A DNA stretch of 64,000 nucleotides from a virus (lineage: Duplodnaviria; Caudoviricetes): IMG/VR virus record IMGVR_UViG_3300033757_000347; one strand, 5' to 3'. The translations under genes were made by a program, and so were the position numbers. The number at the start of each line of letters is the position of its first letter. Within the stretch, counting starts at the first letter, position 1. Under the pieces are notes generated by a model. That model was not told where the DNA came from. It saw only the letters and a list, made by a program, of their open reading frames with translations, and did no database searches. Positions 1 through 64,000 of the stretch are shown piece after piece.

Positions 1-2
1 GC

Positions 3-233
3 ATCCAGTGGTCAGCGGTCAGGGATCGTCACGCGAGCGGTAACACGGAACTAGGCAAGGTCTGGCTGAGAACCGATCGGTCCGGCCTGGTTACCGGCGT
101 TTACACGCTGTTCGGTCGGACGAGAAAGTACGTTCCAAAACCGGAAGAGAGTTGGACAGTAGAAGACGGTAAAGCCGTCGCCGAGCTAGCGCTCGAGGAC
201 GAGCTAGCATTCAGGGAAAGGTTCCCAAATTAA
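3..233 (+). CDS. hypothetical protein, 3' part (runs in from the window start)
   Basis: Frame open from the window edge to TAA at 231-233. Confidence 0.55.
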   Translation: MQWSAVRDRHASGNTELGKVWLRTDRSGLVTGVYTLFGRTRKYVPKPEESWTVEDGKAVAELALEDELAFRERFPN

Positions 234-245
234 AAACAGACAACA

Positions 246-401
246 ATGGCACTAGCATTTTTCTTAACAGTAGTCCTTGCTTTCGCAGCAGGGTGGGCAG
301 TCGGAGCGGTATTCGGATTCGGCGCTGGACCGGCATGGCGTCGGTACAAGAAGCGCATCATCGAAGAGTACGAGAAGAGCAGAACTCAGCAGCCCAAGTA
401 A
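246..401 (+). CDS. small membrane protein (51 aa)
   Basis: ATG after an A-rich leader; MALAFFLTVVLAFAAGWAVG hydrophobic N-terminus, then a basic tail. Confidence 0.6.
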   Translation: MALAFFLTVVLAFAAGWAVGAVFGFGAGPAWRRYKKRIIEEYEKSRTQQPK

Positions 402-406
402 TCCAA

Positions 407-438
407 TTTTTTCCTGTCGACAGTTTTTGGTACTTTAG
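407..438 (+). promoter_or_regulatory. early promoter repeat, copy 1
   Basis: TTTTTTCCTGTC-N12-TACTTTAG; the last box resembles the Bacteroidota -7 TAnnTTTG. Confidence 0.75.
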
Positions 439-462
439 CTTTACATCAATGAAGCTACTTGT

Positions 463-639
463 ATGCAAACCCCCCAGTCGACTGCCAACTACGCTCACGT
501 AAATTTTCAGGCCATCAGCGATGCCACCATTGAGGAATTCATGAGCCGCTCCTACATCAAGGACCGTGCCTTTGAGAGCCAGATGGGCCTCCTCTACGAC
601 ATGATCCTGGCCAACGACATGGCGGAGGTGGACGAATGA
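463..639 (+). CDS. hypothetical early protein (58 aa)
   Basis: MQTPQSTANYAHVNF...; stop overlaps the next ATG (ATGA). Confidence 0.6.
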   Translation: MQTPQSTANYAHVNFQAISDATIEEFMSRSYIKDRAFESQMGLLYDMILANDMAEVDE

Positions 640-842
640 GCCTTATCGACGAAGCGGGAGCCAAGTCTCTGATGACCTGGCTCCCGAACCGCGGGATGGA
701 ACCGGTGGAAGCGACCATCACGAAGGGCGAGGAAACCCTGACCCTCACGGTCACGAAGGATTCCGACCTGGCAATGCTGAAGATACTGTGCGCTCAGAAC
801 GGCGCGAAACTTCAAGTCAACCAACTAGTGCAGACTAATTAA
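636..842 (+). CDS. hypothetical protein
   Basis: ORF track; translationally coupled to the upstream ORF. Confidence 0.6.
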   Translation: MSLIDEAGAKSLMTWLPNRGMEPVEATITKGEETLTLTVTKDSDLAMLKILCAQNGAKLQVNQLVQTN

Positions 843-860
843 AACTAAGGAGGTAACGAA

Positions 861-1082
861 ATGACAAGAGCCGAAATTCTGGCAGCTGTGACAAGGATAG
901 TTAACAGTTGCCTTACCTACGATCAGCTTTCAAGCTGCATGTCGTTCTTAGAGAACGGCTACGTTTGCAAAGACATTACCGACCGGCTGGAGGTGTTCCG
1001 CATCTTGCAAACGAAAGCTTATTCCATGCGAATTGGCGACCTTCGCGAGCATAACTTAAAACTCAAAGAGATTTTACAGTGA
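861..1082 (+). CDS. hypothetical protein
   Basis: ORF track; AAGGAGGT upstream. Confidence 0.65.
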   Translation: MTRAEILAAVTRIVNSCLTYDQLSSCMSFLENGYVCKDITDRLEVFRILQTKAYSMRIGDLREHNLKLKEILQ

Positions 1083-1084
1083 TC

Positions 1085-1312
1085 TTCCTGTGGCGGGAAG
1101 TTTAAACCCAAAGGATATGACCCCTCAAGAATTCAAAGAAGCCCTCAACTCGTGCAAGACCGAGGAGGAACTGGACGCTCTGTGCCGGAAGGAAGTTCAA
1201 CTGCTCTTCGCAAGCGAGAGCTCGAAGGAACTGATGAAGGCCGTTTACGCTGCCAGGTACAAGATAATCGACAAAAGACTCCATCCCTGATTTTTTCCTG
1301 TGGCGGGAAGTT
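1085..1312 (+). repeat. 18-bp direct repeat TTCCTGTGGCGGGAAGTT (1085-1102 and 1295-1312) flanking a small ORF
   Basis: Exact duplication; the second copy is part of promoter copy 2. Confidence 0.85.
1117..1290 (+). CDS. hypothetical protein
   Basis: MTPQEFKEAL...; ATG at 1117. Confidence 0.6.
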   Translation: MTPQEFKEALNSCKTEEELDALCRKEVQLLFASESSKELMKAVYAARYKIIDKRLHP

Positions 1313-1322
1313 GTTAGTTTAG
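1291..1322 (+). promoter_or_regulatory. early promoter repeat, copy 2
   Basis: TTTTTTCCTGTG-N12-TAGTTTAG. Confidence 0.7.
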
Positions 1323-1350
1323 AGTCAGTATTAACCTTAAATCGTTAGTT

Positions 1351-1509
1351 ATGAGTTTCTTTGGAGGCTTGCTCGTTATCATAGGTATATTCGTCGCGCC
1401 GATCTTCACGCTGTCCATGGTCCTGTACTGGGCTGGCTGTCCTTTTCTCGGAACGGTAGCTCTCGTGATATCGCTCGTAGCCGGCGGAGTTCGACTAGCT
1501 AACAGCTAG
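1351..1509 (+). CDS. small membrane protein
   Basis: MSFFGGLLVIIGIFVAPIF... hydrophobic; directly after a promoter. Confidence 0.55.
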   Translation: MSFFGGLLVIIGIFVAPIFTLSMVLYWAGCPFLGTVALVISLVAGGVRLANS

Positions 1510-1511
1510 GA

Positions 1512-1543
1512 TTTTTTCCTTTCGAGAATTCGTGGTACTTTTA
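1512..1543 (+). promoter_or_regulatory. early promoter repeat, copy 3 (drives RNA element A1)
   Basis: TTTTTTCCTTTC-N12-TACTTTTA. Confidence 0.75.
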
Positions 1544-1547
1544 CCTA

Positions 1548-1629
1548 GTTATCTTGCTGAAGGCAAGCTCTGACGGGCCGAACCTACGGGACCTTGGGAG
1601 AGTATACTCCGCCCTACACTTTATTTTTT
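1548..1629 (+). ncRNA. candidate structured small RNA, copy A1
   Basis: GTTATCTTGCtgaagGCAAGCTCTGACGGG-variable hairpin-GAGAGTATACTCCGCCCTAC; homologues at 9797 and 12064; no ORF. Confidence 0.65.
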
Positions 1630-1661
1630 AGAGAAAATTTTTCGAAAATTTTTAGCCCGGA

Positions 1662-1693
1662 TTTTTTCCTTCCAACAGTTCGTGTTATATTAG
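1662..1693 (+). promoter_or_regulatory. early promoter repeat, copy 4
   Basis: TTTTTTCCTTCC-N12-TATATTAG. Confidence 0.75.
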
Positions 1694-1723
1694 CTTCATA
1701 TTAATCAACTAACACTTTTCACC

Positions 1724-1981
1724 ATGGCATTCAGACACCAACCCATTTCGACCGAAGACCTTCAGGCCCGCCTCCGCAGCGGAGTCGTTAAGTTCGCTTT
1801 CGTGAAACTCGATGGCAGCCTGCGTGAAGTTCAGGGAACGCTCAACTTGAACCACATCCCTGCGACCAAGCACCCCAACGGGAACGGGAACCCTTCTCCG
1901 AGAGCGGTGCGGTTTTTTGACTACCTCGTCGGAGAGTGGAGAAGCTTCCGCGTAGGCAGTCAACTGTTCATACTGGAATAG
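1724..1981 (+). CDS. SH3 beta-barrel / WYL_2 (DUF2693)-like protein
   Basis: VKFAFVKLDGSLREVQGTL...FFDY...WRSFR pattern. Confidence 0.7.
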   Translation: MAFRHQPISTEDLQARLRSGVVKFAFVKLDGSLREVQGTLNLNHIPATKHPNGNGNPSPRAVRFFDYLVGEWRSFRVGSQLFILE

Positions 1982-1993
1982 TCTCAGCCACAC

Positions 1994-2020
1994 ACCCGAG
2001 CCCCTCAGATGGGCTCGGGT
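1994..2020 (+). terminator. strong hairpin
   Basis: ACCCGAGCCC/GGGCTCGGGT 10-bp stem; U-tract is weak. Confidence 0.5.
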
Positions 2021-2052
2021 TGGAGGGATAGATAGAACAAAAGGCCCTCCTC

Positions 2053-2640
2053 ATGTCACACGTAATGTCATTTAATGAGTTCGTAAACGAATCAATCCAA
2101 CCCATAAACGAGATGCCAAGATACCACAGATACGGCGGTTACCGCAGCCGCTACAACGGATCAGCTGAGTACTACAACGTCCTTCCTCGCGACGAGATGA
2201 GAGCTCGTGAACTGACCAAGCGACCCTCCAACTGGACAGCTAACCTTACCGACGAGGAGGTAGCCATCATCAATGCCAAGAAGATGGCGAAGGCGATTAC
2301 CGACGAGGGCAAGATGATCGCCCGCATGGAAGCAGTGTACAACCAGTGGGGTCCGGGTCCAATCCTGCAGCCGTTCATCGACCGCATAATGGAAGCCATG
2401 CCGAACAGGAAGTACACAGCAGCGTGGCGGATCGGTACTCAGGACGGAGCTGTCGCTGCAAACCCTGAAGGCCACATGTCCGCTGAAGATGACGCAGCTA
2501 TCGCTCACATACTCGCAGACCTTGGAGTCCTGCCGGACGAGCACAAGTTCAAGGGCAACAGCGCTGAGCAGATCATCTACCAGGTAGCCTACAACAAAGC
2601 CATGGAAGAGGAGCTGGCCAAGACCAACGTTACTCCCTAG
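2053..2640 (+). CDS. putative internal virion protein (capsid-targeting-like N-terminus)
   Basis: MSHVMSFNEFVNES...INE resembles the T4 IP CTS MKTYQEFIAE. Confidence 0.55.
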   Translation: MSHVMSFNEFVNESIQPINEMPRYHRYGGYRSRYNGSAEYYNVLPRDEMRARELTKRPSNWTANLTDEEVAIINAKKMAKAITDEGKMIARMEAVYNQWGPGPILQPFIDRIMEAMPNRKYTAAWRIGTQDGAVAANPEGHMSAEDDAAIAHILADLGVLPDEHKFKGNSAEQIIYQVAYNKAMEEELAKTNVTP

Positions 2641-2650
2641 TACCGGCCCA

Positions 2651-2682
2651 TTTTTTCCTTTCAACGGTTATTGTTAAATTAG
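2651..2682 (+). promoter_or_regulatory. early promoter repeat, copy 5
   Basis: TTTTTTCCTTTC-N12-TAAATTAG. Confidence 0.75.
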
Positions 2683-2701
2683 CAATCTCAATACTAGAGG
2701 T

Positions 2702-3877
2702 ATGAGATCCAACAAGATAAAAGTATTCTACAACCCGAAGCAAGTTCTTTCCGCGGACGCGAAAAAGAACTTCAGCAAGAGCCCGCTCAAGCCAAAGCTC
2801 CTGCTCGAGCATCTGACCGAACACGGGTTGGCCGACCACCTGAACATGGTCAGCAACTTCAGGCCGTACAACGCTTACGACTTTCAGATCGCCCACACAG
2901 TTGAATACGTCAACTCTTTCTTTAACGGCGGTTACCTAGCTTCGACCAACGGTCTGGCGTGGAGCCCGCAGTTCGCTGACTCTGTCAGGTACACGAACGC
3001 CAGCCTGTGGGAAGCTATAAAGAACTCCCTAGTAAACCCTGAGGAAGTAAGCTTCAGCCCGACCAGCGGGTTCCACCACGCTCGTCCGAGCAAGGGTTCG
3101 GGATTCTGCACGTTCAGCGGTCAGGTCATAGCGAGCGTCAAGGCTTACCGCAAGTTCGGAGCTGTTGGCTGCTACATAGACTTGGACGGACACTTCGGCA
3201 ACAGCCTCGAAGATTCCCGGTACTTCCAGCCTGACCTCAACGCGGCAGTACCGGTTGGATTCAATTTCAACTCGCGCCTGCAGGGAGAAGCTTACTACAA
3301 GGACTTGGTAAACTTCATCCTCAAGAAGCTGACGCCGGCCCTGATCGAAGGTAAGATCGATTACGTGGTGTGGTGCCACGGTGCCGACAGCCACGAGTGG
3401 GACCAGCTCGGCTACCAGGTAAATACCGAACAGTGGGTACGCTGCGCCAAGTTCTTCTGGACGTGGGTGAAGGAGATGGACCAGGCTCTAGGCCGCCCGC
3501 TCTCCGTAGTAGCTTCCCTGTTCGGCGGCTACCGGTCAGACGACTACGATTCGGTCTTAAGCCTCCACGCTAGCGACCTGCGCGAGTGCATGAACTGCTT
3601 GCTCGGTTTAGGAGTTGAGTACGAGACAGACGTCAAGCCAGCCCCAAGAAGAGACTACTTCAACACTCACAGAGACTTCTACGTCGGCCGGACTGAGGGG
3701 TCAACGATAGACCGTAGTCTCTATCTTCCGTCCACAGACCGCGGAACGAGACTCTCTGACCAAGCCATGCTCGACATCAGGAGAAAGGAATGGGAAAGAG
3801 AACGCGACCGCCAGAACGAGGAGGAGTTCGAGAAGTACTACGCTCTGAGACAGAAGTTAAACGGCAGGTCAGAGTAG
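2702..3877 (+). CDS. histone-deacetylase (HDAC/AcuC)-family Zn deacetylase
   Basis: Motifs GFHHA, GSGFC, DLDGHFGN, GADSH, GGY. Confidence 0.85.
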   Translation: MRSNKIKVFYNPKQVLSADAKKNFSKSPLKPKLLLEHLTEHGLADHLNMVSNFRPYNAYDFQIAHTVEYVNSFFNGGYLASTNGLAWSPQFADSVRYTNASLWEAIKNSLVNPEEVSFSPTSGFHHARPSKGSGFCTFSGQVIASVKAYRKFGAVGCYIDLDGHFGNSLEDSRYFQPDLNAAVPVGFNFNSRLQGEAYYKDLVNFILKKLTPALIEGKIDYVVWCHGADSHEWDQLGYQVNTEQWVRCAKFFWTWVKEMDQALGRPLSVVASLFGGYRSDDYDSVLSLHASDLRECMNCLLGLGVEYETDVKPAPRRDYFNTHRDFYVGRTEGSTIDRSLYLPSTDRGTRLSDQAMLDIRRKEWERERDRQNEEEFEKYYALRQKLNGRSE

Positions 3878-3878
3878 A

Positions 3879-3910
3879 TTTTTTCCTGTCAAAGATTCTT
3901 TTTACTTTTA
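3879..3910 (+). promoter_or_regulatory. early promoter repeat, copy 6
   Basis: TTTTTTCCTGTC-N12-TACTTTTA. Confidence 0.75.
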
Positions 3911-3928
3911 CTTTAAATTATTAAAGCA

Positions 3929-4240
3929 ATGAACTTAACAGAAGTCAAAGTCCGCAGGTCAGAGAGACCTCAGAAAACAAGAATCTTTATCTTCGAAAAG
4001 GGCGAGGGAATTCTCGAAAACCTGATGAAGCGGCACGGCCGCCCGTACGAAGCGTACAAGAAAGAAGTTCTACCGCTCGTGAAAGCATGGCTCGCCGCCA
4101 ACCGGCCAGACGTCAACGAACTGGAAATCGGCAAAAGCATAGGCTGGAGCCAGAAAGCTGGCTGCTCGTGCGGCTGCTCTCCAGGGTTTATCGTCGACTA
4201 CTTCGGATGCAGAGACATCTACGTCACGATCTCGAACTGA
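3929..4240 (+). CDS. hypothetical protein with WSxKAGCSCGCSPGF motif
   Basis: ORF directly after a promoter. Confidence 0.7.
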   Translation: MNLTEVKVRRSERPQKTRIFIFEKGEGILENLMKRHGRPYEAYKKEVLPLVKAWLAANRPDVNELEIGKSIGWSQKAGCSCGCSPGFIVDYFGCRDIYVTISN

Positions 4241-4269
4241 GAGCCCATGCCCGCCCGGCATGGGTATTT
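4241..4269 (+). terminator. hairpin/terminator repeated at 15712-15740
   Basis: GAGCCCATGCCcgcccGGCATGGGTATTT; 28/29 identical to the second copy. Confidence 0.65.
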
Positions 4270-4319
4270 CAGGGTCCCCTCTACCGAGGGGATTTTTGTT
4301 AAAAAAGAATAGGGACCGA

Positions 4320-4351
4320 TTTTTTCCTGTCAACCTGTCGAATTATATTAG
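4320..4351 (+). promoter_or_regulatory. early promoter repeat, copy 7
   Basis: TTTTTTCCTGTC-N12-TATATTAG. Confidence 0.75.
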
Positions 4352-4371
4352 CAGCATCAATCAACAAAACT

Positions 4372-4965
4372 ATGAACGTCGAAACTGCAACAAAGATCAC
4401 CACCCTTACCGAAGCAAGAGCCGCCATCGCTGGTATACCGGCTCTTCACCAAGGAGGATGCGGCATTGCTGCTCTTGCTCTAGCTCGCTGGATAAAGAAC
4501 AGCAGCATGGCAGCAACAACTCTGTTCGTCCTAGGCGACAACAGCGGTTCCTATTACAGGACCAATGCTAGCGCGATAATAGATTCGTCGATCGAACCTG
4601 ATTCGTGCTCGCACATAGGGTTGATAGTCTACGACTTCAACAGTAACCAGCAGTACATAATCGATGCTCGCGGCATCTACGACATGGGAGAGTACCCGTA
4701 CATCAACATCGTTTCGAAAGAGAGCATCATGGTCAGGTCGATAAACCGGGTTGACCGGTGGAACGATTCGTTCGACCGTCGCTACGTCGCTGAGATAGCA
4801 AAGCGTCTCGACATAGACCTTTCCGACATAGACTGCCGGACGAATAGCGAGTACCGCGAAGCGACCGAACAGAAAAAGCAGATCGAAGAAACTCAGACGG
4901 TCGAAGGCTACCAGTCCTTACTTTGGGAAATGCTGCAGCCAACGTCCCTTCTGATGTCAATGTAA
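4372..4965 (+). CDS. hypothetical protein (GGC...H...D; possibly papain-like/transglutaminase-like)
   Basis: HQGGCGIAA, SHIGL, IIDA; fold assignment is weak. Confidence 0.6.
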   Translation: MNVETATKITTLTEARAAIAGIPALHQGGCGIAALALARWIKNSSMAATTLFVLGDNSGSYYRTNASAIIDSSIEPDSCSHIGLIVYDFNSNQQYIIDARGIYDMGEYPYINIVSKESIMVRSINRVDRWNDSFDRRYVAEIAKRLDIDLSDIDCRTNSEYREATEQKKQIEETQTVEGYQSLLWEMLQPTSLLMSM

Positions 4966-5080
4966 GTATATTATTAACAATCAAAGCCACGATGACGACC
5001 TCGACCACTCGAGCTACACGTTCATCGACTGCAGCGGACTGCGCGTGAGGCCGATGGAATAAGCCGAATTCTTCTCAACG

Positions 5081-5108
5081 AAGGTGGAGCCCAAAAGGCT
5101 CCACTTTT
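5081..5108 (+). terminator. intrinsic terminator
   Basis: AAGGTGGAGCC/GGCTCCACTTT followed by a U-tract. Confidence 0.75.
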
Positions 5109-5120
5109 GTTTTGCTAGAA

Positions 5121-5152
5121 TTTTTTCGTCTCGCTAAAACTTGTTAATTTTA
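5121..5152 (+). promoter_or_regulatory. early promoter repeat, copy 8
   Basis: TTTTTTCGTCTC-N12-TAATTTTA. Confidence 0.65.
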
Positions 5153-5171
5153 CAGCATAATCATTAACAAC

Positions 5172-5381
5172 ATGGCAAACGGTAAAAGAATACTAGCCCA
5201 TTTCGCAGCCGATTACAAGGACACGGAAGAGATAATCGACGGGTTCAAGGAAGCCCTGGAAAAATTCGGAATCAAAGTGTACGATGATCCGAACTGCGAA
5301 GGAACCGACACGTACGGTTTTCTCCTCTCGAACGAGGAACTGACCGAGAGCGAAGTAAAAGATTTAACCGAACTATCATGA
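5172..5381 (+). CDS. hypothetical acidic protein
   Basis: ORF track; after a promoter. Confidence 0.65.
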   Translation: MANGKRILAHFAADYKDTEEIIDGFKEALEKFGIKVYDDPNCEGTDTYGFLLSNEELTESEVKDLTELS

Positions 5382-5659
5382 AGCAGCCGCTCGACGTTAC
5401 CCACCCAGCTATTCACTGTAACGCAGCCGACCAGAGATTTTCCTGCGAGCTGTCAAGCATAAGCTTGAACCACATCGACCTCCAGTGCCACCGTCACGAG
5501 CCGATCGAGCTGGTGAACCCGAAAACCGGAGCTAAGGTTACCGTAACCTGGGTCAAGGACGACAAGGACGGAAGCGGAGAGGACACCTACGGGTTCAATT
5601 ACATCGGTTACAACAAGGAAACCGGCCGACACTTTACATTTTTGTTCATAAACGATTGA
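5378..5659 (+). CDS. hypothetical protein
   Basis: ORF track; ATGA coupling. Confidence 0.65.
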   Translation: MKQPLDVTHPAIHCNAADQRFSCELSSISLNHIDLQCHRHEPIELVNPKTGAKVTVTWVKDDKDGSGEDTYGFNYIGYNKETGRHFTFLFIND

Positions 5660-5677
5660 CACTTTTTTAACCGAAAA

Positions 5678-5709
5678 TTTTTTCCTGTCAGAAAAGCGTG
5701 TTATATTTG
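5678..5709 (+). promoter_or_regulatory. early promoter repeat, copy 9
   Basis: TTTTTTCCTGTC-N12-TATATTTG (canonical Bacteroidota -7). Confidence 0.8.
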
Positions 5710-5733
5710 CTTCATAAATTCTAAACAACAACA

Positions 5734-6453
5734 ATGGCACAGAGATTCGAAACATCGGAAACCCTTCCACAGTACTTCAAGGAGATCTCGCTCGTCGAGG
5801 ACCACATGACCAAGGAGGAAGAGCAAGCTCTAGCACGTAGGATTCAGAAAGGAGACGAAGCTGCTCTCAACAAGCTCGTGAGCGCGAACCTCAAGTACGT
5901 CGTGACCATGGCCAACAAGTTCATCGGCATGGGAGTTTCGGTCGACGACCTCATCCAGGAAGGAAACCTCGGGCTCATCGAAGCTGCCAAGAGGTACCGC
6001 CCAACAGCTGACACAAAGTTCCTTACTTATGCCAAGTTCTGGATCAGGAAGAGCCTCAACCTCGCTCTGTGCCAGCACGGAAGGACCGTTCGCCTGCCGG
6101 TTAACCAGGAATACGACATCTACAAGCAGAAGATGCGGGGCGAGACCCCTAACCTTGCCAACGTTCGCATCGACGTTAAGGTCGGCGAGGACAAGGACGT
6201 CAGCCTTGGAGACCTCGTGCTTCGCGACGAGTTCAACGATCCGTTCGCAAACCAGGACACTGACCGCATAATGAAAGCTCTTCTCGAAGTCCTGAAGCCG
6301 ACCGAGAAAAGGATCGTTGAACTCTTCTACGGCCTGAACGACGGCGACAGCATGTCGACCAAGGAAGTAGCTGAGCAGGTCGGAAAGACCGCAGCTGAAG
6401 TTAACCGCGCTCTGAAAGTCGCGAGAGCGAAGATGAAAAGAATCGTCAAGTAA
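5734..6453 (+). CDS. sigma70-family RNA polymerase sigma factor
   Basis: Region 1.2 (QYFKEI..EEE), region 2 (NLKYV..A, DLIQEGNLGL, FLTYAKFWIR, RTVRLP), region 4 HTH. Confidence 0.92.
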   Translation: MAQRFETSETLPQYFKEISLVEDHMTKEEEQALARRIQKGDEAALNKLVSANLKYVVTMANKFIGMGVSVDDLIQEGNLGLIEAAKRYRPTADTKFLTYAKFWIRKSLNLALCQHGRTVRLPVNQEYDIYKQKMRGETPNLANVRIDVKVGEDKDVSLGDLVLRDEFNDPFANQDTDRIMKALLEVLKPTEKRIVELFYGLNDGDSMSTKEVAEQVGKTAAEVNRALKVARAKMKRIVK

Positions 6454-6485
6454 TTTTTTCCTTTCTTAAAATAGTTCTACTTTTA
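6454..6485 (+). promoter_or_regulatory. early promoter repeat, copy 10
   Basis: TTTTTTCCTTTC-N12-TACTTTTA; ATG only 4 nt downstream, so the mRNA may be leaderless. Confidence 0.75.
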
Positions 6486-6489
6486 CACA

Positions 6490-6717
6490 ATGAACGCACC
6501 TAAACTGAGAACATCAACGGAAGATACTGCTCGCTACTGGGCAAAGACGGGAACGGACATTCTATTCTCGGAATCAGACCCCTTCGACGGCAAAGTCTCG
6601 AAGGAAAAGCTCGAGCAGAACTTGTACAACCGAATACTGATGAACATCATCGACTACGAAACGCCCGACGTGAGCGAAGCTCAGCTGGCCGAATGCATCG
6701 AACTCTCCAAAAATTAA
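6490..6717 (+). CDS. hypothetical protein
   Basis: ORF track. Confidence 0.6.
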   Translation: MNAPKLRTSTEDTARYWAKTGTDILFSESDPFDGKVSKEKLEQNLYNRILMNIIDYETPDVSEAQLAECIELSKN

Positions 6718-6722
6718 AGACC

Positions 6723-6926
6723 ATGAACTACGAGATAAACGTATCTTACAAAGGAGAACACTACTTCGCTACCGCTGAACGGTCCATAACGACCAAGAAG
6801 CACTGCGTGGAACTTCTCCTGAAATCTCGCGAAGCTTTTCCAAAAGCGAAAGGCTACGAGATAAGCGTGACTCGCTGGGAAAAGGTCGGTTACTTGATCA
6901 ACTTAACTGAATTATTGGAACCATGA
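6723..6926 (+). CDS. hypothetical protein
   Basis: MNYEINVSYKGEHYFAT... Confidence 0.65.
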   Translation: MNYEINVSYKGEHYFATAERSITTKKHCVELLLKSREAFPKAKGYEISVTRWEKVGYLINLTELLEP

Positions 6927-7087
6927 AAAGAACGAAGAAAGAACCGATCGCCGATCGTCGGCGCAAAGCTCTGATGGAGCACTTCCACCGAATGGATCAC
7001 CGGCTTCTCGTGAGCTTCCTCAACTGCTGGCTCAAGAATTCCGAGGTCAAGTACCTCTGCCAGGAGGAAGGCGTGAAAGTCGACTAG
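6923..7087 (+). CDS. hypothetical protein (54 aa)
   Basis: ATGA-coupled ORF MKRTKKEPIADRRRK... Confidence 0.55.
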   Translation: MKRTKKEPIADRRRKALMEHFHRMDHRLLVSFLNCWLKNSEVKYLCQEEGVKVD

Positions 7088-7089
7088 GA

Positions 7090-7121
7090 TTTTTTCCTTT
7101 CGCGAAACAGTTTTACTTTTA
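7090..7121 (+). promoter_or_regulatory. early promoter repeat, copy 11
   Basis: TTTTTTCCTTTC-N12-TACTTTTA. Confidence 0.75.
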
Positions 7122-7145
7122 CCATAACATAATGCATAAAACAAA

Positions 7146-7448
7146 ATGATCGCATCAGCAACACAGCACGGTTCGATGGTCATCTTAAGAGACCAGTTCG
7201 GCCAGCAAGTCGGCAGCCTGTCCATATCGAATGGACAGCTGCTGGGCTTTTCTCGTGACTTTGTCGTGATCCAATTCGGAAACATGATAACTACTATGGA
7301 CGAGAACCAAAGGACCCTTGGAACCATCCCCTTGGGCTCCAGCTTCAGGGTGCAGGGAATCAACGAATCAGGATTCAGCGCGAGGACAGGCAACATGGTC
7401 TTCTCCTACGACAAGTACTGTCGTCAGGTCGGAAGTTACCCTGTCTGA
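7146..7448 (+). CDS. hypothetical beta-rich protein
   Basis: ORF filling one cassette. Confidence 0.7.
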   Translation: MIASATQHGSMVILRDQFGQQVGSLSISNGQLLGFSRDFVVIQFGNMITTMDENQRTLGTIPLGSSFRVQGINESGFSARTGNMVFSYDKYCRQVGSYPV

Positions 7449-7480
7449 TTTTTTCCTTTCGCGGATTCTTGTTACTTTTA
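7449..7480 (+). promoter_or_regulatory. early promoter repeat, copy 12
   Basis: TTTTTTCCTTTC-N12-TACTTTTA. Confidence 0.75.
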
Positions 7481-7516
7481 CAGCATCAATCAATAACTAA
7501 CTAAAAACATTTCATC

Positions 7517-8005
7517 ATGATCGAAATTAAAATTATCCCTGGCGTTACTGACCTTTCGCAGTTTCCTGACGAAATCCTGAAAATCATGATCGATGCAAGC
7601 GCAGGCACGGTCAACCAGATGACGGAATCCATCGTTGAGACCATGAAGGAAGTCGAGGAGATCAAGGAAGCTCAGAAAGTTCAGATCGCCGAACGCAACC
7701 GCATGAAAGCTGAACTTCGCAGGCGCGAAAAGATGGAGCTCATGGCAAAGCTCGTGACCGAGCACAACAAGGAATACTGTCACGAACCAGGTGGACACAT
7801 CAGCAAGCCGATAGAAGCCAGCGAGAAGGACGGAGCCTTTTACGTTCGCGTTCCGCTTCCTGTCTGCAATCCCAACTGGACATTCATGGCCTGGGAATGG
7901 GCAACCACCTTCTGCCGCAAGAATCGGTGCTTCTACCCGACTCACGAACCGTGGCAGGACTGCAGGTACATCTACCTGAAAATGGGATCGCCGCTCGAAG
8001 GTTAA
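7517..8005 (+). CDS. hypothetical protein
   Basis: ORF track. Confidence 0.7.
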   Translation: MIEIKIIPGVTDLSQFPDEILKIMIDASAGTVNQMTESIVETMKEVEEIKEAQKVQIAERNRMKAELRRREKMELMAKLVTEHNKEYCHEPGGHISKPIEASEKDGAFYVRVPLPVCNPNWTFMAWEWATTFCRKNRCFYPTHEPWQDCRYIYLKMGSPLEG

Positions 8006-8331
8006 GAGAACCAAACGACTCTAATGAAAGGGTCCTCACGGCCCCTTTCCTGTTTAAGGAGATATAGATACTACAAAGAGTCCAAAGATAACCCATGGAA
8101 CTACTCGACATAAACTACTGGACAGGCTTGCTTCATTTCGGTCTGACAGCATTTGCAGCTCTGTGCTTGGTCTACGCGATCAGGCTGTTAAAAAGAACGA
8201 AAAAGAAAAGGTAAATAGAGATAGGCCTTTTACTATACATTCTGAACACAAAAGAGTTGCTAGGATCTTACCTTTCAACTCTTTTTTAGTATATTATTGG
8301 TAGGTAGACCAAAAAAGACTGAACACACCAG

Positions 8332-17185: not shown

Positions 17186-17593
17186 GTGAAGTTAAAGCAC
17201 GTTATGCTCTTCGAGAGCTTCAACGACCTTAGCAGGGAAGAGATCAGAGACCTTGAAGAAGTTGGGATCCTGCCGTCCTGGTTCTCCGACCCAGAATCCC
17301 TAGTGGAGGACAATCCCAGCTTAGAAGTGGACAACGAGAACGGAACGATAAGGGATTCGGATTACGAGTACGTCCTGGACTTCAGGAACCGAACTTTTAC
17401 GGACGAGGAGGAGGGCACGACCAAGAGTTTCGACGACCCTGACCTGCTGCCGTTCTTCACAGTGCCCAAGGGCAAGGCTAACCTCTCGCAGACGCAGCTG
17501 GATCCTATCCTAAACTCCGCGGCCTACTGGGTGGAGACCCACAGGAAGATGAGGGAACTGTTCAACCGGCCGGAGGATCCGGATTGGCGCTAA
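17186..17593 (+). CDS. putative internal virion protein
   Basis: GTG start, KLKHVMLFESFND. Confidence 0.6.
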   Translation: MKLKHVMLFESFNDLSREEIRDLEEVGILPSWFSDPESLVEDNPSLEVDNENGTIRDSDYEYVLDFRNRTFTDEEEGTTKSFDDPDLLPFFTVPKGKANLSQTQLDPILNSAAYWVETHRKMRELFNRPEDPDWR

Positions 17594-17741
17594 CTCAGCT
17601 GGGTGGGACTCCCTAGTACGGGTACCGGCAGGCCGCCGGACCAGACCAACCCAAAAGGGCCGGCACTCCGTAGTGCTGCTACCGAAAAAGCTTGCAGGGG
17701 CCGGGAAAAAGAAGCCTGCGAATCCTCTAACTAATTGATTA

Positions 17742-18428
17742 TCAACCTATTTCTCCGAGAGCCCTCTTGGCCTCGTAGATGAGTTCCGTCAGGTCCTGCT
17801 TGATCTCCTCGCGGTACTCCTCCCTTAGCAGGACGGGCGATGCAACGTGCACCTCGACCCCGTGCCATTCCAGGAACCGGCTGAACAGGTGGCCCATGCC
17901 CCAGCGGGCAATCCTATCCTCGGTCTCTACGACCAGCAGGCTTACCTGCTTCCTCATGACGAGCTCTATCAGCTTGTCGTGCCCCTCTAGAGCCTTCCGC
18001 CCGTTTACCGGCCCGATATCCTTTATGACCTCGTCCACCCGTATGCCCGCTCGCACGCAGTAATCCTGCATCCTGTCCACCTGCCTAGCCAAGCGGGCAG
18101 GTGCGGACTCGCCCGGCTCGCCCCTACTCCCTAGTACTGCTACCCTACAGTAGAGGACTACTCTCTTGGTCTGCTTCAGTTTACTCCCTAGTACGGCTAC
18201 CACGTTCGCTTCAGTGTACATGACTCGGCCGTTAGCTGCGTTCTTTATGGGTAGCAGCAGGCCCCGTTTCTCGTACCTAAGCACAGTAGCTTTCTGGATA
18301 TTAAGGAACTTCATGGCATCCTTCCTGTAGACCATACGGCCCAGGGATCCCATGTCTCGCACGTTCTCGAGAGAGTAGTAGTTTACAGTTGGCTGGCTTG
18401 TGGTCGTGGTGGTAACTTGTTCTTCCAT
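17742..18428 (-). CDS. IS607-TnpA-like protein (MerR HTH + serine recombinase), catalytic Ser replaced by Ala
   Basis: TVLRYEKRG..GRVMY HTH; YCRVA instead of YxRVS; DIG, EDRIAR; late promoter on the minus strand at about 18433-18441; no adjacent tnpB. Confidence 0.8.
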   Translation of the reverse strand: MEEQVTTTTTSQPTVNYYSLENVRDMGSLGRMVYRKDAMKFLNIQKATVLRYEKRGLLLPIKNAANGRVMYTEANVVAVLGSKLKQTKRVVLYCRVAVLGSRGEPGESAPARLARQVDRMQDYCVRAGIRVDEVIKDIGPVNGRKALEGHDKLIELVMRKQVSLLVVETEDRIARWGMGHLFSRFLEWHGVEVHVASPVLLREEYREEIKQDLTELIYEAKRALGEIG

Positions 18429-18440
18429 AAACCTATTTAT

Positions 18441-19020
18441 CCCTGGGCTAGGTACCTTCTCGCACGAGTCTGATACCGTGGGCAGCCTAGGTAACCGCAG
18501 ATACCCCTGGGCCCTCGGTCCCTCGCATACTGTTCCCTGGGCCCCCGGTCGGAGACCCCCACCACCCGGCCGTATTGGGGTGCCCATTTGGTACCCGCTG
18601 GCTTGGGTTGAGTTTAGCCTGGAGCTGGGTACCTTTTTCGCTGGGACTCCGTAGACCGGGAACCTGCCGCTGAAAAGCTGGGTACTTTTTTGCTCTCAGC
18701 TGGGTACCTATTCGGTTACCTGCTCTATGACGGTTCGGTTTATGGGGTAGTAGCTTTCGGTTCCTTTCTCGTCGGTCAGCCTGTAGAAGCCTGCTTCGCT
18801 GACGTAAAGGGTTCCTGTTACCGTGTTTCGAAAGGTGGATCCTTCTGTGTTGCAGTATACCTTGTAAGTGTGCATGTTCCGGTAGGTTTGGTTGGAGTTA
18901 ACTTACCAATCTAAGTGTGAAAGAGGTACCTGTTTCTTTTAGTTTATTTCTGTTCTGATAATGCTGTTGGGCGCCCTCTTGCTTTTTGCTTGGGGCCGGA
19001 CGGACCGATCTTTGGTAGGT
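18441..19020. repeat. repeat-rich intergenic region (AGCTGGGTAC x3, CCCTGGGCCCyCGGTC x2, several GGTACC)
   Basis: Copies at 18623, 18676, 18698; and 18505, 18535. Confidence 0.7.
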
Positions 19021-19040
19021 TTTGAGAAAAGAAAAAGATC

Positions 19041-19385
19041 GTGTTCGATTTCCTGAGGAGAAAGAAGGGGCCGGCCAGAAACCGGTTCAGGGTCAGGGTG
19101 GAGCCCTTCGATTCCGAGAACGTCTACTACTGCATCCTCTATTCCTTCAACGGTGGCTTCACCTGGAAGAGGTACGAGCACTGCGACCTCTACTGGGACG
19201 AGAGCCTGTGCTCTACTACCCAACCGTACCTGTTCGGGGACTTCGACCGTGCGGTCGAAGCTGCGAAGAGCCTGACCGAGGAGTCGGTGAAGAAGCACGA
19301 GGTCGAGGAGTCCGAGAAGTACCTTCAGAGGATTAAGGAGATCAGGGAAAAGCGCGCGAGCAGGGACAGGACCTTCTCGACCTAG
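19041..19385 (+). CDS. hypothetical protein
   Basis: ORF track. Confidence 0.6.
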   Translation: MFDFLRRKKGPARNRFRVRVEPFDSENVYYCILYSFNGGFTWKRYEHCDLYWDESLCSTTQPYLFGDFDRAVEAAKSLTEESVKKHEVEESEKYLQRIKEIREKRASRDRTFST

Positions 19386-19414
19386 GGTTGGTAAAGTAAC
19401 TAAAAAGAAACTGC

Positions 19415-19726
19415 ATGTACGTAACAGGCAAGGTGGTCAAGCCGCTCGGAGACCGGAGCAAGGTCCCAGCGCGACCGAGGAGAACCTGCTTCTTCGGCAG
19501 GTCGAGGGAAGAAACTCTGTACAGGAGAAACGGTTCGAGCTACAACGGCAGCTGGACCGTCACGGTGACGGTCGACCGTGGCAAGGGGGAAGCGACGATA
19601 CGCGACGAGTTCAACGTGTCGGGAAGCATGACCGACACCGAGCTGAAGAGAGCCTACGACTCTGCCGTCAAGGAAGCATGGGAGGTATTCGACGGCCTCG
19701 ACCAGGAAGACGAAACTAAAAGCTAA
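19415..19726 (+). CDS. hypothetical protein
   Basis: ORF track. Confidence 0.6.
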   Translation: MYVTGKVVKPLGDRSKVPARPRRTCFFGRSREETLYRRNGSSYNGSWTVTVTVDRGKGEATIRDEFNVSGSMTDTELKRAYDSAVKEAWEVFDGLDQEDETKS

Positions 19727-19730
19727 CACC

Positions 19731-20147
19731 ATGAGCGAAAGAGATTGGACGCCCGTTCGCAAGGGCGAGGTTTACTGCTCTCCGGCCTGCGGGGCTGGGT
19801 GCAAGCACAGGGACTACGTCAAGGCGTTCGGCCTGGCCGAGGGCTTGGCCAAGAAGTGTTCGGACGAGATCGGCGGAACCTGGAAAGCGCGAGTCTGGGA
19901 GAACCTGGGCTGGCACTGGGAAGTCGTTCAGGAAGGGTCAAAGGTCGCGATCAGTTACGGTGGCTACCTTGCCAAGGGAACAGGCTACTCGGTTGGGTTC
20001 CTCGGAGGAACCCCCGCTCAGGTCTCGGTCCGCGAGTCGTTCGAGACTCCCAAGGAAGCCTATGACGCTCTAGGAATCGCCGTTGCCGACGAGGCAAAGC
20101 GTTGGAACGCGACCGTGGACAGCATGCTGAAAAATTCAAAGAGGTAA
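19731..20147 (+). CDS. hypothetical phage protein (YCSPACGAGC...W..RVWENLGWH)
   Basis: ORF track. Confidence 0.7.
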   Translation: MSERDWTPVRKGEVYCSPACGAGCKHRDYVKAFGLAEGLAKKCSDEIGGTWKARVWENLGWHWEVVQEGSKVAISYGGYLAKGTGYSVGFLGGTPAQVSVRESFETPKEAYDALGIAVADEAKRWNATVDSMLKNSKR

Positions 20148-20158
20148 AAAATAAGATC

Positions 20159-20590
20159 ATGCCAAAAAAGTTGGAAAAACCGTTGCCGATAGACCGGTCC
20201 TTGGAAGGAGCCCTTAGCTTCCTGAAGGGAAAGGTCCTTCTTCGGTCGAACACAGCAGAGCTGCTGATCGTCGGAGACTTCACCGTGGAAACGGTCGAGA
20301 CCGAGCGAAAGGGGTTCATCACCGGACGAAAGAAGGTGATAAGCCAGAGGTGCTTGACGGAGATAGACCTCTACGGATGGAACCCGAACCTTGGGTTCTG
20401 GGGGACGTACAGCTCGGAAACAGCTAAATTCATCCTGACCCTGTACGACCTTGCTGCCATGCGAGAAAGCTTCGAGAAAAAGGTTCTCGCTCCGCTGGAA
20501 GCTCTCGGAGTGGACATGACCGCCCACCCGGAAAGGACGGCAGATTCCGAAAGGCAGAGCCCGTACCTCTACATTCACGGAAAGAAATGA
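20159..20590 (+). CDS. hypothetical protein
   Basis: ORF track; start moved to the ATG at 20159. Confidence 0.6.
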   Translation: MPKKLEKPLPIDRSLEGALSFLKGKVLLRSNTAELLIVGDFTVETVETERKGFITGRKKVISQRCLTEIDLYGWNPNLGFWGTYSSETAKFILTLYDLAAMRESFEKKVLAPLEALGVDMTAHPERTADSERQSPYLYIHGKK

Positions 20591-20705
20591 CAGAACTTTG
20601 GTAAGTTAACCACCGCTCCTCCAAAAAGAAGCGCTTCGTGCGAGTTGGAAGCCGGGACAGGGAAATCGCTACTCTTAGGCCCGCTAAAAAATCAAACGAA
20701 GAGCC

Positions 20706-20930
20706 ATGAGTAAGAAGAGCAAACTAAGGAACAGGGAGCGTCGACTCCTTGAGAAGAGATCGAGAAGAGCAGCCAACAGGGCCCGGTATGCAGAGCTTAA
20801 ACGGCTCGGCATAAACAGCCGGTCGAAGCGGTTCAGAGCTAACTCAAAGAGGAAGCTCGCCAAAACGGTCGACCACCCGAGCGGCCCGTGCGGAAACCCA
20901 GCCTGCTCTAAGTGCTTCCCTGACCTGTAG
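20706..20930 (+). CDS. small highly basic protein with C-terminal CGNPACSKC
   Basis: Arg/Lys-rich. Confidence 0.6.
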   Translation: MSKKSKLRNRERRLLEKRSRRAANRARYAELKRLGINSRSKRFRANSKRKLAKTVDHPSGPCGNPACSKCFPDL

Positions 20931-21000
20931 AGAAGAGCCGGCTTGCCCGGCTCTTCTTCGTTTTAGCTGGTCGGATAAATAGAAAAAAGAACGAGAACAG

Positions 21001-21906
21001 ATGGCAAGCTTGCGATTCGTGCTGTACCCGACTGGGTCGAAGAAAGTTGAACTGGACACGGTCCTTACCTCTCCGAGCAACCGGATCCTGCTGTACAACC
21101 CGGACACGAGCGCACCGTTCTACGCTGGGTACAGCATAGCTAGGAGAATCAATTCAGGTTACACTGGTTACCTGATAAAAGTAAGGAGAGCTAGCGATAA
21201 TGCTCTGATGGAAGTAGGTTTCGACGGAAGCGGAAACCTTGACACATCTTCCTTGTCAACTTGGTTGGGATCGTCGGACGGTTACCTTCACACGCTGTAC
21301 GACCAGGGAGACTACTTGCTGGATTTCACTCAGTCCGAAAATTCCAGGCAACCGAAGATTGCTAACGCTGGAACGGTGATCACGGATCCCGACAATTCCA
21401 AACCTGCGTGCTACAACAACGTTCAGTACGACGTTAACCTCGTGTGCCCGGTAATGACGGTCGTTCAACCGGCCACCTACTTCATGGTGTGTCACCCAAC
21501 CTCGAACGTTACGTACGCTTACTTTCTTGACGGTAACTACGTTGGAGCTAGGCACCTGATCGGAAACTCTTCTAACAACATATACCTTTTCGCTGGTTCG
21601 GGTTTTGCTGACGGTGCATGGACAAACGCTGACACTTTGGTGTACGCTCTGATCAACGGTGATAGAAGTGCAGTCGGAAAGAACGGAGCAGCCGCAACCA
21701 ATGGCGATGCTGGAGCTGACGACTTGGGGTCCGCTCTGCTGCTTAGCGGTCGTAAAGTATCTGGCGGCGTGTTGGGAGAACCAGAGGATCACTGGGTAAG
21801 CATACAGGGTTACTTTCAGGAACTCATAATCTATAGCAATGATAACCAATCAGCCAATAGATCAACAATAGAATCAAACATAAATACATACTATTCGATC
21901 TACTAA
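21001..21906 (+). CDS. AbfB-catalytic/ConA-like carbohydrate-binding virion protein (possible receptor-binding)
   Basis: AGYS.RR..SGYTG..IKVRRASDN...LYDQ, GYFQELIIY; late promoter at 20973. Confidence 0.7.
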   Translation: MASLRFVLYPTGSKKVELDTVLTSPSNRILLYNPDTSAPFYAGYSIARRINSGYTGYLIKVRRASDNALMEVGFDGSGNLDTSSLSTWLGSSDGYLHTLYDQGDYLLDFTQSENSRQPKIANAGTVITDPDNSKPACYNNVQYDVNLVCPVMTVVQPATYFMVCHPTSNVTYAYFLDGNYVGARHLIGNSSNNIYLFAGSGFADGAWTNADTLVYALINGDRSAVGKNGAAATNGDAGADDLGSALLLSGRKVSGGVLGEPEDHWVSIQGYFQELIIYSNDNQSANRSTIESNINTYYSIY

Positions 21907-21992
21907 CATAAAGAATTGAACAAGTTTTGGATGCATGTTCCCATTTTCTACATAAATGGGTATATTTGCATACAAAATCAAAACATCACCAC

Positions 21993-22256
21993 ATGGACGC
22001 AATGATTCATAGTACAAAATCTGTAACATTCTTTCTCCTTTATGTAATTGCTAAAGGGCTCTGGATCTTTGCAGAATTTTTTGCATTTTCAGGAATCTTC
22101 TTCCTCTTTGTGTGGATAACCAACTTCCAACATGCACTTCAACTTTCGGTCGCGATGATCATAGTTGTTCCAGCTGTTCTCTTCCTGATGGGTTTCTATG
22201 AGATCAGAAAGAAAGAACTAAGAGAAATCGAAGAAATCTATAGACTCGGATTCTAA
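21993..22256 (+). CDS. membrane protein
   Basis: Hydrophobic helices; TATATTTG -7 box upstream. Confidence 0.6.
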   Translation: MDAMIHSTKSVTFFLLYVIAKGLWIFAEFFAFSGIFFLFVWITNFQHALQLSVAMIIVVPAVLFLMGFYEIRKKELREIEEIYRLGF

Positions 22257-22360
22257 GATTGCTTTGTTCCAGGAAGAGAGCTCCACTGTTCCTCTTTGTC
22301 ATGATTGCTGAAAAATTCTCTCTATTTCCTGATAAATATAGTTAAAATCAACAAAGCATC

Positions 22361-22978
22361 ATGAGAAAATACGTAATTCCTTTCAGTGATTACACCAAAG
22401 AAGCAGTAAACGAATCTGTTGAAACTAGAATCAGGCAACAGATCATTGATTCAGCATACAAGCTAGACGCAGAGCAACAAAAATGTGTTGCAGCTTTTCT
22501 GAAAATTGCAAAAGATTCAGACCTCGAAGCAATGGCAGATAACCTAGCAAACGGTGCAACTACTGTCACACTAGAAGCTGCTGGAGAAACGGCTGAAATC
22601 AACATTCCTGACATTGCTTCAGACATTATAGAAGAAAGTGCATCTTGGACTTCCAAAGAGCAACTCAATGAAGGATTAACTGACATGATCAGAAAGATCG
22701 GTAAAGCCGCTTTGTACGTTTTGGGAGCTATCTCTCTTGGTGGTGCCCTCACCAGCGCAGGTTCGATGTTTCTCCAGGCAAAGATGGCAATCTTCGATCA
22801 ACCAGTTTCTGGTGTGCAAGGAGCTCTTGCTGTATACGGAGGAATCATCGTAGCTGGCCTTCTCTTCTCAGCAGCTACTTCTATGGAAAAACCTGCACGG
22901 AGAAAAATGGCAGGCATTGCCAACCGTCCCAAAACGAATTATGAACATACACAACAACAAAACGAATTAAACCGATAA
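22361..22978 (+). CDS. late protein, CTS-like N-terminus plus two TM helices
   Basis: GATAAATA; MRKYVIPFSDYTKEAVNES; LNE site. Confidence 0.7.
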   Translation: MRKYVIPFSDYTKEAVNESVETRIRQQIIDSAYKLDAEQQKCVAAFLKIAKDSDLEAMADNLANGATTVTLEAAGETAEINIPDIASDIIEESASWTSKEQLNEGLTDMIRKIGKAALYVLGAISLGGALTSAGSMFLQAKMAIFDQPVSGVQGALAVYGGIIVAGLLFSAATSMEKPARRKMAGIANRPKTNYEHTQQQNELNR

Positions 22979-23197
22979 AATTATTTCCGAAATTTCTGTT
23001 TTAGGTTTTCAACTCGAAAAAAAAAACATAAAGACTGGAATTAAAATTATGAAATACTATAAGTTTTGATGAGTTGATAATATTTGCTAACCTGGCAAGT
23101 TCAAACCATTTGTTACAAAAACTTAACAGTAAGGGTTCTGACACCATGTACTACTATAATTGCTAATTTTTTGGTATATTATCGTTTAAGGTGGAGA

Positions 23198-24515
23198 ATT
23201 AGCAAGAAATCCCACAAGTCTTTAGCTTGTGTGGCTGAATTGCGTTACAAATATAATAATTATTTTTAGAATTTCTTGTTAGGTTTGTTAAGAGTTTGTA
23301 TATTTGCATTATGAAGTACAGAGCATATAGATATAGGTTGTACCCAAACGAAGAACAAAAGGTGCTTATTGCAAAGCATCTTGGCTCTTGTCGATTCATC
23401 TATAACTATGCTCTTGCAAAGAAAGTGAAAGCCTATCAGGTTGATGGCACTAACCTCTCTCGCTTTGATATTCAAGCGGACTTACCAAATATGAAAAAGT
23501 CTGATGAGTATTGTTGGCTAAAAGAAGTTAATTCACTTTCGCTTCAAGCATCACTTGCTAATCTTGATTCGGCTTACACAAAGTTCTTTCGTGAACACAA
23601 AGGCTTCCCTAATTTCAAGTCAAAGAAAGATAGCAAGCAAAGTTTTTCTATACCTCAAAACACAAAAGTTGATTTCGAGAATGGTAGAGTATTCATTCCT
23701 AAATTCAAAATCGGGATCAAAGCAAAATTGCATCGCACCTTTGAAGGTATAGTTAAATCATCTACAATTACAAGAACATCAACAGGTAAGTATTTCATTT
23801 CTATTCTTGTGGAAGTGAATAAATCCGATGTACCTATGAAACCAATTTGTGAAAGCAAAGCAGTTGGTATAGACCTCGGTATTAAAACATTCGCTGTCCT
23901 TTCAGATGGAACGGAAATACCTAATCCTAAATACCTAAAGCAATCGCTTGATAAAGTTAAGCACCTTCAACGCTCTCTATCTCACAAGACCAAAGGGTCA
24001 AAGAATAGAGATAAAGCAAGAAGAAAGTTAGCGTTAGCACACGAGAGAGTAACCAATCAAAGAAAAGATTTCTTACATAAGGTTACGAAATATCTCGTTA
24101 GCAATTACGATACTATCTGTCTTGAAGATTTGAATGTTAAGGGAATGGTTAAAAATCATCATCTTGCACAATCAATATCCGATGTTAGTTGGAGTATGTT
24201 CAACACTCTCTTAGAGTACAAAGCACAAGAGCAAGGAGTTAATATTCTTCGTATTGGAAGATTTGAACCCTCATCGAAGTTTTGCCCTTGTGGCTACATT
24301 AATAAGGGACTAACTCTCGCTATGCGTGAATGGACTTGCCCGGAATGTGGCACTATTCACTATAGAGATTTGCTCGCGGCTATCAATATCAAACGATTTG
24401 CTTTCCGAAACATAAATACGGTTGGAGCGACCGAAATTCACGCTTGTGGAGATATGAGTGGGGTTACTCACTCAGCCCAAGAAGCCCACAAATCTTCAGT
24501 TTGTGGGTAGTTCAC
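23198..24515 (+). mobile_element. IS200/IS605-family (IS1341-type, tnpB-only) element
   Basis: Left-end hairpin CCCACAAG..CTTGTGTGG (about 23211-23234); right-end hairpin CCCACAAA..TTTGTGGG followed by TAGTTCAC; left boundary approximate; AT-richer than flanks. Confidence 0.8.
23311..24510 (+). CDS. tnpB: RNA-guided endonuclease TnpB
   Basis: HTH_OrfB (YRYRLYPNEEQ), RuvC GIDLG / LEDL / RD..AAINI, Zn finger CPCG..CPECG. Confidence 0.93.
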   Translation: MKYRAYRYRLYPNEEQKVLIAKHLGSCRFIYNYALAKKVKAYQVDGTNLSRFDIQADLPNMKKSDEYCWLKEVNSLSLQASLANLDSAYTKFFREHKGFPNFKSKKDSKQSFSIPQNTKVDFENGRVFIPKFKIGIKAKLHRTFEGIVKSSTITRTSTGKYFISILVEVNKSDVPMKPICESKAVGIDLGIKTFAVLSDGTEIPNPKYLKQSLDKVKHLQRSLSHKTKGSKNRDKARRKLALAHERVTNQRKDFLHKVTKYLVSNYDTICLEDLNVKGMVKNHHLAQSISDVSWSMFNTLLEYKAQEQGVNILRIGRFEPSSKFCPCGYINKGLTLAMREWTCPECGTIHYRDLLAAINIKRFAFRNINTVGATEIHACGDMSGVTHSAQEAHKSSVCG

Positions 24516-24532
24516 CTTAACCTACGATAATC

Positions 24533-24766
24533 ATGGCACAACGAATGAAAGCTCTTAAAGAAAAGAAAAGCGACAATATTGTTTACATCTTTTCAAATCC
24601 ATCAGCTGCCTTCTCATCACCAGATCATGAACTAGTAATAGTTGAAGTAAAGGAAATACAATCTTCCATGTGTGCTATGTGCACAGCTTATGACAAATGC
24701 GCTTCTGGTTTAAAAGGTAATGATTTCGATTGCAGTAGTTATACCACTGACCCACAACCAGCTTAA
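24533..24766 (+). CDS. hypothetical protein
   Basis: ORF track. Confidence 0.5.
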   Translation: MAQRMKALKEKKSDNIVYIFSNPSAAFSSPDHELVIVEVKEIQSSMCAMCTAYDKCASGLKGNDFDCSSYTTDPQPA

Positions 24767-24776
24767 AAATACCAAT

Positions 24777-25004
24777 ATGAAACCTTGCTTATACTGCGGA
24801 CAGACAGCCACTCAAAAGAACCAGAATGGGTTCTGCATCAAGTACAATTGCGAGGAACGGCATAATACAGAAATGAGGTACCGCTACCTCCATAGGTATG
24901 ACCACGTAAAACCTTTTCAAAAAAAGGAAGAAACTTTTGAGGACATTCTGCAAGAGTGTCACCGTATCCTTGATAACATGAGTTACAAACTTTCAACCAA
25001 TTGA
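24777..25004 (+). CDS. hypothetical Cys-rich protein
   Basis: MKPCLYC... Confidence 0.55.
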   Translation: MKPCLYCGQTATQKNQNGFCIKYNCEERHNTEMRYRYLHRYDHVKPFQKKEETFEDILQECHRILDNMSYKLSTN

Positions 25005-25216
25005 TTAATAGCCAAATGATTAGAAAAATTTTTGGCGGAGTTTTTTACGTGATCTTCTGCTTGTTGACGGCGGCGGTCGGAATGGAGATACACGGAAGCA
25101 AGTTTCTAGCAGTCATTGACTTTCTGTTCGCTCCGTTGGCTTGGCTAAAGTGGGTCATCTGCAAGGAAGTTTGCTTGAGCTTGGTATGGAACGCGGTAGA
25201 ATTTTTCTTCAAGTGA
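25001..25216 (+). CDS. small membrane protein
   Basis: Hydrophobic. Confidence 0.55.
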   Translation: MINSQMIRKIFGGVFYVIFCLLTAAVGMEIHGSKFLAVIDFLFAPLAWLKWVICKEVCLSLVWNAVEFFFK

Positions 25217-25374
25217 TGCCAAAATTACAATACATTCAGCTCCAGGCAATCGACCTGTATCGTAAAGCCGCTGAATCCGGAAAAGCATCGTTCCTCGTTG
25301 GGACCTTACCTGGCGTGACGATCGGCCGATAAGAAAAATCTCTCCTAGCGAGAGTCTCATTGCCAAATGATGGA

Positions 25375-25405
25375 AAAGCCTGCAGGGAAACCTGCGGGCT
25401 TTTTT
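25375..25405 (+). terminator. intrinsic terminator
   Basis: AAAGCCTGCAGG/CCTGCGGGCTTT followed by a U-tract. Confidence 0.75.
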
Positions 25406-25491
25406 GTGTATAAATAAATTTGATCGACTGTGGGCCTAATGGACACAGTCGTATTGGTGGATCATTTGATCATCAAAAAAATCAAAAAGCC

Positions 25492-25974
25492 ATGACAAAA
25501 AGTTTAATCAAAAGACCTGCGTTCCCTTCCGTGTGGAACACTCGCGATGAATTTATCGCGCCTTTCAGCTCAATATTTGACAGAATTATTGAGCAACACT
25601 TCCCAGAATTCAAGGAAGATTTTTCCTTAAGCTTCAGCAAAGGTTCGTACCCAAAGGTCGACGTGGTAGACTACAATGACCGTATTGAAATCATAACTGA
25701 AATTGCTGGCTGGAAGAAGGATGAGATTTCAGTAGAGGTCGATAACGGAGTTCTAACAATTTCTGGAAATTCTTCCAGAAAGGAATCTAACGATACTGGA
25801 ACGTACCTAGTAAAAGAACTAAAGCGTTCTTCCTTCCAAAGGTCATTTAAGTTAACCGACCGACTTGACGATTCTTCCATTTTAGCAAAATTCGAAAATG
25901 GAATCCTTCACCTTTCTGTGCAAAAGAAAGTTGAAGTTTCCGAAAATCCAAAAAAGTTGATAGAAATTCAATAA
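25492..25974 (+). CDS. small heat-shock protein Hsp20
   Basis: YPKVDV, E..G..KDEI, SSFQRSF, AKFENGIL. Confidence 0.9.
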   Translation: MTKSLIKRPAFPSVWNTRDEFIAPFSSIFDRIIEQHFPEFKEDFSLSFSKGSYPKVDVVDYNDRIEIITEIAGWKKDEISVEVDNGVLTISGNSSRKESNDTGTYLVKELKRSSFQRSFKLTDRLDDSSILAKFENGILHLSVQKKVEVSENPKKLIEIQ

Positions 25975-26002
25975 CGATCTTCTCTTTTATCAGATCCACC
26001 AC

Positions 26003-26030
26003 AAGCCGGAAAAAACTTTCCGGCTTTTTT
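26003..26030 (+). terminator. intrinsic terminator
   Basis: AAGCCGGAAA/TTTCCGGCTT followed by a U-tract. Confidence 0.75.
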
Positions 26031-26341
26031 GTGTATAAAAAATCATGGAACGAATAAGCAGAGAAAACATAACATACCTGGAGAAAGTTCAGGAGCTGAC
26101 AGAGAAGTCAAATTTGCTGAGGGAATCGGCAGACCAATTTTCTACTCGGTCAAAGAAGCAATAGAGTACTACACAAATCTCGGCAAATTATGAAAGAACT
26201 GAGAAGATTTTGGTACCAGCTACAAGCCGACGCGATAATTCACGCGATGGCTAGGGTCAACAAACGTTTCGTTCCGATCCTGTACGATATTGGAATGGAC
26301 TTAAACGATAAAGCGCTAAGAAAAGAAATCGAACTGAACTG

Positions 26342-26707
26342 ATGAACATGAAAAAGAAAGTATTCGTAATCTGCAGTGTCAGAGGAATGGACGACAGCTA
26401 CCGGCAAAAACTTGAACAGTACGTTGCTACTTTGGAAAGTAACGGTTACGAGGTTCACCTTCCGCACAGGGACACTAACCAGGAAGCGTCAGGTTTGGAC
26501 ATCTGCTTGCAGAATTCAAGAGCTATACGAGAAGCTGATGAGGTTCACATCTTTTACAGTTCGAAATCCCAAGGAACTCACTTCGACATGGGAGTTGCCT
26601 TTGGCCTTCGAAAGAAGATAGTGATCGTTGAGAACGAACCGTTCGGCGAGGGGAAGAGCTACCCTAGAATGCTAACGGAATGGGAAAAAGTAACAGCAAA
26701 ACTGTAA
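26342..26707 (+). CDS. nucleoside 2'-deoxyribosyltransferase-like protein
   Basis: V.LPHRD, AIREAD, SQGTHFDMGVA..L.KKI. Confidence 0.7.
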   Translation: MNMKKKVFVICSVRGMDDSYRQKLEQYVATLESNGYEVHLPHRDTNQEASGLDICLQNSRAIREADEVHIFYSSKSQGTHFDMGVAFGLRKKIVIVENEPFGEGKSYPRMLTEWEKVTAKL

Positions 26708-27047
26708 AATTATGAAACGACTCGCGTGTTTTTTCGGCTTTCACAGGTGGGAAGAACCTGAATCCTTCGCAGGCGAAATGACTCGGTCCTGCAGAGTTTG
26801 TGGAAAGGTTGAGTACATGTACATGGGTCATTGGGTGCCGGTTCCAAAGAAACGAGTCAAATATTTTGACGGTGAAAAAACCTAAAGTGATACTGACCTA
26901 CCGATTTTTGCTGTGGACCGTCATCCTAGCGGCGATAGAAGGATTGGTCTTCTTTCTGTTGAAGTTTTGGCTGTGGTAATTGCTACCTATCACCTCAGAT
27001 AAATAATATCCTGGACAGCACGTCCATTAAAATAGGAGGAACTTGCC

Positions 27048-27668
27048 ATGATCGACAATTTCAAAAAGATACGCGGCCTCCTACGGTTTGATAAGCCGAA
27101 CGATTATTACTTAATCGAAGTAATGAAAAGACGGAAGGACAACCCTAGGTTGCCGATAGAGTCTAAATTCATTAAGGAACTTCTCGTTTATTCTTTAAAA
27201 GACTTTGACGAAAGCCGCGACGAAATACTTTGCGCTTGCGAAGTACTTCGAGCTAGAGCTTACATCTGGCTAAACGCTAGAAACGCTGAAGTAACTGGGT
27301 TTCACTGCTTGAAGAGACTGTCTTCTCTTCTTATGGAAAAGAATTACACCAACATTTACGGTCTTTTCCGAAAGGTTAGCGAGGAAGTGCATTTCGATAA
27401 ACACCCAAAGTACCTGATAGACTTGGATTTTAACAGCGATCTAACTCTAGTGGAATCGACTGTACGAGCCAACTGGTCAGATCAGTTGAACGATCAGCAA
27501 CTATTCGAACTCATCAGAACTCCGCATGGATTTCATGCCGTAGCCGATCAGTTTGACACTAAAAAATTCAGAGACGTCTTCCCACACTTGATGGTCTACA
27601 CAGATCGACCTACGATCCTTTACGCTCCATTGTATACGCAGGAAGACTCAGATACAAAAACATGCTAG
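27048..27668 (+). CDS. AEP (primase-polymerase)-like conserved phage protein
   Basis: RRKDNP, RAYI, LIDLD, TPHGFH. Confidence 0.6.
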   Translation: MIDNFKKIRGLLRFDKPNDYYLIEVMKRRKDNPRLPIESKFIKELLVYSLKDFDESRDEILCACEVLRARAYIWLNARNAEVTGFHCLKRLSSLLMEKNYTNIYGLFRKVSEEVHFDKHPKYLIDLDFNSDLTLVESTVRANWSDQLNDQQLFELIRTPHGFHAVADQFDTKKFRDVFPHLMVYTDRPTILYAPLYTQEDSDTKTC

Positions 27669-28234
27669 AAGAAAAACCATTAACTGGGCGAAACTCATCC
27701 TTCACAAAAGTTCTGTCAATACTGGACGAAGTGTTCGGTGGAAATCCGATAACGATAGTCGAGACAGGCTGCATAAGAAACACCAGCGAAGAGGCAAAGA
27801 TCGGAGACGGTTGGAGCACGGTTAACTGGGATTACTACGCTAAAAAAACCAATTCGTCGGTGTACGTGGTAGACATAAGTTGGGATCACGTCAAGCGCGC
27901 GATGGAAGTGGTTCCGCCTAGCCGGTACGTTACGTACACAGTGGACGATTCCGTTCACTTTCTGGAGAACTTTCCGGCGAAGATAGATTTCCTATTCCTA
28001 GACAGTTACGATTACTGCGGGGATGACGAGAACATTCGTAGGTGTCACGAACACAGTCTCAACGAGGTAAAAGCTGCATGGAACAAATTGGGAACCCCAT
28101 GCTTGATCCTCATAGACGACGTGTTCAACGATAAGTGGGACGGAAAGGGAAAGCTTTCCATACCTTACCTTTTCGAAAATGGTTTCGTAATGGTTCATCA
28201 CATCGATGGGCAAATGTTCATGATAAGAAAGTAA
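27662..28234 (+). CDS. class I SAM methyltransferase (Methyltransf_24-like)
   Basis: IVETG, DS..FL, IDFLFLDS, ILIDD. Confidence 0.8.
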   Translation: MLEEKPLTGRNSSFTKVLSILDEVFGGNPITIVETGCIRNTSEEAKIGDGWSTVNWDYYAKKTNSSVYVVDISWDHVKRAMEVVPPSRYVTYTVDDSVHFLENFPAKIDFLFLDSYDYCGDDENIRRCHEHSLNEVKAAWNKLGTPCLILIDDVFNDKWDGKGKLSIPYLFENGFVMVHHIDGQMFMIRK

Positions 28235-28237
28235 GGT

Positions 28238-28887
28238 ATGCCCAAGGTTCTCGATTATTTTGACGGTGGTTTTTACCTCAATTTAGATAGTCGGCCAGAT
28301 CGTCGACTCACTTTTGAAGCTAGGTCCAATGAACAATCTTTAACTTTAGAAAGATTTTCAGTTATCGAAAAGGTTGGACCGATTCCAAACCCGAACAATG
28401 ATCCAAACTGGCATTTTAAAGTTAGCTGCACAGACTCTCACTTTTCTATGATAAGGCTGGCTAAGGAACGAGGTTGGAAAACGTGCTTAATTTTCGAAGA
28501 TGATTGCATCTTTGCTAGCGATTTTTCGAATAAAGTTCGAAACTGCTTGCCAGAAATCGATAAAACAGATTGGACATTTTGTATTTTGGAGGAGAACCGA
28601 ATGGGCCGTGCAATCCTATCTCTAACTCATTGGCTTTGTGCACAGGTGGAGTTTATGGAACGCATGCTTACGCGATACACGAACGATTTTACGACAGAGT
28701 TCTGAACAATATGAGCTTCAACTTGGTGATAGATTCGTTCTACATAAATTTTCCGAACAGGCGGTACCTGATTTTTAGGGACCTGTTAGCTTGGCAGGAC
28801 AGCGAATTTTTTAGCGAATTGCTCGGTCAATACCCACCTAACAAATACGAACTGTACTCATCAGCCTACAAAAAATTCGTTAAATGA
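28238..28887 (+). pseudogene. GT25-like glycosyltransferase with a 1-nt frameshift at about 28572 (probably an assembly error)
   Basis: LNLDSRPDRR, C..SH, IFEDD | DILYFGG, THAYAI. Confidence 0.7.
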
Positions 28888-29708
28888 AGAAAGTAAGTTT
28901 CGTTTGCACCACGTACCGCCGGTATCGTTGCGTAGAGAGGATCATCGAACAGTTTCTACAGCAAGATTATCCAAACATTGAGCTCATTATTTTTAACACC
29001 GACCCAGATCACCTGATGAGATTGTCAGATTATCTTTTCAACGATCTTGGAGACAAAAGATTCGTAGTGATAAACAACCATTTGGATTACGTTACTGGGA
29101 GACCTTATACGAACCGTGGCGCTATATGTCGAGATGCTGTGAATCATGCGTCCGGAGATTACTTTATGTTGGCTGACGACGATGATGTGTACCTACCGTG
29201 GCACGTACGCCAAGCGGTGGATGGGATAGAATCAAACGGCCGAGATGCTTGGAAACCAAAACAGAGCATGTTTGCCACACCGGATCGCGTAGAACTTTGT
29301 CAAAACACGCTTGAAGCATCGGTCATCGTGAAGATGGAGCGAATCAGAGAGATTGGATTCAGGACAGACATCACCGGTTACGAGGGTCTAAGCTGGTACA
29401 CCAAACTTCGAGACGAGGGTCAGCTAAACGAACACGAGGAACTGTTCGTTCCGTCTTACTGTTTCAACTGGTCCGATCCAAGCGAGATGGCCGGTCACAA
29501 GCAGAGCGGAGACATTAACAATCCGAACAATTTTAATAATCACAAATTGCAGTCTAACGATTTCTCTGATAAACCGTTAGATCGATTTGGAGAGGAAAAC
29601 ATTAGCTTCTTTTATTCCAGGTACTACAACTTCCTTCGCAATAACAGCGAAAAATTTTCGCCGGAAGTTTGGGAGAAGTACGCGCTCGCGTACGTGAAGC
29701 CGGAATAA
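28884..29708 (+). CDS. glycosyltransferase family 2
   Basis: VSFVCTTY, QDYPNIELII, GDYFMLADDDDVY. Confidence 0.88.
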   Translation: MKKVSFVCTTYRRYRCVERIIEQFLQQDYPNIELIIFNTDPDHLMRLSDYLFNDLGDKRFVVINNHLDYVTGRPYTNRGAICRDAVNHASGDYFMLADDDDVYLPWHVRQAVDGIESNGRDAWKPKQSMFATPDRVELCQNTLEASVIVKMERIREIGFRTDITGYEGLSWYTKLRDEGQLNEHEELFVPSYCFNWSDPSEMAGHKQSGDINNPNNFNNHKLQSNDFSDKPLDRFGEENISFFYSRYYNFLRNNSEKFSPEVWEKYALAYVKPE

Positions 29709-29717
29709 ATAAACCTA

Positions 29718-32222
29718 ATGAGTTACGTCAATCACTTTTCAAAGGTAGTAGGAGAAAAAATAGCCTACAATAGGATTCTCAATCCAGACTTTTGGCAGAA
29801 CGGTAAGTTCGACCAAGCTGTTAGAACTAAGCTGCTTCAGATAGCCAACGATTTTTATACGGACCTAAAAGTTGATGCTCCGATCGTGGACATTCACCTT
29901 ACTGGGTCGATGGCCAGTTACTCGTGGACGGAACTTTCGGATTTGGACGTTCACGTCCACATTGATTTTTCTCTCATCGACGAAAACACCGAGTTGGTAA
30001 AGCAAGCCTTGGAAGGTCAGAAGTTCGTTTGGAAGCTCAGACACCCAGTCAGCATAAAAGGTCACGAAGTGGAGATGTATGTGCAGGACGATAAGACTCA
30101 CACAGTATCTTCCGGCATATACTCTTTGCTGAAGGACGAGTGGATAGTCGAACCGAAGTACGATCCGCCAAAAATCGACGGTTACGAGATAGCCGAAAAG
30201 GTTGAGGAATACAAAAAAGAAATCGATGAGCTACACAGACTTCTAGATGAGAAAGCTGAAGAAGATGGACGATTGATATTTGACAGGGCAAAAGTGCTTA
30301 AGAAAAAAATATCTGGAGCTAGAGACGAAGCTCTGAAGAAGAGCGGAGAATTTTCAGCGGAGAATTTGATCTTTAAGGAACTAAGAAGCCAAGGTTACAT
30401 AGGCAAGCTGATAAAACTCCAAGCTAAAGCTTACTCAGCCATTTACTCGGACGATGATTACGTTCCTGACGAAACTCGAATCATGCAGGAAAAGGAAAAA
30501 CCGTTGCCTGAAAGTTTTGCCAACTCTAAAAAAATTAATCGTATGCAGCGCATAGTTGAATCGTTTTCCCAGTACGTGAATCGCACTTCGCTGGTCTTTG
30601 AAAACATTGCAGCCGCTAAAGTTTACATGAAGAAAAAAGCGGCTGAGCGTCTAGGTAAAGACGTTAGGGAATTAACGCCTGAAGAAGAGTCTAGGGCTCT
30701 AAACAACAGGGATTACCAGCAGATCTTGGAAATTCTAAGGGACCAACCAGGATACGTCATGGCTTTCGTAAAGTTTCACTTTGACCAGGGAATAGCCTTT
30801 CCTCAGCTTAGAGAACTTGCCAACACCTTTAGAACGAAGAGACACATCGTTCAGCAGCTTCCGAAATCCGTAGACGAATTCTCTTCAATGGAGACTGGCG
30901 CAGACCGAGTTACTGGCTTCGAAAGGTTGGTGGACGCTATCAGAACCATAGAGCGTAATAAAGAAGCTAAGTGGTTCATCGATCGCTTACCTAGGCAGCT
31001 TAGAGAACAGTACAGAGCTTTGCCAAAGGACCGTCAGACTGTTCTGGTGAATGCGGCTCACGCTCTCACCGAACTAGGAAAGGAGATCACCGAGCGATTG
31101 ATGCAGAAGATAAAAGCAATGGGTTCCTGGCCGATCAACGACATGATCGAATACGTGGAGAATTTTTTGAAGGGCTACTCAAACGCCGACATGCAGCAGA
31201 AAGTAGATACTATCGTTTCTCTGGAACCGGAAGCTGGTCTTCTTTACCTTGACGACCGTTACCTTGCTCTGAGCGCCAGAACCGAACAGTCCCAAAAGGA
31301 CCTGTGTTCCGTTGCTAACTGGTGCATCAACCGTGGATCCTTTAAAAGCTACGCAGACGATGCCGTTCAGATCAACATTTTCGACTTTGGAAAACCAGCA
31401 ACGGACCCGTTATTCTTAACCGGTACTACGATTTACTACACCGGAAAGGTAAGAACGTCCCACGACATAAACGATCGGCACATTTACACCACGCCGGACC
31501 CGGAACAGCACTTCCTCCACTTGGGTTACCCACAGAAGATGGTGAAAGACTTGATGAGACAGCTGCCGGTGGAAATGGCAGTCAAAAAGATCATATACGA
31601 CCTGAAGGTCAACCAACTGAAACCGATGGTCGTTCTTTTCAACGTTATTAAGCAGAGTTACCTCATCGATCCTGAAACGGACGATGAAGCTTTGCAGATC
31701 GCCAAGCAGATCCTCATAGAGAGAATCACTCAGATCGCTTCAAGAAAGGAAGTGTTCGACATGTACGAAAGGTACGGTGTTCTGTCGAAGTTCTCAGCTG
31801 ACCTACTTGCTGACTTACTTCCTGACCTTACTCCGGAAGAATTAGAAAAGATAAAGAGTCGTACCATGACTCTGTTCACGATGATAAACAGAGCTGCTTC
31901 ATCTTCCGATGCAAACATCACGAAGAGCCCGCAGCTGAAGATCATCCTAGCTCAGCAGAAAGATATTCTAGCGAGGTTGGGAGTTGAACAAGCTGACGCT
32001 AACCGAGTGGTTGAATCGTTGGAAGAGATGGTGGCAACGATGGATGCTCCGACCAAGACACCAACGAAGACTCCGACCAAGACTCCGACCAAACCCATGA
32101 CTCCTAGCAAGCCGAGCCCAATTCCGACCAAGCGTCCATTCAAGACGCCAGAACCGGCAAAAGCTTCGGAAGAAGACGTTCTAAAAAGATTGAGAAGTAT
32201 ACTAGATGGAACCAGTATTTAA
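29718..32222 (+). CDS. large late protein: N-terminal polbeta-type nucleotidyltransferase domain, internal CTS-like segment, C-terminal (TKTP)n
   Basis: LTGSMASYSW...SDLDVH...VEMYVQD; MQRIVESFSQYVN; NWCI. Confidence 0.75.
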   Translation: MSYVNHFSKVVGEKIAYNRILNPDFWQNGKFDQAVRTKLLQIANDFYTDLKVDAPIVDIHLTGSMASYSWTELSDLDVHVHIDFSLIDENTELVKQALEGQKFVWKLRHPVSIKGHEVEMYVQDDKTHTVSSGIYSLLKDEWIVEPKYDPPKIDGYEIAEKVEEYKKEIDELHRLLDEKAEEDGRLIFDRAKVLKKKISGARDEALKKSGEFSAENLIFKELRSQGYIGKLIKLQAKAYSAIYSDDDYVPDETRIMQEKEKPLPESFANSKKINRMQRIVESFSQYVNRTSLVFENIAAAKVYMKKKAAERLGKDVRELTPEEESRALNNRDYQQILEILRDQPGYVMAFVKFHFDQGIAFPQLRELANTFRTKRHIVQQLPKSVDEFSSMETGADRVTGFERLVDAIRTIERNKEAKWFIDRLPRQLREQYRALPKDRQTVLVNAAHALTELGKEITERLMQKIKAMGSWPINDMIEYVENFLKGYSNADMQQKVDTIVSLEPEAGLLYLDDRYLALSARTEQSQKDLCSVANWCINRGSFKSYADDAVQINIFDFGKPATDPLFLTGTTIYYTGKVRTSHDINDRHIYTTPDPEQHFLHLGYPQKMVKDLMRQLPVEMAVKKIIYDLKVNQLKPMVVLFNVIKQSYLIDPETDDEALQIAKQILIERITQIASRKEVFDMYERYGVLSKFSADLLADLLPDLTPEELEKIKSRTMTLFTMINRAASSSDANITKSPQLKIILAQQKDILARLGVEQADANRVVESLEEMVATMDAPTKTPTKTPTKTPTKPMTPSKPSPIPTKRPFKTPEPAKASEEDVLKRLRSILDGTSI

Positions 32223-33630
32223 GAATTTCGTTCAGTTCGTAAACGAAGCGGACATTAAGGACAACCCAGCGATAAGCCCGGAGTACTTTGCTTCGCTGAA
32301 CAAGCGAGCAGAAGCAGCAGTCCGTAGGATCGAGCAGAGACACGGACCTGAGATGGCAAGAATGATGCAGTTCGTCATGGAAGTTCAATCCATGCAGAGA
32401 GGAAAGGAACGTGCTCTGGAAGCTCTAGCGGAGGATGTCATACTCGATGAGTTCGGTTCCATTCTGGGAGATACAAAGCTTGACATCAAGTTCTCAGATC
32501 CGATAGAACTGAGTGCAATGATGAAGAATCCTAACCAGGAAGAGGAAGAAGAAGTGCAGATGCAGAGAATAGAGGACGAAGACACTCGAACTGCTATTCA
32601 CAAGCGTAAGATTCTAAATATGATAACTCAAGGAGAAGCATTAAACGCCAAGAAACTTTTCACCGGTGAAGTAGCGGTCGATGGTCTCAACAAGATATTC
32701 GGAGAGCAAGCTGCAAGAAAGTTCATCGATCTTCTGGTGAAGATCACTGACATTGCTACTGCAATGGACTGGAGAATACCTGAAGACGTTGCTGCAGAGA
32801 TGTGGGAACAAGGGTCAGGATTCAGCGGAGTTTCAAAGGTAGAGTGGAAACCTTCTAAGAAAGACATCGAAGGCGGAATGGGAGACGATGATGAATCGGA
32901 AGAAGGAGAGGAAGGGTCTGAAGAAGCAACCATCGTTGCTAGAGGCCTTGACTTTTCCATGCTCGTTCACGAAGCGATAAAGGGAATCTACAGCTTGATA
33001 AACCAAGGAGGGTTAGCTCACCTTGACGACGAGACGATAAAGAAAGTCATGATGAATGCTGATACGATGCAGGACGAGATTCAGGATCTTAAGCGTGGGA
33101 AGCTTACTGCTGCTGATCTTAGGGATTTTCTAAACACTTTCCCTGAAGTCGGAAACATTCCGAACGGAAGGCAGTACGTTTGGGGAAAGATGATAGACGC
33201 TAACGTCGTTCCGGATAAGGATTTTCTGGAACTAATGAAGCTGATATTTACCAGCGCTCCAATCTACAAATCTAGAGAAGAAGCTGGAATAGAGTACACC
33301 GAGCAGGATAGAGCTGGAGCAGAGGAATCTTTTTCAAAAGCAAAGGCAAAGATTCAGGCTCTGATAGATATGATAAAGCAGGAACTTTCAGATTGGGAAG
33401 AATCGCAGCGACCTCGGTCAGTTTACGACGATGACGATGACGAGGAAACTGTCCTCCCAGGAGAAGAAACCGAAACTCCTTGGTTGAACGAGCCAGCAGA
33501 AGAAAAGCCTATGAGCAAGAGAGAAATTCAGGATCTCATAGACAGAGCTCTAGACCGCAGAGATTTTGCCGAAGTCGCTAGGTTGTCACAACTTCAAGTG
33601 AACGAAGCAGCAAAAAATGACGAACCGTAA
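32206..33630 (+). CDS. conserved jumbo-phage protein, CTS-like N-terminus
   Basis: MEPVFKNFVQFVNE; KRKILNMITQG; LVHEAIKG. Confidence 0.75.
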   Translation: MEPVFKNFVQFVNEADIKDNPAISPEYFASLNKRAEAAVRRIEQRHGPEMARMMQFVMEVQSMQRGKERALEALAEDVILDEFGSILGDTKLDIKFSDPIELSAMMKNPNQEEEEEVQMQRIEDEDTRTAIHKRKILNMITQGEALNAKKLFTGEVAVDGLNKIFGEQAARKFIDLLVKITDIATAMDWRIPEDVAAEMWEQGSGFSGVSKVEWKPSKKDIEGGMGDDDESEEGEEGSEEATIVARGLDFSMLVHEAIKGIYSLINQGGLAHLDDETIKKVMMNADTMQDEIQDLKRGKLTAADLRDFLNTFPEVGNIPNGRQYVWGKMIDANVVPDKDFLELMKLIFTSAPIYKSREEAGIEYTEQDRAGAEESFSKAKAKIQALIDMIKQELSDWEESQRPRSVYDDDDDEETVLPGEETETPWLNEPAEEKPMSKREIQDLIDRALDRRDFAEVARLSQLQVNEAAKNDEP

Positions 33631-33631
33631 C

Positions 33632-34317
33632 ATGCGCAAGATTTTTAATTTCGATCAATTTGTCAACGAAGAGTTAAGCCAAGAAGAAAAAGACCGAATT
33701 CGTCGGGAGGCTGAAGATTTCGGAGAACTTTACAGGGCTGGAGTCATAGAACCCAAGCAGTACGATAAGTTTAGGAGAAAACTTTACCGAAGCATGGGCG
33801 GTGGGATGGACCCAATAACCGACCCAACGTTAGGCGAAGTCATTGCTCCGGAACTTTTTCAAGCTATGCAGACTCCAGAATTTCAAGCTTTGGCTGAAGA
33901 TGGTTGGACAGTATCGTCAACTCCCTTGCAAATTTTAACGGAACGGTTGCTATCACCACTAACTCAGCGAACAGAAACGGTCCAAACGGCTGGCCTACTT
34001 CCATAGCTATTACCAAAAACGGTTACGTTAGAAGAATATGGTCCGGAAGAGGGTACGTCGGTCAAGCAAGATCTCGTGAAGAACAAGGCGGGCAACCACA
34101 AGTGATGATATCCGGTCTTCCTGGAACAGGAACAGAACGTTACCAGAACGCGTTTCGTTGGATACGCGGAAACATCGATCCAACTAGTCCAAACTTAAAC
34201 TCTCTGCCGAAGATCAAGAGGAACGATGGCGGAACCGGAATTAAAAGGTACGGCGTAACGTACGCGGAACAAGAACGGCTAAGAAGAGAGCAGGAAAGGC
34301 AGAGAAGAGGTCACTAA
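33632..34317 (+). CDS. CTS-like protein, split by an apparent frameshift at about 33930
   Basis: MRKIFNFDQFVNEE; overlapping ORFs 33617-34006 and 33904-34317. Confidence 0.55.
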
Positions 34318-34618
34318 TTCCAATCACTTTCATTTTTTGGTAAGTTAGCATCCTACGACTAGGAAATGAAATGTTATTCACTTAAATTCAAACAGAAATG
34401 AAACTTAAAAGTATCATTCCGATCGCTTTGATCGGAGCAGTCTTGGTTTTTGCATTCATGCTCGTGACGGGGTTCATAAGCTTCAGCAACCAATTCGTTC
34501 CTGACGAGAACAACCCGCTCAAGACTAAGGAGGATTACTTTGACAGTTACCGTCCTTGGTAAGAATGCAAAACCATTATTCTGATTGTGATACAATATAA
34601 TTACACACAATTCTTGCT

Positions 34619-34876
34619 ATGAAAAAATTAAGATTTGAACACCTGTTTTTCGCCGTTCTCCTTTTTGGTTTGATAGGCTTTGTGATAACTTCTTGCACAA
34701 ATATGGTCAACCAAAACGGCCAGGAGTTCGAAGTTTCTATACAACTCGATCCAAACCACGTGATAGAAGTAGAAGGCTGCGAGTATTTCGTAGTCGATTC
34801 GTATGGGGCTCTAACGTACGTTCACAAAGGAAACTGTAAGAACCCTATACACTGCTACAACCAAGTTGAAAAATAA
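34619..34876 (+). CDS. lipoprotein (EGCEY...HKGNCK family)
   Basis: ITSC lipobox; paralogue at 38593. Confidence 0.7.
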   Translation: MKKLRFEHLFFAVLLFGLIGFVITSCTNMVNQNGQEFEVSIQLDPNHVIEVEGCEYFVVDSYGALTYVHKGNCKNPIHCYNQVEK

Positions 34877-34884
34877 GTTCGTAA

Positions 34885-36720
34885 ATGACGAAACAGAACA
34901 AAGAAATTAGCGAAAAGTACCAGCTATTGGACGAGATAGAGCACGTGCTCAAACGTCCGGGAATGTACATCGGCTCGACCAAACCGCACACTGCCCAGGA
35001 ATGGATCCTTAAGGACGGAATGTACGAGAAGGAAGAACTGACTTACAACCCAGGTTTCCTAAAACTTTTTGATGAGATCATTTCCAACTCAGTAGACGAG
35101 TACAAGAGGACAGGAAAGGTAACCACAATCAAAGTCATGGTGGTTAGCGACACTATCTCCGTCTTCGACAACGGTGGAATACCCGTCATTCAGCACACCG
35201 ATCACAAGCAGTGGATCCCTGAGATGATATTCTCGAACCTTCGTGCTGGCTCTAACTTCGACGATGACGAGAGCAGAATCGTTGCAGGAACTAACGGTAT
35301 CGGAGCAACTGCTGTAAACATCTTCTCAACTAAGTTCATGGTGAACACGGCGGACGGAAAGAACCAGTTCGTTCAGGTTTACACCGACAACATGTCAAAG
35401 AAGACCCAACCGAAAGTGTCAGGTTCTTCTCGCAGTTTCACAGAGATCACTTACACTCCGGATCTTAAGAGGTTCGGCATGGACAGCATAGACGATGCTC
35501 ACATCAAGATGATGAGAAAGCGAGTCATTGACATCGCTGCTTGCAATCCCGGTTTGCGCTTGGAGTTCAACACCGAAAAATTCAGGTTCAAAACCTTCAA
35601 GGAATACGTTGACACTTACGTGAAGGACTGCGTGTGGGAAAAATCAAAGGACTGGGAAATAGCGATAGGAGTTTCCAAGGACGGGTTTCAATCCGTTTCC
35701 TTCGTGAATTCCATAGCAACCAAGGAGGGGGGAACTCACGAGAACTTCATCCTTTACCAAGCGGTCGAAGCCATCAGAGCAATGATCAAGAAGAAGCACA
35801 AAGTTGAAGTTAAACCTGCAGAGATCAGAGCACACATGTTTCTGTTCATGAACTGCACCATCGTCAACCCAGCTTTCGATTCTCAGACCAAGACCAGGTT
35901 GATTACTGAACCTAAGGATTTTGGAACTACTCACAAAGTTTCGGATAAGTTCAACAAAGCCCTGTTCGAGTCAGAGGTTGTCCAATCGCTTCTTGATTGG
36001 ATCGAACAGAAGAAAGCAGCGGAGGAAAGAACCGAACTCAGAAAGCTCAACAAGACTCTTGGAACGGCAAAGATACTCAAGCTCATAGATGCTAAGGGAC
36101 GTGACCGTAACAAGTGCGTTCTCGGAATATTCGAAGGAAACTCTGCAGTTTCAGCCGTTCGAAAGTTCAGAGACCCTCAAATTTTTGGTGGGTTTCCTCT
36201 TAAGGGAAAGTTCATAAACGTGAGCGAGATGACTAACGCTGAGGTCATCAAGAACGACGAAGCTGTTCAGCTAATGGGAGCGTTAGGAATAAAGTTCGGA
36301 GAGTACCCAAGCAGCTTGAGGTACGGGAAGATCTACTTGTACACCGATGCAGATCCGGACGGCGATCACATTGCTGCTTCGCTGTTGAATTTTTTCGACA
36401 AGTATTGGCCGGATCTCATCAATCACGGAAGAATATTTCGAGTCATGACTCCGCTCGTTGTTGCAAAGAAGGGAAAGGAAACTCTGCTGTTCTACACTGA
36501 TGCTGAATTTTCCGCTTGGGAAAAGAAGCACGCTAAGGGTTGGGACATTGAGTACAAGAAAGGTTTAGCAGCTTTGGAGGACGAGGAATACAAGGAAATC
36601 ATTCACAAACCCGTTCTTCTGAAGCTCAGCAACGATGACAATTACAAGCAGAGCTTGCAGGACTGGTTCGGACCCGACCCATCTGTGAGAAAGGAAAAAT
36701 TGCTGGCAAAGTCAGTATAA
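34885..36720 (+). CDS. type IIA DNA topoisomerase, ATPase/TOPRIM subunit (T4 gp39+60/GyrB-like)
   Basis: EHVLKRPGMYIG, DEIISN, GTNGIGA, EGNSA, PLKGK, TDADPDG. Confidence 0.95.
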   Translation: MTKQNKEISEKYQLLDEIEHVLKRPGMYIGSTKPHTAQEWILKDGMYEKEELTYNPGFLKLFDEIISNSVDEYKRTGKVTTIKVMVVSDTISVFDNGGIPVIQHTDHKQWIPEMIFSNLRAGSNFDDDESRIVAGTNGIGATAVNIFSTKFMVNTADGKNQFVQVYTDNMSKKTQPKVSGSSRSFTEITYTPDLKRFGMDSIDDAHIKMMRKRVIDIAACNPGLRLEFNTEKFRFKTFKEYVDTYVKDCVWEKSKDWEIAIGVSKDGFQSVSFVNSIATKEGGTHENFILYQAVEAIRAMIKKKHKVEVKPAEIRAHMFLFMNCTIVNPAFDSQTKTRLITEPKDFGTTHKVSDKFNKALFESEVVQSLLDWIEQKKAAEERTELRKLNKTLGTAKILKLIDAKGRDRNKCVLGIFEGNSAVSAVRKFRDPQIFGGFPLKGKFINVSEMTNAEVIKNDEAVQLMGALGIKFGEYPSSLRYGKIYLYTDADPDGDHIAASLLNFFDKYWPDLINHGRIFRVMTPLVVAKKGKETLLFYTDAEFSAWEKKHAKGWDIEYKKGLAALEDEEYKEIIHKPVLLKLSNDDNYKQSLQDWFGPDPSVRKEKLLAKSV

Positions 36721-36744
36721 TATCAGAAACTTAACAAAAATAGG

Positions 36745-37494
36745 ATGTCTACTAATATCTTATCACTAACTGAAAAATTAGAGTTTTTGGACTTAGCAAT
36801 AACTTTTCGAAACTCTTTGCAATTCAAGTATTCAGCAGATGAAAAACACGACTATGCTCTACTGGATTGGTTTGCTGAATTCGGTCATTTTCGAGTGTAT
36901 CGTCGGTACGATGTTAAATGCTACGAACTCTATCTGTCAACAGAAAACGGCTTGACCATTCGGTTGGGCACAATATCGGACCCCCCAATGACTGAGTACT
37001 GCGAACAAACTACTGCTGAAATTAACGATGTGGGCAGAGTTAATGGGTTGAAACGAAAATTCGAATACATGAAATACGCTTGGACAAAGGTCAAAGACAG
37101 AAATATTCGGTACTGTACAAGCAACTTATTGCGAACTCCTGACGAAGTGCAAATTTTGTTCCAAGGAAACGCGAATTATCGATTTTCGAATTCACCGGAA
37201 ACGGAGAAATCAGTAATCAAACACACAAAGGAAGTTTTGAATTTACTTTTTTCTCTCGAACAAATGGAAATTAAAAAACTAAAGCCCAAAAAAGAGATAA
37301 ACGTAGGCGATTCGTTCAGGACCAACGGCCTGAGCCTTCAGCCGGGAGGGTCAATAGTTAGAGTAGTTTACTCTGACGGGCCTGACAGAATTTACGATAA
37401 GGTGAAGAGTGTTGAACGGTACACGGCTAGCTTGAAGAAAAGGGCTAACGTTGCCGAGATCCACGTGAACGGCTCATTGTACTGGAAGAAATGA
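36745..37494 (+). CDS. hypothetical protein
   Basis: ORF track. Confidence 0.65.
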   Translation: MSTNILSLTEKLEFLDLAITFRNSLQFKYSADEKHDYALLDWFAEFGHFRVYRRYDVKCYELYLSTENGLTIRLGTISDPPMTEYCEQTTAEINDVGRVNGLKRKFEYMKYAWTKVKDRNIRYCTSNLLRTPDEVQILFQGNANYRFSNSPETEKSVIKHTKEVLNLLFSLEQMEIKKLKPKKEINVGDSFRTNGLSLQPGGSIVRVVYSDGPDRIYDKVKSVERYTASLKKRANVAEIHVNGSLYWKK

Positions 37495-37651
37495 AATGGA
37501 AACAAATAGACGACTTCCTAGGAAAGGTCGCTAAGTGGATCGTTTGGCTGATAGTAGCGGCGGCGATTGGGTACTTTATTTACAACTACGTCCTTCCTTA
37601 CTGGGAAGGCAAGTATAAGTTCTTCATAGAGTACAACGAAAAGACAAAGAA

Positions 37652-37984
37652 ATGAAAACTCTAAAATCTGTTCCGTGGTTAACTATCCTACTGTTCGTGG
37701 GATTGGTCATCCTCACTTCTAGCTGCGCTAACACGTGCGGTCAGATGGACTACTACACAAACACCTTCATAGAACCGAAGACGTACGGTTTCTTCGGCGG
37801 GTTCTTTCACGGAATATTCATGCCGTTCAGCTTCGTTGGCAGCTTGATCAGCCCATGCATTGAGATGTACGCGTCTAACCACGTTAAGGGTTGGTACGAT
37901 TTTGGTTACCTTTGCGGAGTGATCCTTTCCATCGGAGGAGGTATAAGACTATCAGCAGTAGCAAAAAAAGAACTCTATGGCTAG
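37652..37984 (+). CDS. membrane lipoprotein
   Basis: LTSSC lipobox; GFFGGFFHG..WYDFG. Confidence 0.7.
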   Translation: MKTLKSVPWLTILLFVGLVILTSSCANTCGQMDYYTNTFIEPKTYGFFGGFFHGIFMPFSFVGSLISPCIEMYASNHVKGWYDFGYLCGVILSIGGGIRLSAVAKKELYG

Positions 37985-38306
37985 CATAAGCATCAACGGT
38001 AAAGTGTACGTTGGAAACAGCATACACATCTCTAATAACAGAGTGGTGATCGACGGTATCGATCAAACTCCTGATTCTAAAAACATTAACATCGTTGTTG
38101 AAGGAAACGTTGCAACTCTGGAAGCAGACGTTTGCGACACGGTAACGGTAAACGAGCACGTCGGCTCAATCTCAACACAGACCGGAGATGTTGAAGTTTC
38201 AGGTAACGTTTCTGGCGACATAAAAACTCAGACCGGAGACGTGAAGTGTGAAGCTGTCGGCGGAAACGTGAAAACCCAAACGGGCGACATAAAATATCGA
38301 AAGTAA
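37977..38306 (+). CDS. beta-strand repeat protein (DUF4097-like)
   Basis: TQTGD x3. Confidence 0.7.
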   Translation: MASISINGKVYVGNSIHISNNRVVIDGIDQTPDSKNINIVVEGNVATLEADVCDTVTVNEHVGSISTQTGDVEVSGNVSGDIKTQTGDVKCEAVGGNVKTQTGDIKYRK

Positions 38307-38588
38307 ATGGCTAATTACACCAAACCTCACGATGACAATCACGAAGATTCTCCGCAGGATTGGTTAAACTCTGCTCTAACTTTTGCTAGAGCACTTGGCC
38401 TGATATTAAAAGAAACGGAGGGCGTGATAGTGGACGTCTCTGGAGACATGCAGTTCGAAGGAAACCCTCAAAAATTGATAGTCTTCAAGAAAGACAACAT
38501 GATCCGAATAATTGCAGCAGACGAACAAGCCGACAATGTTCCGGAAGGAACTCTCATTTGGATGCACGAATCATTTTCAAAAAATTAA
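38307..38588 (+). CDS. hypothetical protein
   Basis: ORF track. Confidence 0.65.
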   Translation: MANYTKPHDDNHEDSPQDWLNSALTFARALGLILKETEGVIVDVSGDMQFEGNPQKLIVFKKDNMIRIIAADEQADNVPEGTLIWMHESFSKN

Positions 38589-38592
38589 AAGC

Positions 38593-38865
38593 ATGAAAAA
38601 AATCGCATTCTTTATCCTAGCTATTTTTACGATAGTATCTGTTAGCTGTTGCGCTCCTCCAAAAACGGTTGACCCAGAAAAAACCGTCTCCGATAAAACA
38701 ACGGTTCGCGAGTACAAAGTCGGAAACTTCGGTATGTACGAAGTCGTTGAAATAGAAGGTTGTGAGTACGTTGTGTACGACGGCTTTGAAGCTGGCGGCA
38801 TAACTCACAAAGGAAACTGCAAGTACTGCGAGCAGAAACGAAAAGAGCAGCTGAGGTACCAGTAA
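38593..38865 (+). CDS. lipoprotein (EGCEY...HKGNCK family)
   Basis: VSVSC lipobox. Confidence 0.7.
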   Translation: MKKIAFFILAIFTIVSVSCCAPPKTVDPEKTVSDKTTVREYKVGNFGMYEVVEIEGCEYVVYDGFEAGGITHKGNCKYCEQKRKEQLRYQ

Positions 38866-38880
38866 AATAATCAAACCAAA

Positions 38881-39114
38881 ATGGTAGATTTTGTAATTCA
38901 ATTCCTTGCAACAACCCTGCTATTAGTGGGATTGTGGATAATGGGAAACAAAAAATTGATCGGTGTGCTGATGGTAGTCGTTGCAGAGGTATTTACGACA
39001 ATGGTAGGTATCATGTACGGAACTTGGAGCATCATCGTGATCGGAGTTTGCTTAACTGTCGTTCAAGGAAGAAACTTCATCAAGTGGAGAAAAGAAAAAA
39101 CGCCCTGGTGGTAA
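38881..39114 (+). CDS. small membrane protein (PnuC-like half)
   Basis: Three hydrophobic helices ending in KW. Confidence 0.55.
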   Translation: MVDFVIQFLATTLLLVGLWIMGNKKLIGVLMVVVAEVFTTMVGIMYGTWSIIVIGVCLTVVQGRNFIKWRKEKTPWW

Positions 39115-39123
39115 GATAATAAT

Positions 39124-40521
39124 ATGCAGCAACAGATAATTAACAAGACCGTTTCTCAATACTTAGACGAGGATTACGCTCTGTACGGAATGTACACTCT
39201 GGAGAACAGAGCTATTCCGTCGGTCATAGACGGTTTCAAGCCAACTCAGCGCAAGATCATATACGTCGCCGACCGAGTTTGGAGGTCCGGTAACGAGAAG
39301 CCGCTCAAGATATTCCAGCTAGGAGGAAAGATTGCATCGGAAGCTCACTATCACCACGGTGACGGTAGCTTGAACGTTGCTATCGTTGGAATGGCCCAAT
39401 CGTTCAAGAACTCGTTACCTCTTCTCGAAGAGATCGGTCAGTTCGGTTCGCTGAGGTCTCCTGAAGCCGGTGCGCCAAGGTACATCTCAACCAAAACTAC
39501 TAAGAACTTCCGGCTTCTTTACAAGGATTTCGAGCTCCTCGAAAATCAGATCGACGAGGGAGACGAGATAGAACCAAAGTACTTCCTTCCGATCATACCG
39601 ACAGTCCTTCTCAACGGTAGTTCTGGGATCGCTGTCGGGTTTGCCACCAACATACTGAATAGGAATCCAATCGACCTTATCGATGCGTGCCTGAGAGTGT
39701 TGGATGGGAAACCTGTTGGAAAGCTTTTACCGTGGTGGAGAGATTACAGCGGAAGAGTTGAACAAGTCGACAGCACCAACCAGTACATCATGCACGGTTC
39801 GTACAGAGTGCTGAACACAACGACTGTGGAAGTAACTGAGCTGCCTCCGTCGATAACGTTTGCTAAGTACGAAGCTCACCTGAACTCTCTTCTCGAGCGA
39901 GGCATCATCTACAATTACGAGGACAATTCTTCGAGCGGGATAAATTACGTCATAAAATTCTCTAGAGCTACTCTAGCTAAGCTAATGTCGAAAGGTCGGT
40001 TGGAAAGCACGCTGAAGATGCTGGAAACCGAGACCGAAAATTTGACCTGCTTGAACGAGCACGGAAAACTCATAGAGTTCAGCACAGTGCCGGAAGTCGT
40101 AGAGTACTTCACAAAGTTTCGTCTCTCGTTCTACGACAAGAGGAAAGCTTACTTGATCGATAAGTACAACCGAGAACTAAAAGTTCTTAGCAACCGTGCA
40201 AGGTTCGTAAAGAGCATAATAGAAAAGAAACTGACCATTAACAACGTTCCAAAAGCTCAGATCGTTCTTTACTTGGAAACGGCTAACTTTGATGAGATCG
40301 ACGGATCCTATTCCTACTTGCTGAACATGCCGATCCACTCTCTTACTAAGGAAACCTACGAACAGTTGCTAAAGGAAGTTGAGGACAAAAAAGTTGAGAT
40401 AGCTGAGATCTCCAAACGTCAGCCTATCGACATGTACAGGGAAGACCTTCTGAAGCTGAAGCAGACGCTAAGGTCGGAAGAAAATTCAACTGACCATACC
40501 CGAAAAAGAAAGGTAAAATAG
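39124..40521 (+). CDS. type IIA DNA topoisomerase, breakage-reunion subunit (T4 gp52/GyrA-like)
   Basis: RAIPSVIDGFKPTQRK, YHHGD, APRY catalytic Tyr, NGSSGIAVG. Confidence 0.95.
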   Translation: MQQQIINKTVSQYLDEDYALYGMYTLENRAIPSVIDGFKPTQRKIIYVADRVWRSGNEKPLKIFQLGGKIASEAHYHHGDGSLNVAIVGMAQSFKNSLPLLEEIGQFGSLRSPEAGAPRYISTKTTKNFRLLYKDFELLENQIDEGDEIEPKYFLPIIPTVLLNGSSGIAVGFATNILNRNPIDLIDACLRVLDGKPVGKLLPWWRDYSGRVEQVDSTNQYIMHGSYRVLNTTTVEVTELPPSITFAKYEAHLNSLLERGIIYNYEDNSSSGINYVIKFSRATLAKLMSKGRLESTLKMLETETENLTCLNEHGKLIEFSTVPEVVEYFTKFRLSFYDKRKAYLIDKYNRELKVLSNRARFVKSIIEKKLTINNVPKAQIVLYLETANFDEIDGSYSYLLNMPIHSLTKETYEQLLKEVEDKKVEIAEISKRQPIDMYREDLLKLKQTLRSEENSTDHTRKRKVK

Positions 40522-40525
40522 CAAC

Positions 40526-40714
40526 ATGCACACACTAGGTTACGCTTGCATCAACACAGCTCTATCAGCTAACGGACTGTCAGTCAACCGCGGAATGATT
40601 CGCCGGACTTTCGACAGCAAGGGTTTACCTTGGTGCGGTGAGCTAGCCGAAAAAAATTTGATCGACCTTCTTTCTGTCCTTACTTGGAACTACAACAATG
40701 GCATCCGATCCTGA
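40526..40714 (+). pseudogene. uvsE: truncated UV-damage endonuclease (UvsE/UVDE) N-terminus
   Basis: LGYACIN...R.M.R...NL.DL..L.WN...GI, then an early stop. Confidence 0.65.
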
Positions 40715-40809
40715 ACCAGCTTACTTGGAAATAAGCAACACTTACACTTTCTGGGTGGTAGCAACGGACATGAACAAAAAAGTGTTAGTTCCAAAATAAT
40801 CAGACAAAT

Positions 40810-41745
40810 ATGTACAAGATTTTTTCGGTAGACGGATCCTCACTAGCTGAGGGAATATGCGAGGAGCTTGGGTGCGAGCTCGGAAAGTTTAAGATCGACA
40901 AATTTTCCGACGGAGAGTTGAGCCCGCAATTTTTAGAGTCCGTCCGAGAAAAGAAAGTTTTCCTGGTTTCCAGCACAGTCACAGCAGAAAAGATAGTAGC
41001 AATGCTGCTCAGCATTGATGCTGCAAAAAGAGCTTCAGCTTCGGAAATAATCATGGTCATACCGTATTTCGGGTATTCACGGCAGGACAGAAAAGAGGGC
41101 GCTAGGGGTGCCATCGGAGCAAAGCTTATGGCTGATTTATTTCAAGCAGCGGGTGCAAACCGACTCATCTGCATCGATCTTCACTCTGAGCAGATACAAG
41201 GTTTCTTCAACATTCCAGTGAACCTTATACCTGGAAGCTTTGCGTTCAGCAAGTTCAGCAAAAAATTACCAGACGACGAGTACTGCGTCTGTTCACCCGA
41301 TGCAGGTGGGGTAAAGAGAGCTATGCGGTTTTACCAGAGGTTTCTTCGTCGCTTTCCTAGCGCAACGTTTGCAATGATGTCGAAGATCAGAACTCGTCCC
41401 AACGAGATCGAAAGAATGGACCTGATAGGAGAAGTAGAAGGAAAGCACGTTCTGCTGTTAGACGATATGGTGGACACGGGAGGGACTCTGATAAAAGCAG
41501 CCGAGCTCCTCAAGGCTGGAGGAGCTCGCAAAGTAACTGCTCTAATTTCTCACGGAGTTCTGTCAGGTAATGGTCACGAAAAGATAGCAAAGTCAGAGCA
41601 TTTGGACCAGCTCGTCATAACCGATTCAGTTCAACAGCCGGCAAATCCAAAGATAGAAGTGGTTAGCTGCGTTCACTCGTTGGCAGCAGCAATAGAAGCT
41701 GTGATCAACAAGATTTCCATGGACGAGCGGTTAGACCGCCTTTAG
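40810..41745 (+). CDS. prs: ribose-phosphate pyrophosphokinase
   Basis: FSDGE, PYFGYSRQDR, DLHSEQIQGFF, SPDAGG, LDDMVDTGGT. Confidence 0.93.
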   Translation: MYKIFSVDGSSLAEGICEELGCELGKFKIDKFSDGELSPQFLESVREKKVFLVSSTVTAEKIVAMLLSIDAAKRASASEIIMVIPYFGYSRQDRKEGARGAIGAKLMADLFQAAGANRLICIDLHSEQIQGFFNIPVNLIPGSFAFSKFSKKLPDDEYCVCSPDAGGVKRAMRFYQRFLRRFPSATFAMMSKIRTRPNEIERMDLIGEVEGKHVLLLDDMVDTGGTLIKAAELLKAGGARKVTALISHGVLSGNGHEKIAKSEHLDQLVITDSVQQPANPKIEVVSCVHSLAAAIEAVINKISMDERLDRL

Positions 41746-42396
41746 CATAGCGATCAATTTTGGCTGAGGAGATAGGTCGTTCTTGTCCTTGCGAACAGAC
41801 GTGTGCGCGTAAAATCCAGGTTCTCCTCTGAGAGCTCGAACGTTAACGTCCCAGATGTCGTCAGAGTACTTGTAATCCCTTCCGTAACGCTGTTCCCAGA
41901 ATTTCATTAGTTCGTACAAACTTTCGATCTGAGCATCTGTGTAAGCGTGGTAGTACTTGTACCCACGGTAAGGAACGTCAAGTTCGCATACTTCGTCAAA
42001 CGGAACAACTCGGTTGACGTAATTCCTAAACTTTCCGTCCGTCCCCTTCGTCAGTTGACCCCAGTTACAAATTTCGACAGCGATACTGTTCTTGTCCAAG
42101 GATTTGTACGGCAGCCCGTAAAAATCGAAGATCTCTTCCTTTAAACCAAGGTGGTAAGCCCAGTACTTTGACGAGAAACCCTGAACGATCTCCCCGTCCT
42201 TCCAATTTCCGGTACTTCCAGGTTTTCCTCCTATTGCTATGCAAGTAGCTATTCTTTCAGGCGTGCTTGCCCACCACTCAAACGTCGCGAACGGATTTGG
42301 GTTTCCAGCGGTGTGGTGAAGGTACAGCTGAGTCTTGGTCGTTTCCTGTTTAATGTACTGATTGTCGGGAAACGGGTATTGCGTGATCGGTTTCAT
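41731..42396 (-). CDS. N-acetylmuramoyl-L-alanine amidase (endolysin)
   Basis: LHHTAG, WAYH, SIAVEICN, AQIESL, H...KND. Confidence 0.88.
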   Translation of the reverse strand: MKPITQYPFPDNQYIKQETTKTQLYLHHTAGNPNPFATFEWWASTPERIATCIAIGGKPGSTGNWKDGEIVQGFSSKYWAYHLGLKEEIFDFYGLPYKSLDKNSIAVEICNWGQLTKGTDGKFRNYVNRVVPFDEVCELDVPYRGYKYYHAYTDAQIESLYELMKFWEQRYGRDYKYSDDIWDVNVRALRGEPGFYAHTSVRKDKNDLSPQPKLIAMLKAV

Positions 42397-42706
42397 ATTT
42401 TTCTCATTTTTTGTTATTTATTTCAAACCAAATGTAGTCTTGGCAGTATAAATAACCTTGAAATCTACTCAAAATTCTTTCAGATGATCATACTAATTAA
42501 ATCAACCGATCGAGCACACTTACCTAAGCTCGGGTTAGATCATCTGATAATCACAGAAATACGTTGCCTCACTTAATTCAGAAAGCGGGAGACCAAAGTC
42601 AAAATTCACCTCTGAAACACGGTCAAACACTTAGCTGAGAGCAACAGCTATCTAAACTGAGACGGATTTCGAAACTGATTGATACTTAAAAAAATAATTC
42701 AAAAAT

Positions 42707-43423
42707 ATGGAATTGTCAAACCAGATACTCAGCGACATCACAGTATACATGAAGTACGCCAGGTATTCGAACGAGCACAAGAGGAGAGAAACTTGGGAAG
42801 AGCTCGTAACCAGAAACATGGAAATGCACATACGGAAGTACCCAGACCTAGAAGAAGAAATTCGAAAAAATTACCAGCTTGTGTACGATCGAAAGGTTCT
42901 GCCTTCGATGAGGTCGTTGCAGTTCGGTGGAAAACCGATCGAAATATCTCCAAACAGAATTTACAACTGCGCGTACTTGCCGATAGACGATTGGCGAGCG
43001 TTTAGCGAAATAATGTTTCTCCTGTTGGGAGGATGCTTTTCTGAAGATACCGAAATAATAACAGCAGCTGGAAAAAAGCAAATCAAAGATGTAACCGTCA
43101 ACGATAAGGTGTTAACTTTTGATACTGATACTAAAACGTACCAGTACGTAACTCCATTTTGTGTACTTCAAACTCCTTCAGAAAACAAGGATAAATTTGA
43201 ATTAACATTTAGTGATGGCTCAATTGTTAAATGCACAGAAGATCATAAATTCTTAACGAAAAATAGAGGATGGGTAGAAGCTAAGAATTTAGACGAAGAC
43301 GACGAAATTGAAGAGTTTATCGGCCAAGAGGCTAATTTTTTAGAATTTTCTGCAGCTGAAATAGAGAGTGAATACAAACATGTTTTTCAAGCATTATCTA
43401 ATTTGCATCAGCTACTTGGATAA
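42707..43423 (+). CDS. nrdJ: class II ribonucleotide reductase, piece 1 (109-aa extein + split intein 1 N-half)
   Basis: KYAR, RETW, VLPSMR, YNCAY, LLLGG|CFSEDTEI..CTEDHKF..RGWVEA. Confidence 0.92.
   Translation: MELSNQILSDITVYMKYARYSNEHKRRETWEELVTRNMEMHIRKYPDLEEEIRKNYQLVYDRKVLPSMRSLQFGGKPIEISPNRIYNCAYLPIDDWRAFSEIMFLLLGGCFSEDTEIITAAGKKQIKDVTVNDKVLTFDTDTKTYQYVTPFCVLQTPSENKDKFELTFSDGSIVKCTEDHKFLTKNRGWVEAKNLDEDDEIEEFIGQEANFLEFSAAEIESEYKHVFQALSNLHQLLG
43034..43420 (+). other. split intein 1, N-half (129 aa)
   Basis: Block A CFSEDT, block B CTEDH. Confidence 0.9.
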
Positions 43424-43447
43424 ATAAAAATAAATAATCCAAGAAGA

Positions 43448-44599
43448 ATGAATCGAAACCCAAGATCAAATCAATATTATTTAGATCGCGGTTATGTATT
43501 TAGCGAAGCGGTTAAATTAGCCGAAACGTTTGATGGAACTAATAAAGTAGATGACCACATTCAGAGAATAGTAGGATATGATCGTTGGAAACAAGTTAGA
43601 TACACAAATTGCTCACTAAAAAAGGAAAATCAAATTAAAAAATATGGTCTTTCTGAGTATGAAAAAAGGAAAGCCTCTTTTGCTAAGGCATTAGACCATA
43701 CTAGAGAAAACAGTATCAATACTTGGGTAAATCGTGGATATTCTATACACGAAGCCAAAGCAATTGTTTCTAAAATACAAAGAACTCGGTCTAAGCGATG
43801 TGTTGAATATTGGACAATAAAAGGGTATACCATTAATGAAGCAGTTTTGATGGTAAGCGAAAGTCAATCCATAACTAGTAAAAAGAGCTTCTTGACTCGA
43901 TACGGTGATGAGGTAGGCTCCATTAAATACGTCAATTACATTAAAAAACTTAAAGAAGTTTCACAATTTGGAATCAGCTATTGGCTAAATAAACATGACG
44001 GCAACTCGGATAAAGCAATCGAATCTTTATTTCAATATCAAAGCAAAAATGGATTCAGTCAACGGGGTTCCAAAAAATATTGGCTGAGTTTAGGATATGA
44101 TGATGAATCTGCTGAACAAGCAAGTTTACATTTTTCAAGGAAACGGTCATCCTGGTGTTATGAGTATTGGTTAGATAAGGGCTTTTTGTACAACGAAGCA
44201 ATTGACATAGTCAAGAATATTCAATCAAAAAATGCTAGACTTCGAAAATTTCTTAATTTTTCTAAACTGGAAAAAGAAGTAATATCCGAATTACGAGAAA
44301 TGCATCCAACTTTAACATTTTTAGAAAATGAAATTGTAATTGATAACGGGGCTAGAATATTTCCAGATATTGTAATTAAAGAGTTAAATACCGTTATTGA
44401 AGTGTATGGAGATTTTTGGCATGCAAATCCAAGACAATACAAAACTGACCAATACATGCACTCGGGAATGCTAGCAAAAGAGATATGGGAAAAAGATAAA
44501 GTTCGACTTGACCTCTTAAAAAAATCGTACGATAATATCATCGTACTTTGGGAAAGTGACATTAAAAAAAATGGAATAGCTAGTGTTAAAATTAATTAA
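43448..44599 (+). CDS. free-standing Vsr-like/EDxHD-type homing endonuclease with N-terminal repeats
   Basis: SKLE, FPD, IEVYGDFWH, KD..R, WE; repeated YW..KGY...EA. Confidence 0.8.
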   Translation: MNRNPRSNQYYLDRGYVFSEAVKLAETFDGTNKVDDHIQRIVGYDRWKQVRYTNCSLKKENQIKKYGLSEYEKRKASFAKALDHTRENSINTWVNRGYSIHEAKAIVSKIQRTRSKRCVEYWTIKGYTINEAVLMVSESQSITSKKSFLTRYGDEVGSIKYVNYIKKLKEVSQFGISYWLNKHDGNSDKAIESLFQYQSKNGFSQRGSKKYWLSLGYDDESAEQASLHFSRKRSSWCYEYWLDKGFLYNEAIDIVKNIQSKNARLRKFLNFSKLEKEVISELREMHPTLTFLENEIVIDNGARIFPDIVIKELNTVIEVYGDFWHANPRQYKTDQYMHSGMLAKEIWEKDKVRLDLLKKSYDNIIVLWESDIKKNGIASVKIN

Positions 44600-44693
44600 A
44601 AAAGTAAGAATTGAAGAAAAAGTAAGATATTGGGATATGTCTATTCCCAAAACTCATAATTATGTTTTGGGTAATGGTGCAGTTGTTCATAAT
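44583..44693 (+). other. split intein 1, C-half (37 aa)
   Basis: Blocks F/G ending HN, +1 Thr. Confidence 0.9.
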
Positions 44694-45611
44694 ACGGGAG
44701 TAGGATTTAGCGTTCAAAAGCACCACGTTGAAAACTTGCCAGAAATCACAAAGCCTAATCACAACCGGCGTAGAAGGTTTCTGATAGGCGATAGCATCGA
44801 GGGTTGGGCAGATTCTATAAAAGTTCTGATGAAGTCTTACTTCTTCGGTGGGTCGGCTATCGATTTTGATTTCAGAGACATTCGGCCTAAGGGCGCTAGG
44901 CTGGTAACTTCCGGTGGAAAAGCTCCAGGACCTCAACCTCTAAAAGAGTGCTTGGTAAAGATCGAAGGTTTACTATCTCAGAAAGAGAATGGCGACAAGC
45001 TGAAACCTATCGAAGTTCACGATATCGTCTGCTACATAGCTGACGCTGTTCTAGCCGGAGGAATTCGCAGAGCTGCTCTTATCAGCTTGTTCAGCGCGGA
45101 CGACGACGAGATGATTTCTGCCAAGACCGGCTCGTGGTGGGAACTTAACCCACAGAGAGGTAGAGCTAACAATTCTGCGGTTCTTCTTCGCAACATAATA
45201 ACCAGAGAATTTTTCATGGACATGTGGGCAAAGATAGAAGCGTCGGGTTCGGGAGAACCTGGAATATATTTTAGCAACGACAAAGATTGGGGGACTAACC
45301 CATGCTGCTTGAGCGGAGATACTCTCATTCAAACCAAGAACGGAGAGATACCGATCAGAGAATTAGTAAATCTTCATAAAAAAACCGGATCCTGCCCAAA
45401 GGTCTGGACGTATGATGAAAAAACCGCAACTCGAGAGCTCATGTCTATAGAAGCTGCTGATTTAACCAGACAAAACGCCGAACTCATAAAGCTCGAGTTG
45501 GAAAATGGATCGATCATAAAATTGACTCCAGATCACCAAGTGTACACCAAAAACAGAGGTTACGTTGAGGCTGCTAAACTTACGGAGGACGATGAACTAT
45601 TAATGTGGTAG
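44583..45611 (+). CDS. nrdJ: class II RNR piece 2 (intein 1 C-half + 204-aa extein + intein 2 N-half)
   Basis: GTG start; WDMSIPKTHNY..VVHN|TGVGFS, GGIRRAA, TNPC|CLSGDT..LTPDHQ. Confidence 0.92.
   Translation: MLKLIKKVRIEEKVRYWDMSIPKTHNYVLGNGAVVHNTGVGFSVQKHHVENLPEITKPNHNRRRRFLIGDSIEGWADSIKVLMKSYFFGGSAIDFDFRDIRPKGARLVTSGGKAPGPQPLKECLVKIEGLLSQKENGDKLKPIEVHDIVCYIADAVLAGGIRRAALISLFSADDDEMISAKTGSWWELNPQRGRANNSAVLLRNIITREFFMDMWAKIEASGSGEPGIYFSNDKDWGTNPCCLSGDTLIQTKNGEIPIRELVNLHKKTGSCPKVWTYDEKTATRELMSIEAADLTRQNAELIKLELENGSIIKLTPDHQVYTKNRGYVEAAKLTEDDELLMW
45306..45608 (+). other. split intein 2, N-half (101 aa)
   Basis: CLSGDT, LTPDH. Confidence 0.9.
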
Positions 45612-45646
45612 ACCCGTATAAATAAAATAAACACACGGGTTCAATC

Positions 45647-46480
45647 ATGAAAATGTCCAACGTAACGGAGATTTTGTCTCTTTCAAAAAAGGAATTGCGA
45701 TCAAAGATAGAAAGAGATGGGTTTATGAATGAATATTTAGACTTCAGAAAAACTCAAGTATCTAAGTTTTCTGTAGTTTATAAAGAGTTCATGATAAAAA
45801 AATACGTTACTGTTGAACAGATACAGTGGCTAACTAAAAAGTACAATGATGGTCATGGTCTTAAATCAATCGCCAGCGAATTACAATCGTCATATACTTT
45901 AATTAGACAACTTTTTAAGTATCTGAACATCCCAATCAGACACGGATATAACGTCGTGACTGGCGAGTTACGCACTAAAAGAGCTAACAAGTGTCAGATG
46001 GAAATGAATACTAAAACTGGATGGTTTTCAGACACAGTGAGACAAAATATAGCAATAAAAAATAAAACCAATCGCGGGGTTCAGGGATGGTATTTCAATC
46101 GGTCTATGGATAAGTGGGTATGGTTGCGAAGTACGTATGAGTACATATACGCCAAATGGTTGGACCGAACTCATCAAGTATGGGATACAGAAGTAAAAAA
46201 ATACACGTTATCAAATGGAAAAGAGTATAGACCTGACTTCTTTATTTACGAAAACGGTGAAATATCGAAGATACTTGAAGTAAAAGGATTCTTTGATCCT
46301 CTCGCGTATAAAGCAGAATTATTGAATTCTGATATAAACGTATCTGTGATTTTGCTGAACTTTACAAATTCATCAATATCAACGTACTGCGAATCTGGAT
46401 CGAATTACATATCCGAATTGAAAGAATGGAAAAAAATACGAAAGATAAATGAAAATAAAAAGAATAACTGTGGAAGTTAA
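45647..46480 (+). CDS. free-standing PD-(D/E)XK endonuclease
   Basis: LRSTYE..AKWLD, YRPDF, EVKG. Confidence 0.8.
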   Translation: MKMSNVTEILSLSKKELRSKIERDGFMNEYLDFRKTQVSKFSVVYKEFMIKKYVTVEQIQWLTKKYNDGHGLKSIASELQSSYTLIRQLFKYLNIPIRHGYNVVTGELRTKRANKCQMEMNTKTGWFSDTVRQNIAIKNKTNRGVQGWYFNRSMDKWVWLRSTYEYIYAKWLDRTHQVWDTEVKKYTLSNGKEYRPDFFIYENGEISKILEVKGFFDPLAYKAELLNSDINVSVILLNFTNSSISTYCESGSNYISELKEWKKIRKINENKKNNCGS

Positions 46481-46550
46481 CGAGGATGTTTATGATATTC
46501 AAGTTGAAAAAAATCATAACTTCTTTGCTAACAATATATTAGTGCATAAT
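46449..46550 (+). other. split intein 2, C-half (34 aa)
   Basis: VYD..HN, +1 Cys. Confidence 0.9.
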
Positions 46551-47531
46551 TGCGAAATTTCCCTAAGACCTTTTCAGTTCTGCAACCTTTGCGAGGTCAA
46601 TGCTTCTGACGTTGAATCGCAGGAAGACTTGAACTCTCGCGTAAAAGCAGCGGCCTTCATCGGAACTCTTCAAGCTGGGTACACCGAGTTTCATTACCTT
46701 AGAACAAACTGGCAGAGAACCACGGAAAAGGAAGCTCTCATCGGAGTTGGTATGACCGGCATCGGGTCGGGCGCTGCTCAAAAATTTGATCTAGCTGAAG
46801 CTGCTAACGAGGTAAAGGCAGAAAACGAGAGAGTAGCTAAGATGATTGGTATAAATTCCGCGGCAAGGTGCACTACCATAAAACCCAGCGGAACTTCGAG
46901 CCTCGTTCTTGGAACTTCGTCCGGCATACACGCTTGGCACAACCCTTACTACATTCGCAGGATAAGAGTTGGCAAGAATGAATCGATCTACACTCACCTG
47001 TCAATCTATCACCCAGAACTCCTCGAAGATGATTTCTTTAGGCCTCACGATACGGCTATCATATCCGTTCCGCAGAAAGCGCCGGAAGGTTCGGTCTTTA
47101 GAACCGAAACAGCTATAGAGTTGCTGGAAAGAATCAAGCGGTTCTACAGCGATTGGATAAAACCTGGACACAGGTCTGGGCAGAACACTCACAACATATC
47201 TGCAACCGTTTCGATCGACAAGAATCGTCGCTACGTTTACAAGTGGAAGCACAAGCTCGAACTGACGGACGATCCAAACGGAGTGGACGAGTGGCAAGCA
47301 GTTGGAAACTGGATGTGGGAAAACCGCAAGTTTTACAACGGAATAGCAGTCCTGCCTTACGATGGAGGGACTTACGTCCAGCCTCCTTTCGAGGATTGCA
47401 CTGAGGAAAAGTATCACGAAATGATGGATCACCTGTCTAAAGTTGACCTCACAAAAGTGGTAGAAATGGAAGACTTGACCGACCTCAAAGGCGAACTCGC
47501 CTGTGTAGGTAATTCTTGTACAGTAGTTTAG
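46449..47531 (+). CDS. nrdJ: class II RNR piece 3 (intein 2 C-half + 326-aa extein)
   Basis: VYDIQVEKNHNFFANNILVHN|CEISL, CNL, TIKPSGT, YVQPPFE, C-terminal CVGNSC. Confidence 0.93.
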   Translation: MKIKRITVEVNEDVYDIQVEKNHNFFANNILVHNCEISLRPFQFCNLCEVNASDVESQEDLNSRVKAAAFIGTLQAGYTEFHYLRTNWQRTTEKEALIGVGMTGIGSGAAQKFDLAEAANEVKAENERVAKMIGINSAARCTTIKPSGTSSLVLGTSSGIHAWHNPYYIRRIRVGKNESIYTHLSIYHPELLEDDFFRPHDTAIISVPQKAPEGSVFRTETAIELLERIKRFYSDWIKPGHRSGQNTHNISATVSIDKNRRYVYKWKHKLELTDDPNGVDEWQAVGNWMWENRKFYNGIAVLPYDGGTYVQPPFEDCTEEKYHEMMDHLSKVDLTKVVEMEDLTDLKGELACVGNSCTVV

Positions 47532-47553
47532 TTATTACTTATTTTCGCAAGCG

Positions 47554-47585
47554 TTGCCGTGATAAATACAATAAAATCACGGCAA
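47554..47585 (+). promoter_or_regulatory. late promoter GATAAATA inside a 10-bp hairpin that reaches the start codon
   Basis: TTGCCGTGAT...ATCACGGCAA. Confidence 0.75.
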
Positions 47586-48334
47586 TGTTTGTTTATAGAG
47601 TTACGAATTTGATAAATGGTAAAATTTATGTAGGCAAAAGTAAAAATAACGATCCAAAGTATTTTGGGTCAGGCCCATTAATTAAAAACGCGATTCTAAA
47701 ATACGGACTAGAAAATTTTCGCAAAGATATTCTTTGTGAGTGCAATACTCTATCTGACTTAAATGAACGAGAAGTTTTTTGGATAGAAAAATTAAATACA
47801 ACAAATAGAGCAGTTGGTTACAATTTGACTAAGGGAGGAGACGGTGGAGATACTTTTTCCAGTAGATCGATTATTTCTCAAAATATCACAAGAGAAAAAT
47901 TAAAAGAAAAAAACACTAACCTGACTGAATTAACTAAAGAAAAACACCGTCAAAATACAAAAAAATTATGGAAAAATTCTGATTTTAGAGAAAAAGTTCT
48001 TTCCAAGAAAAAAGAAGTAGAGAGTACGACCGAATATAAAGAAAAATTTTCTAAGAGAATGAAAGAAGTTTTTTCAACTGAAGAAAATCGACGCAAGCGA
48101 AGCGTAAATTCAAAAGGACCTAATAATTCGAGATGGCTTGGATACGCAGATTTATATGATAGGGATTCAAACTTAATTAAAAGATTTGAAAGTTTGAAAC
48201 ATCTTTTTTCAGAATACAAAATATCCTATCAAACCCGTATGAATTTAAAGAGTCACAATTCTGCTATTATTGAAAATTCACAAAAACGAAAATATCCATA
48301 CGCTGGTTATACTATTAAAATCACTAAATTCTAA
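47585..48334 (+). CDS. GIY-YIG homing endonuclease (Seg-like)
   Basis: FVYRVTNLINGKIYVG, YFGSG, E..WI, GYN...GG. Confidence 0.9.
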   Translation: MFVYRVTNLINGKIYVGKSKNNDPKYFGSGPLIKNAILKYGLENFRKDILCECNTLSDLNEREVFWIEKLNTTNRAVGYNLTKGGDGGDTFSSRSIISQNITREKLKEKNTNLTELTKEKHRQNTKKLWKNSDFREKVLSKKKEVESTTEYKEKFSKRMKEVFSTEENRRKRSVNSKGPNNSRWLGYADLYDRDSNLIKRFESLKHLFSEYKISYQTRMNLKSHNSAIIENSQKRKYPYAGYTIKITKF

Positions 48335-48381
48335 AACCAGAATGCTTTTCTGTGTATAAATTACCAAAATAACAAAGACAA

Positions 48382-48558
48382 ATGAAGAAGATTCTTTACC
48401 TGTTTGGCATCGTTTTAGTTCTTACTTTGGCAAGCTGCTCGTTCTTCGGATCGAAGGAAGCTCCAGAGAGTGCTGACACTACTGCAGTTCAGGTTGACAG
48501 CGTTGCTGTTGATAGCGCTGCTAATGCCGACACAACGAAGATCATGGTAACTCCGTAA
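48382..48558 (+). CDS. small lipoprotein
   Basis: MKKILY...LASC, followed by DTT/VDS repeats. Confidence 0.7.
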   Translation: MKKILYLFGIVLVLTLASCSFFGSKEAPESADTTAVQVDSVAVDSAANADTTKIMVTP

Positions 48559-48670
48559 GGTTTTACGTGAACAATGATGAAAAAAGGGGACCAAATGGCC
48601 CCTTTTTTCGTTTTTACCATAAACTTCTAGAGCTCTCGTAGTAATAGAAACTCAAATAAAAATTGCCTAT

Positions 48671-49411
48671 ATGATCGAAAAGGATTTTGAGTGGGGCCAA
48701 GCGAACGCTTGGTTCAAAGACACGATCGGCCAAGAGATATTCCAGAACCGAATTTACGAAAAACTGTACCCAGTGGAAGACGGAGACATAGTCGTTGACG
48801 TCGGTGCTAGCATAGGTCCATTCATGTACTCGTTGATGGGTAAAAAAGTAAAGCACATGTACTGCATTGAGCCAAGTCCCCAGGAATTCGAGACGCTTCA
48901 GATCAATGCTAAGAACATGAACTTTCCAGTAACCTGCTTGAACAAGGGAATCGGAGCAACTACCGGAACCGCCGAGATGGAGCTTTGGGGAACGTACAAG
49001 GACCAAGGACCTCAGCAGTTCGAGGTCGGAGAAGCTCCGTCAATATCGTTCAAAGATTTTTTGAAGAAGAACAAGATCGATCACATCGATTTTCTCAAAA
49101 CTGACTGCGAAGGAGGAGAGTACGACATCTTCAACATCGAAAACTTTTCCTGGATTCATGCTAACGTTAGAAAGATCGTTGGCGAGTGGCACCTTCAGAC
49201 TCCAAAGATGGTCCAGCAGTTCGTCAAGTTCAAGGACCTGTACTTGAGAACTTTTGATAAGTTTGAGGTCCATTCGGTCGATGGGTTCAACGTGACTCAG
49301 CACCTTCACGGAGATTGGTTCATCAGCTATTTCAAACAGGTCATAATTCACATAGACAATTCAGACAAAGTAACATTTGCACATGGCACCACAGGCACAA
49401 CATCAAATTAG
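48671..49411 (+). CDS. FkbM-family methyltransferase
   Basis: VVDVGASIG, IEP, IDFLKTDCEGGE, GEWH. Confidence 0.88.
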   Translation: MIEKDFEWGQANAWFKDTIGQEIFQNRIYEKLYPVEDGDIVVDVGASIGPFMYSLMGKKVKHMYCIEPSPQEFETLQINAKNMNFPVTCLNKGIGATTGTAEMELWGTYKDQGPQQFEVGEAPSISFKDFLKKNKIDHIDFLKTDCEGGEYDIFNIENFSWIHANVRKIVGEWHLQTPKMVQQFVKFKDLYLRTFDKFEVHSVDGFNVTQHLHGDWFISYFKQVIIHIDNSDKVTFAHGTTGTTSN

Positions 49412-49649
49412 GATAGGCTTGGAAAATTCCACAGCTATCGTTTGCGACTCTTGCAAAAACGACACATTCGTCGAAGTTAATTACTTGCGTCGCGTTTCAA
49501 AATTACTAACCGGAGCTCCGCAGGACATGGTGATGAACGTTCCGGCTTTCGCTTGCTCAAAGTGCGGTCACGTCAACGAGCAGTTCAGGATGCCAGAAGA
49601 AAAGAAACAGGAAGAAAAACCTGCTAGCCCGATAATAAGTCTACCTTGA
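49383..49649 (+). CDS. small Zn-ribbon protein
   Basis: CDSC...CSKCG. Confidence 0.7.
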   Translation: MAPQAQHQIRIGLENSTAIVCDSCKNDTFVEVNYLRRVSKLLTGAPQDMVMNVPAFACSKCGHVNEQFRMPEEKKQEEKPASPIISLP

Positions 49650-49690
49650 TAAGATTCACGGTTATCTCTGATAAATAAAAATAAACGGAG

Positions 49691-50371
49691 ATGATTATTT
49701 ACAAAACAACAAATCTTATTAATGGAAAATTTTACGTAGGTTTAGACACTAAAAATGATCCAAGTTATTTAGGGTCAGGTCTTCTTTTGAAAAAAGCAAT
49801 ACGGAGATATGGGCAAGAACAGTTTAGAAAGGAAATTTTAGAAGAATGCAAGACGGTAGAAGAATTAAGAGACCGCGAAATTTTTTGGATAAACAAGTTA
49901 TCTGCTCAAAACCCAAATGTTGGATATAATGTAGCAGATGGAGGGTTGGGCGGAGATACTTTTACAAATAACCCAAATAAAAGTCAAATTCGTAAAAAAC
50001 TAAGGAAAAATCACAGTGCTGAAACTAAAGAAAAAATTTCAAAAAACAATTGGAATTCAAAAACTAAAGGAGAAGGGCACTTTAAAACAGGAACAAAATG
50101 GACACCTGAACAAAGAGAAAAAATGATTAGGTTTTTTGAAGAGACAGGCGGCCCATTTAAAGGAAAAACTCATTCACTTGAATCAAAAGAAATCAATCGA
50201 AAAGCTCACTTAGGAACAGTAATGTCTAACGAAAGCAAACAAAAAATAGGATTTGCAAATAGAGGAACGATTCATAAAATCATAGAATGTCCATACTGCG
50301 GTAAAGCCGGCGGAAAACCGGCTATGGAACGTTGGCACTTTAAAAATTGTAAAAAATACAAAGATGAGTAA
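49691..50371 (+). CDS. GIY-YIG homing endonuclease with NUMOD3 repeats
   Basis: IIYKTTNLINGKFYVG, YLGSG, HS.ETK.KIS. Confidence 0.9.
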   Translation: MIIYKTTNLINGKFYVGLDTKNDPSYLGSGLLLKKAIRRYGQEQFRKEILEECKTVEELRDREIFWINKLSAQNPNVGYNVADGGLGGDTFTNNPNKSQIRKKLRKNHSAETKEKISKNNWNSKTKGEGHFKTGTKWTPEQREKMIRFFEETGGPFKGKTHSLESKEINRKAHLGTVMSNESKQKIGFANRGTIHKIIECPYCGKAGGKPAMERWHFKNCKKYKDE

Positions 50372-51068
50372 AATTCGCATAACTGTGATTAGCGATACTC
50401 ACACGAAGCACAAAGTTCTGAACACCATCCTCCCAGGTGGTGATCTGCTTATTCATGCAGGAGATCTTAGTTCAAGAGGGTACTCGCACGAAGTGCAAAA
50501 CTTTTGCAAGTGGTTCGATTCGATCAACAACTACGATCACAAGATCTTCATTGCTGGTAATCACGACTTTCTTTTTGAAAACCACCCAGACGAGGCAGCT
50601 CAAATAGTTAACTCTTACAAGTGGATCACCTACCTTCAGGATTCGTTCGTGTCAATCGGAGAAGATCCTGACGCTCTTGTCAAAGTGTACGGAAGTCCGT
50701 GGCAACCTGAATTTTACAATTGGGCTTTTAACCTTCCTAGAAAAGGAGAAGAACTAGCTAAGGTTTGGAACGACGTGCCAGACGATGTTGACATACTGAT
50801 CACTCACGGACCGTCGCACGGAACCTTAGACCAAGTAAAGGGCTGGTCAGATCAACTGGGTTGCGAACTCTTAGCAGCTAGGTTAGCTGTCATAAAACCA
50901 AAGATCCACGTGTGCGGTCACATTCACAGTGGGTACGGTTACGTGTTCGACGGATCGACTCATTACTTTAATGCATCGGTCCTAAACGAAAGGTACGAGT
51001 ACGAGTACGCACCAAAGACTTTCGATTGGGATCCGAAAACGAACGCTATAACTTTTGTAGAAAAATAA
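50364..51068 (+). CDS. metallophosphoesterase (MPPED-like)
   Basis: SDTH, HAGD, GNHD, THGP, GHIH. Confidence 0.9.
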   Translation: MSKIRITVISDTHTKHKVLNTILPGGDLLIHAGDLSSRGYSHEVQNFCKWFDSINNYDHKIFIAGNHDFLFENHPDEAAQIVNSYKWITYLQDSFVSIGEDPDALVKVYGSPWQPEFYNWAFNLPRKGEELAKVWNDVPDDVDILITHGPSHGTLDQVKGWSDQLGCELLAARLAVIKPKIHVCGHIHSGYGYVFDGSTHYFNASVLNERYEYEYAPKTFDWDPKTNAITFVEK

Positions 51069-51077
51069 ACAATCGCA

Positions 51078-51920
51078 ATGCTAAACGTAAAGTACGATAG
51101 GCTTAAAAACGAAACGATCGTTGAGCTGCAAAGGTTTACGATGTTTAAACCGGAAGAACTTCCGTTAATCGCAGAATTCAGAAAATCGATAGACGGAGTT
51201 CTATCTTGGATGTCGCCTGTTCCTGAAGGAACTTGGGCATCGTGGAAGGGCGGAGAAACCCTGTACGATGTATTCATCAACACTGCTCAGGGAAAAAGAG
51301 TCATGCACTGGAAGTTCGACGTTAGAGAACACGGAGACCAGCTGGAAAAAACTTTCTACCATTTCATCAAGAACCTTCCTTACCGATCTAAAGGCTTGGT
51401 ACTAGGTTCACACGATGGAACCTTCGGCCACTGGGTATTTCCGGTGTTCAACGACGAAGCAGACGTAGTCATAGTGGACGGAAGCGAGAAACAGTTCGAA
51501 GCGGTAAAGAAAAATTACGCCCACCTGTCAAACGCGAAATTCGTCAACGAGATTGTCACGACGGACGGAGCTGACGTTGATTGGCTGCAGGGCGGCGAGG
51601 GTTTCACAGACACAGTAAGAAAGGACGTTATCGCTCACTTCATTGAGGATGACAAGATAAAGCACACGCAGAGATCCTCAATCGCTATCAACGATCTCAT
51701 CGAGCAGAACGGCGGGTACTTTGATTGGATTCACTTTGACGTGGAAGGGTTGGATGCAGACCTCATACTTTCCCTGAAGTACGAACCTCTCCTGATGATC
51801 TTTGAAACTATGCACATTCCGTCCACTCAGTACTCTGAACTATTGGATTGGATGCAGGAACACAATTACAAATTATTCAACGATGGCTCTAACGCGATCG
51901 CGATAAAAAAAATAAACTGA
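51078..51920 (+). CDS. FkbM-like methyltransferase
   Basis: LGSHDG, DWIHFDVEGLD, FE..H. Confidence 0.75.
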   Translation: MLNVKYDRLKNETIVELQRFTMFKPEELPLIAEFRKSIDGVLSWMSPVPEGTWASWKGGETLYDVFINTAQGKRVMHWKFDVREHGDQLEKTFYHFIKNLPYRSKGLVLGSHDGTFGHWVFPVFNDEADVVIVDGSEKQFEAVKKNYAHLSNAKFVNEIVTTDGADVDWLQGGEGFTDTVRKDVIAHFIEDDKIKHTQRSSIAINDLIEQNGGYFDWIHFDVEGLDADLILSLKYEPLLMIFETMHIPSTQYSELLDWMQEHNYKLFNDGSNAIAIKKIN

Positions 51921-51922
51921 CA

Positions 51923-52579
51923 ATGGCAGTTGGAGTTTACAAAGTAACCGAAGAATTTGAAAAAGCGTTAGCTGATTACACAGGCGCACCGTACGCGGTG
52001 ACGGTTGACAATATGTCCAACGCTCTGTTCTTAGCTCTCTATTACGAAAAAGTAAAGGGAATGGAAATAACTATTCCTGCCAGAACTTACCCATCGGTTC
52101 CGTGCGAGATCATTCACGCTGGAGCTATGGTGAAGTTCGAACCTGTCGAAGGTACCAAACTGAAGGGAATGTACCAGCTGAAACCTACTAACGTTTGGGA
52201 TTCAGCGCTTCGATTTACAGCAGACATGTACGTTCCAGGACAGCACATCTGCATCTCGTTCACTGGACCGTACAAACACTTTAAACTGTCAAAAGGTGGA
52301 GCCATCCTAACCGATAGTTTAGAAGCGTATCACTGGTTCAAGCGAGCTAGGTTTTCCGGTAGAAGAGAAACATCGTACCACGATGATTACTTTGACATGC
52401 TTGGCTGGAACTTTTACATGATGCCGGAATTAGCAGCCAGAGGTCTTCTTCTCATACAGCAATTCTACAACATGGACGGGTCGAAGAAGAGTAATCCTGA
52501 CTTGGAGCTTCCGTACCCCGATCTTTCTAAGTTCGAAGTGTACACCAATGCTAACAGAGATCAGCATGAAAGAACCTAA
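51923..52579 (+). CDS. DegT/DnrJ/EryC1/StrS PLP aminotransferase (short)
   Basis: FE..LA.Y.G, TYPSV, DSA, SF...K, GG. Confidence 0.8.
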   Translation: MAVGVYKVTEEFEKALADYTGAPYAVTVDNMSNALFLALYYEKVKGMEITIPARTYPSVPCEIIHAGAMVKFEPVEGTKLKGMYQLKPTNVWDSALRFTADMYVPGQHICISFTGPYKHFKLSKGGAILTDSLEAYHWFKRARFSGRRETSYHDDYFDMLGWNFYMMPELAARGLLLIQQFYNMDGSKKSNPDLELPYPDLSKFEVYTNANRDQHERT

Positions 52580-53183
52580 AAAAATAGCTTTATTCGGGTA
52601 TGGTGGTCATGCCAGAGAAGTTGCTGCCCAGATAGGACAGCCTGTAACTTTTTTTGTCGACCAAAAGTACGCTAGAGGTAATATACTGTCGATCGATGAT
52701 TTCGATCCATCCGAGTACGTGATGATGATATGCGTGGCTGAACCGATCGATAGAGAATCTATCGAAGCTAGGCTACCTAAGGAAACCACCTACTTTACTT
52801 TCGTGCACCGTACCGCTCTGATCATGGACCCTGACCTGGTTAGCATAGGTCCCGGCTCGTTTGTTGGAGCTTACTCGATAATAACTACGAACGTTCAGAT
52901 AGGAAAGCACGCTATCTTAAATCGAGCAGTGCACATCGGTCACGATACGAGAATAGGGGACTTTTTCAGCGCAATGCCTGGATCTATAGTGTCTGGCACG
53001 TGCAACCTCGGAGATCGGGTGTACTTGGGAACAAATTCGTCAGTACGGGAAAAGTCCAAAATCGACAGTGACGTTACTCTCGGAATGAATTCGTGCTTGG
53101 TCGAAAAAGAATACGTTACTCCAGGAATATACGTTGGGGTTCCTGCAAAAATATTAAAGTTGAAGAATGATAGAACTGCCTAA
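52566..53183 (+). CDS. NeuD/PglD-like sugar acetyltransferase
   Basis: GYGGHAREV, hexapeptide repeats, GHD, VGVPAK. Confidence 0.88.
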   Translation: MKEPKKIALFGYGGHAREVAAQIGQPVTFFVDQKYARGNILSIDDFDPSEYVMMICVAEPIDRESIEARLPKETTYFTFVHRTALIMDPDLVSIGPGSFVGAYSIITTNVQIGKHAILNRAVHIGHDTRIGDFFSAMPGSIVSGTCNLGDRVYLGTNSSVREKSKIDSDVTLGMNSCLVEKEYVTPGIYVGVPAKILKLKNDRTA

Positions 53184-54126
53184 CGATCCAGGTAAGATAA
53201 ACTTTATAGTAGCCGTTCACGTTAACTTTGCAAACGTTCTAACCGGCGGAGTCGTTGCTATGCACCGGCTAGCTTACATGCTCGCAGAAAGAGGTCACAA
53301 CGTTTTCATGTTCACTCACCCAGAGTACCCCCATCCTAACATAAAGGTCATAAATTCGTGGAAGACTTCTACTCACGGGTTCGTTGAATTTTACGCTTGG
53401 GACCAGTTCAGCTTTCTTTACAAGAACACTGTCGTGATCTACCCGCAGATCGCTAGGGGAAACCCAGTTGGGGCTGCTCATGTTGTTAGGTGGCTCCTTT
53501 ACGACACTGAGAAGCTTCTCGAAGATGCGTACGGCGAAAACGATGTTTACGCAAACTTCGGAAACTTCAAGTCATACAGAAATGTTGAACACCTTCCTCT
53601 TACCACGTTCAACTATTACATGGACAAGCTTTACATCACCAACACAGGAAAGAGAAAGGGTTTTTGTCACATGTACCACAAGCACACCCCGCCAGGAGGA
53701 GAAAACTTGATAAACCAACTGTCGTCGATGGACCTTACCGGTTGGAAGACTCTTGGAAATTACGATTACTTGAGAGAGCACTTCAACCAATACGAATACA
53801 TGCTCACGTACGATCAGAAAAGTTTTTACACAGTTGCTGCTGGCCTGTGCGGGTGTAAGTCGATCATACTGAACCCTGGCCAATCTTACGAATTTGCTCC
53901 AAACGCTAACTCTGACTCCGAAGACTACAAGAAAATTCTCACCCCGGAAGAATACAGAGAAAGGAACCCAATCCAAAGGTACGGCGTTGCTTATGGGTTT
54001 GATGACATACATTGGGCAAACACAACGATAGGTCAGGTAACCGATCACATAAAGGAACTCGAAAGAAGGGACACCGAAACGGTTGATAACTTTGTGAAGT
54101 ATTGGGAAAATAAAATATTCGCATAA
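53167..54126 (+). CDS. WavQ-like glycosyltransferase
   Basis: GG..AMH.L, IYP...GNP, VVRWLL, YD, A.LCGC. Confidence 0.65.
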   Translation: MIELPNDPGKINFIVAVHVNFANVLTGGVVAMHRLAYMLAERGHNVFMFTHPEYPHPNIKVINSWKTSTHGFVEFYAWDQFSFLYKNTVVIYPQIARGNPVGAAHVVRWLLYDTEKLLEDAYGENDVYANFGNFKSYRNVEHLPLTTFNYYMDKLYITNTGKRKGFCHMYHKHTPPGGENLINQLSSMDLTGWKTLGNYDYLREHFNQYEYMLTYDQKSFYTVAAGLCGCKSIILNPGQSYEFAPNANSDSEDYKKILTPEEYRERNPIQRYGVAYGFDDIHWANTTIGQVTDHIKELERRDTETVDNFVKYWENKIFA

Positions 54127-54962
54127 TGGAGAACTTACACTTACTGCAGACCGGCCGAGGAACGTACTTCGACCGCAACATCAACATACTATCTTGGACA
54201 GACGATTCAAAGGTCATAGTCGGTCGATACTGTTCAATCGCTAGAGATTGCACTTTCCTGCTAAACGCAAATCACCGGCCTGACTGGGTTACCACTTCAA
54301 CTACTCTGTTAGGACCAGTGAGTCCGGAATTAGATGAGTATCTCAATCACACCCTAGGCCACAATTCTTCAAGAGGCGACATCATCATAGGGAACGACGT
54401 TTGGATAGGAACCAAATCTATCATCATGTCTGGAGTTAAGATAGGAGACGGCGCTGTGATAGCTGCAGGATCCGTTGTTTCAAAAGACGTAAAACCGTAC
54501 ACAGTGGTCGGCGGAAATCCAGCTCAGCTACTGTACACTAGATTCTCTTCAGAAGTGGTTGAAAAACTGATGCAGATAAAATGGTGGGACTGGTCAGACC
54601 GCCGAATAAAGGAACTGTCAAAGTTCATGTGGAGCGATGACATAATGGCTTTTATTGCTAGGGCAATGTACGACATGCAAGAAGTAAAGAAAGTCGAGAT
54701 ACTTTCTGTCGAAGACAACCGGAGAGTTTACTTTCAGAACGTGACTTCGAAACCGCTTAACTGCGAGGTTCGTTTTCAAAATCACGACAGCTCGCTAATT
54801 TACGCAGAACCCATGGTTCTTATTCCTGACATCGTTTATTTTTCGGAACAGTTTGATTCGTCAGAAGACCGCCGGTTTATGGTTTTAGACTTAGAAACCA
54901 GCGAAATTTTGAACGAAACCGAGGTTCAAAAGAAAGTAAAAGACGAAACACCTCTGTCCTAG
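54126..54962 (+). CDS. CatB/Vat-like hexapeptide O-acetyltransferase with C-terminal extension
   Basis: GRYCSIA, IGNDVWIG, VGGNPA, WWDW. Confidence 0.88.
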   Translation: MENLHLLQTGRGTYFDRNINILSWTDDSKVIVGRYCSIARDCTFLLNANHRPDWVTTSTTLLGPVSPELDEYLNHTLGHNSSRGDIIIGNDVWIGTKSIIMSGVKIGDGAVIAAGSVVSKDVKPYTVVGGNPAQLLYTRFSSEVVEKLMQIKWWDWSDRRIKELSKFMWSDDIMAFIARAMYDMQEVKKVEILSVEDNRRVYFQNVTSKPLNCEVRFQNHDSSLIYAEPMVLIPDIVYFSEQFDSSEDRRFMVLDLETSEILNETEVQKKVKDETPLS

Positions 54963-54965
54963 AAG

Positions 54966-55151
54966 ATGGCAAAGTTGAAAATCAACAAGAAAGCACTCTA
55001 CAAGAAAACTCTTGAGCAAGCACTGGCTGACGAGAATTACGAGAGTGCAGCTGCTATAAGGGATCTACTACCAACTATTCCAGACGACGAGATAATAGAG
55101 GTAGACGACGAAGAAACACCTGAAAAAACAGACGAAGAAGAATGTGTCTAA
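54966..55151 (+). CDS. UvrB/UvrC-motif small protein
   Basis: ALADENYESAAAIRD. Confidence 0.65.
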   Translation: MAKLKINKKALYKKTLEQALADENYESAAAIRDLLPTIPDDEIIEVDDEETPEKTDEEECV

Positions 55152-55858
55152 TTAAGAACCAAACACCGTACATTGGAAAGATCTTTCTGACCTTTGAAAA
55201 GTACCCGGAGCACAGCGGAAGAACTGTGCTGAACAAAATTCACATTAACCTTGGCTTCACTAAGTTAGTGAGTCGAATGAAGCCTAACATGACACCGAAC
55301 GGTAGAGGTTGGGACGTTGATCCTAAAAAGATCTTCGCGATCAATTCTCGAACCGGTTTGACAGTAAGAGATTACAGAGTTGATGACAAATTGCCAGAGT
55401 CAGAAGGCACTATCTACAATGCGTGCTTGAACCCGGATGGGATCCTAGTTGGGGACATCGAAGACGGATGGGACTATTTCAAAAACGGCTTGGTCTCTGT
55501 GCCTGGAACTCACCCAAGAGTAGCATGGTGCGAAGATACGTTCTCTTGGATCGGTTTTTCTCACAGAGCTGCTCAGAGTTTCACGATAGGAGACAAGCTA
55601 TTTGAGCCGGACTGGACCCCAACCGACGATGAGTTGAACGAGTACCAGAAGTACTACGTGAAGTACTTGAACGAGTTCGAAGAAGAGTACTCAGAATGGG
55701 AGAATAGCGATTCTCCGCACAAAGTACCTGAATCGGAAATGACGCTGAACGCATGGGCAGCTCAGTTCATCCCGTTTACTCTTCACGGAAGAGTTACAAT
55801 CGAAACGAAGGAACAGGCTCTAGAAGCAGCAACAAACTTTGCAACGTACGTAAGCTAA
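55142..55858 (+). CDS. hypothetical phage protein
   Basis: W.GFSHRA..F.IGD; ends A..FA..VS. Confidence 0.7.
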   Translation: MCLIKNQTPYIGKIFLTFEKYPEHSGRTVLNKIHINLGFTKLVSRMKPNMTPNGRGWDVDPKKIFAINSRTGLTVRDYRVDDKLPESEGTIYNACLNPDGILVGDIEDGWDYFKNGLVSVPGTHPRVAWCEDTFSWIGFSHRAAQSFTIGDKLFEPDWTPTDDELNEYQKYYVKYLNEFEEEYSEWENSDSPHKVPESEMTLNAWAAQFIPFTLHGRVTIETKEQALEAATNFATYVS

Positions 55859-56115
55859 TGGGAGAAAAGAAAGGATCGGAACTAAAAGCTCTTCACGAAA
55901 AGCAAGAGTTTATCAGGACAGCTGAGGAATTCGCTGAGAAATTATTAATTGATCCTTACCAACCTGGAATAGTTCACCCTAACATAGGCGGAGATGACAT
56001 TCAGGAGATAGTAGACGACGTTCTATTCATAAGAGGATTTTCAGAAGTAACAGTAAAAATAATCAAGGGCACGGACGGATTGACAGTTTCAGCCGAAGTC
56101 CTTAACCGTAAGTAA
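55858..56115 (+). CDS. hypothetical protein
   Basis: ORF track; start moved to the ATG at 55858. Confidence 0.6.
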   Translation: MGEKKGSELKALHEKQEFIRTAEEFAEKLLIDPYQPGIVHPNIGGDDIQEIVDDVLFIRGFSEVTVKIIKGTDGLTVSAEVLNRK

Positions 56116-56116
56116 C

Positions 56117-56362
56117 ATGAAAAACATTTACAAGAGTGAAATATTCGGAGAGATGATGAGTCTGTCCGACGAAGACTTGGCTAGCATCGATTGCAAGTCT
56201 ATGGTCATAATGCAGGAAGTAAAAAGAGGCAGAGCTATCCAGGAACCGCGTCTGATTATGACCAGCACGGACGGAAAGCAAACGATAGTAGACGGTGTGA
56301 TCGTCAGACGGACCACGCTAGCTCAGATACGATCAAAAGTCGAAGAACAGCTGGTAAAATAA
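56117..56362 (+). CDS. hypothetical protein
   Basis: ORF track. Confidence 0.6.
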   Translation: MKNIYKSEIFGEMMSLSDEDLASIDCKSMVIMQEVKRGRAIQEPRLIMTSTDGKQTIVDGVIVRRTTLAQIRSKVEEQLVK

Positions 56363-56372
56363 CGAAAAGAAA

Positions 56373-57227
56373 ATGAGAAAATTGTCCAAACAATTCAGGA
56401 TTAGGTTAAAAAAGTTCTGGTGGGACATGGTAAACTTCCCCGTATCCGTCGCATTTAGGGTACGGGGAATTTTCGGTTTTCCATCTTGGGAAAGAGGAGA
56501 AAGGATAGGTAGCGAATGGACTATCGTCGACGATGAAAATTTTGACGATACTGATAATTGGCGCATCCTAAACCAAAATGATTGGGGAAGCGCACGTCCT
56601 GACAACCTGTGCGTGTACGTTCCGACCAACGTTATCTGCGAAAACAGCATCGTCAGTCTGCAAACTATAAAGGAAACAGCAACCGGCAAAGGTTGGGAAG
56701 GAGAGGAAATCACAAGGGACTACACGTCTGGTTGGATAGAAACCAAGTATCGTTTACCTATGGAAGGAGTGTCAATGTTCAGGTCAAAATTTCGGTGTCA
56801 AAGAGACCTAGGTTCTTGGAAAGCTTACTGGTTGTTTAAGAACTACGGCAAACGGTACCAAGAAATAGACGGGTTTGAGATCTTTGCTCATTCCGAAAAG
56901 AACCTTAGCCAGTGGTCTTCTACTGTTCACTGGGGCCCATCCGGTGACAATAGAACGATGTACGGCCACCACGTAAAGCTAAATACTTCCGACTGGATAA
57001 TCATGGACATCATCGTTGACCAGAACAGAAAGAGAGTGAAGGTAAAGATCAACGGCGTGCTCGCGTACGTTACTGGAATTGGAGTTCCTGAAGCTTGCGA
57101 TGAAATGATCGCGATCTTTTCCGACAGCGCTTCCTTGCACGGAGGAAAGGTAACGATCGAACAGGTGGAAGCAAATCTGCCATACTTGATGCAGATCGAT
57201 TATTTTAGGTCGTACATAAAGGCTTGA
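56373..57227 (+). CDS. glycoside hydrolase family 16
   Basis: YTSG, W.AYWL, catalytic EIDGFE, MQIDYFR. Confidence 0.82.
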   Translation: MRKLSKQFRIRLKKFWWDMVNFPVSVAFRVRGIFGFPSWERGERIGSEWTIVDDENFDDTDNWRILNQNDWGSARPDNLCVYVPTNVICENSIVSLQTIKETATGKGWEGEEITRDYTSGWIETKYRLPMEGVSMFRSKFRCQRDLGSWKAYWLFKNYGKRYQEIDGFEIFAHSEKNLSQWSSTVHWGPSGDNRTMYGHHVKLNTSDWIIMDIIVDQNRKRVKVKINGVLAYVTGIGVPEACDEMIAIFSDSASLHGGKVTIEQVEANLPYLMQIDYFRSYIKA

Positions 57228-57259
57228 TAATTGGTACAATAATCCAAACACTTAATACC

Positions 57260-57547
57260 ATGGCAAAATTCAGAAAAGCTAAAGAAGCCGTCGAAAGCAG
57301 GTCGGACAAGATTAAGAAAGCCTTGACCGGCTTTTTAATGGAAGATTGTGGCATCGACGGTGATGTTATGACCAATCCATGCGGAGAGGTGGTCGTCAGA
57401 ACCGATGATTACATCAGCCCAACAGATTTGCAAAATATGCAGGAAAAAGCTAAGGAGCTTAACTGCTTCCTAGCAATTCGACCGTCAGTCGACGAAGATT
57501 ACGATTCGGTCGGAAAGGTCGACTTCATCTTCGATCCGCAGTACTAA
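57260..57547 (+). CDS. hypothetical protein
   Basis: ORF track. Confidence 0.65.
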   Translation: MAKFRKAKEAVESRSDKIKKALTGFLMEDCGIDGDVMTNPCGEVVVRTDDYISPTDLQNMQEKAKELNCFLAIRPSVDEDYDSVGKVDFIFDPQY

Positions 57548-57548
57548 A

Positions 57549-57761
57549 ATGGCAAAACAGAAAAAAGTAAAGGTCAGGCTTCTGGTTCCAGTCGATCTGG
57601 AAATAGAGCCTGACTATTGCTTGGAAGCATACGGTCAAACTGTAGAACAAGTAATACATGGAGTTCGAAGAGACTTAGCCGGTAAAACGTTTAGCACTAT
57701 GTCCGGTGGGTACTACCATGCCAAGAAAAAGTGCCGAATCAAAGATATTATCGTACAATAA
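57549..57761 (+). CDS. hypothetical protein
   Basis: ORF track. Confidence 0.6.
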   Translation: MAKQKKVKVRLLVPVDLEIEPDYCLEAYGQTVEQVIHGVRRDLAGKTFSTMSGGYYHAKKKCRIKDIIVQ

Positions 57762-57783
57762 GCAATAATCAAAGTTGACAAAC

Positions 57784-59200
57784 ATGAACAACAATGCAAA
57801 GTTGAAATCTCTGACCCACAAGCTGGTTGAGCTGAAAAACAGCACCGATCACATGAAGGGTTTTCTGTTCCGGGACAACGGCGGTGACTACTTCATCAAA
57901 CCGATCGAAGTGTACAAAGGAACCGCTAAGGAAGCCGGAAAATTCTACCTACGCGAGGAACACGTGGAGTTTACGAACTTCTGCGAGAGTCCCAAGCTCA
58001 TGAAAGTGAGCATGAAGTCGTGGCACTACCGACTCATGAAGTACGTTCTTCGCAGCAATGTGCCTACCCCGCAGACGATGCAGAACGGTTGCCCGTATTT
58101 CTGGCTGCTTGTCTTCTCCATCCTGGTGGTTCCGTTCCTCTTCATCCTGCGTGGTTTTGGAACGTTCCTTCTGGGCTTCCCGTACCTTTTCTGGAAAGTT
58201 CTCGAGATGTTCGCTAACATAACGCTGCGAATCATGCCGGAAGAAAAAGCATACGACATCGACTATTACGGCAATCACTGGAACGGAAATTACAACGTTC
58301 CTGTCCTGGCAAAAGCACACTTTAAGCACACGCAGAACCGATTTTTACCGACCTTCATCAAGATAAGGTACGGAATCGATGAAGCTAAGGATCCTGAAGC
58401 TTACGCTAAGAAAGTAGAAGAGCTAAAGCGTATCAAGGAAGAGTGGGAAGAAAAAAGAAGGATCGAAAGCGCTGAGAAATCAGAGCAGAAGCGAATCGAA
58501 CGCGAACGTCAGGATCGCTTGTACTGGGAACGTGAGAGCAAGCGCAGAGCTCGTCAGGAACGCAATCGTTTGTTCTGGAAACCGTTCAACGATACCATGA
58601 ACAAGATCGGCACTAGCATCTCGAGCGCTATGACCTTTTGACTACAAAAAGAGTCCAATCATCAAACGCACCAAGCAGTTCATTGACTTGCTGGTTTCCA
58701 TGATCGTCCTGGCTCTAACAGTCTTCCTGGTAATGGGAGTTACTTACGTCATCATTGCAGCAGCGGACGGCGTAGCATACCTCTTCACCAACTTTGGAAT
58801 GTACATCTTGGGAGCGGTTCTAGCGCTTGCAGCTCTAGCAATCTTAGTAGCTATCGGGTACGTTATTTTCAACTGGATCCAGCACGTCATTGGCAAGTAC
58901 CAGATGGGAAAGAAAGTTTGGTACGTTCAGGGCTTCCTGTACGTTATCGGTTACCCGGTTAAGTACCTCATCCTTGGAATATTCTACCTGCTGTACTACA
59001 TACTGTTCGTTCCGCTTAAGTTCATCTTCTACACGTTCCTCTGGAAAATTATCTTGGTCAACCTTGGGATATTCCTTTGGGGCCTGTGCAGAGCAATTGG
59101 CGGCATCTTCGTAGGTAGTCTCGGAATCTTCGGAGAGTACTTCGGAGCAAGCAAGAAGGACTACTGCCCAGGTATCGAATGGACAGATACTGAAGACTAG
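57784..59200 (+). CDS. membrane protein split by a 1-nt frameshift at about 58640
   Basis: CPYFW in part 1, CPGIEW at the end of part 2; removing one T joins the frames. Confidence 0.6.
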
Positions 59201-59283
59201 AAAAAAATAAAAGTGCCCGGTTTCAAAAATCGGGCACTTTTTGCGTGAAAAGGGTATATTAGCCGTAACAAACTTAAAACATT

Positions 59284-60000
59284 ATGTGGACAATAGCAAT
59301 TGCACTCTTTATCGGCCTTATCGTTGGAGGCTGCTTGTACGGAAAAAATTTCTGGGAAAAGCGAATCAACGTTCTTGGCATCTCAGCTGCACTCATGCTG
59401 GCGAGCTTATTAACTACTTCCTTTGTCTTCCGGCCTTCCTTGAAATTCACCGATAAGGTTATGGAGAGGAATTACGTAAAACCAATGTGGATAAGCGAGA
59501 AAGCCAAGGATTCAACTGGCTTCGTCATGGCTAAAGATTCTTCTTGGAGAATATCTGATCTCGAAGCTGAACAGTTAACAGCCAGAGGGATAATCACTGA
59601 CAGTGTCAAGACGGACACTGGCATCTTCATCAAAAAATCCTACAAGAAAGAAATTCTCATTCACTACATTCTCTTCTGGAACTCGGCTTACGACACCGCG
59701 ATCGGTTACGTTCAAGTGAAGGACAACAAGCTGGACGTGGACTATTGGACAGTTTCGTCAAACCTTAAGATCGTGCCCATTCCGGAAGGAGATACCGTTA
59801 GCAAGCCTCGGTTCGAGTCAATCGGCATAAAGTACGCTGACAATTTTAAGTGGGTGATAAGCGAATCCATTCCAGCTTGGGGAGACTACATGTGCCTCTA
59901 CCTTCCGCAAAAAGAATACGATGCTCTACCTGAAAACGTCAAAAGAACCTGCGCTTTCAAGGGAAGAGAAAGTTACCTTAAACAATTAGCAAGCAAGTAA
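59284..60000 (+). CDS. membrane-anchored hypothetical protein
   Basis: Two N-terminal TM segments. Confidence 0.7.
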   Translation: MWTIAIALFIGLIVGGCLYGKNFWEKRINVLGISAALMLASLLTTSFVFRPSLKFTDKVMERNYVKPMWISEKAKDSTGFVMAKDSSWRISDLEAEQLTARGIITDSVKTDTGIFIKKSYKKEILIHYILFWNSAYDTAIGYVQVKDNKLDVDYWTVSSNLKIVPIPEGDTVSKPRFESIGIKYADNFKWVISESIPAWGDYMCLYLPQKEYDALPENVKRTCAFKGRESYLKQLASK

Positions 60001-60012
60001 GGAGGGCCAATC

Positions 60013-60345
60013 ATGAAAACGACAGTCATCAAAATTTTTCTACTGGCGATCATAGCTGTTCTCGCTTCGTCCATCGTGTCTACCAGCTGCTGTAGCGCAC
60101 CTTCAAAAACTCCAGAATTTAAGTACACCATCGAAGTAAAGTACCTCGACAACACAGTTGAAACGCTAGAAGTAGTATCTGAATTCGAACCTAGGTTGAC
60201 TAGCGGAGATGACGGGTCAGCGCCTTACGTTTACGTATCAAATAGCACTCAACCGTACAGATACATCACCGTTGCTACTTACGTGAAAACGGTAAAAGTC
60301 CTTAAGAAAACGGAAATTTCACAAACTTCAGTAAACTATAACTAA
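60013..60345 (+). CDS. lipoprotein
   Basis: STSCC lipobox. Confidence 0.65.
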   Translation: MKTTVIKIFLLAIIAVLASSIVSTSCCSAPSKTPEFKYTIEVKYLDNTVETLEVVSEFEPRLTSGDDGSAPYVYVSNSTQPYRYITVATYVKTVKVLKKTEISQTSVNYN

Positions 60346-60346
60346 C

Positions 60347-60682
60347 ATGACTTACGTTGAAGTACTCTGGAAAAAGGAAGGCATCCACTGGAAACGGATG
60401 AAGACTATGATGACGAAGGAATTCAAAGGATCTACCAAGATCGCCGGTTTCTTCGTAGCTCTGATCCTCACGGTAGTTCACTACGCTTACGCTGGGATGC
60501 ACACGCTCTACGAAACAGCGTTATTCATCTTCAATCGGAAAGCCTTCAGAGCGAACCTCATGAAGCTTGAAATAAGCGTGACTCCTACTCGCGAGTTTAA
60601 AGTTGATGGAAAGAACGTTGACGAAGAAGTTCAAAAAGACCGCGAAAAATACCCAATTCTTAATCGAACTCTCGTTCAATAA
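60347..60682 (+). CDS. hypothetical membrane protein
   Basis: ORF track. Confidence 0.6.
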   Translation: MTYVEVLWKKEGIHWKRMKTMMTKEFKGSTKIAGFFVALILTVVHYAYAGMHTLYETALFIFNRKAFRANLMKLEISVTPTREFKVDGKNVDEEVQKDREKYPILNRTLVQ

Positions 60683-60753
60683 GAAATAAAATAGAAACGC
60701 GCTCGCCCGCGGGAGATGGACCGATAACCTCGGTCCATTTTTGTTTGCCCAGA

Positions 60754-60785
60754 TTTTTTCCTTTCGAGAAAAAGTTGTAATTTAG
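60754..60785 (+). promoter_or_regulatory. early promoter repeat, copy 18 (upstream of the tRNA operon)
   Basis: TTTTTTCCTTTC-N12-TAATTTAG. Confidence 0.7.
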
Positions 60786-60951
60786 CTTCATCAATTATTT
60801 CAATAGAAATCAATCACTTGGAAAAAAGTTTGCAAAAAAGTTCCAAAAAAGTTGGCCAAACGTTGAAAAAAGTTGTAGAATAGTTTCACATCGACGAAAA
60901 CTTTTAAGAAGGTCGTGATAAATAAAACCGAACACTAACACAAAACAACAA

Positions 60952-61080
60952 ATGAAAAACCTACAGTTACATAAGGCGTATCGCAGTTCCCAACCAATAT
61001 CCCTCGAAGGCTTTATTGGAACATGGAATCCATCATGCGATGACGTAAGAATGGGCTCGGGTTTGCATAGGTTGAAGTGA
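60952..61080 (+). CDS. putative leader peptide (42 aa)
   Basis: MKNLQLHKAYRSSQPIS...GSGLHRLK; its 3' end holds an anti-terminator strand. Confidence 0.55.
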   Translation: MKNLQLHKAYRSSQPISLEGFIGTWNPSCDDVRMGSGLHRLK

Positions 61081-61105
61081 AGGTAATTATCACAAAGAAA
61101 CTTGG

Positions 61106-61147
61106 AAAACCCGGGCCTTCAAAAAGAAAGTCCGGGTTTTTTGTTTT
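61106..61147 (+). terminator. attenuator terminator
   Basis: AAAACCCGGGC/GTCCGGGTTTT followed by TTGTTTT. Confidence 0.75.
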
Positions 61148-61151
61148 AACA

Positions 61152-61163
61152 GTTCTTTAACAT
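61152..61163 (+). promoter_or_regulatory. boxA-like antitermination site (second copy at 61292-61303)
   Basis: GTTCTTTAACAT and GTTCTTTGACAT versus rrn boxA GCTCTTTAACA. Confidence 0.65.
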
Positions 61164-61167
61164 AAAC

Positions 61168-61283
61168 GCGCTCGTGACTGAGCGGATAAGCACCAGCCGA
61201 AATTGGTACACTGAACGGGCTTACAACCTTAACGTTCAGAAATTAAGCTGGAATCTACGGAGGTTCGAATCCTTCCGAGCGCA
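61168..61283 (+). tRNA. tRNA-like RNA with a ~49-nt anticodon loop
   Basis: GCGCTCG/CGAGCGC acceptor, GGAGG-TTCGAAT-CCTTC T arm, CCAGC/GCTGG stem. Confidence 0.7.
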
Positions 61284-61385
61284 CAGTAAAGGTTCTTTGA
61301 CATCTTGGAAAATATTGGCACAAAGCTAGGCGGTCTACCGCCCGCCTAGCACAAGCACGGGGCCGTGACGGTGACCCGTGCAAAT

Positions 61386-61458
61386 GCGGAAGTAGCTCAA
61401 TTGGTAGAGCATTAGCCTTCCAAGCTAAGGGTTGCGGGTTCAAGCCCCGTTTTCCGCT
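61386..61458 (+). tRNA. tRNA-Gly(TCC)
   Basis: Full cloverleaf; TTAGC-CTTCCAA-GCTAA; U73. Confidence 0.92.
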
Positions 61459-61471
61459 CTCGAATTAAATT

Positions 61472-61555
61472 GTTCCAGTGGCCTGAGCGGCGAAAGGTCC
61501 GGGCTGTTAACCCGACGAGGCAACTCCACCGTAGGTTCGAGTCCTACCTGGAACG
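61472..61555 (+). tRNA. tRNA with a GTT (Asn) anticodon and a long variable arm
   Basis: GTTCCAG/CTGGAAC, CGGG-CTGTTAA-CCCG, GAG-GCAA-CTC. Confidence 0.85.
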
Positions 61556-61610
61556 CACAGCTTCTCGCTTTTTCATTTGAGCTAAGATAAATAAAGATAA
61601 AAAGCATAAA

Positions 61611-62246
61611 ATGTTAAAGTGTAAAGTATGCGGAAAAGAATTTCAAACCACCCAATCTCTCGGCGGCCACGTAAGTTCGCATTTTCGTACGAAGACAGAA
61701 AAAATAACGTCAATAAAACAATGTAAATATTGCAATGGAATATTTGAAAATGGTTGGAAACTTGGAGCGCATATCATTAATTGTAAAGCTAATCCAAACA
61801 TAAAGCAAATCATCAAAAAACGAAGTCTTACTATGAAGGGGATAAAACCTTCAATTGAGACCAAGATAAAAATTAGCAATTCTTTGAAGTTAGCACATAA
61901 AGAAAATAGAGCATGGAATATAGGAAAGAGCCGTTGGAATAATGATCCTAGTTATCCAGAAACATTTTTCATGAAAGTTATTAAAAATGAATTCTTAGAC
62001 AAATCGTATGTTAGAGAATACTCGATTGGAAAATACTCTATTGATTTCGCATGGCCTCATAAGAAAATAGCCATCGAAATAGACGGACAACAACATCAGC
62101 GATTCAAAGAATACGTAGAACGCGATGCTAAAAAAGATGAATACTTAAAAAATCATGGATGGTTAGTATTACGACTAAATTGGGTAGACGTTTACAATGA
62201 TCCAAAACGATACATAAATGAAGCTAACTCTTTTGTTGGCTCATAA
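61611..62246 (+). CDS. DUF559/Vsr-like homing endonuclease with C2H2 Zn fingers and NUMOD3
   Basis: CKVC..H...H, SYPE, IDFA, IEIDG.QH, RD..KD..L...GW. Confidence 0.85.
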   Translation: MLKCKVCGKEFQTTQSLGGHVSSHFRTKTEKITSIKQCKYCNGIFENGWKLGAHIINCKANPNIKQIIKKRSLTMKGIKPSIETKIKISNSLKLAHKENRAWNIGKSRWNNDPSYPETFFMKVIKNEFLDKSYVREYSIGKYSIDFAWPHKKIAIEIDGQQHQRFKEYVERDAKKDEYLKNHGWLVLRLNWVDVYNDPKRYINEANSFVGS

Positions 62247-62254
62247 AAAATAAC

Positions 62255-62378
62255 GGGGGAAAACAAACAGACTGCTCTGTCGATTTTCTTCAGAAATGAT
62301 AGCAATGATTAGAGTTGCATCGGTAAACTTCAAACTTGAAACTTTGAAATGTTGGTTCGAATCCAGCTTCCCCCACCA
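62255..62378 (+). tRNA. atypical tRNA (8-nt anticodon loop CTTGAAAC) with a ~50-nt insert between acceptor and D arms
   Basis: GGGGGAA/TTCCCCC-A-CCA; T arm GTTGG-TTCGAAT-CCAGC. Confidence 0.72.
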
Positions 62379-62412
62379 ATAACGTTCGTACCACGGTAAA
62401 AGGTACACACTC

Positions 62413-62532
62413 GGGGAAGAAATTCAAAACGCTCTGTCGAATTTCTTCTGAAAGGATAGCAAAGATTAGAGTTGCATCGGAAACAATCAAACTGTCAATT
62501 TGATCACGTGAGTTCGAATCTCACCTTCCCCG
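62413..62532 (+). tRNA. atypical tRNA-Asp(GTC) with the same insert
   Basis: GGGGAAG/CTTCCCC-G; TCAAA-CTGTCAA-TTTGA; T arm GTGAG/CTCAC. Confidence 0.75.
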
Positions 62533-62573
62533 CATCTTCCGCACCCTCCAGGAAATCAAAAATAGAGGGAAAT

Positions 62574-62655
62574 GGGATGTTATTCCGTAGATGGTAGCGG
62601 GGCAGACTGTAAATCTGTTGTGAAAGCTCGGGTGGTTCGACTCCATCACATCCCA
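62574..62655 (+). tRNA. tRNA-Tyr(GTA)
   Basis: GGGATGT/ACATCCC-A; GCAGA-CTGTAAA-TCTGT; long variable region. Confidence 0.88.
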
Positions 62656-62708
62656 CGTAGTTTACAGAGGTTTTGGTAAACAGACCGCATATAAATAAAA
62701 ATAAAGCA

Positions 62709-63176
62709 ATGCGGCTAAACCAAGAAATCGTAGACAAAATCAATGAAAATGCCAAGAACGTTAGCTCTGTTTTGGAACTTTCAGAAGTAACTGGAATCAG
62801 TAGAGTAACCCTAACCAAATATTGCAATTTGTTAGGAATACAAATTGAAGTCAAGTTACGAAAAATGAAAAGAACCGGAGGAGTAGCATTCAAATTGCTA
62901 GACATTCTCGAAGGAAAACATCCAGAATATCCGACATCGAAATTAAAAAGACGATTGATACTGGAAGGTTACAAAGAGGATCGATGCGAAGAATGTGGAA
63001 CTCCAGCAGAATGGAACGGTCGACCTTTATCATTACAAGTCGATCACATTGACGGAAATAACCGAAATCACAGACTTCAAAATCTGAGAATTTTGTGTCC
63101 AAACTGTCATTCACAAACGCATACGTTCGGAGCAAAAAACATTGTAAATAAGAAATCAAGCATAGTAAGGTCATAG
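62709..63176 (+). CDS. HNH homing endonuclease
   Basis: CEECG...LQVDHIDGN...NLRILCPNCHS. Confidence 0.9.
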   Translation: MRLNQEIVDKINENAKNVSSVLELSEVTGISRVTLTKYCNLLGIQIEVKLRKMKRTGGVAFKLLDILEGKHPEYPTSKLKRRLILEGYKEDRCEECGTPAEWNGRPLSLQVDHIDGNNRNHRLQNLRILCPNCHSQTHTFGAKNIVNKKSSIVRS

Positions 63177-63277
63177 AGTTACTTCGATCACGAGTTCGAA
63201 TCTCGTACTGCGAAAGCGGTTAGGCAAGCGGTTAAGCCGTCAATCTGTAAAATTGACAACAACAAATACCTCTATCC
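63169..63277 (+). ncRNA. circularly permuted tRNA-like / YrlA-like (Y) RNA
   Basis: Order: T arm, GAAA-capped acceptor, D arm, anticodon-like arm; closed by ATAGAG/CTCTAT. Confidence 0.72.
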
Positions 63278-63299
63278 AATGTTCTTGTTTGAAACTTAT

Positions 63300-63369
63300 G
63301 GGCCGAATGCGACGGTTGGTGCGCGCCCCGTCCCACTGGTTATTGAGGGTTCGAATCCCTCTCGGTCCT
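63300..63369 (+). tRNA. degenerate tRNA-like element (anticodon arm unpaired)
   Basis: GGGCCGA/TCGGTCC, T arm GAGGG-TTCGAAT-CCCTC, GCG/CGC D stem. Confidence 0.55.
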
Positions 63370-63624
63370 CGGATTTCCAGAAAAATACTCTTCGTATTCC
63401 CACATTTCGTAATCGCGACAAGACTTACAACGACGTAGTGGGAGATCGTTGAACACCAACGGTCTGGTATCTAATCTGACGAAATTGCCTTTCTCGTCAA
63501 TGATGCAGTCGCAGTGGTCGCAGTGGTACAAGTTCATAGCAGTATTTATCGAAAATACTTCACTTCAATTATTTAACATCACCACTTTAGAGTGCAATGC
63601 TCAGATAAATAAAAATAAAGTGAA

Positions 63625-64000
63625 ATGAGAATAGTTGAAGATTTTGTAAGAGAAACGCCAAGGGATATTCGTAAGCAAATGTTAAAGCTTGATGAACCTT
63701 GCCACGAAAGAGGATTAAAGTATTCGACTCAGTTAATCGCACTAGTTGCTTATCATTACGATACGACGATGCCAGTAAATGGAAACACTCTAGTCGTTTG
63801 CCACGGTTGTCATAATTCAAAGTGCAGTAATCCAAATCACATGTATTGGGGTACAAAAGCTGACAATCAACTCGATGAATACGAAAACGGAGCAATATCA
63901 ATTTACGAACGAATGCTTAATAAGTACGGCAAAGAAAAAACGTCAAGCATGATGAAAAAGAATTCATCTAAAGGCGGTAAATCGCCAAGAAAAAATAAAG
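63625..64000 (+). CDS. HNH (His-Cys-type) endonuclease, runs off the window end
   Basis: VCHGCHNSKCSNPNHMYWGTKADN; GATAAATA upstream. Confidence 0.8.
   Translation, partial: MRIVEDFVRETPRDIRKQMLKLDEPCHERGLKYSTQLIALVAYHYDTTMPVNGNTLVVCHGCHNSKCSNPNHMYWGTKADNQLDEYENGAISIYERMLNKYGKEKTSSMMKKNSSKGGKSPRKNK

Follow-up and report, generated by a model that had tools for sequence, protein, structure and literature searches.

A doubly fractured class II ribonucleotide reductase gene in a huge phage, with split-intein halves at both breaks

Three nrdJ genes and two inserted cassettes

nrdJ encodes a B12-type (class II, RTPR-like) ribonucleotide reductase (RNR) in an uncultured huge phage, where it is distributed over three separate ORFs on the same strand (Table 1). 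The window that we analysed is a stretch of 64,000 nt from a genome of roughly 295 kb, and gene content is known for this window alone. Joined end to end, the host-gene segments (exteins) of 109, 204 and 326 aa give a protein of 639 aa. In tblastn searches, the three exteins abut without a gap in uninterrupted alleles from relatives (L008, L009 and L081–083) at 98–99% amino acid identity, and these 639-aa alleles, which are about 90% identical at the nucleotide level, fix both junctions to the codon. Compared with them, the window carries two clean insertions, one of 1660 bp and the other of about 1245 bp. DNA alignment with L082 reveals exact empty sites, with window positions 40704-43033, 44694-45308 and 46551-49646 colinear between the two. 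The initial annotation had placed nrdJ in three genes with split inteins between GG and T (site b) and between NPC and C (site c), their exteins adding up to a 639-aa class II RNR; the ORFs match this description, and the uninterrupted alleles confirm it by gapless colinearity.

Table 1 Features of the fractured nrdJ locus, in window coordinates
Feature	Position	Strand	Description
Piece 1	42707-43423	+	238 aa; ...LLLGG then CFSED...; IntN of 129 aa (ORF)
Extein 1 of nrdJ	42707..43033	+	109 aa, end ...FLLLGG; 98% aa identity to residues 1-109 of uninterrupted alleles; dN/dS 0.039
Int1-N	43034..43423	+	129 aa and TAA stop; Cys1, block B T-E-D-H; tail of ~34 aa past the Hint fold
Hairpin 1	43415..43443	+	7-bp stem CTTGGAT/ATCCAAG, A/T loop with GATAAATA; just 5′ of HEG1 start
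HEG1	43448..44599	+	383-aa free-standing endonuclease gene; N-terminal repeats, Vsr/DUF559-like C-terminal nuclease; 17-nt overlap with piece 2 start
Piece 2	44583-45611	+	342 aa; GTG start; 37-aa IntC, 204-aa extein, 101-aa IntN
Int1-C	44583..44693	+	37 aa, GTG start, ends VVHN; +1 residue Thr
Extein 2	44694..45305	+	204 aa, TGVGFS to ...WGTNPC; 99% aa identity to uninterrupted alleles; dN/dS 0.014
Int2-N	45306..45611	+	101 aa and stop; Cys1, block B T-P-D-H; PF14890 48 bits, over cut-off
Hairpin 2	45611..45641	+	GACCCGT/ACGGGTT enclosing TATAAATA (45617-45624); 5′ of HEG2
HEG2	45647..46480	+	277-aa free-standing endonuclease gene; HTH region, PD-(D/E)xK-type nuclease; 32-nt overlap with piece 3 start
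Piece 3	46449-47531	+	360 aa; 34-aa IntC ending LVHN then CEISL; 326-aa extein
Int2-C	46449..46550	+	34 aa, ends LVHN; +1 residue Cys; PF14890, residues 2-34 = profile positions 122-155 of 155
Extein 3	46551..47531	+	326 aa and stop; starts CEISLRPFQFCN, C-terminal Cys pair at end; 98% aa identity to uninterrupted alleles; dN/dS 0.012
HEG3	47585..48334	+	GIY-YIG (SegE-like) free-standing endonuclease gene directly 3′ of nrdJ; alternative TTG start 47516

Both inserts are built alike, from an intein N-half (IntN), a hairpin that carries a late-promoter motif, the gene of a free-standing endonuclease and an intein C-half (IntC), the start codon of which falls within the 3′ end of that gene. Their GC content is 0.31–0.36, versus 0.46–0.48 for the exteins. 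The initial annotation had described each gap as an out-of-frame endonuclease of a different family overlapping the next start; we do find two different endonucleases with overlaps of 17 and 32 nt, but HEG1 shares the frame of piece 1, from which it is separated by one TAA and eight codons, and differs in frame from piece 2 alone. The frame of piece 2 is also that of piece 3, with 25 stops in between. In piece 2, the IntC ends in VVHN before TGVG, and the extein ends in TNPC before an IntN that starts CLSGD. The last residue of extein 2 occupies the thiyl-radical Cys position, and the same extein matches the B12-RNR insertion domain PF21995 at 27.4 bits.

In HMM comparison, PF14890 matches Int2-N and Int2-C, and Int1-N matches Intein_splicing, Hint and PT-HINT of Pfam below their cut-offs; the Pfam intein scores of 26.5 bits for piece 1 and 31.1 bits for piece 3 are under the 35.8-bit cut-off, a point against the reading proposed below. 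NrdJ-1 is the closest solved relative of both inteins (PDB 8UBS, E 1.2e-8 for Int1-N and 7.9e-17 for Int2-N). Cys1, TxxH, the block F Asp and His, the terminal HN and the +1 Thr or Cys are kept in four of four aligned lineages. Int1-N is conserved in L118, L119 and L122 (dN/dS 0.063 versus L118), Int1-C has no amino acid change relative to L118 or L124, and Int2-N is 100% identical in L084. dN/dS across exteins and intein halves is 0.01–0.06 and, as judged from these ratios, both are under purifying selection. The start codon of Int1-C is ATG at the equivalent position in L124, L118, L119 and L126, and no Shine-Dalgarno-like sequence was found at the GTG start of piece 2.

The two hairpins have predicted energies of −9.3 kcal/mol (z −3.5) and −10.8 kcal/mol (z −2.3), and the second is identical in L084 and L124. 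HEG1 matches TIGR00632 (vsr) at E 4.9e-4, far under the cut-off, as well as phrog_22677; its structural neighbours in the Atlas include DUF559 clusters at TM 0.66–0.68 and other entries, some without a family, at up to 0.75. Its dN/dS is 0.16 versus strain L124. In HEG2, residues E165, D197, E211 and K213 are invariant in seven homologues, an AlphaFold2 model best matches TnsA (1T0F, Z 8.0) and then other restriction-endonuclease-like folds, and PHROG returns weak endonuclease and resolvase matches. HEG3 exceeds the cut-offs of PF19835 (28.2) and PF01541 (26.0) and matches phrog_314 at 5.8e-32. It is absent from strain L124, in which window positions 47569-48265 have no counterpart, and brings the homing endonuclease genes clustered here to three in 5.6 kb.

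Recurrence and mobility among relatives

The three-gene layout is genuine and is found repeatedly, across several phage lineages. A contig from another sample (L125) is 99.98% identical and has the same ORFs, and in strain L124, at 96% nucleotide identity, 157 substitutions and 2 gaps in 4032 nt have left all frames and stops intact. The middle piece, with its Int1-C, extein 2 and Int2-N, falls into seven clusters at 90% identity that span 57–100% identity, in the contexts of L118, L119-121, L122/123 and L127. At least five diverged lineages have the two-site layout. It is not unique to the window: public metagenomes contain several double-fracture combinations. In L122/123 and L127 both endonuclease genes have been lost, leaving remnants (...WWETDII and KIVEIKGFW in L122, ...WESELKEKG in L127), whereas the three nrdJ pieces are kept, which argues that trans-splicing is needed.

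All four states of presence and absence are found among these phages: L082 has neither intein, L084 has Int2 alone, L126 (protein P0009) has Int1 alone and both are present in the window. Between the window and L084 the 1245-bp Int2 cassette shows 5 nucleotide differences, and between the window and L124 a single one, although the flanking exteins share about 75% identity with those of L084 and have a dS of 0.29 versus L124. Such near-identity of the cassette between phages with exteins about 25% apart indicates recent homing.

Proposed trans-splicing and its alternatives

In our view, nrdJ is a doubly fractured class II RNR gene, invaded at two positions by different mobile cassettes, and its product is probably trans-spliced from three proteins. 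We infer from the sequences that each of the three pieces is translated on its own. Int1-N on piece 1 would pair with Int1-C, which opens piece 2, and ...LLGG would be joined to TGVG..., Thr serving as the +1 nucleophile; Int2-N, which closes piece 2, would pair with Int2-C, which opens piece 3, joining ...TNPC to CEIS.... Because the radical Cys begins on one polypeptide and the Glu two positions further on begins on another, splicing at site c would restore the active-site loop, and the spliced product would be a 639-aa enzyme of about 72 kDa. Each cassette combines its intein halves with a regulatory hairpin carrying the late-promoter motif and a homing endonuclease gene; the endonucleases would serve only the spread of the cassettes, and the hairpins resemble elements reported to keep such genes from being translated before the late phase of infection. 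Of the two cassettes in this lineage, the one at site b (Int1 and the Vsr-like gene) is probably the older resident and the one at site c (Int2 and the PD-(D/E)xK gene) a recent arrival by homing.

Cross-pairing between the two inteins is presumably avoided, but their orthogonality is not evident from sequence. Both are NrdJ-1-like, with mutual identities of 39% (N halves) and 33% (C halves); both IntN are acidic, and neither pair shows a charge swap. In the AlphaFold2 model of the middle piece, the non-cognate Int1-C folds onto Int2-N to form a complete Hint fold that matches SICLOPPS intein structures (Z 20, rmsd 1.8 Å over 137 residues), and the order IntC–extein–IntN is the SICLOPPS topology (PMC2874743); the model is of low confidence (mean pLDDT 56), and AlphaFold2 is no judge of specificity. 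The pairs may not be truly orthogonal, with correct assembly governed mainly by order and kinetics, a reading that we consider possible although unlikely. Int1-C would leave the ribosome about 240 residues ahead of Int2-N and could be caught by ready-made piece 1, and some cross-products, such as cyclised extein 2 or ligation of extein 1 to extein 3, would be tolerated. Against it stand class-specific IntC signatures that are conserved across lineages: basic residues before YWD/YYD, then T-H-N-Y-V-L, with one extra residue, at site b, versus an acidic ED before VYD, then N-H-N-F-F-A, at site c. Site-b inteins also lie outside both well-supported site-c clades, and engineered sets show that NrdJ-1, gp41-1, gp41-8 and IMPDH-1, all of them fractured-gene inteins, can be combined in one pot (PMC7090010).

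Other readings dispense with trans-splicing altogether. The intein halves could act as non-covalent clasps that hold three unspliced chains in an active RNR complex, like the two NrdA chains of Aeromonas phage Aeh1, a known case of a fragmented RNR that needs no ligation to work (PMC3045599, summarised in PMC2677866). We find this improbable, as all splicing residues, the terminal Asn and the +1 nucleophiles among them, are conserved in four diverged lineages, and about 135 unspliced intein residues inside the active-site loop, between the radical Cys and the neighbouring Glu, would be hard to tolerate. Still less probable is that selfish elements have disabled the gene and left it to decay as a pseudogene, in a phage that uses another RNR or relies on its host. 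The cluster of homing endonuclease genes would fit such decay, and a second RNR could lie elsewhere in a genome of which the window covers part; however, extein dN/dS is 0.012–0.039 versus the intact allele and 0.017–0.022 versus strain L124, which has the same fractures, and the exteins of five lineages contain no frameshift or stop. Assembly or sequencing errors as the source of the stops and frame changes, in what would be contiguous cis-inteins, can practically be dismissed, as can removal of the inserts from RNA. The shared frames of pieces 2 and 3 and of piece 1 and HEG1 are the only lead in that direction, whereas 25 stops separate pieces 2 and 3, the first insert is not a multiple of three in length, and independent JGI, ENA and Logan assemblies with 57–99.98% identity have the same ORFs. 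Assembly error, which the initial annotation had named as a possible refutation, is excluded by L124 and the diverged lineages, and a further concern that it raised, removal at the RNA level, is rejected in that no Rfam intron family matches the locus at E up to 1.

Relation to known systems

Fractured genes, including the NrdJ-1 and NrdJ-2 loci, were described by Dassa, London, Stoddard, Schueler-Furman and Pietrokovski in 2009 (PMC2677866), in agreement with the statement of the initial annotation that single fractures, one at the NPC site of nrdJ among them, are known from metagenomes. Our locus shares with theirs the order of a host N-part with IntN, a short hairpin spacer with TATAAATA, an endonuclease gene on the same strand and an IntC with the host C-part, as well as one Vsr-like endonuclease family and an overlap of the endonuclease 3′ end with the downstream start (6–69 bp there; 17 and 32 bp here). 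Int2 occupies the site of its sequence relative NrdJ-1, an experimentally fast split intein, one residue past the radical-Cys site used in NrdA; its +1 residue is Cys, whereas that of NrdJ-1 is Ser (bioRxiv 10.64898/2026.03.03.709324). The GG–T site is absent from the sites described in PMC2677866, and HEG2 is PD-(D/E)xK/TnsA-like rather than GIY-YIG or Vsr-like. Unlike those genes with one break each, nrdJ here has two, and its middle piece carries the IntC of one intein and the IntN of another. The literature covered describes single fractures only, so the double fracture is the new part, extending the published one-break arrangement.

The RNR gene of Trichodesmium erythraeum encodes four inteins, as far as the account in PMC2874743 goes (Liu, Yang and Meng 2003, cited therein). 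It likewise is a class II-type RNR with several inteins at once, which makes RNR a known intein hot spot. Those four inteins are reportedly contiguous and cis-splicing in one polypeptide. Here, by contrast, the two inteins are split, and three polypeptides have to come together. In the Aeh1 nrdA-a/mobE/nrdA-b locus, as summarised in PMC2677866 from PMC3045599, a phage RNR large-subunit gene is likewise cut by a free-standing homing endonuclease gene under hairpin and late-promoter control; that summary describes two chains that assemble non-covalently with no intein, whereas complete split-intein halves with all catalytic residues flank each break here. A parallel in topology is engineered three-segment trans-splicing with orthogonal split inteins, together with SICLOPPS (PMC7090010; PMC12707363; PMC2874743), in which the middle segment has the IntC of one pair at its head and the IntN of another at its tail, and mis-pairing would skip or cyclise that segment. 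Unlike these laboratory constructs, which combine inteins from different sources, the arrangement in nrdJ is natural and both of its inteins belong to one NrdJ-1-like group.

Architecture of the interrupted nrdJ gene

The nrdJ region (42707–48334) comprises six genes, all on one strand: three encode successive pieces of a class II ribonucleotide reductase (RNR), two in the gaps encode free-standing endonucleases (HEG1 and HEG2), and a third endonuclease gene (HEG3) follows downstream. The lengths that the initial annotation assigned to the pieces, exteins and intein halves all agree with the ORF list. Pfam and PHROGs place intein/Hint modules at each break and RNR modules, the B12-RNR insertion domain among them, in each extein (E1–E3). 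The arrangement that characterizes a fractured gene, an N-terminal part with an in-frame intein N half (IntN) and an in-frame intein C half (IntC) with a C-terminal part, on one strand and in order, occurs twice in this one gene. A tblastn search (E up to 0.01) found no further intein-like sequence within the window.

In the uninterrupted IMG/VR alleles L008, L009 and L081–083, E1, E2 and E3 are gapless neighbours in a 639-amino-acid (aa) product, with 98–99% protein identity to the window. The window is colinear with L082 at 86–91% DNA identity in three blocks (40704–43033, 44694–45308 and 46551–49646) and therefore carries two clean insertions, with a GC content of 0.31–0.36 compared with 0.46–0.48 in the exteins. 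The uninterrupted allele matches TIGR02505 (RTPR) with 227 bits (E = 3.9e-67), below the equivalog cut-off of 340; it is a clear relative of adenosylcobalamin RTPR that lies below the NCBI equivalog threshold. PF21995 (cut-off 27) scores 27.4 bits in piece 2 and 26.7 bits in the intact allele, and PF02867 scores 37.6 bits. The class II motifs TNPC-C-E (active-site loop) and GELACxGxxC (C-terminal Cys pair) are present, and the middle piece, modelled with AF2 at low confidence, matches the class II RNR structure 1L1L with a Z-score of 7.6. A 21-aa insertion in E3 (47313–47375, ..KNRRYVYKWKHKLELTDDPNG..) is common to the window and the intein-less L082 and is missing in L118, L119, L122 and L084.

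That the stops might be assembly errors, or that the inserts might be removed from the RNA, had been set down beforehand as counting against three separate genes. Assembly artefact is ruled out by two contigs: L125, from JGI, is 99.98% identical across 10.6 kb, and the diverged strain L124, from Logan, is 96.0% identical across 4032 nt and has HEG1 and the 342-, 277- and 360-aa ORFs all alike despite 157 substitutions and 2 gaps. Where piece 2 starts with GTG, L124, L118, L119 and L126 have an ATG at the matching position. As for removal from RNA, the single result of an Rfam scan of 42000–49000 (E up to 1) was a sub-threshold sRNA match; none of the intron families matched. Pieces 2 and 3 share a common frame, yet 25 stops lie in between. 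The gap endonucleases had been described as out of frame and overlapping the next start; the overlaps are borne out (17 nt for HEG1 and 32 nt for HEG2), but HEG1 is out of frame only with respect to piece 2, as it lies in the frame of piece 1 with one TAA plus eight codons between them.

An identical middle-piece protein is found on a 294,724-bp contig, which suggests a jumbo phage. Other genes of the window are included in the table.

Features of the nrdJ locus, other genes of the window and related loci (coordinates of L015 and L007 are those of the respective locus)
Feature	Coordinates	Strand	Description
Piece 1	42707–43423	+	238 aa: RNR 109 aa to LLLGG, then 129-aa segment, first residue Cys
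First insertion	43034–44693		1660 bp, not divisible by three
HEG1	43448–44599	+	383 aa, free-standing endonuclease gene
Piece 2	44583–45611	+	342 aa, GTG start; 37 aa to VVHN, 204 aa TGVG–TNPC, 101 aa from CLSGD
Second insertion	45306–46550		about 1245 bp
HEG2	45647–46480	+	277 aa, free-standing endonuclease gene
Piece 3	46449–47531	+	360 aa: 34 aa to LVHN, then 326 aa from CEISL
HEG3	end at 48334	+	GIY-YIG gene
Histone-deacetylase-domain gene	2702–3877
TnpB/IS605 OrfB-type gene	23296–24510
Type II topoisomerase subunit gene	34885–36720		GyrB-like
Type II topoisomerase subunit gene	39124–40521		topoisomerase IV/gyrase subunit A type
L119–121			five genes all intact; other genomic neighbourhood
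L118			HEG1 decayed
L122/123			without either endonuclease gene; gap remnants: last codons of Vsr-like gene (..WWETDII) and E-x-K motif of second nuclease (KIVEIKGFW)
L127			without either endonuclease gene; first-gap remnant is last codons of Vsr-like gene (..WESELKEKG)
L126 (protein P0009)			split at site b only; HEG1 cleanly deleted save last few codons with downstream start
L015	5686–10469		pieces of 418/260/226 aa
L007	5674–9941		pieces of 428/269/227 aa

Two split inteins and their endonucleases

The first intein, Int1, splits the gene at site b (GG-T) and has C1, T-E-D-H, WD...THN, a terminal HN and Thr at +1; the second, Int2, at site c (NPC-C), has C1, T-P-D-H, YD...NHN, HN and Cys at +1. 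Both have the residues of class 1 inteins, kept in four lineages, and the Thr at +1 previously noted for one split intein is conserved in Int1 across lineages. Int2 is inserted directly after the thiyl-radical Cys, between TNPC and CEI. Against the PF14890 (Intein_splicing) cut-off of 35.8 bits, piece 2 scores 48.0, and pieces 1 and 3, which carry half domains with lower expected scores, reach 26.5 and 31.1. Among solved sequences, the NrdJ-1 split intein (8UBS) is closest to each of the N halves, with E = 7.9e-17 over 96 residues for Int2-N and E = 1.2e-8 for Int1-N; region 240–342 of the AF2 middle-piece model matches it with a Z-score of 10.3 and 44% identity. In the IntN tree, Int2 falls inside a supported site-c clade (96/94), and the four site-b inteins fall outside both site-c clades, forming one clade in 20% of bootstrap trees. 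Past its Hint fold, Int1-N has a tail of ~34 aa (43319–43420, ..FLEFSAAEIESEY..) that is kept in L118 and L119 and missing in L122.

The C-terminal domain of HEG1 may resemble Vsr/DUF559 enzymes: the match to TIGR00632 (vsr) is weak (20.4 bits, E = 4.9e-4, cut-off 97.85), and residues 240–383 of an Atlas model have TM-scores of 0.66–0.68 to DUF559 clusters. HEG2 has a helix-turn-helix region and a putative PD-(D/E)xK motif, in which E165, D197, E211 and K213 are invariant in seven of seven homologues. The best fold match of its AF2 model is TnsA (Z = 8.0, r.m.s.d. 4.6 Å), followed by many restriction-endonuclease-like folds with Z-scores of 5–6; Foldseek gave no match for this model at E up to 0.001, all E-values being 6.7e-3 or weaker. 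Nothing usable matched either HEG1 or HEG2 among PDB sequences. HEG3 belongs to the GIY-YIG type (PF01541, 26.0 bits, cut-off 22.6; PF19835, 28.2 bits, cut-off 25) and its start codon is probably ATG 47585, not TTG 47516. Related GIY-YIG/NUMOD3 genes, with 43% aa identity over 190 residues, lie at 47516–48334 and 49691–50371 on either side of a methyltransferase gene; both are missing in the 96%-identical L124, which has no counterpart to window 47569–48265 and 49603–50428, and they are therefore presence/absence polymorphisms.

Spacers of 24 and 35 nt precede HEG1 and HEG2, respectively. Each gene is also preceded by a hairpin with a 7-bp stem (z-scores of −3.5 and −2.3), with an exact TATAAATA in the loop before HEG2 and a 7/8 match to it before HEG1. 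A scan for sigma-70 promoters gave 16 sites, no more than the background expectation of 17.2.

Mobility, decay and recurrence of the cassettes

Coding constraint is evident in the exteins and intein halves. Against the intact allele, dN/dS is 0.039, 0.014 and 0.012 for exteins 1, 2 and 3, and the exteins give 0.022 and 0.017 against L124. Int1-N has a dN/dS of 0.063 against L118, all changes in Int1-C are synonymous against both L118 and L124, and HEG1 has a dN/dS of 0.16 against L124.

The two cassettes differ in their divergence relative to the exteins. The 1245-bp Int2 cassette differs from that of L084 by 5 nt, all synonymous and all within HEG2, amid flanking exteins of 57–87% identity per 60-nt window; against L124 it differs by 1 nt, with a dS of 0.29 in E2. 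Near-identity of a cassette amid diverged exteins marks recent homing. The Int1 cassette diverges from L124 about as much as the exteins do, and against L118 it has 89–96% nucleotide identity, with 76–79% in the exteins. On our reading, Int1 has been resident for longer and Int2 arrived recently.

A search of 5.8 billion proteins with the middle piece as query (4333 hits) identified seven clusters, at 57–100% identity, in which Int1-C and Int2-N are joined in one middle piece (P0001, P0002, P0003, P0005, P0007, P0008 and P0099). Their contigs have the five-gene order in common, in differing states, as listed in the table. All four cassette states occur among relatives: none (L082), Int2 only (L084), Int1 only (L126) and both (the window). 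The exhaustive piece 1 search (4972 hits) yielded at least nine clusters, at 50% identity, of E1–IntN pieces at site b, which is also occupied by contiguous mini-inteins (for example, P0132, 134 aa). The close relatives of Int1 came from the protein collection and not from IMG/VR pattern searches, in which HEG1 and Int1-N found distant relatives only (at most 49% and 44% identity, respectively). Nothing closely related to the locus turned up in the phage GenBank collection, where the best match had 12% coverage and 67% identity.

Where endonuclease genes have been lost, the part that supplies the downstream start region is the longest survivor. Vsr-like C-terminal codons remain before Int1-C in L122 and L127, and the PD-(D/E)xK segment KIVEIKGFW remains before Int2-C in L122 (remnants at L122:4776–5000 and 6033–6128, and L127:3214–3340). 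At L126:4272–6704, the tail of Int1-N is joined directly to what is left of HEG1, its last few codons (..WESDIKK..); an in-frame TAG and one codon come next, then the Int1-C ATG. A single stop keeps the halves of this intein apart, without any endonuclease gene.

Double fracture also occurs with another pair of sites, as L015 and L007 are broken at site c and after residue 114 of E3. L014 and L053 belong to the same set of this nrdJ family, in which a Vsr-like endonuclease gene (381–385 aa) occupies the post-114 site; L053 is fractured after residue 114 alone, without an endonuclease gene. L012 (4462–6660) has a 732-aa ORF with a contiguous large cis-intein before Cys88 of E1 (IYN-C) and a split IntN at site c as its C-terminal end. 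In L119 (5721 and 6912–7034) and L005–L007, the site-c intein lies at NP-CC, the NrdA-type position, one residue off NPC-C.

Several independent intein–endonuclease cassettes can build up in one essential gene, and four presence/absence states of two cassettes circulate among related phages. The stages of the homing cycle are all on view, with the endonuclease gene intact, decayed or deleted down to the piece that supplies the downstream start codon, and the split, once formed, outlasts the loss of the endonuclease.

Proposed trans-splicing and comparison with known systems

The most likely mechanism would comprise three separate translations followed by two trans-splicing reactions. Activity would be expected only once the site-c junction has formed, as the break there leaves the radical Cys and its neighbouring Glu on different chains. 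Int1 and Int2 are 39% identical in their N halves and 33% in their C halves, and a comparison of net charge gave similar polarity and no obvious electrostatic basis for orthogonality. In the AF2 middle-piece model, which has low confidence (mean pLDDT 56), Int1-C is folded onto Int2-N, and the model superposes on SICLOPPS intein crystal structures with a Z-score of 20.1 and an r.m.s.d. of 1.8 Å over 137 residues; the two halves are structurally compatible only in AF2's terms, and the model does not address specificity. Selectivity may come from class-specific IntC signatures conserved across lineages, or it may come from the order of translation, as Int1-C emerges ~240 residues ahead of Int2-N. 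Laboratory work has combined four inteins, NrdJ-1, gp41-1, gp41-8 and IMPDH-1, in a single pot (PMC7090010), and orthogonality among fractured-gene inteins is therefore plausible.

We give an even chance to the view that the locus is a natural obligate three-way ligation, in which two related NrdJ-1-like split inteins are kept mutually selective in one protein and have outlived their endonucleases in some lineages. In turn, that persistence would leave the phage unable to make any dNTP-synthesizing enzyme without two trans-splicing reactions, whether ordered or orthogonal. If so, the four-state lineages would be a source of orthogonal pairs that have co-evolved and could be used as they are, among them a Cys1/Thr+1 pair whose split is natural. 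For protein chemistry, the locus presents naturally paired split inteins that would have to operate together on one polypeptide, one pair with Thr at +1, and the diverged alleles of each pair are material for testing partner specificity between related inteins.

Multiple inteins in one gene are known from the Trichodesmium RNR gene (PMC2874743), and out-of-frame endonucleases within inteins have been described in actinophages. The literature searched, that accessible without subscription, yielded no account of a natural gene interrupted by two split inteins. Dassa et al. (PMC2677866) described 26 loci, each “fractured in two”, with no mention of multiple breaks per gene, cross-reaction or orthogonality. 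The order IntC–extein–IntN of the natural middle piece is that of the SICLOPPS laboratory cyclization construct (PMC2874743). Int2 lies at the insertion site of NrdJ-1, NPC-x as defined by Dassa et al. (PMC2677866), and is related to it in sequence, but has Cys at +1 where NrdJ-1 has Ser (bioRxiv 10.64898/2026.03.03.709324). The published fractured genes (PMC2677866) have in common with the window's nrdJ a hairpin, frequently with TATAAATA, and an overlap of the endonuclease gene with IntC; their spacers measure 27–51 nt, compared with 24 and 35 nt here, and their overlaps 6–69 bp, compared with 17 and 32 nt. Whereas each of those genes has one break, the nrdJ gene of the window has two.

What the first reader, a model, noticed from the sequence alone, without database searches (positions are those of the whole stretch)
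62255..62532. Two tandem tRNAs carry the same extra domain at the acceptor/D-arm junction
Seen: both have 7-bp acceptor stems, a GTT/AAC D stem with GG, a TCAAA/TTTGA anticodon stem and a canonical T loop. The 2-nt connector (positions 8-9) is replaced by about 50 nt. Segments 62274-62323 and 62431-62480 (insert plus D arm) are 46/50 identical, while the acceptor and T stems differ with pairing kept and the anticodons differ (GTC with G73; 8-nt loop CTTGAAAC with A73-CCA). The insert can pair as CTGTC/GATAG, TTTC/GAAA and GCTCT/AGAGT. I know of no bacterial tRNA class with an insertion here. Inference: a new tRNA-like class, either with a non-canonical intron, a shielding or protein-binding domain, or acting as decoys for tRNA-targeting defences.
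Basis: partly seen in the sequence, partly recalled or inferred. Interest (0 to 1): 0.82.

Follow-up and report, generated by a model that had tools for sequence, protein, structure and literature searches.

The report
tRNA-ended partner RNAs of phage Ro60
Two neighbouring genes in a large T4-like phage encode tRNA-shaped RNAs whose extra 50 bases are the conserved handle found on the small RNAs that flank this phage group's Ro60 (RNA quality-control) gene, so they are most likely protein-bound tRNA look-alikes, not decoding tRNAs or tRNAs with introns.

Summary
Window 62255-62378 and 62413-62532 each have a 7-bp acceptor stem, a T arm and an anticodon-like hairpin, with about 50 extra bases after the 5' acceptor strand. 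ARAGORN and Rfam miss both.

The insert is not an intron-like filler. It is a bipartite, covarying module: helix CNCT/AGNG, a bulged second helix, a conserved 8x7 internal loop, and a 3-bp stem capped by a GNRA tetraloop. The same module, with free ends instead of the cap, builds the other small RNAs of the array, for example window 63162-63285.

In related phage contigs these RNAs lie on the same strand as a TROVE+vWA (Ro60-like) gene, often directly beside it. The motif was found in 20 of 22 Ro60 loci. A Ro60 homologue was found in 13 of 16 motif-bearing records, and in 7 of 7 near-complete ones.

A covariance model finds 31 distinct open-ended members carrying Asp, Met, Cys, Trp, Pro, Tyr, His, Glu and expanded Phe-like loops.

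Best reading (about 0.7): an inside-out Y RNA, a Ro60 handle on a tRNA-ended scaffold.

This scan had already noted the same class in another genome. I found no paper describing it.

The parts
62255..62378 (+). W1: open-acceptor tRNA-like RNA with Ro60-type module; A73 and encoded CCA; 8-nt Phe-like loop CTTGAAAC
   Evidence: Sequence; model R1 130.5 bits; ARAGORN calls a tRNA with anticodon tgaa only after in silico removal of the insert.
62255..62261 (+). W1 acceptor 5' strand GGGGGAA, pairing with 62368-62374 TTCCCCC
   Evidence: 7 of 7 Watson-Crick pairs. Ten acceptor types in 31 homologues are all complementary.
62262..62274 (+). W1 A/C-rich linker before the module. An A/C-rich run also precedes strand S2 in the free-ended relatives.
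62275..62289 (+). W1 module strand S2: CTCT (helix 1), GTC (helix 2), GATTTTCT (5' side of the internal loop, holding the CGA(A)-like motif)
   Evidence: Covariation counts; same motif in free-ended RNAs.
62290..62299 (+). W1 closure: TCA-GAAA-TGA, a 3-bp stem with a GNRA tetraloop that takes the place of the free terminal stem of sister RNAs
   Evidence: Pair 3 of this stem: AU 16, GC 11, UG 2, GU 1, UA 1, never unpaired.
62300..62328 (+). W1 module strand S1: TAGCAAT (3' side of the loop), GAT, bulged T, AGAG, then TTGCATCGGTAAAC (constant S1 extension that sits where a D arm would be)
62329..62348 (+). W1 anticodon-like hairpin TTCAAA-CTTGAAAC-TTTGAA
   Evidence: Fold. The loop equals the phage tRNA-Phe loop CTGAAAA with one extra U.
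62351..62367 (+). W1 T arm GTTGG-TTCGAAT-CCAGC
   Evidence: All 5 pairs show double changes across homologues; 100% paired.
62388..62406 (+). Spacer hairpin between W1 and W2: GTACC-ACGGTAAAA-GGTAC
   Evidence: Relatives have CCTGT-ACAGTAAAA-ACAGG and CCTAT-ACAGCAAAA-ATAGG at the same place. Read by eye, not scored.
62413..62532 (+). W2: open-acceptor tRNA-like RNA with the same module; G73; 7-nt loop CTGTCAA (GTC, Asp-like)
   Evidence: Sequence; model R1 125.6 bits; called tRNA-Asp after in silico removal of the insert.
62432..62484 (+). W2 module: CTCT-GTC-GAATTTCT / TCT-GAAA-GGA / TAGCAAA-GAT-T-AGAG-TTGCATCGGAAAC
62486..62504 (+). W2 anticodon-like hairpin ATCAAA-CTGTCAA-TTTGAT
63156..63292 (+). 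Sister RNA with the same module in free-ended form (S1 at 63162-63180, S2 at 63270-63285) around a circularly permuted tRNA-Tyr mimic with a sealed acceptor (ACTGC-GAAA-GCGGT)
   Evidence: (weak YrlA match, 18 bits). Compensatory changes in L005.

Best explanation
W1 and W2 are stable non-coding RNAs of a phage Ro60/Y-RNA-like system, not decoding tRNAs.

Anatomy. Each RNA has two parts:
1. A tRNA-type scaffold: a 7-bp acceptor stem stacked on a T arm, N73-C74(-CA), and an anticodon-like hairpin.
2. A roughly 50-nt handle inserted after the 5' acceptor strand. The handle is helix 1 (CNCT/AGNG), a bulged helix 2, a conserved asymmetric internal loop (GAWTTTCT opposite TAGYAAW), and a 3-bp stem capped by GNRA.

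In sister RNAs the same handle has free 5' and 3' ends and the tRNA-derived cargo is closed. In W1 and W2 the handle is capped and the acceptor is open. They are circular permutations ('inside-out' forms) of the same design.

Inferred mechanism:
- The array transcript is cut by RNase P and the 3' end is finished like the neighbouring tRNAs.
- The handle binds the phage TROVE+vWA (Ro60-like) ring.
- The tRNA-like part then presents an acceptor end and a chosen anticodon loop to tRNA-binding factors. This tethers or gates Ro60, probably as part of the phage's answer to host attacks on tRNA or RNA.

Shown here: the structure, its conservation, and the genomic linkage to Ro60.
Inferred: binding, processing and function.
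For: 1. The module is a structure of its own. In 31 distinct homologues, 97.4% of cells are paired, against about 40% when partners are slid. Fourteen of 15 pairs show changes on both sides, for example CTCT/AGAG to CTAA/TTAG and CACT/AGTG, and closure TCN/N'GA to CTG/CAG, CCG/CGG and CAT/ATG.
2. The same S1 and S2 strands build free-ended RNAs: window 63162-63285, and four RNAs in the 214-kb relative G001 (L016), one of them with almost no cargo.
3. Linkage to Ro60:
- G001 encodes a 542-aa protein with TROVE, VWA_2 and vWA_Ro60 matches. It matches over nearly its full length (residues 38-520) two PDB entries (9l5y, 9kop) deposited as 'TROVE domain-containing protein', E 8e-9.
- That gene lies inside the same array, on the same strand.
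- The S1 motif occurs in 20 of 22 loci fetched by this protein, always on its strand and never on the other.
- Conversely, 13 of 16 motif-bearing records have the protein, and 7 of 7 of those at least 90% complete.
- In phages whose Ro60 is only 37% identical, the open-acceptor RNA lies 430-600 nt upstream of the Ro60 match (L053, L054). In L043-L045, whose Ro60 is 70% identical, it lies about 240 nt upstream.
4. The window tail is 90% identical to and collinear with G001, where the Ro60 gene lies about 14 kb further on.
5. The 3' ends follow the same grammar as the array's ordinary tRNAs: C74 always, full CCA in about half.
6. Precedent in print:
- YrlA RNAs mimic tRNA, and M. smegmatis YrlA is cleaved by RNase P and receives CCA while bound to Rsr (PMC4201824).
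- A phage Ro60 binds Y-like RNAs encoded next to it through a CGAA-bearing bulge (PMC12135203).
- A Ro60-like phage protein counters a defence system (PMC11482910).
7. The array already holds ordinary tRNA-Asp and tRNA-Phe genes, so W1 and W2 are not needed for decoding.
Against: - No RNA, binding or processing data exist for any member.
- The Ro60 gene is not inside this window. For this genome its presence rests on synteny and on unchecked first-stage notes.
- The handle does not match the Rfam YrlA model.
- Its CGAA-like motif is not invariant (GTCGAA, GTCGAT, TCCGAC, GTCGGT). In the free-ended relatives it sits on the 3' strand, whereas published Y RNAs carry it on the 5' strand.
- Pair counts on model-fitted alignments lean towards the model.
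- Removing the insert leaves something ARAGORN accepts as a tRNA, so a spliced or decoding role is not formally excluded.
Confidence: 0.7

Rival explanations
1. The insert is an intervening sequence that is cut out and the ends rejoined, giving ordinary tRNA-Asp and a Phe-like tRNA.
For: In silico deletion of about 48-52 nt gives sequences that ARAGORN calls tRNA-Asp(gtc) and a tRNA with anticodon tgaa. W2 keeps G73 and GUC, which are Asp identity elements in E. coli (established knowledge).
Against: - The insert is the most conserved part of the genes (46 of 50 identical between W1 and W2; invariant columns).
- It covaries as its own fold.
- It exists as a free-standing RNA module beside Ro60.
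- No group I intron or ribozyme family matches, even at E up to 10, and 50 nt is too short for a group I intron.
- The phages already carry ordinary tRNA-Asp and tRNA-Phe.
- I did not run a formal bulge-helix-bulge search.
Confidence: 0.05
2. They are Ro60-independent decoys or shields. The tRNA-like body soaks up host anticodon nucleases or other tRNA-targeting defence enzymes, and the insert only stabilises the RNA or blocks its use in translation.
For: - The cargo loops copy real anticodon loops (GUC, CAU, GCA, CCA, UGG, GUA, GUG, UUC) on one constant scaffold.
- The genes lie in a phage tRNA array. Phage tRNAs are known to counter tRNA-cleaving defences (eLife 2023, e85183, as cited in PMC11482910).
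Against: The tight two-way linkage of the handle to the Ro60 gene is unexplained if Ro60 plays no part. The handle's conserved internal loop looks like a protein site, not a spacer.
Confidence: 0.12
3. They are working tRNAs that keep the extra domain: charged, used on the ribosome, and W1 reads a four-base codon.
For: - Open 7-bp acceptor, C74 or CCA, and a standard T loop.
- The discriminator fits the anticodon in the Asp, Met, Trp and Tyr types (with established identity rules).
- ARAGORN reads W1's 8-nt loop as a 4-base anticodon.
Against: - The U8/A14 core is missing, and a 50-nt domain sits at the elbow side.
- Nearly all copies share one G-rich acceptor whatever the anticodon.
- The discriminator does not fit in the Cys, Pro and His types or in 5 of 9 Phe-like copies.
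- Loops of 8-9 nt dominate one subgroup.
- Some members have lost the T loop (L043, L122, L008a).
Confidence: 0.06
4. They are decaying duplicates of tRNA genes hit by a small mobile insertion, with no function.
For: Homing-endonuclease genes are scattered through the array (ORFs 61611-62246 and 62673-63176; GIY-YIG/NUMOD3 matches in relatives). One copy (L004c) has a 1-nt loss in its acceptor.
Against: Compensatory changes occur in every helix. The class is retained across phages whose Ro60 proteins are only 37% identical.
Confidence: 0.03

Closest known systems
YrlA / bacterial and phage Y RNAs bound by Ro60 (Rsr): Rfam RF02553; Chen et al. 2014, PMC4201824; Thermus phage phiLo Ro60 with Yrl1/Yrl2, PMC12135203
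   Same: - Small RNA genes beside a Ro60 gene and on its strand.
- A bulged or internal-loop helix with a CGA(A)-like motif, joined to a tRNA-like domain with a true T arm.
- M. smegmatis YrlA ends up with an RNase P-made 5' end and a CCA tail at its acceptor-like stem.
   Different: - Here the acceptor is open in the gene itself and the Ro60-type helix is closed by a GNRA cap, giving one piece instead of two.
- The handle leaves the tRNA body after the acceptor 5' strand, not at the anticodon-stem position.
- A real anticodon-like hairpin is kept, and it differs between copies.
- There is no match to the YrlA model at any useful score.
tmRNA tRNA-like domain
   Same: Open acceptor stem with a CCA end and a T arm. 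A large non-tRNA insertion follows the 5' acceptor strand, and the D arm is reduced.
   Different: - No G3-U70 alanine mark (G3-C70 here).
- No reading frame and no pseudoknots.
- An anticodon-like arm is present.
- Only chance-level tmRNA matches (12.9 bits against a gathering score of 47).
Phage T4 stable RNAs species 1 and 2 (rnaC, rnaD) in the T4 tRNA cluster
   Same: Stable RNAs of about 120-140 nt encoded among the tRNA genes of a T4-type phage. rnaC ends with a T arm and an acceptor-like strand. As far as I know, their function is unknown.
   Different: T4 has no Ro60 gene, to my knowledge. Model R1 matches only the T arm of rnaC (12 bits), so there is no shared handle.
Archaeal tRNA genes with non-canonical introns
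   Same: An intervening stretch at a position other than 37/38. Related inserts occur in different tRNA genes.
   Different: This is a bacteriophage setting. The insert is a conserved, covarying module shared with free-standing RNAs beside Ro60. No splicing signal was looked for formally.

Membership tests
Y RNA / YrlA (RF02553) | Encoded close to a Ro60 (TROVE) gene and on its strand | tested here: met
   Met in relatives. For this window itself the gene is not inside the 64 kb; it is inferred from 90% identical, collinear G001 and from unchecked first-stage notes.
Y RNA / YrlA (RF02553) | Helix with bulge or internal loop carrying the GNCGAAN0-1G / CGAA motif on the 5' strand near the RNA ends | tested here: inconclusive
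   A covarying bulged helix and a conserved internal loop are present. GTCGAA is present in W2 and many copies but varies (GTCGAT in W1, TCCGAC, GTCGGT). In free-ended relatives it lies on the 3' strand.
Y RNA / YrlA (RF02553) | 5' and 3' ends form the Ro60-binding stem; the acceptor-like stem is closed by a loop | tested here: not met
   In W1 and W2 the ends are at the acceptor stem and the handle is capped by GNRA. The neighbour at 63156-63292 does meet this feature.
Y RNA / YrlA (RF02553) | Scores with the Rfam YrlA covariance model | tested here: not met
   No match for W1 or W2 even at E up to 10. The neighbour scores 18 bits against a gathering score of 69.
Y RNA / YrlA (RF02553) | Physically bound by Ro60 | not testable with these tools
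   Needs pull-down or gel shift. The complex tool takes proteins only.
Canonical tRNA (RF00005) | 7-bp acceptor, discriminator, C74, 5-bp T stem with a TTCRANT loop directly joined to the acceptor | tested here: met
Canonical tRNA (RF00005) | Two-base connector (8-9) and a D arm with A14, G18G19, A21 | tested here: not met
   About 50 nt replace the connector. The D-like element (GTT-GCATCGG-AAC) lacks A14, overlaps helix 1, and is part of the module in all relatives.
Canonical tRNA (RF00005) | 7-nt anticodon loop with U33 and a purine at 37 | tested here: inconclusive
   W2 meets it (CTGTCAA). W1 has 8 nt (CTTGAAAC). Nine of the first 20 homologues have 8-9-nt UUGAAA loops.
Canonical tRNA (RF00005) | Detected by ARAGORN or Rfam at standard thresholds | tested here: not met
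tRNA gene with intron | Recognisable splicing signal (group I core or bulge-helix-bulge), with the insert free to vary | tested here: not met
   No intron or ribozyme family at E up to 10. The insert is the most conserved part. The bulge-helix-bulge motif was not searched formally.
tmRNA | G3-U70, tag reading frame, pseudoknots | tested here: not met
   G3-C70 in both. ARAGORN finds no tmRNA. Rfam tmRNA scores 12.9 bits.

The most novel reading that the evidence does not exclude
Large phages carry a modular 'anticodon display' kit. One Ro60-binding handle is wired onto interchangeable tRNA parts, in closed-acceptor and open, CCA-ended (possibly chargeable) versions. Ro60 particles could then bait, sense or neutralise host enzymes that attack particular tRNAs. 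The open-ended forms would reach partners that need a free acceptor end, such as synthetases, EF-Tu, the CCA enzyme, and acceptor-end or anticodon nucleases.
Probability: 0.2. Interest if true: 0.85.

Novelty: new variant of a known kind. Interest (0 to 1): 0.66.

Why it matters
What the tRNA-like domain of bacterial Y RNAs is for has been open since 2014. These phages offer a natural experiment. The same Ro60-type handle is joined to many different anticodon arms, in two opposite wirings, inside tRNA arrays, and next to genes linked to RNA-end repair (a cyclic-phosphate-processing receiver domain and a NUDIX protein).

If the RNAs bind Ro60, the cargo should name the cellular partners. That gives a direct route to testing whether Ro60 particles act in the conflict over tRNA between phages and bacteria. 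A Ro60-like protein of phage Bas63 has already been reported to counter a defence system (PMC11482910).

For annotation, these genes are missed by tRNA finders and by Rfam. They occur in at least 20 different environmental phage contigs held here.

Tried and rejected
- A small hairpin reading of the S1 extension (UURC-WUCG-GUAA) is paired in only 83% of cells with no double changes. The GTT/AAC D-stem reading is paired in 57% on the MAFFT alignment, which is partly out of register there. Neither is settled.
- A single-sequence fold of the insert alone is no better than shuffles (z +0.3). The support comes from comparison, not from energy.
- T4 rnaC/rnaD were tested as relatives: only the T arm matches.
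- GenBank phages (blastn, E 0.01) hold no copy of W2. The Ro60 protein has only distant relatives there, at most 31.5% identity, so no cultured host system is at hand.
- No own genome is held. tblastn finds no TROVE gene in the window.
- The promoter/terminator scan of 60600-64000 gives fewer sites than shuffles. That fits one long processed transcript but proves nothing.
- Structure prediction and complex prediction were not spent. The protein's family was clear from Pfam and PDB sequence matches, and the complex tool does not take RNA.

Full report
WHAT IS THERE

The window is part of a large T4-like phage. It encodes both topoisomerase II subunits typical of T4-type phages, and its tRNA array is interrupted by homing-endonuclease genes.

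Between tRNA-Asn (61472-61556) and tRNA-Tyr (62574-62656) lie two genes that neither ARAGORN nor Rfam reports.

- W1 (62255-62378): acceptor GGGGGAA/TTCCCCC, A73-CCA, T arm GTTGG-TTCGAAT-CCAGC, and a hairpin TCAAA-CTTGAAAC-TTTGA.
- W2 (62413-62532): acceptor GGGGAAG/CTTCCCC, G73, T arm GTGAG-TTCGAAT-CTCAC, and a hairpin ATCAAA-CTGTCAA-TTTGAT.

In both, about 50 nt separate the 5' acceptor strand from the rest, and these stretches are 46/50 identical. Cutting about 48-52 nt out in silico makes ARAGORN call W2 tRNA-Asp(gtc) and W1 a tRNA with a four-base anticodon.

THE INSERT IS A MODULE WITH ITS OWN STRUCTURE

Pattern scans of IMG/VR and JGI metagenome contigs, and a covariance model built from the first 16 copies, gave 32 matches (31 distinct) in 22 sources.

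The comparison supports this fold:
- helix 1: CNCT/AGNG
- helix 2: GTC/GAT, with a bulged base next to helix 1
- an internal loop: GAWTTTCT opposite TAGYAAW
- a 3-bp stem closed by a GNRA tetraloop: TCA-GAAA-TGA in W1, TCT-GAAA-GGA in W2

On the 31 sequences, 97.4% of cells pair, against about 40% when partners are slid by 1-3 columns. Fourteen of 15 pairs change on both sides. The third closure pair alone reads AU 16, GC 11, UG 2, GU 1, UA 1. More distant members replace CTCT/AGAG by CTAA/TTAG or CTTA/TAAG, and TCN/N'GA by CTG/CAG, CCG/CGG or CAT/ATG. These alignments are fitted to the model, which favours the structure, but the first count on a plain MAFFT alignment points the same way.

TTTC/GAAA fails in half of the copies at one pair. 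CTGTC/GATAG never shows a double change and is incompatible with the helices that covary.

Acceptor stems come in ten versions, each fully complementary: GGGGGAA, GGGGAAG, GAGGGAG, GGCCGAG, GCCCAAG, GGGGGAT, GGGGAGA, GGGGATT, GGCGAGA, GGGGAGT.

THE SAME MODULE MAKES FREE-ENDED RNAS

The two strands of the module are S2 (CTCT-GTC-GAA-TTTCT) and S1 (TAGYAA-..-AGAG-TTRCWTCG). They recur in the opposite order, S1-cargo-S2, with a variable terminal stem in place of the GNRA cap.

- One such RNA is in the window (S1 63162-63180, S2 63270-63285). It surrounds a circularly permuted tRNA-Tyr mimic whose acceptor is sealed by a GAAA loop.
- Four more are in the 214-kb relative G001. Their cargoes include a Lys-CUU arm plus T arm, a Pro-UGG cloverleaf without acceptor, or almost nothing.

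W1 and W2 are therefore the 'inside-out' version of one design: handle capped, tRNA ends open.

The sequence AGAG-TTRCWTCG belongs to S1 in all of these, including RNAs that have a separate true D arm. It has a GG and could still touch the T loop. I cannot decide this without probing data.

LINK TO RO60

G001 encodes, inside the same array and on the same strand, a 542-aa protein with TROVE, VWA_2 and vWA_Ro60 matches. It matches over nearly its full length (residues 38-520) two PDB entries, 9l5y and 9kop, deposited as 'TROVE domain-containing protein' (E 8e-9). These may be the Thermus phage phiLo Ro60 structures of PMC12135203, but I did not check that.

- Loci fetched with this protein carry the S1 motif in 20 of 22 cases. 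It is always on the protein's strand, never on the other, and usually within a few hundred bases of the gene's start or end.
- In the other direction, of 16 longer records found only by the S1 motif, 13 encode a homologue. That includes all 7 records judged at least 90% complete. The three without are 15-26% fragments.
- In phages whose Ro60 is only 37% identical (L053, L054), the open-acceptor RNA sits 430-600 nt upstream of the Ro60 match. In L043-L045, whose Ro60 is 70% identical, it sits about 240 nt upstream.
- The window itself holds no TROVE gene. Its last 1.2 kb are 90% identical to and collinear with G001, where the gene follows about 14 kb further on. First-stage notes on the next window say the same for this genome, which I could not check.

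HOW IT PROBABLY WORKS

Shown: the fold, its conservation and the linkage.

Inferred:
- The RNAs are released from the array transcript like tRNAs. They share the array's 3' grammar: C74 always, full CCA in about half.
- The handle binds the phage Ro60 ring.
- The tRNA-like part presents an acceptor end and one anticodon-type loop.

The published parallels are close:
- YrlA RNAs mimic tRNA, and in M. smegmatis YrlA is opened by RNase P and given CCA while bound to Rsr (PMC4201824).
- The Ro60 of Thermus phage phiLo binds Y-like RNAs encoded beside its gene through a CGAA-bearing bulge, and assembles with host PNPase (PMC12135203).
- Jumbo phages were noted to carry TROVE proteins as part of RNA repair (PMC7824862).
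- A Ro60-like protein of phage Bas63 counters the Ppl defence. Its authors guessed that some of the 'tRNA genes' next to it are Y RNAs (PMC11482910).

Downstream of Ro60 in G001 lie a cyclic-phosphate-processing receiver-domain protein, a NUDIX protein and an AAA ATPase. This fits a role in handling damaged RNA.

The cargo loops differ between copies: GUC, CAU, GCA, CCA, UGG, GUA, GUG, UUC, and a frequent 8-9-nt CUUGAAA(A/C) loop. That last loop is the phage tRNA-Phe loop with an extra U. The acceptor and T-arm scaffold stays nearly the same throughout. This argues for display of anticodon loops, not for decoding.

RIVALS

- An excised intron is unlikely. The insert is the best conserved and best structured part, and it exists on its own.
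- Ro60-independent decoys remain possible but do not explain the linkage.
- A decoding role is unlikely. The tRNA core is missing, the acceptors are non-cognate and many loops are expanded. It is not excluded.
- Decay is contradicted by the compensatory changes.

COMPARISON AND NOVELTY

The nearest family is Y RNA/YrlA. W1 and W2 fail two of its defining features (ends in the Ro60 stem; match to the Rfam model), so I do not file them as YrlA members. They most likely work like a Y RNA.

In topology they also recall the tRNA-like domain of tmRNA, and in genomic setting the T4 stable RNAs C and D. Neither is related by sequence model.

I found no paper that describes tRNA-ended Ro60-handle RNAs. 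The same class was already noted by this scan in another genome (e1-5707805, e1-5707816), and the family in this genome (e1-5824608). I reached the same reading by my own tests. I add the census (31 distinct members), the two-way Ro60 association, the corrected secondary structure, and the point that the D-like element belongs to the module.

No copy exists in GenBank phages, so every member so far is from uncultured phages.

VERDICT

- Observation: confirmed in outline, corrected in detail.
- Interpretation: partly supported (protein-binding domain).
- Novelty: a new wiring of a known kind of ribonucleoprotein RNA.

Noticed in passing
window 63156-63292: Free-ended Y-like RNA whose cargo is a circularly permuted tRNA-Tyr mimic: T arm, acceptor sealed by ACTGC-GAAA-GCGGT, D arm, GTA hairpin. 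L005 has compensatory changes (ACGGC...GTCGT; D stem GGC/GCC to GAC/GTC). Weak Rfam YrlA match, 18 bits.
   Followed up: partly
window 63300-63370: Another uncalled tRNA-like gene: acceptor GGGCCGA/TCGGTCC, T arm GAGGG-TTCGAAT-CCCTC, but only a 13-nt mini-hairpin (CCCGT-CCC-ACTGG) where the anticodon arm should be. Conserved in L005 with compensatory acceptor changes (GGGCTGA/TCAGTCC). It overlaps a minus-strand ORF at 63340-63537.
   Followed up: no
window 61168-61283: tRNA-like gene (acceptor GCGCTCG/CGAGCGC, good T arm) with about 49 nt inside the anticodon loop, between CCAGC and GCTGG. Not called by ARAGORN. Possible intron or another mimic.
   Followed up: no
window 62388-62406: Spacer hairpin GTACC-ACGGTAAAA-GGTAC between W1 and W2. 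Relatives keep the 9-nt loop ACRGYAAAA on different stems (CCTGT/ACAGG, CCTAT/ATAGG). Possibly a processing signal or a further small element.
   Followed up: partly
L026 18424-18497 (relative G001): A tRNA gene with anticodon CTA (an amber suppressor; ARAGORN labels it Pyl), about 7 kb downstream of the Ro60 gene.
   Followed up: no
L026 13611-15831 (relative G001): Downstream of Ro60: a cyclic-phosphate-processing receiver-domain protein (PF20274, E 2e-18), a NUDIX protein and an AAA ATPase. This suggests an RNA-end repair or nucleotide-signal context.
   Followed up: partly
L005 2118-2195 and L001 12626-12705: The phages' 'ordinary' tRNA-Asp genes are themselves 78-80 nt long, with an unusually long D region (GGGGCTGCTAGGTGTGGCTGTC).
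   Followed up: no
window 61611-62246 and 62673-63176: ORFs that interrupt the tRNA/Y-like array. The second has the cysteine and histidine pattern of HNH endonucleases and matches HNH genes of T4-like phages by blastn. W1 starts 9 nt after the stop codon of the first.
   Followed up: partly
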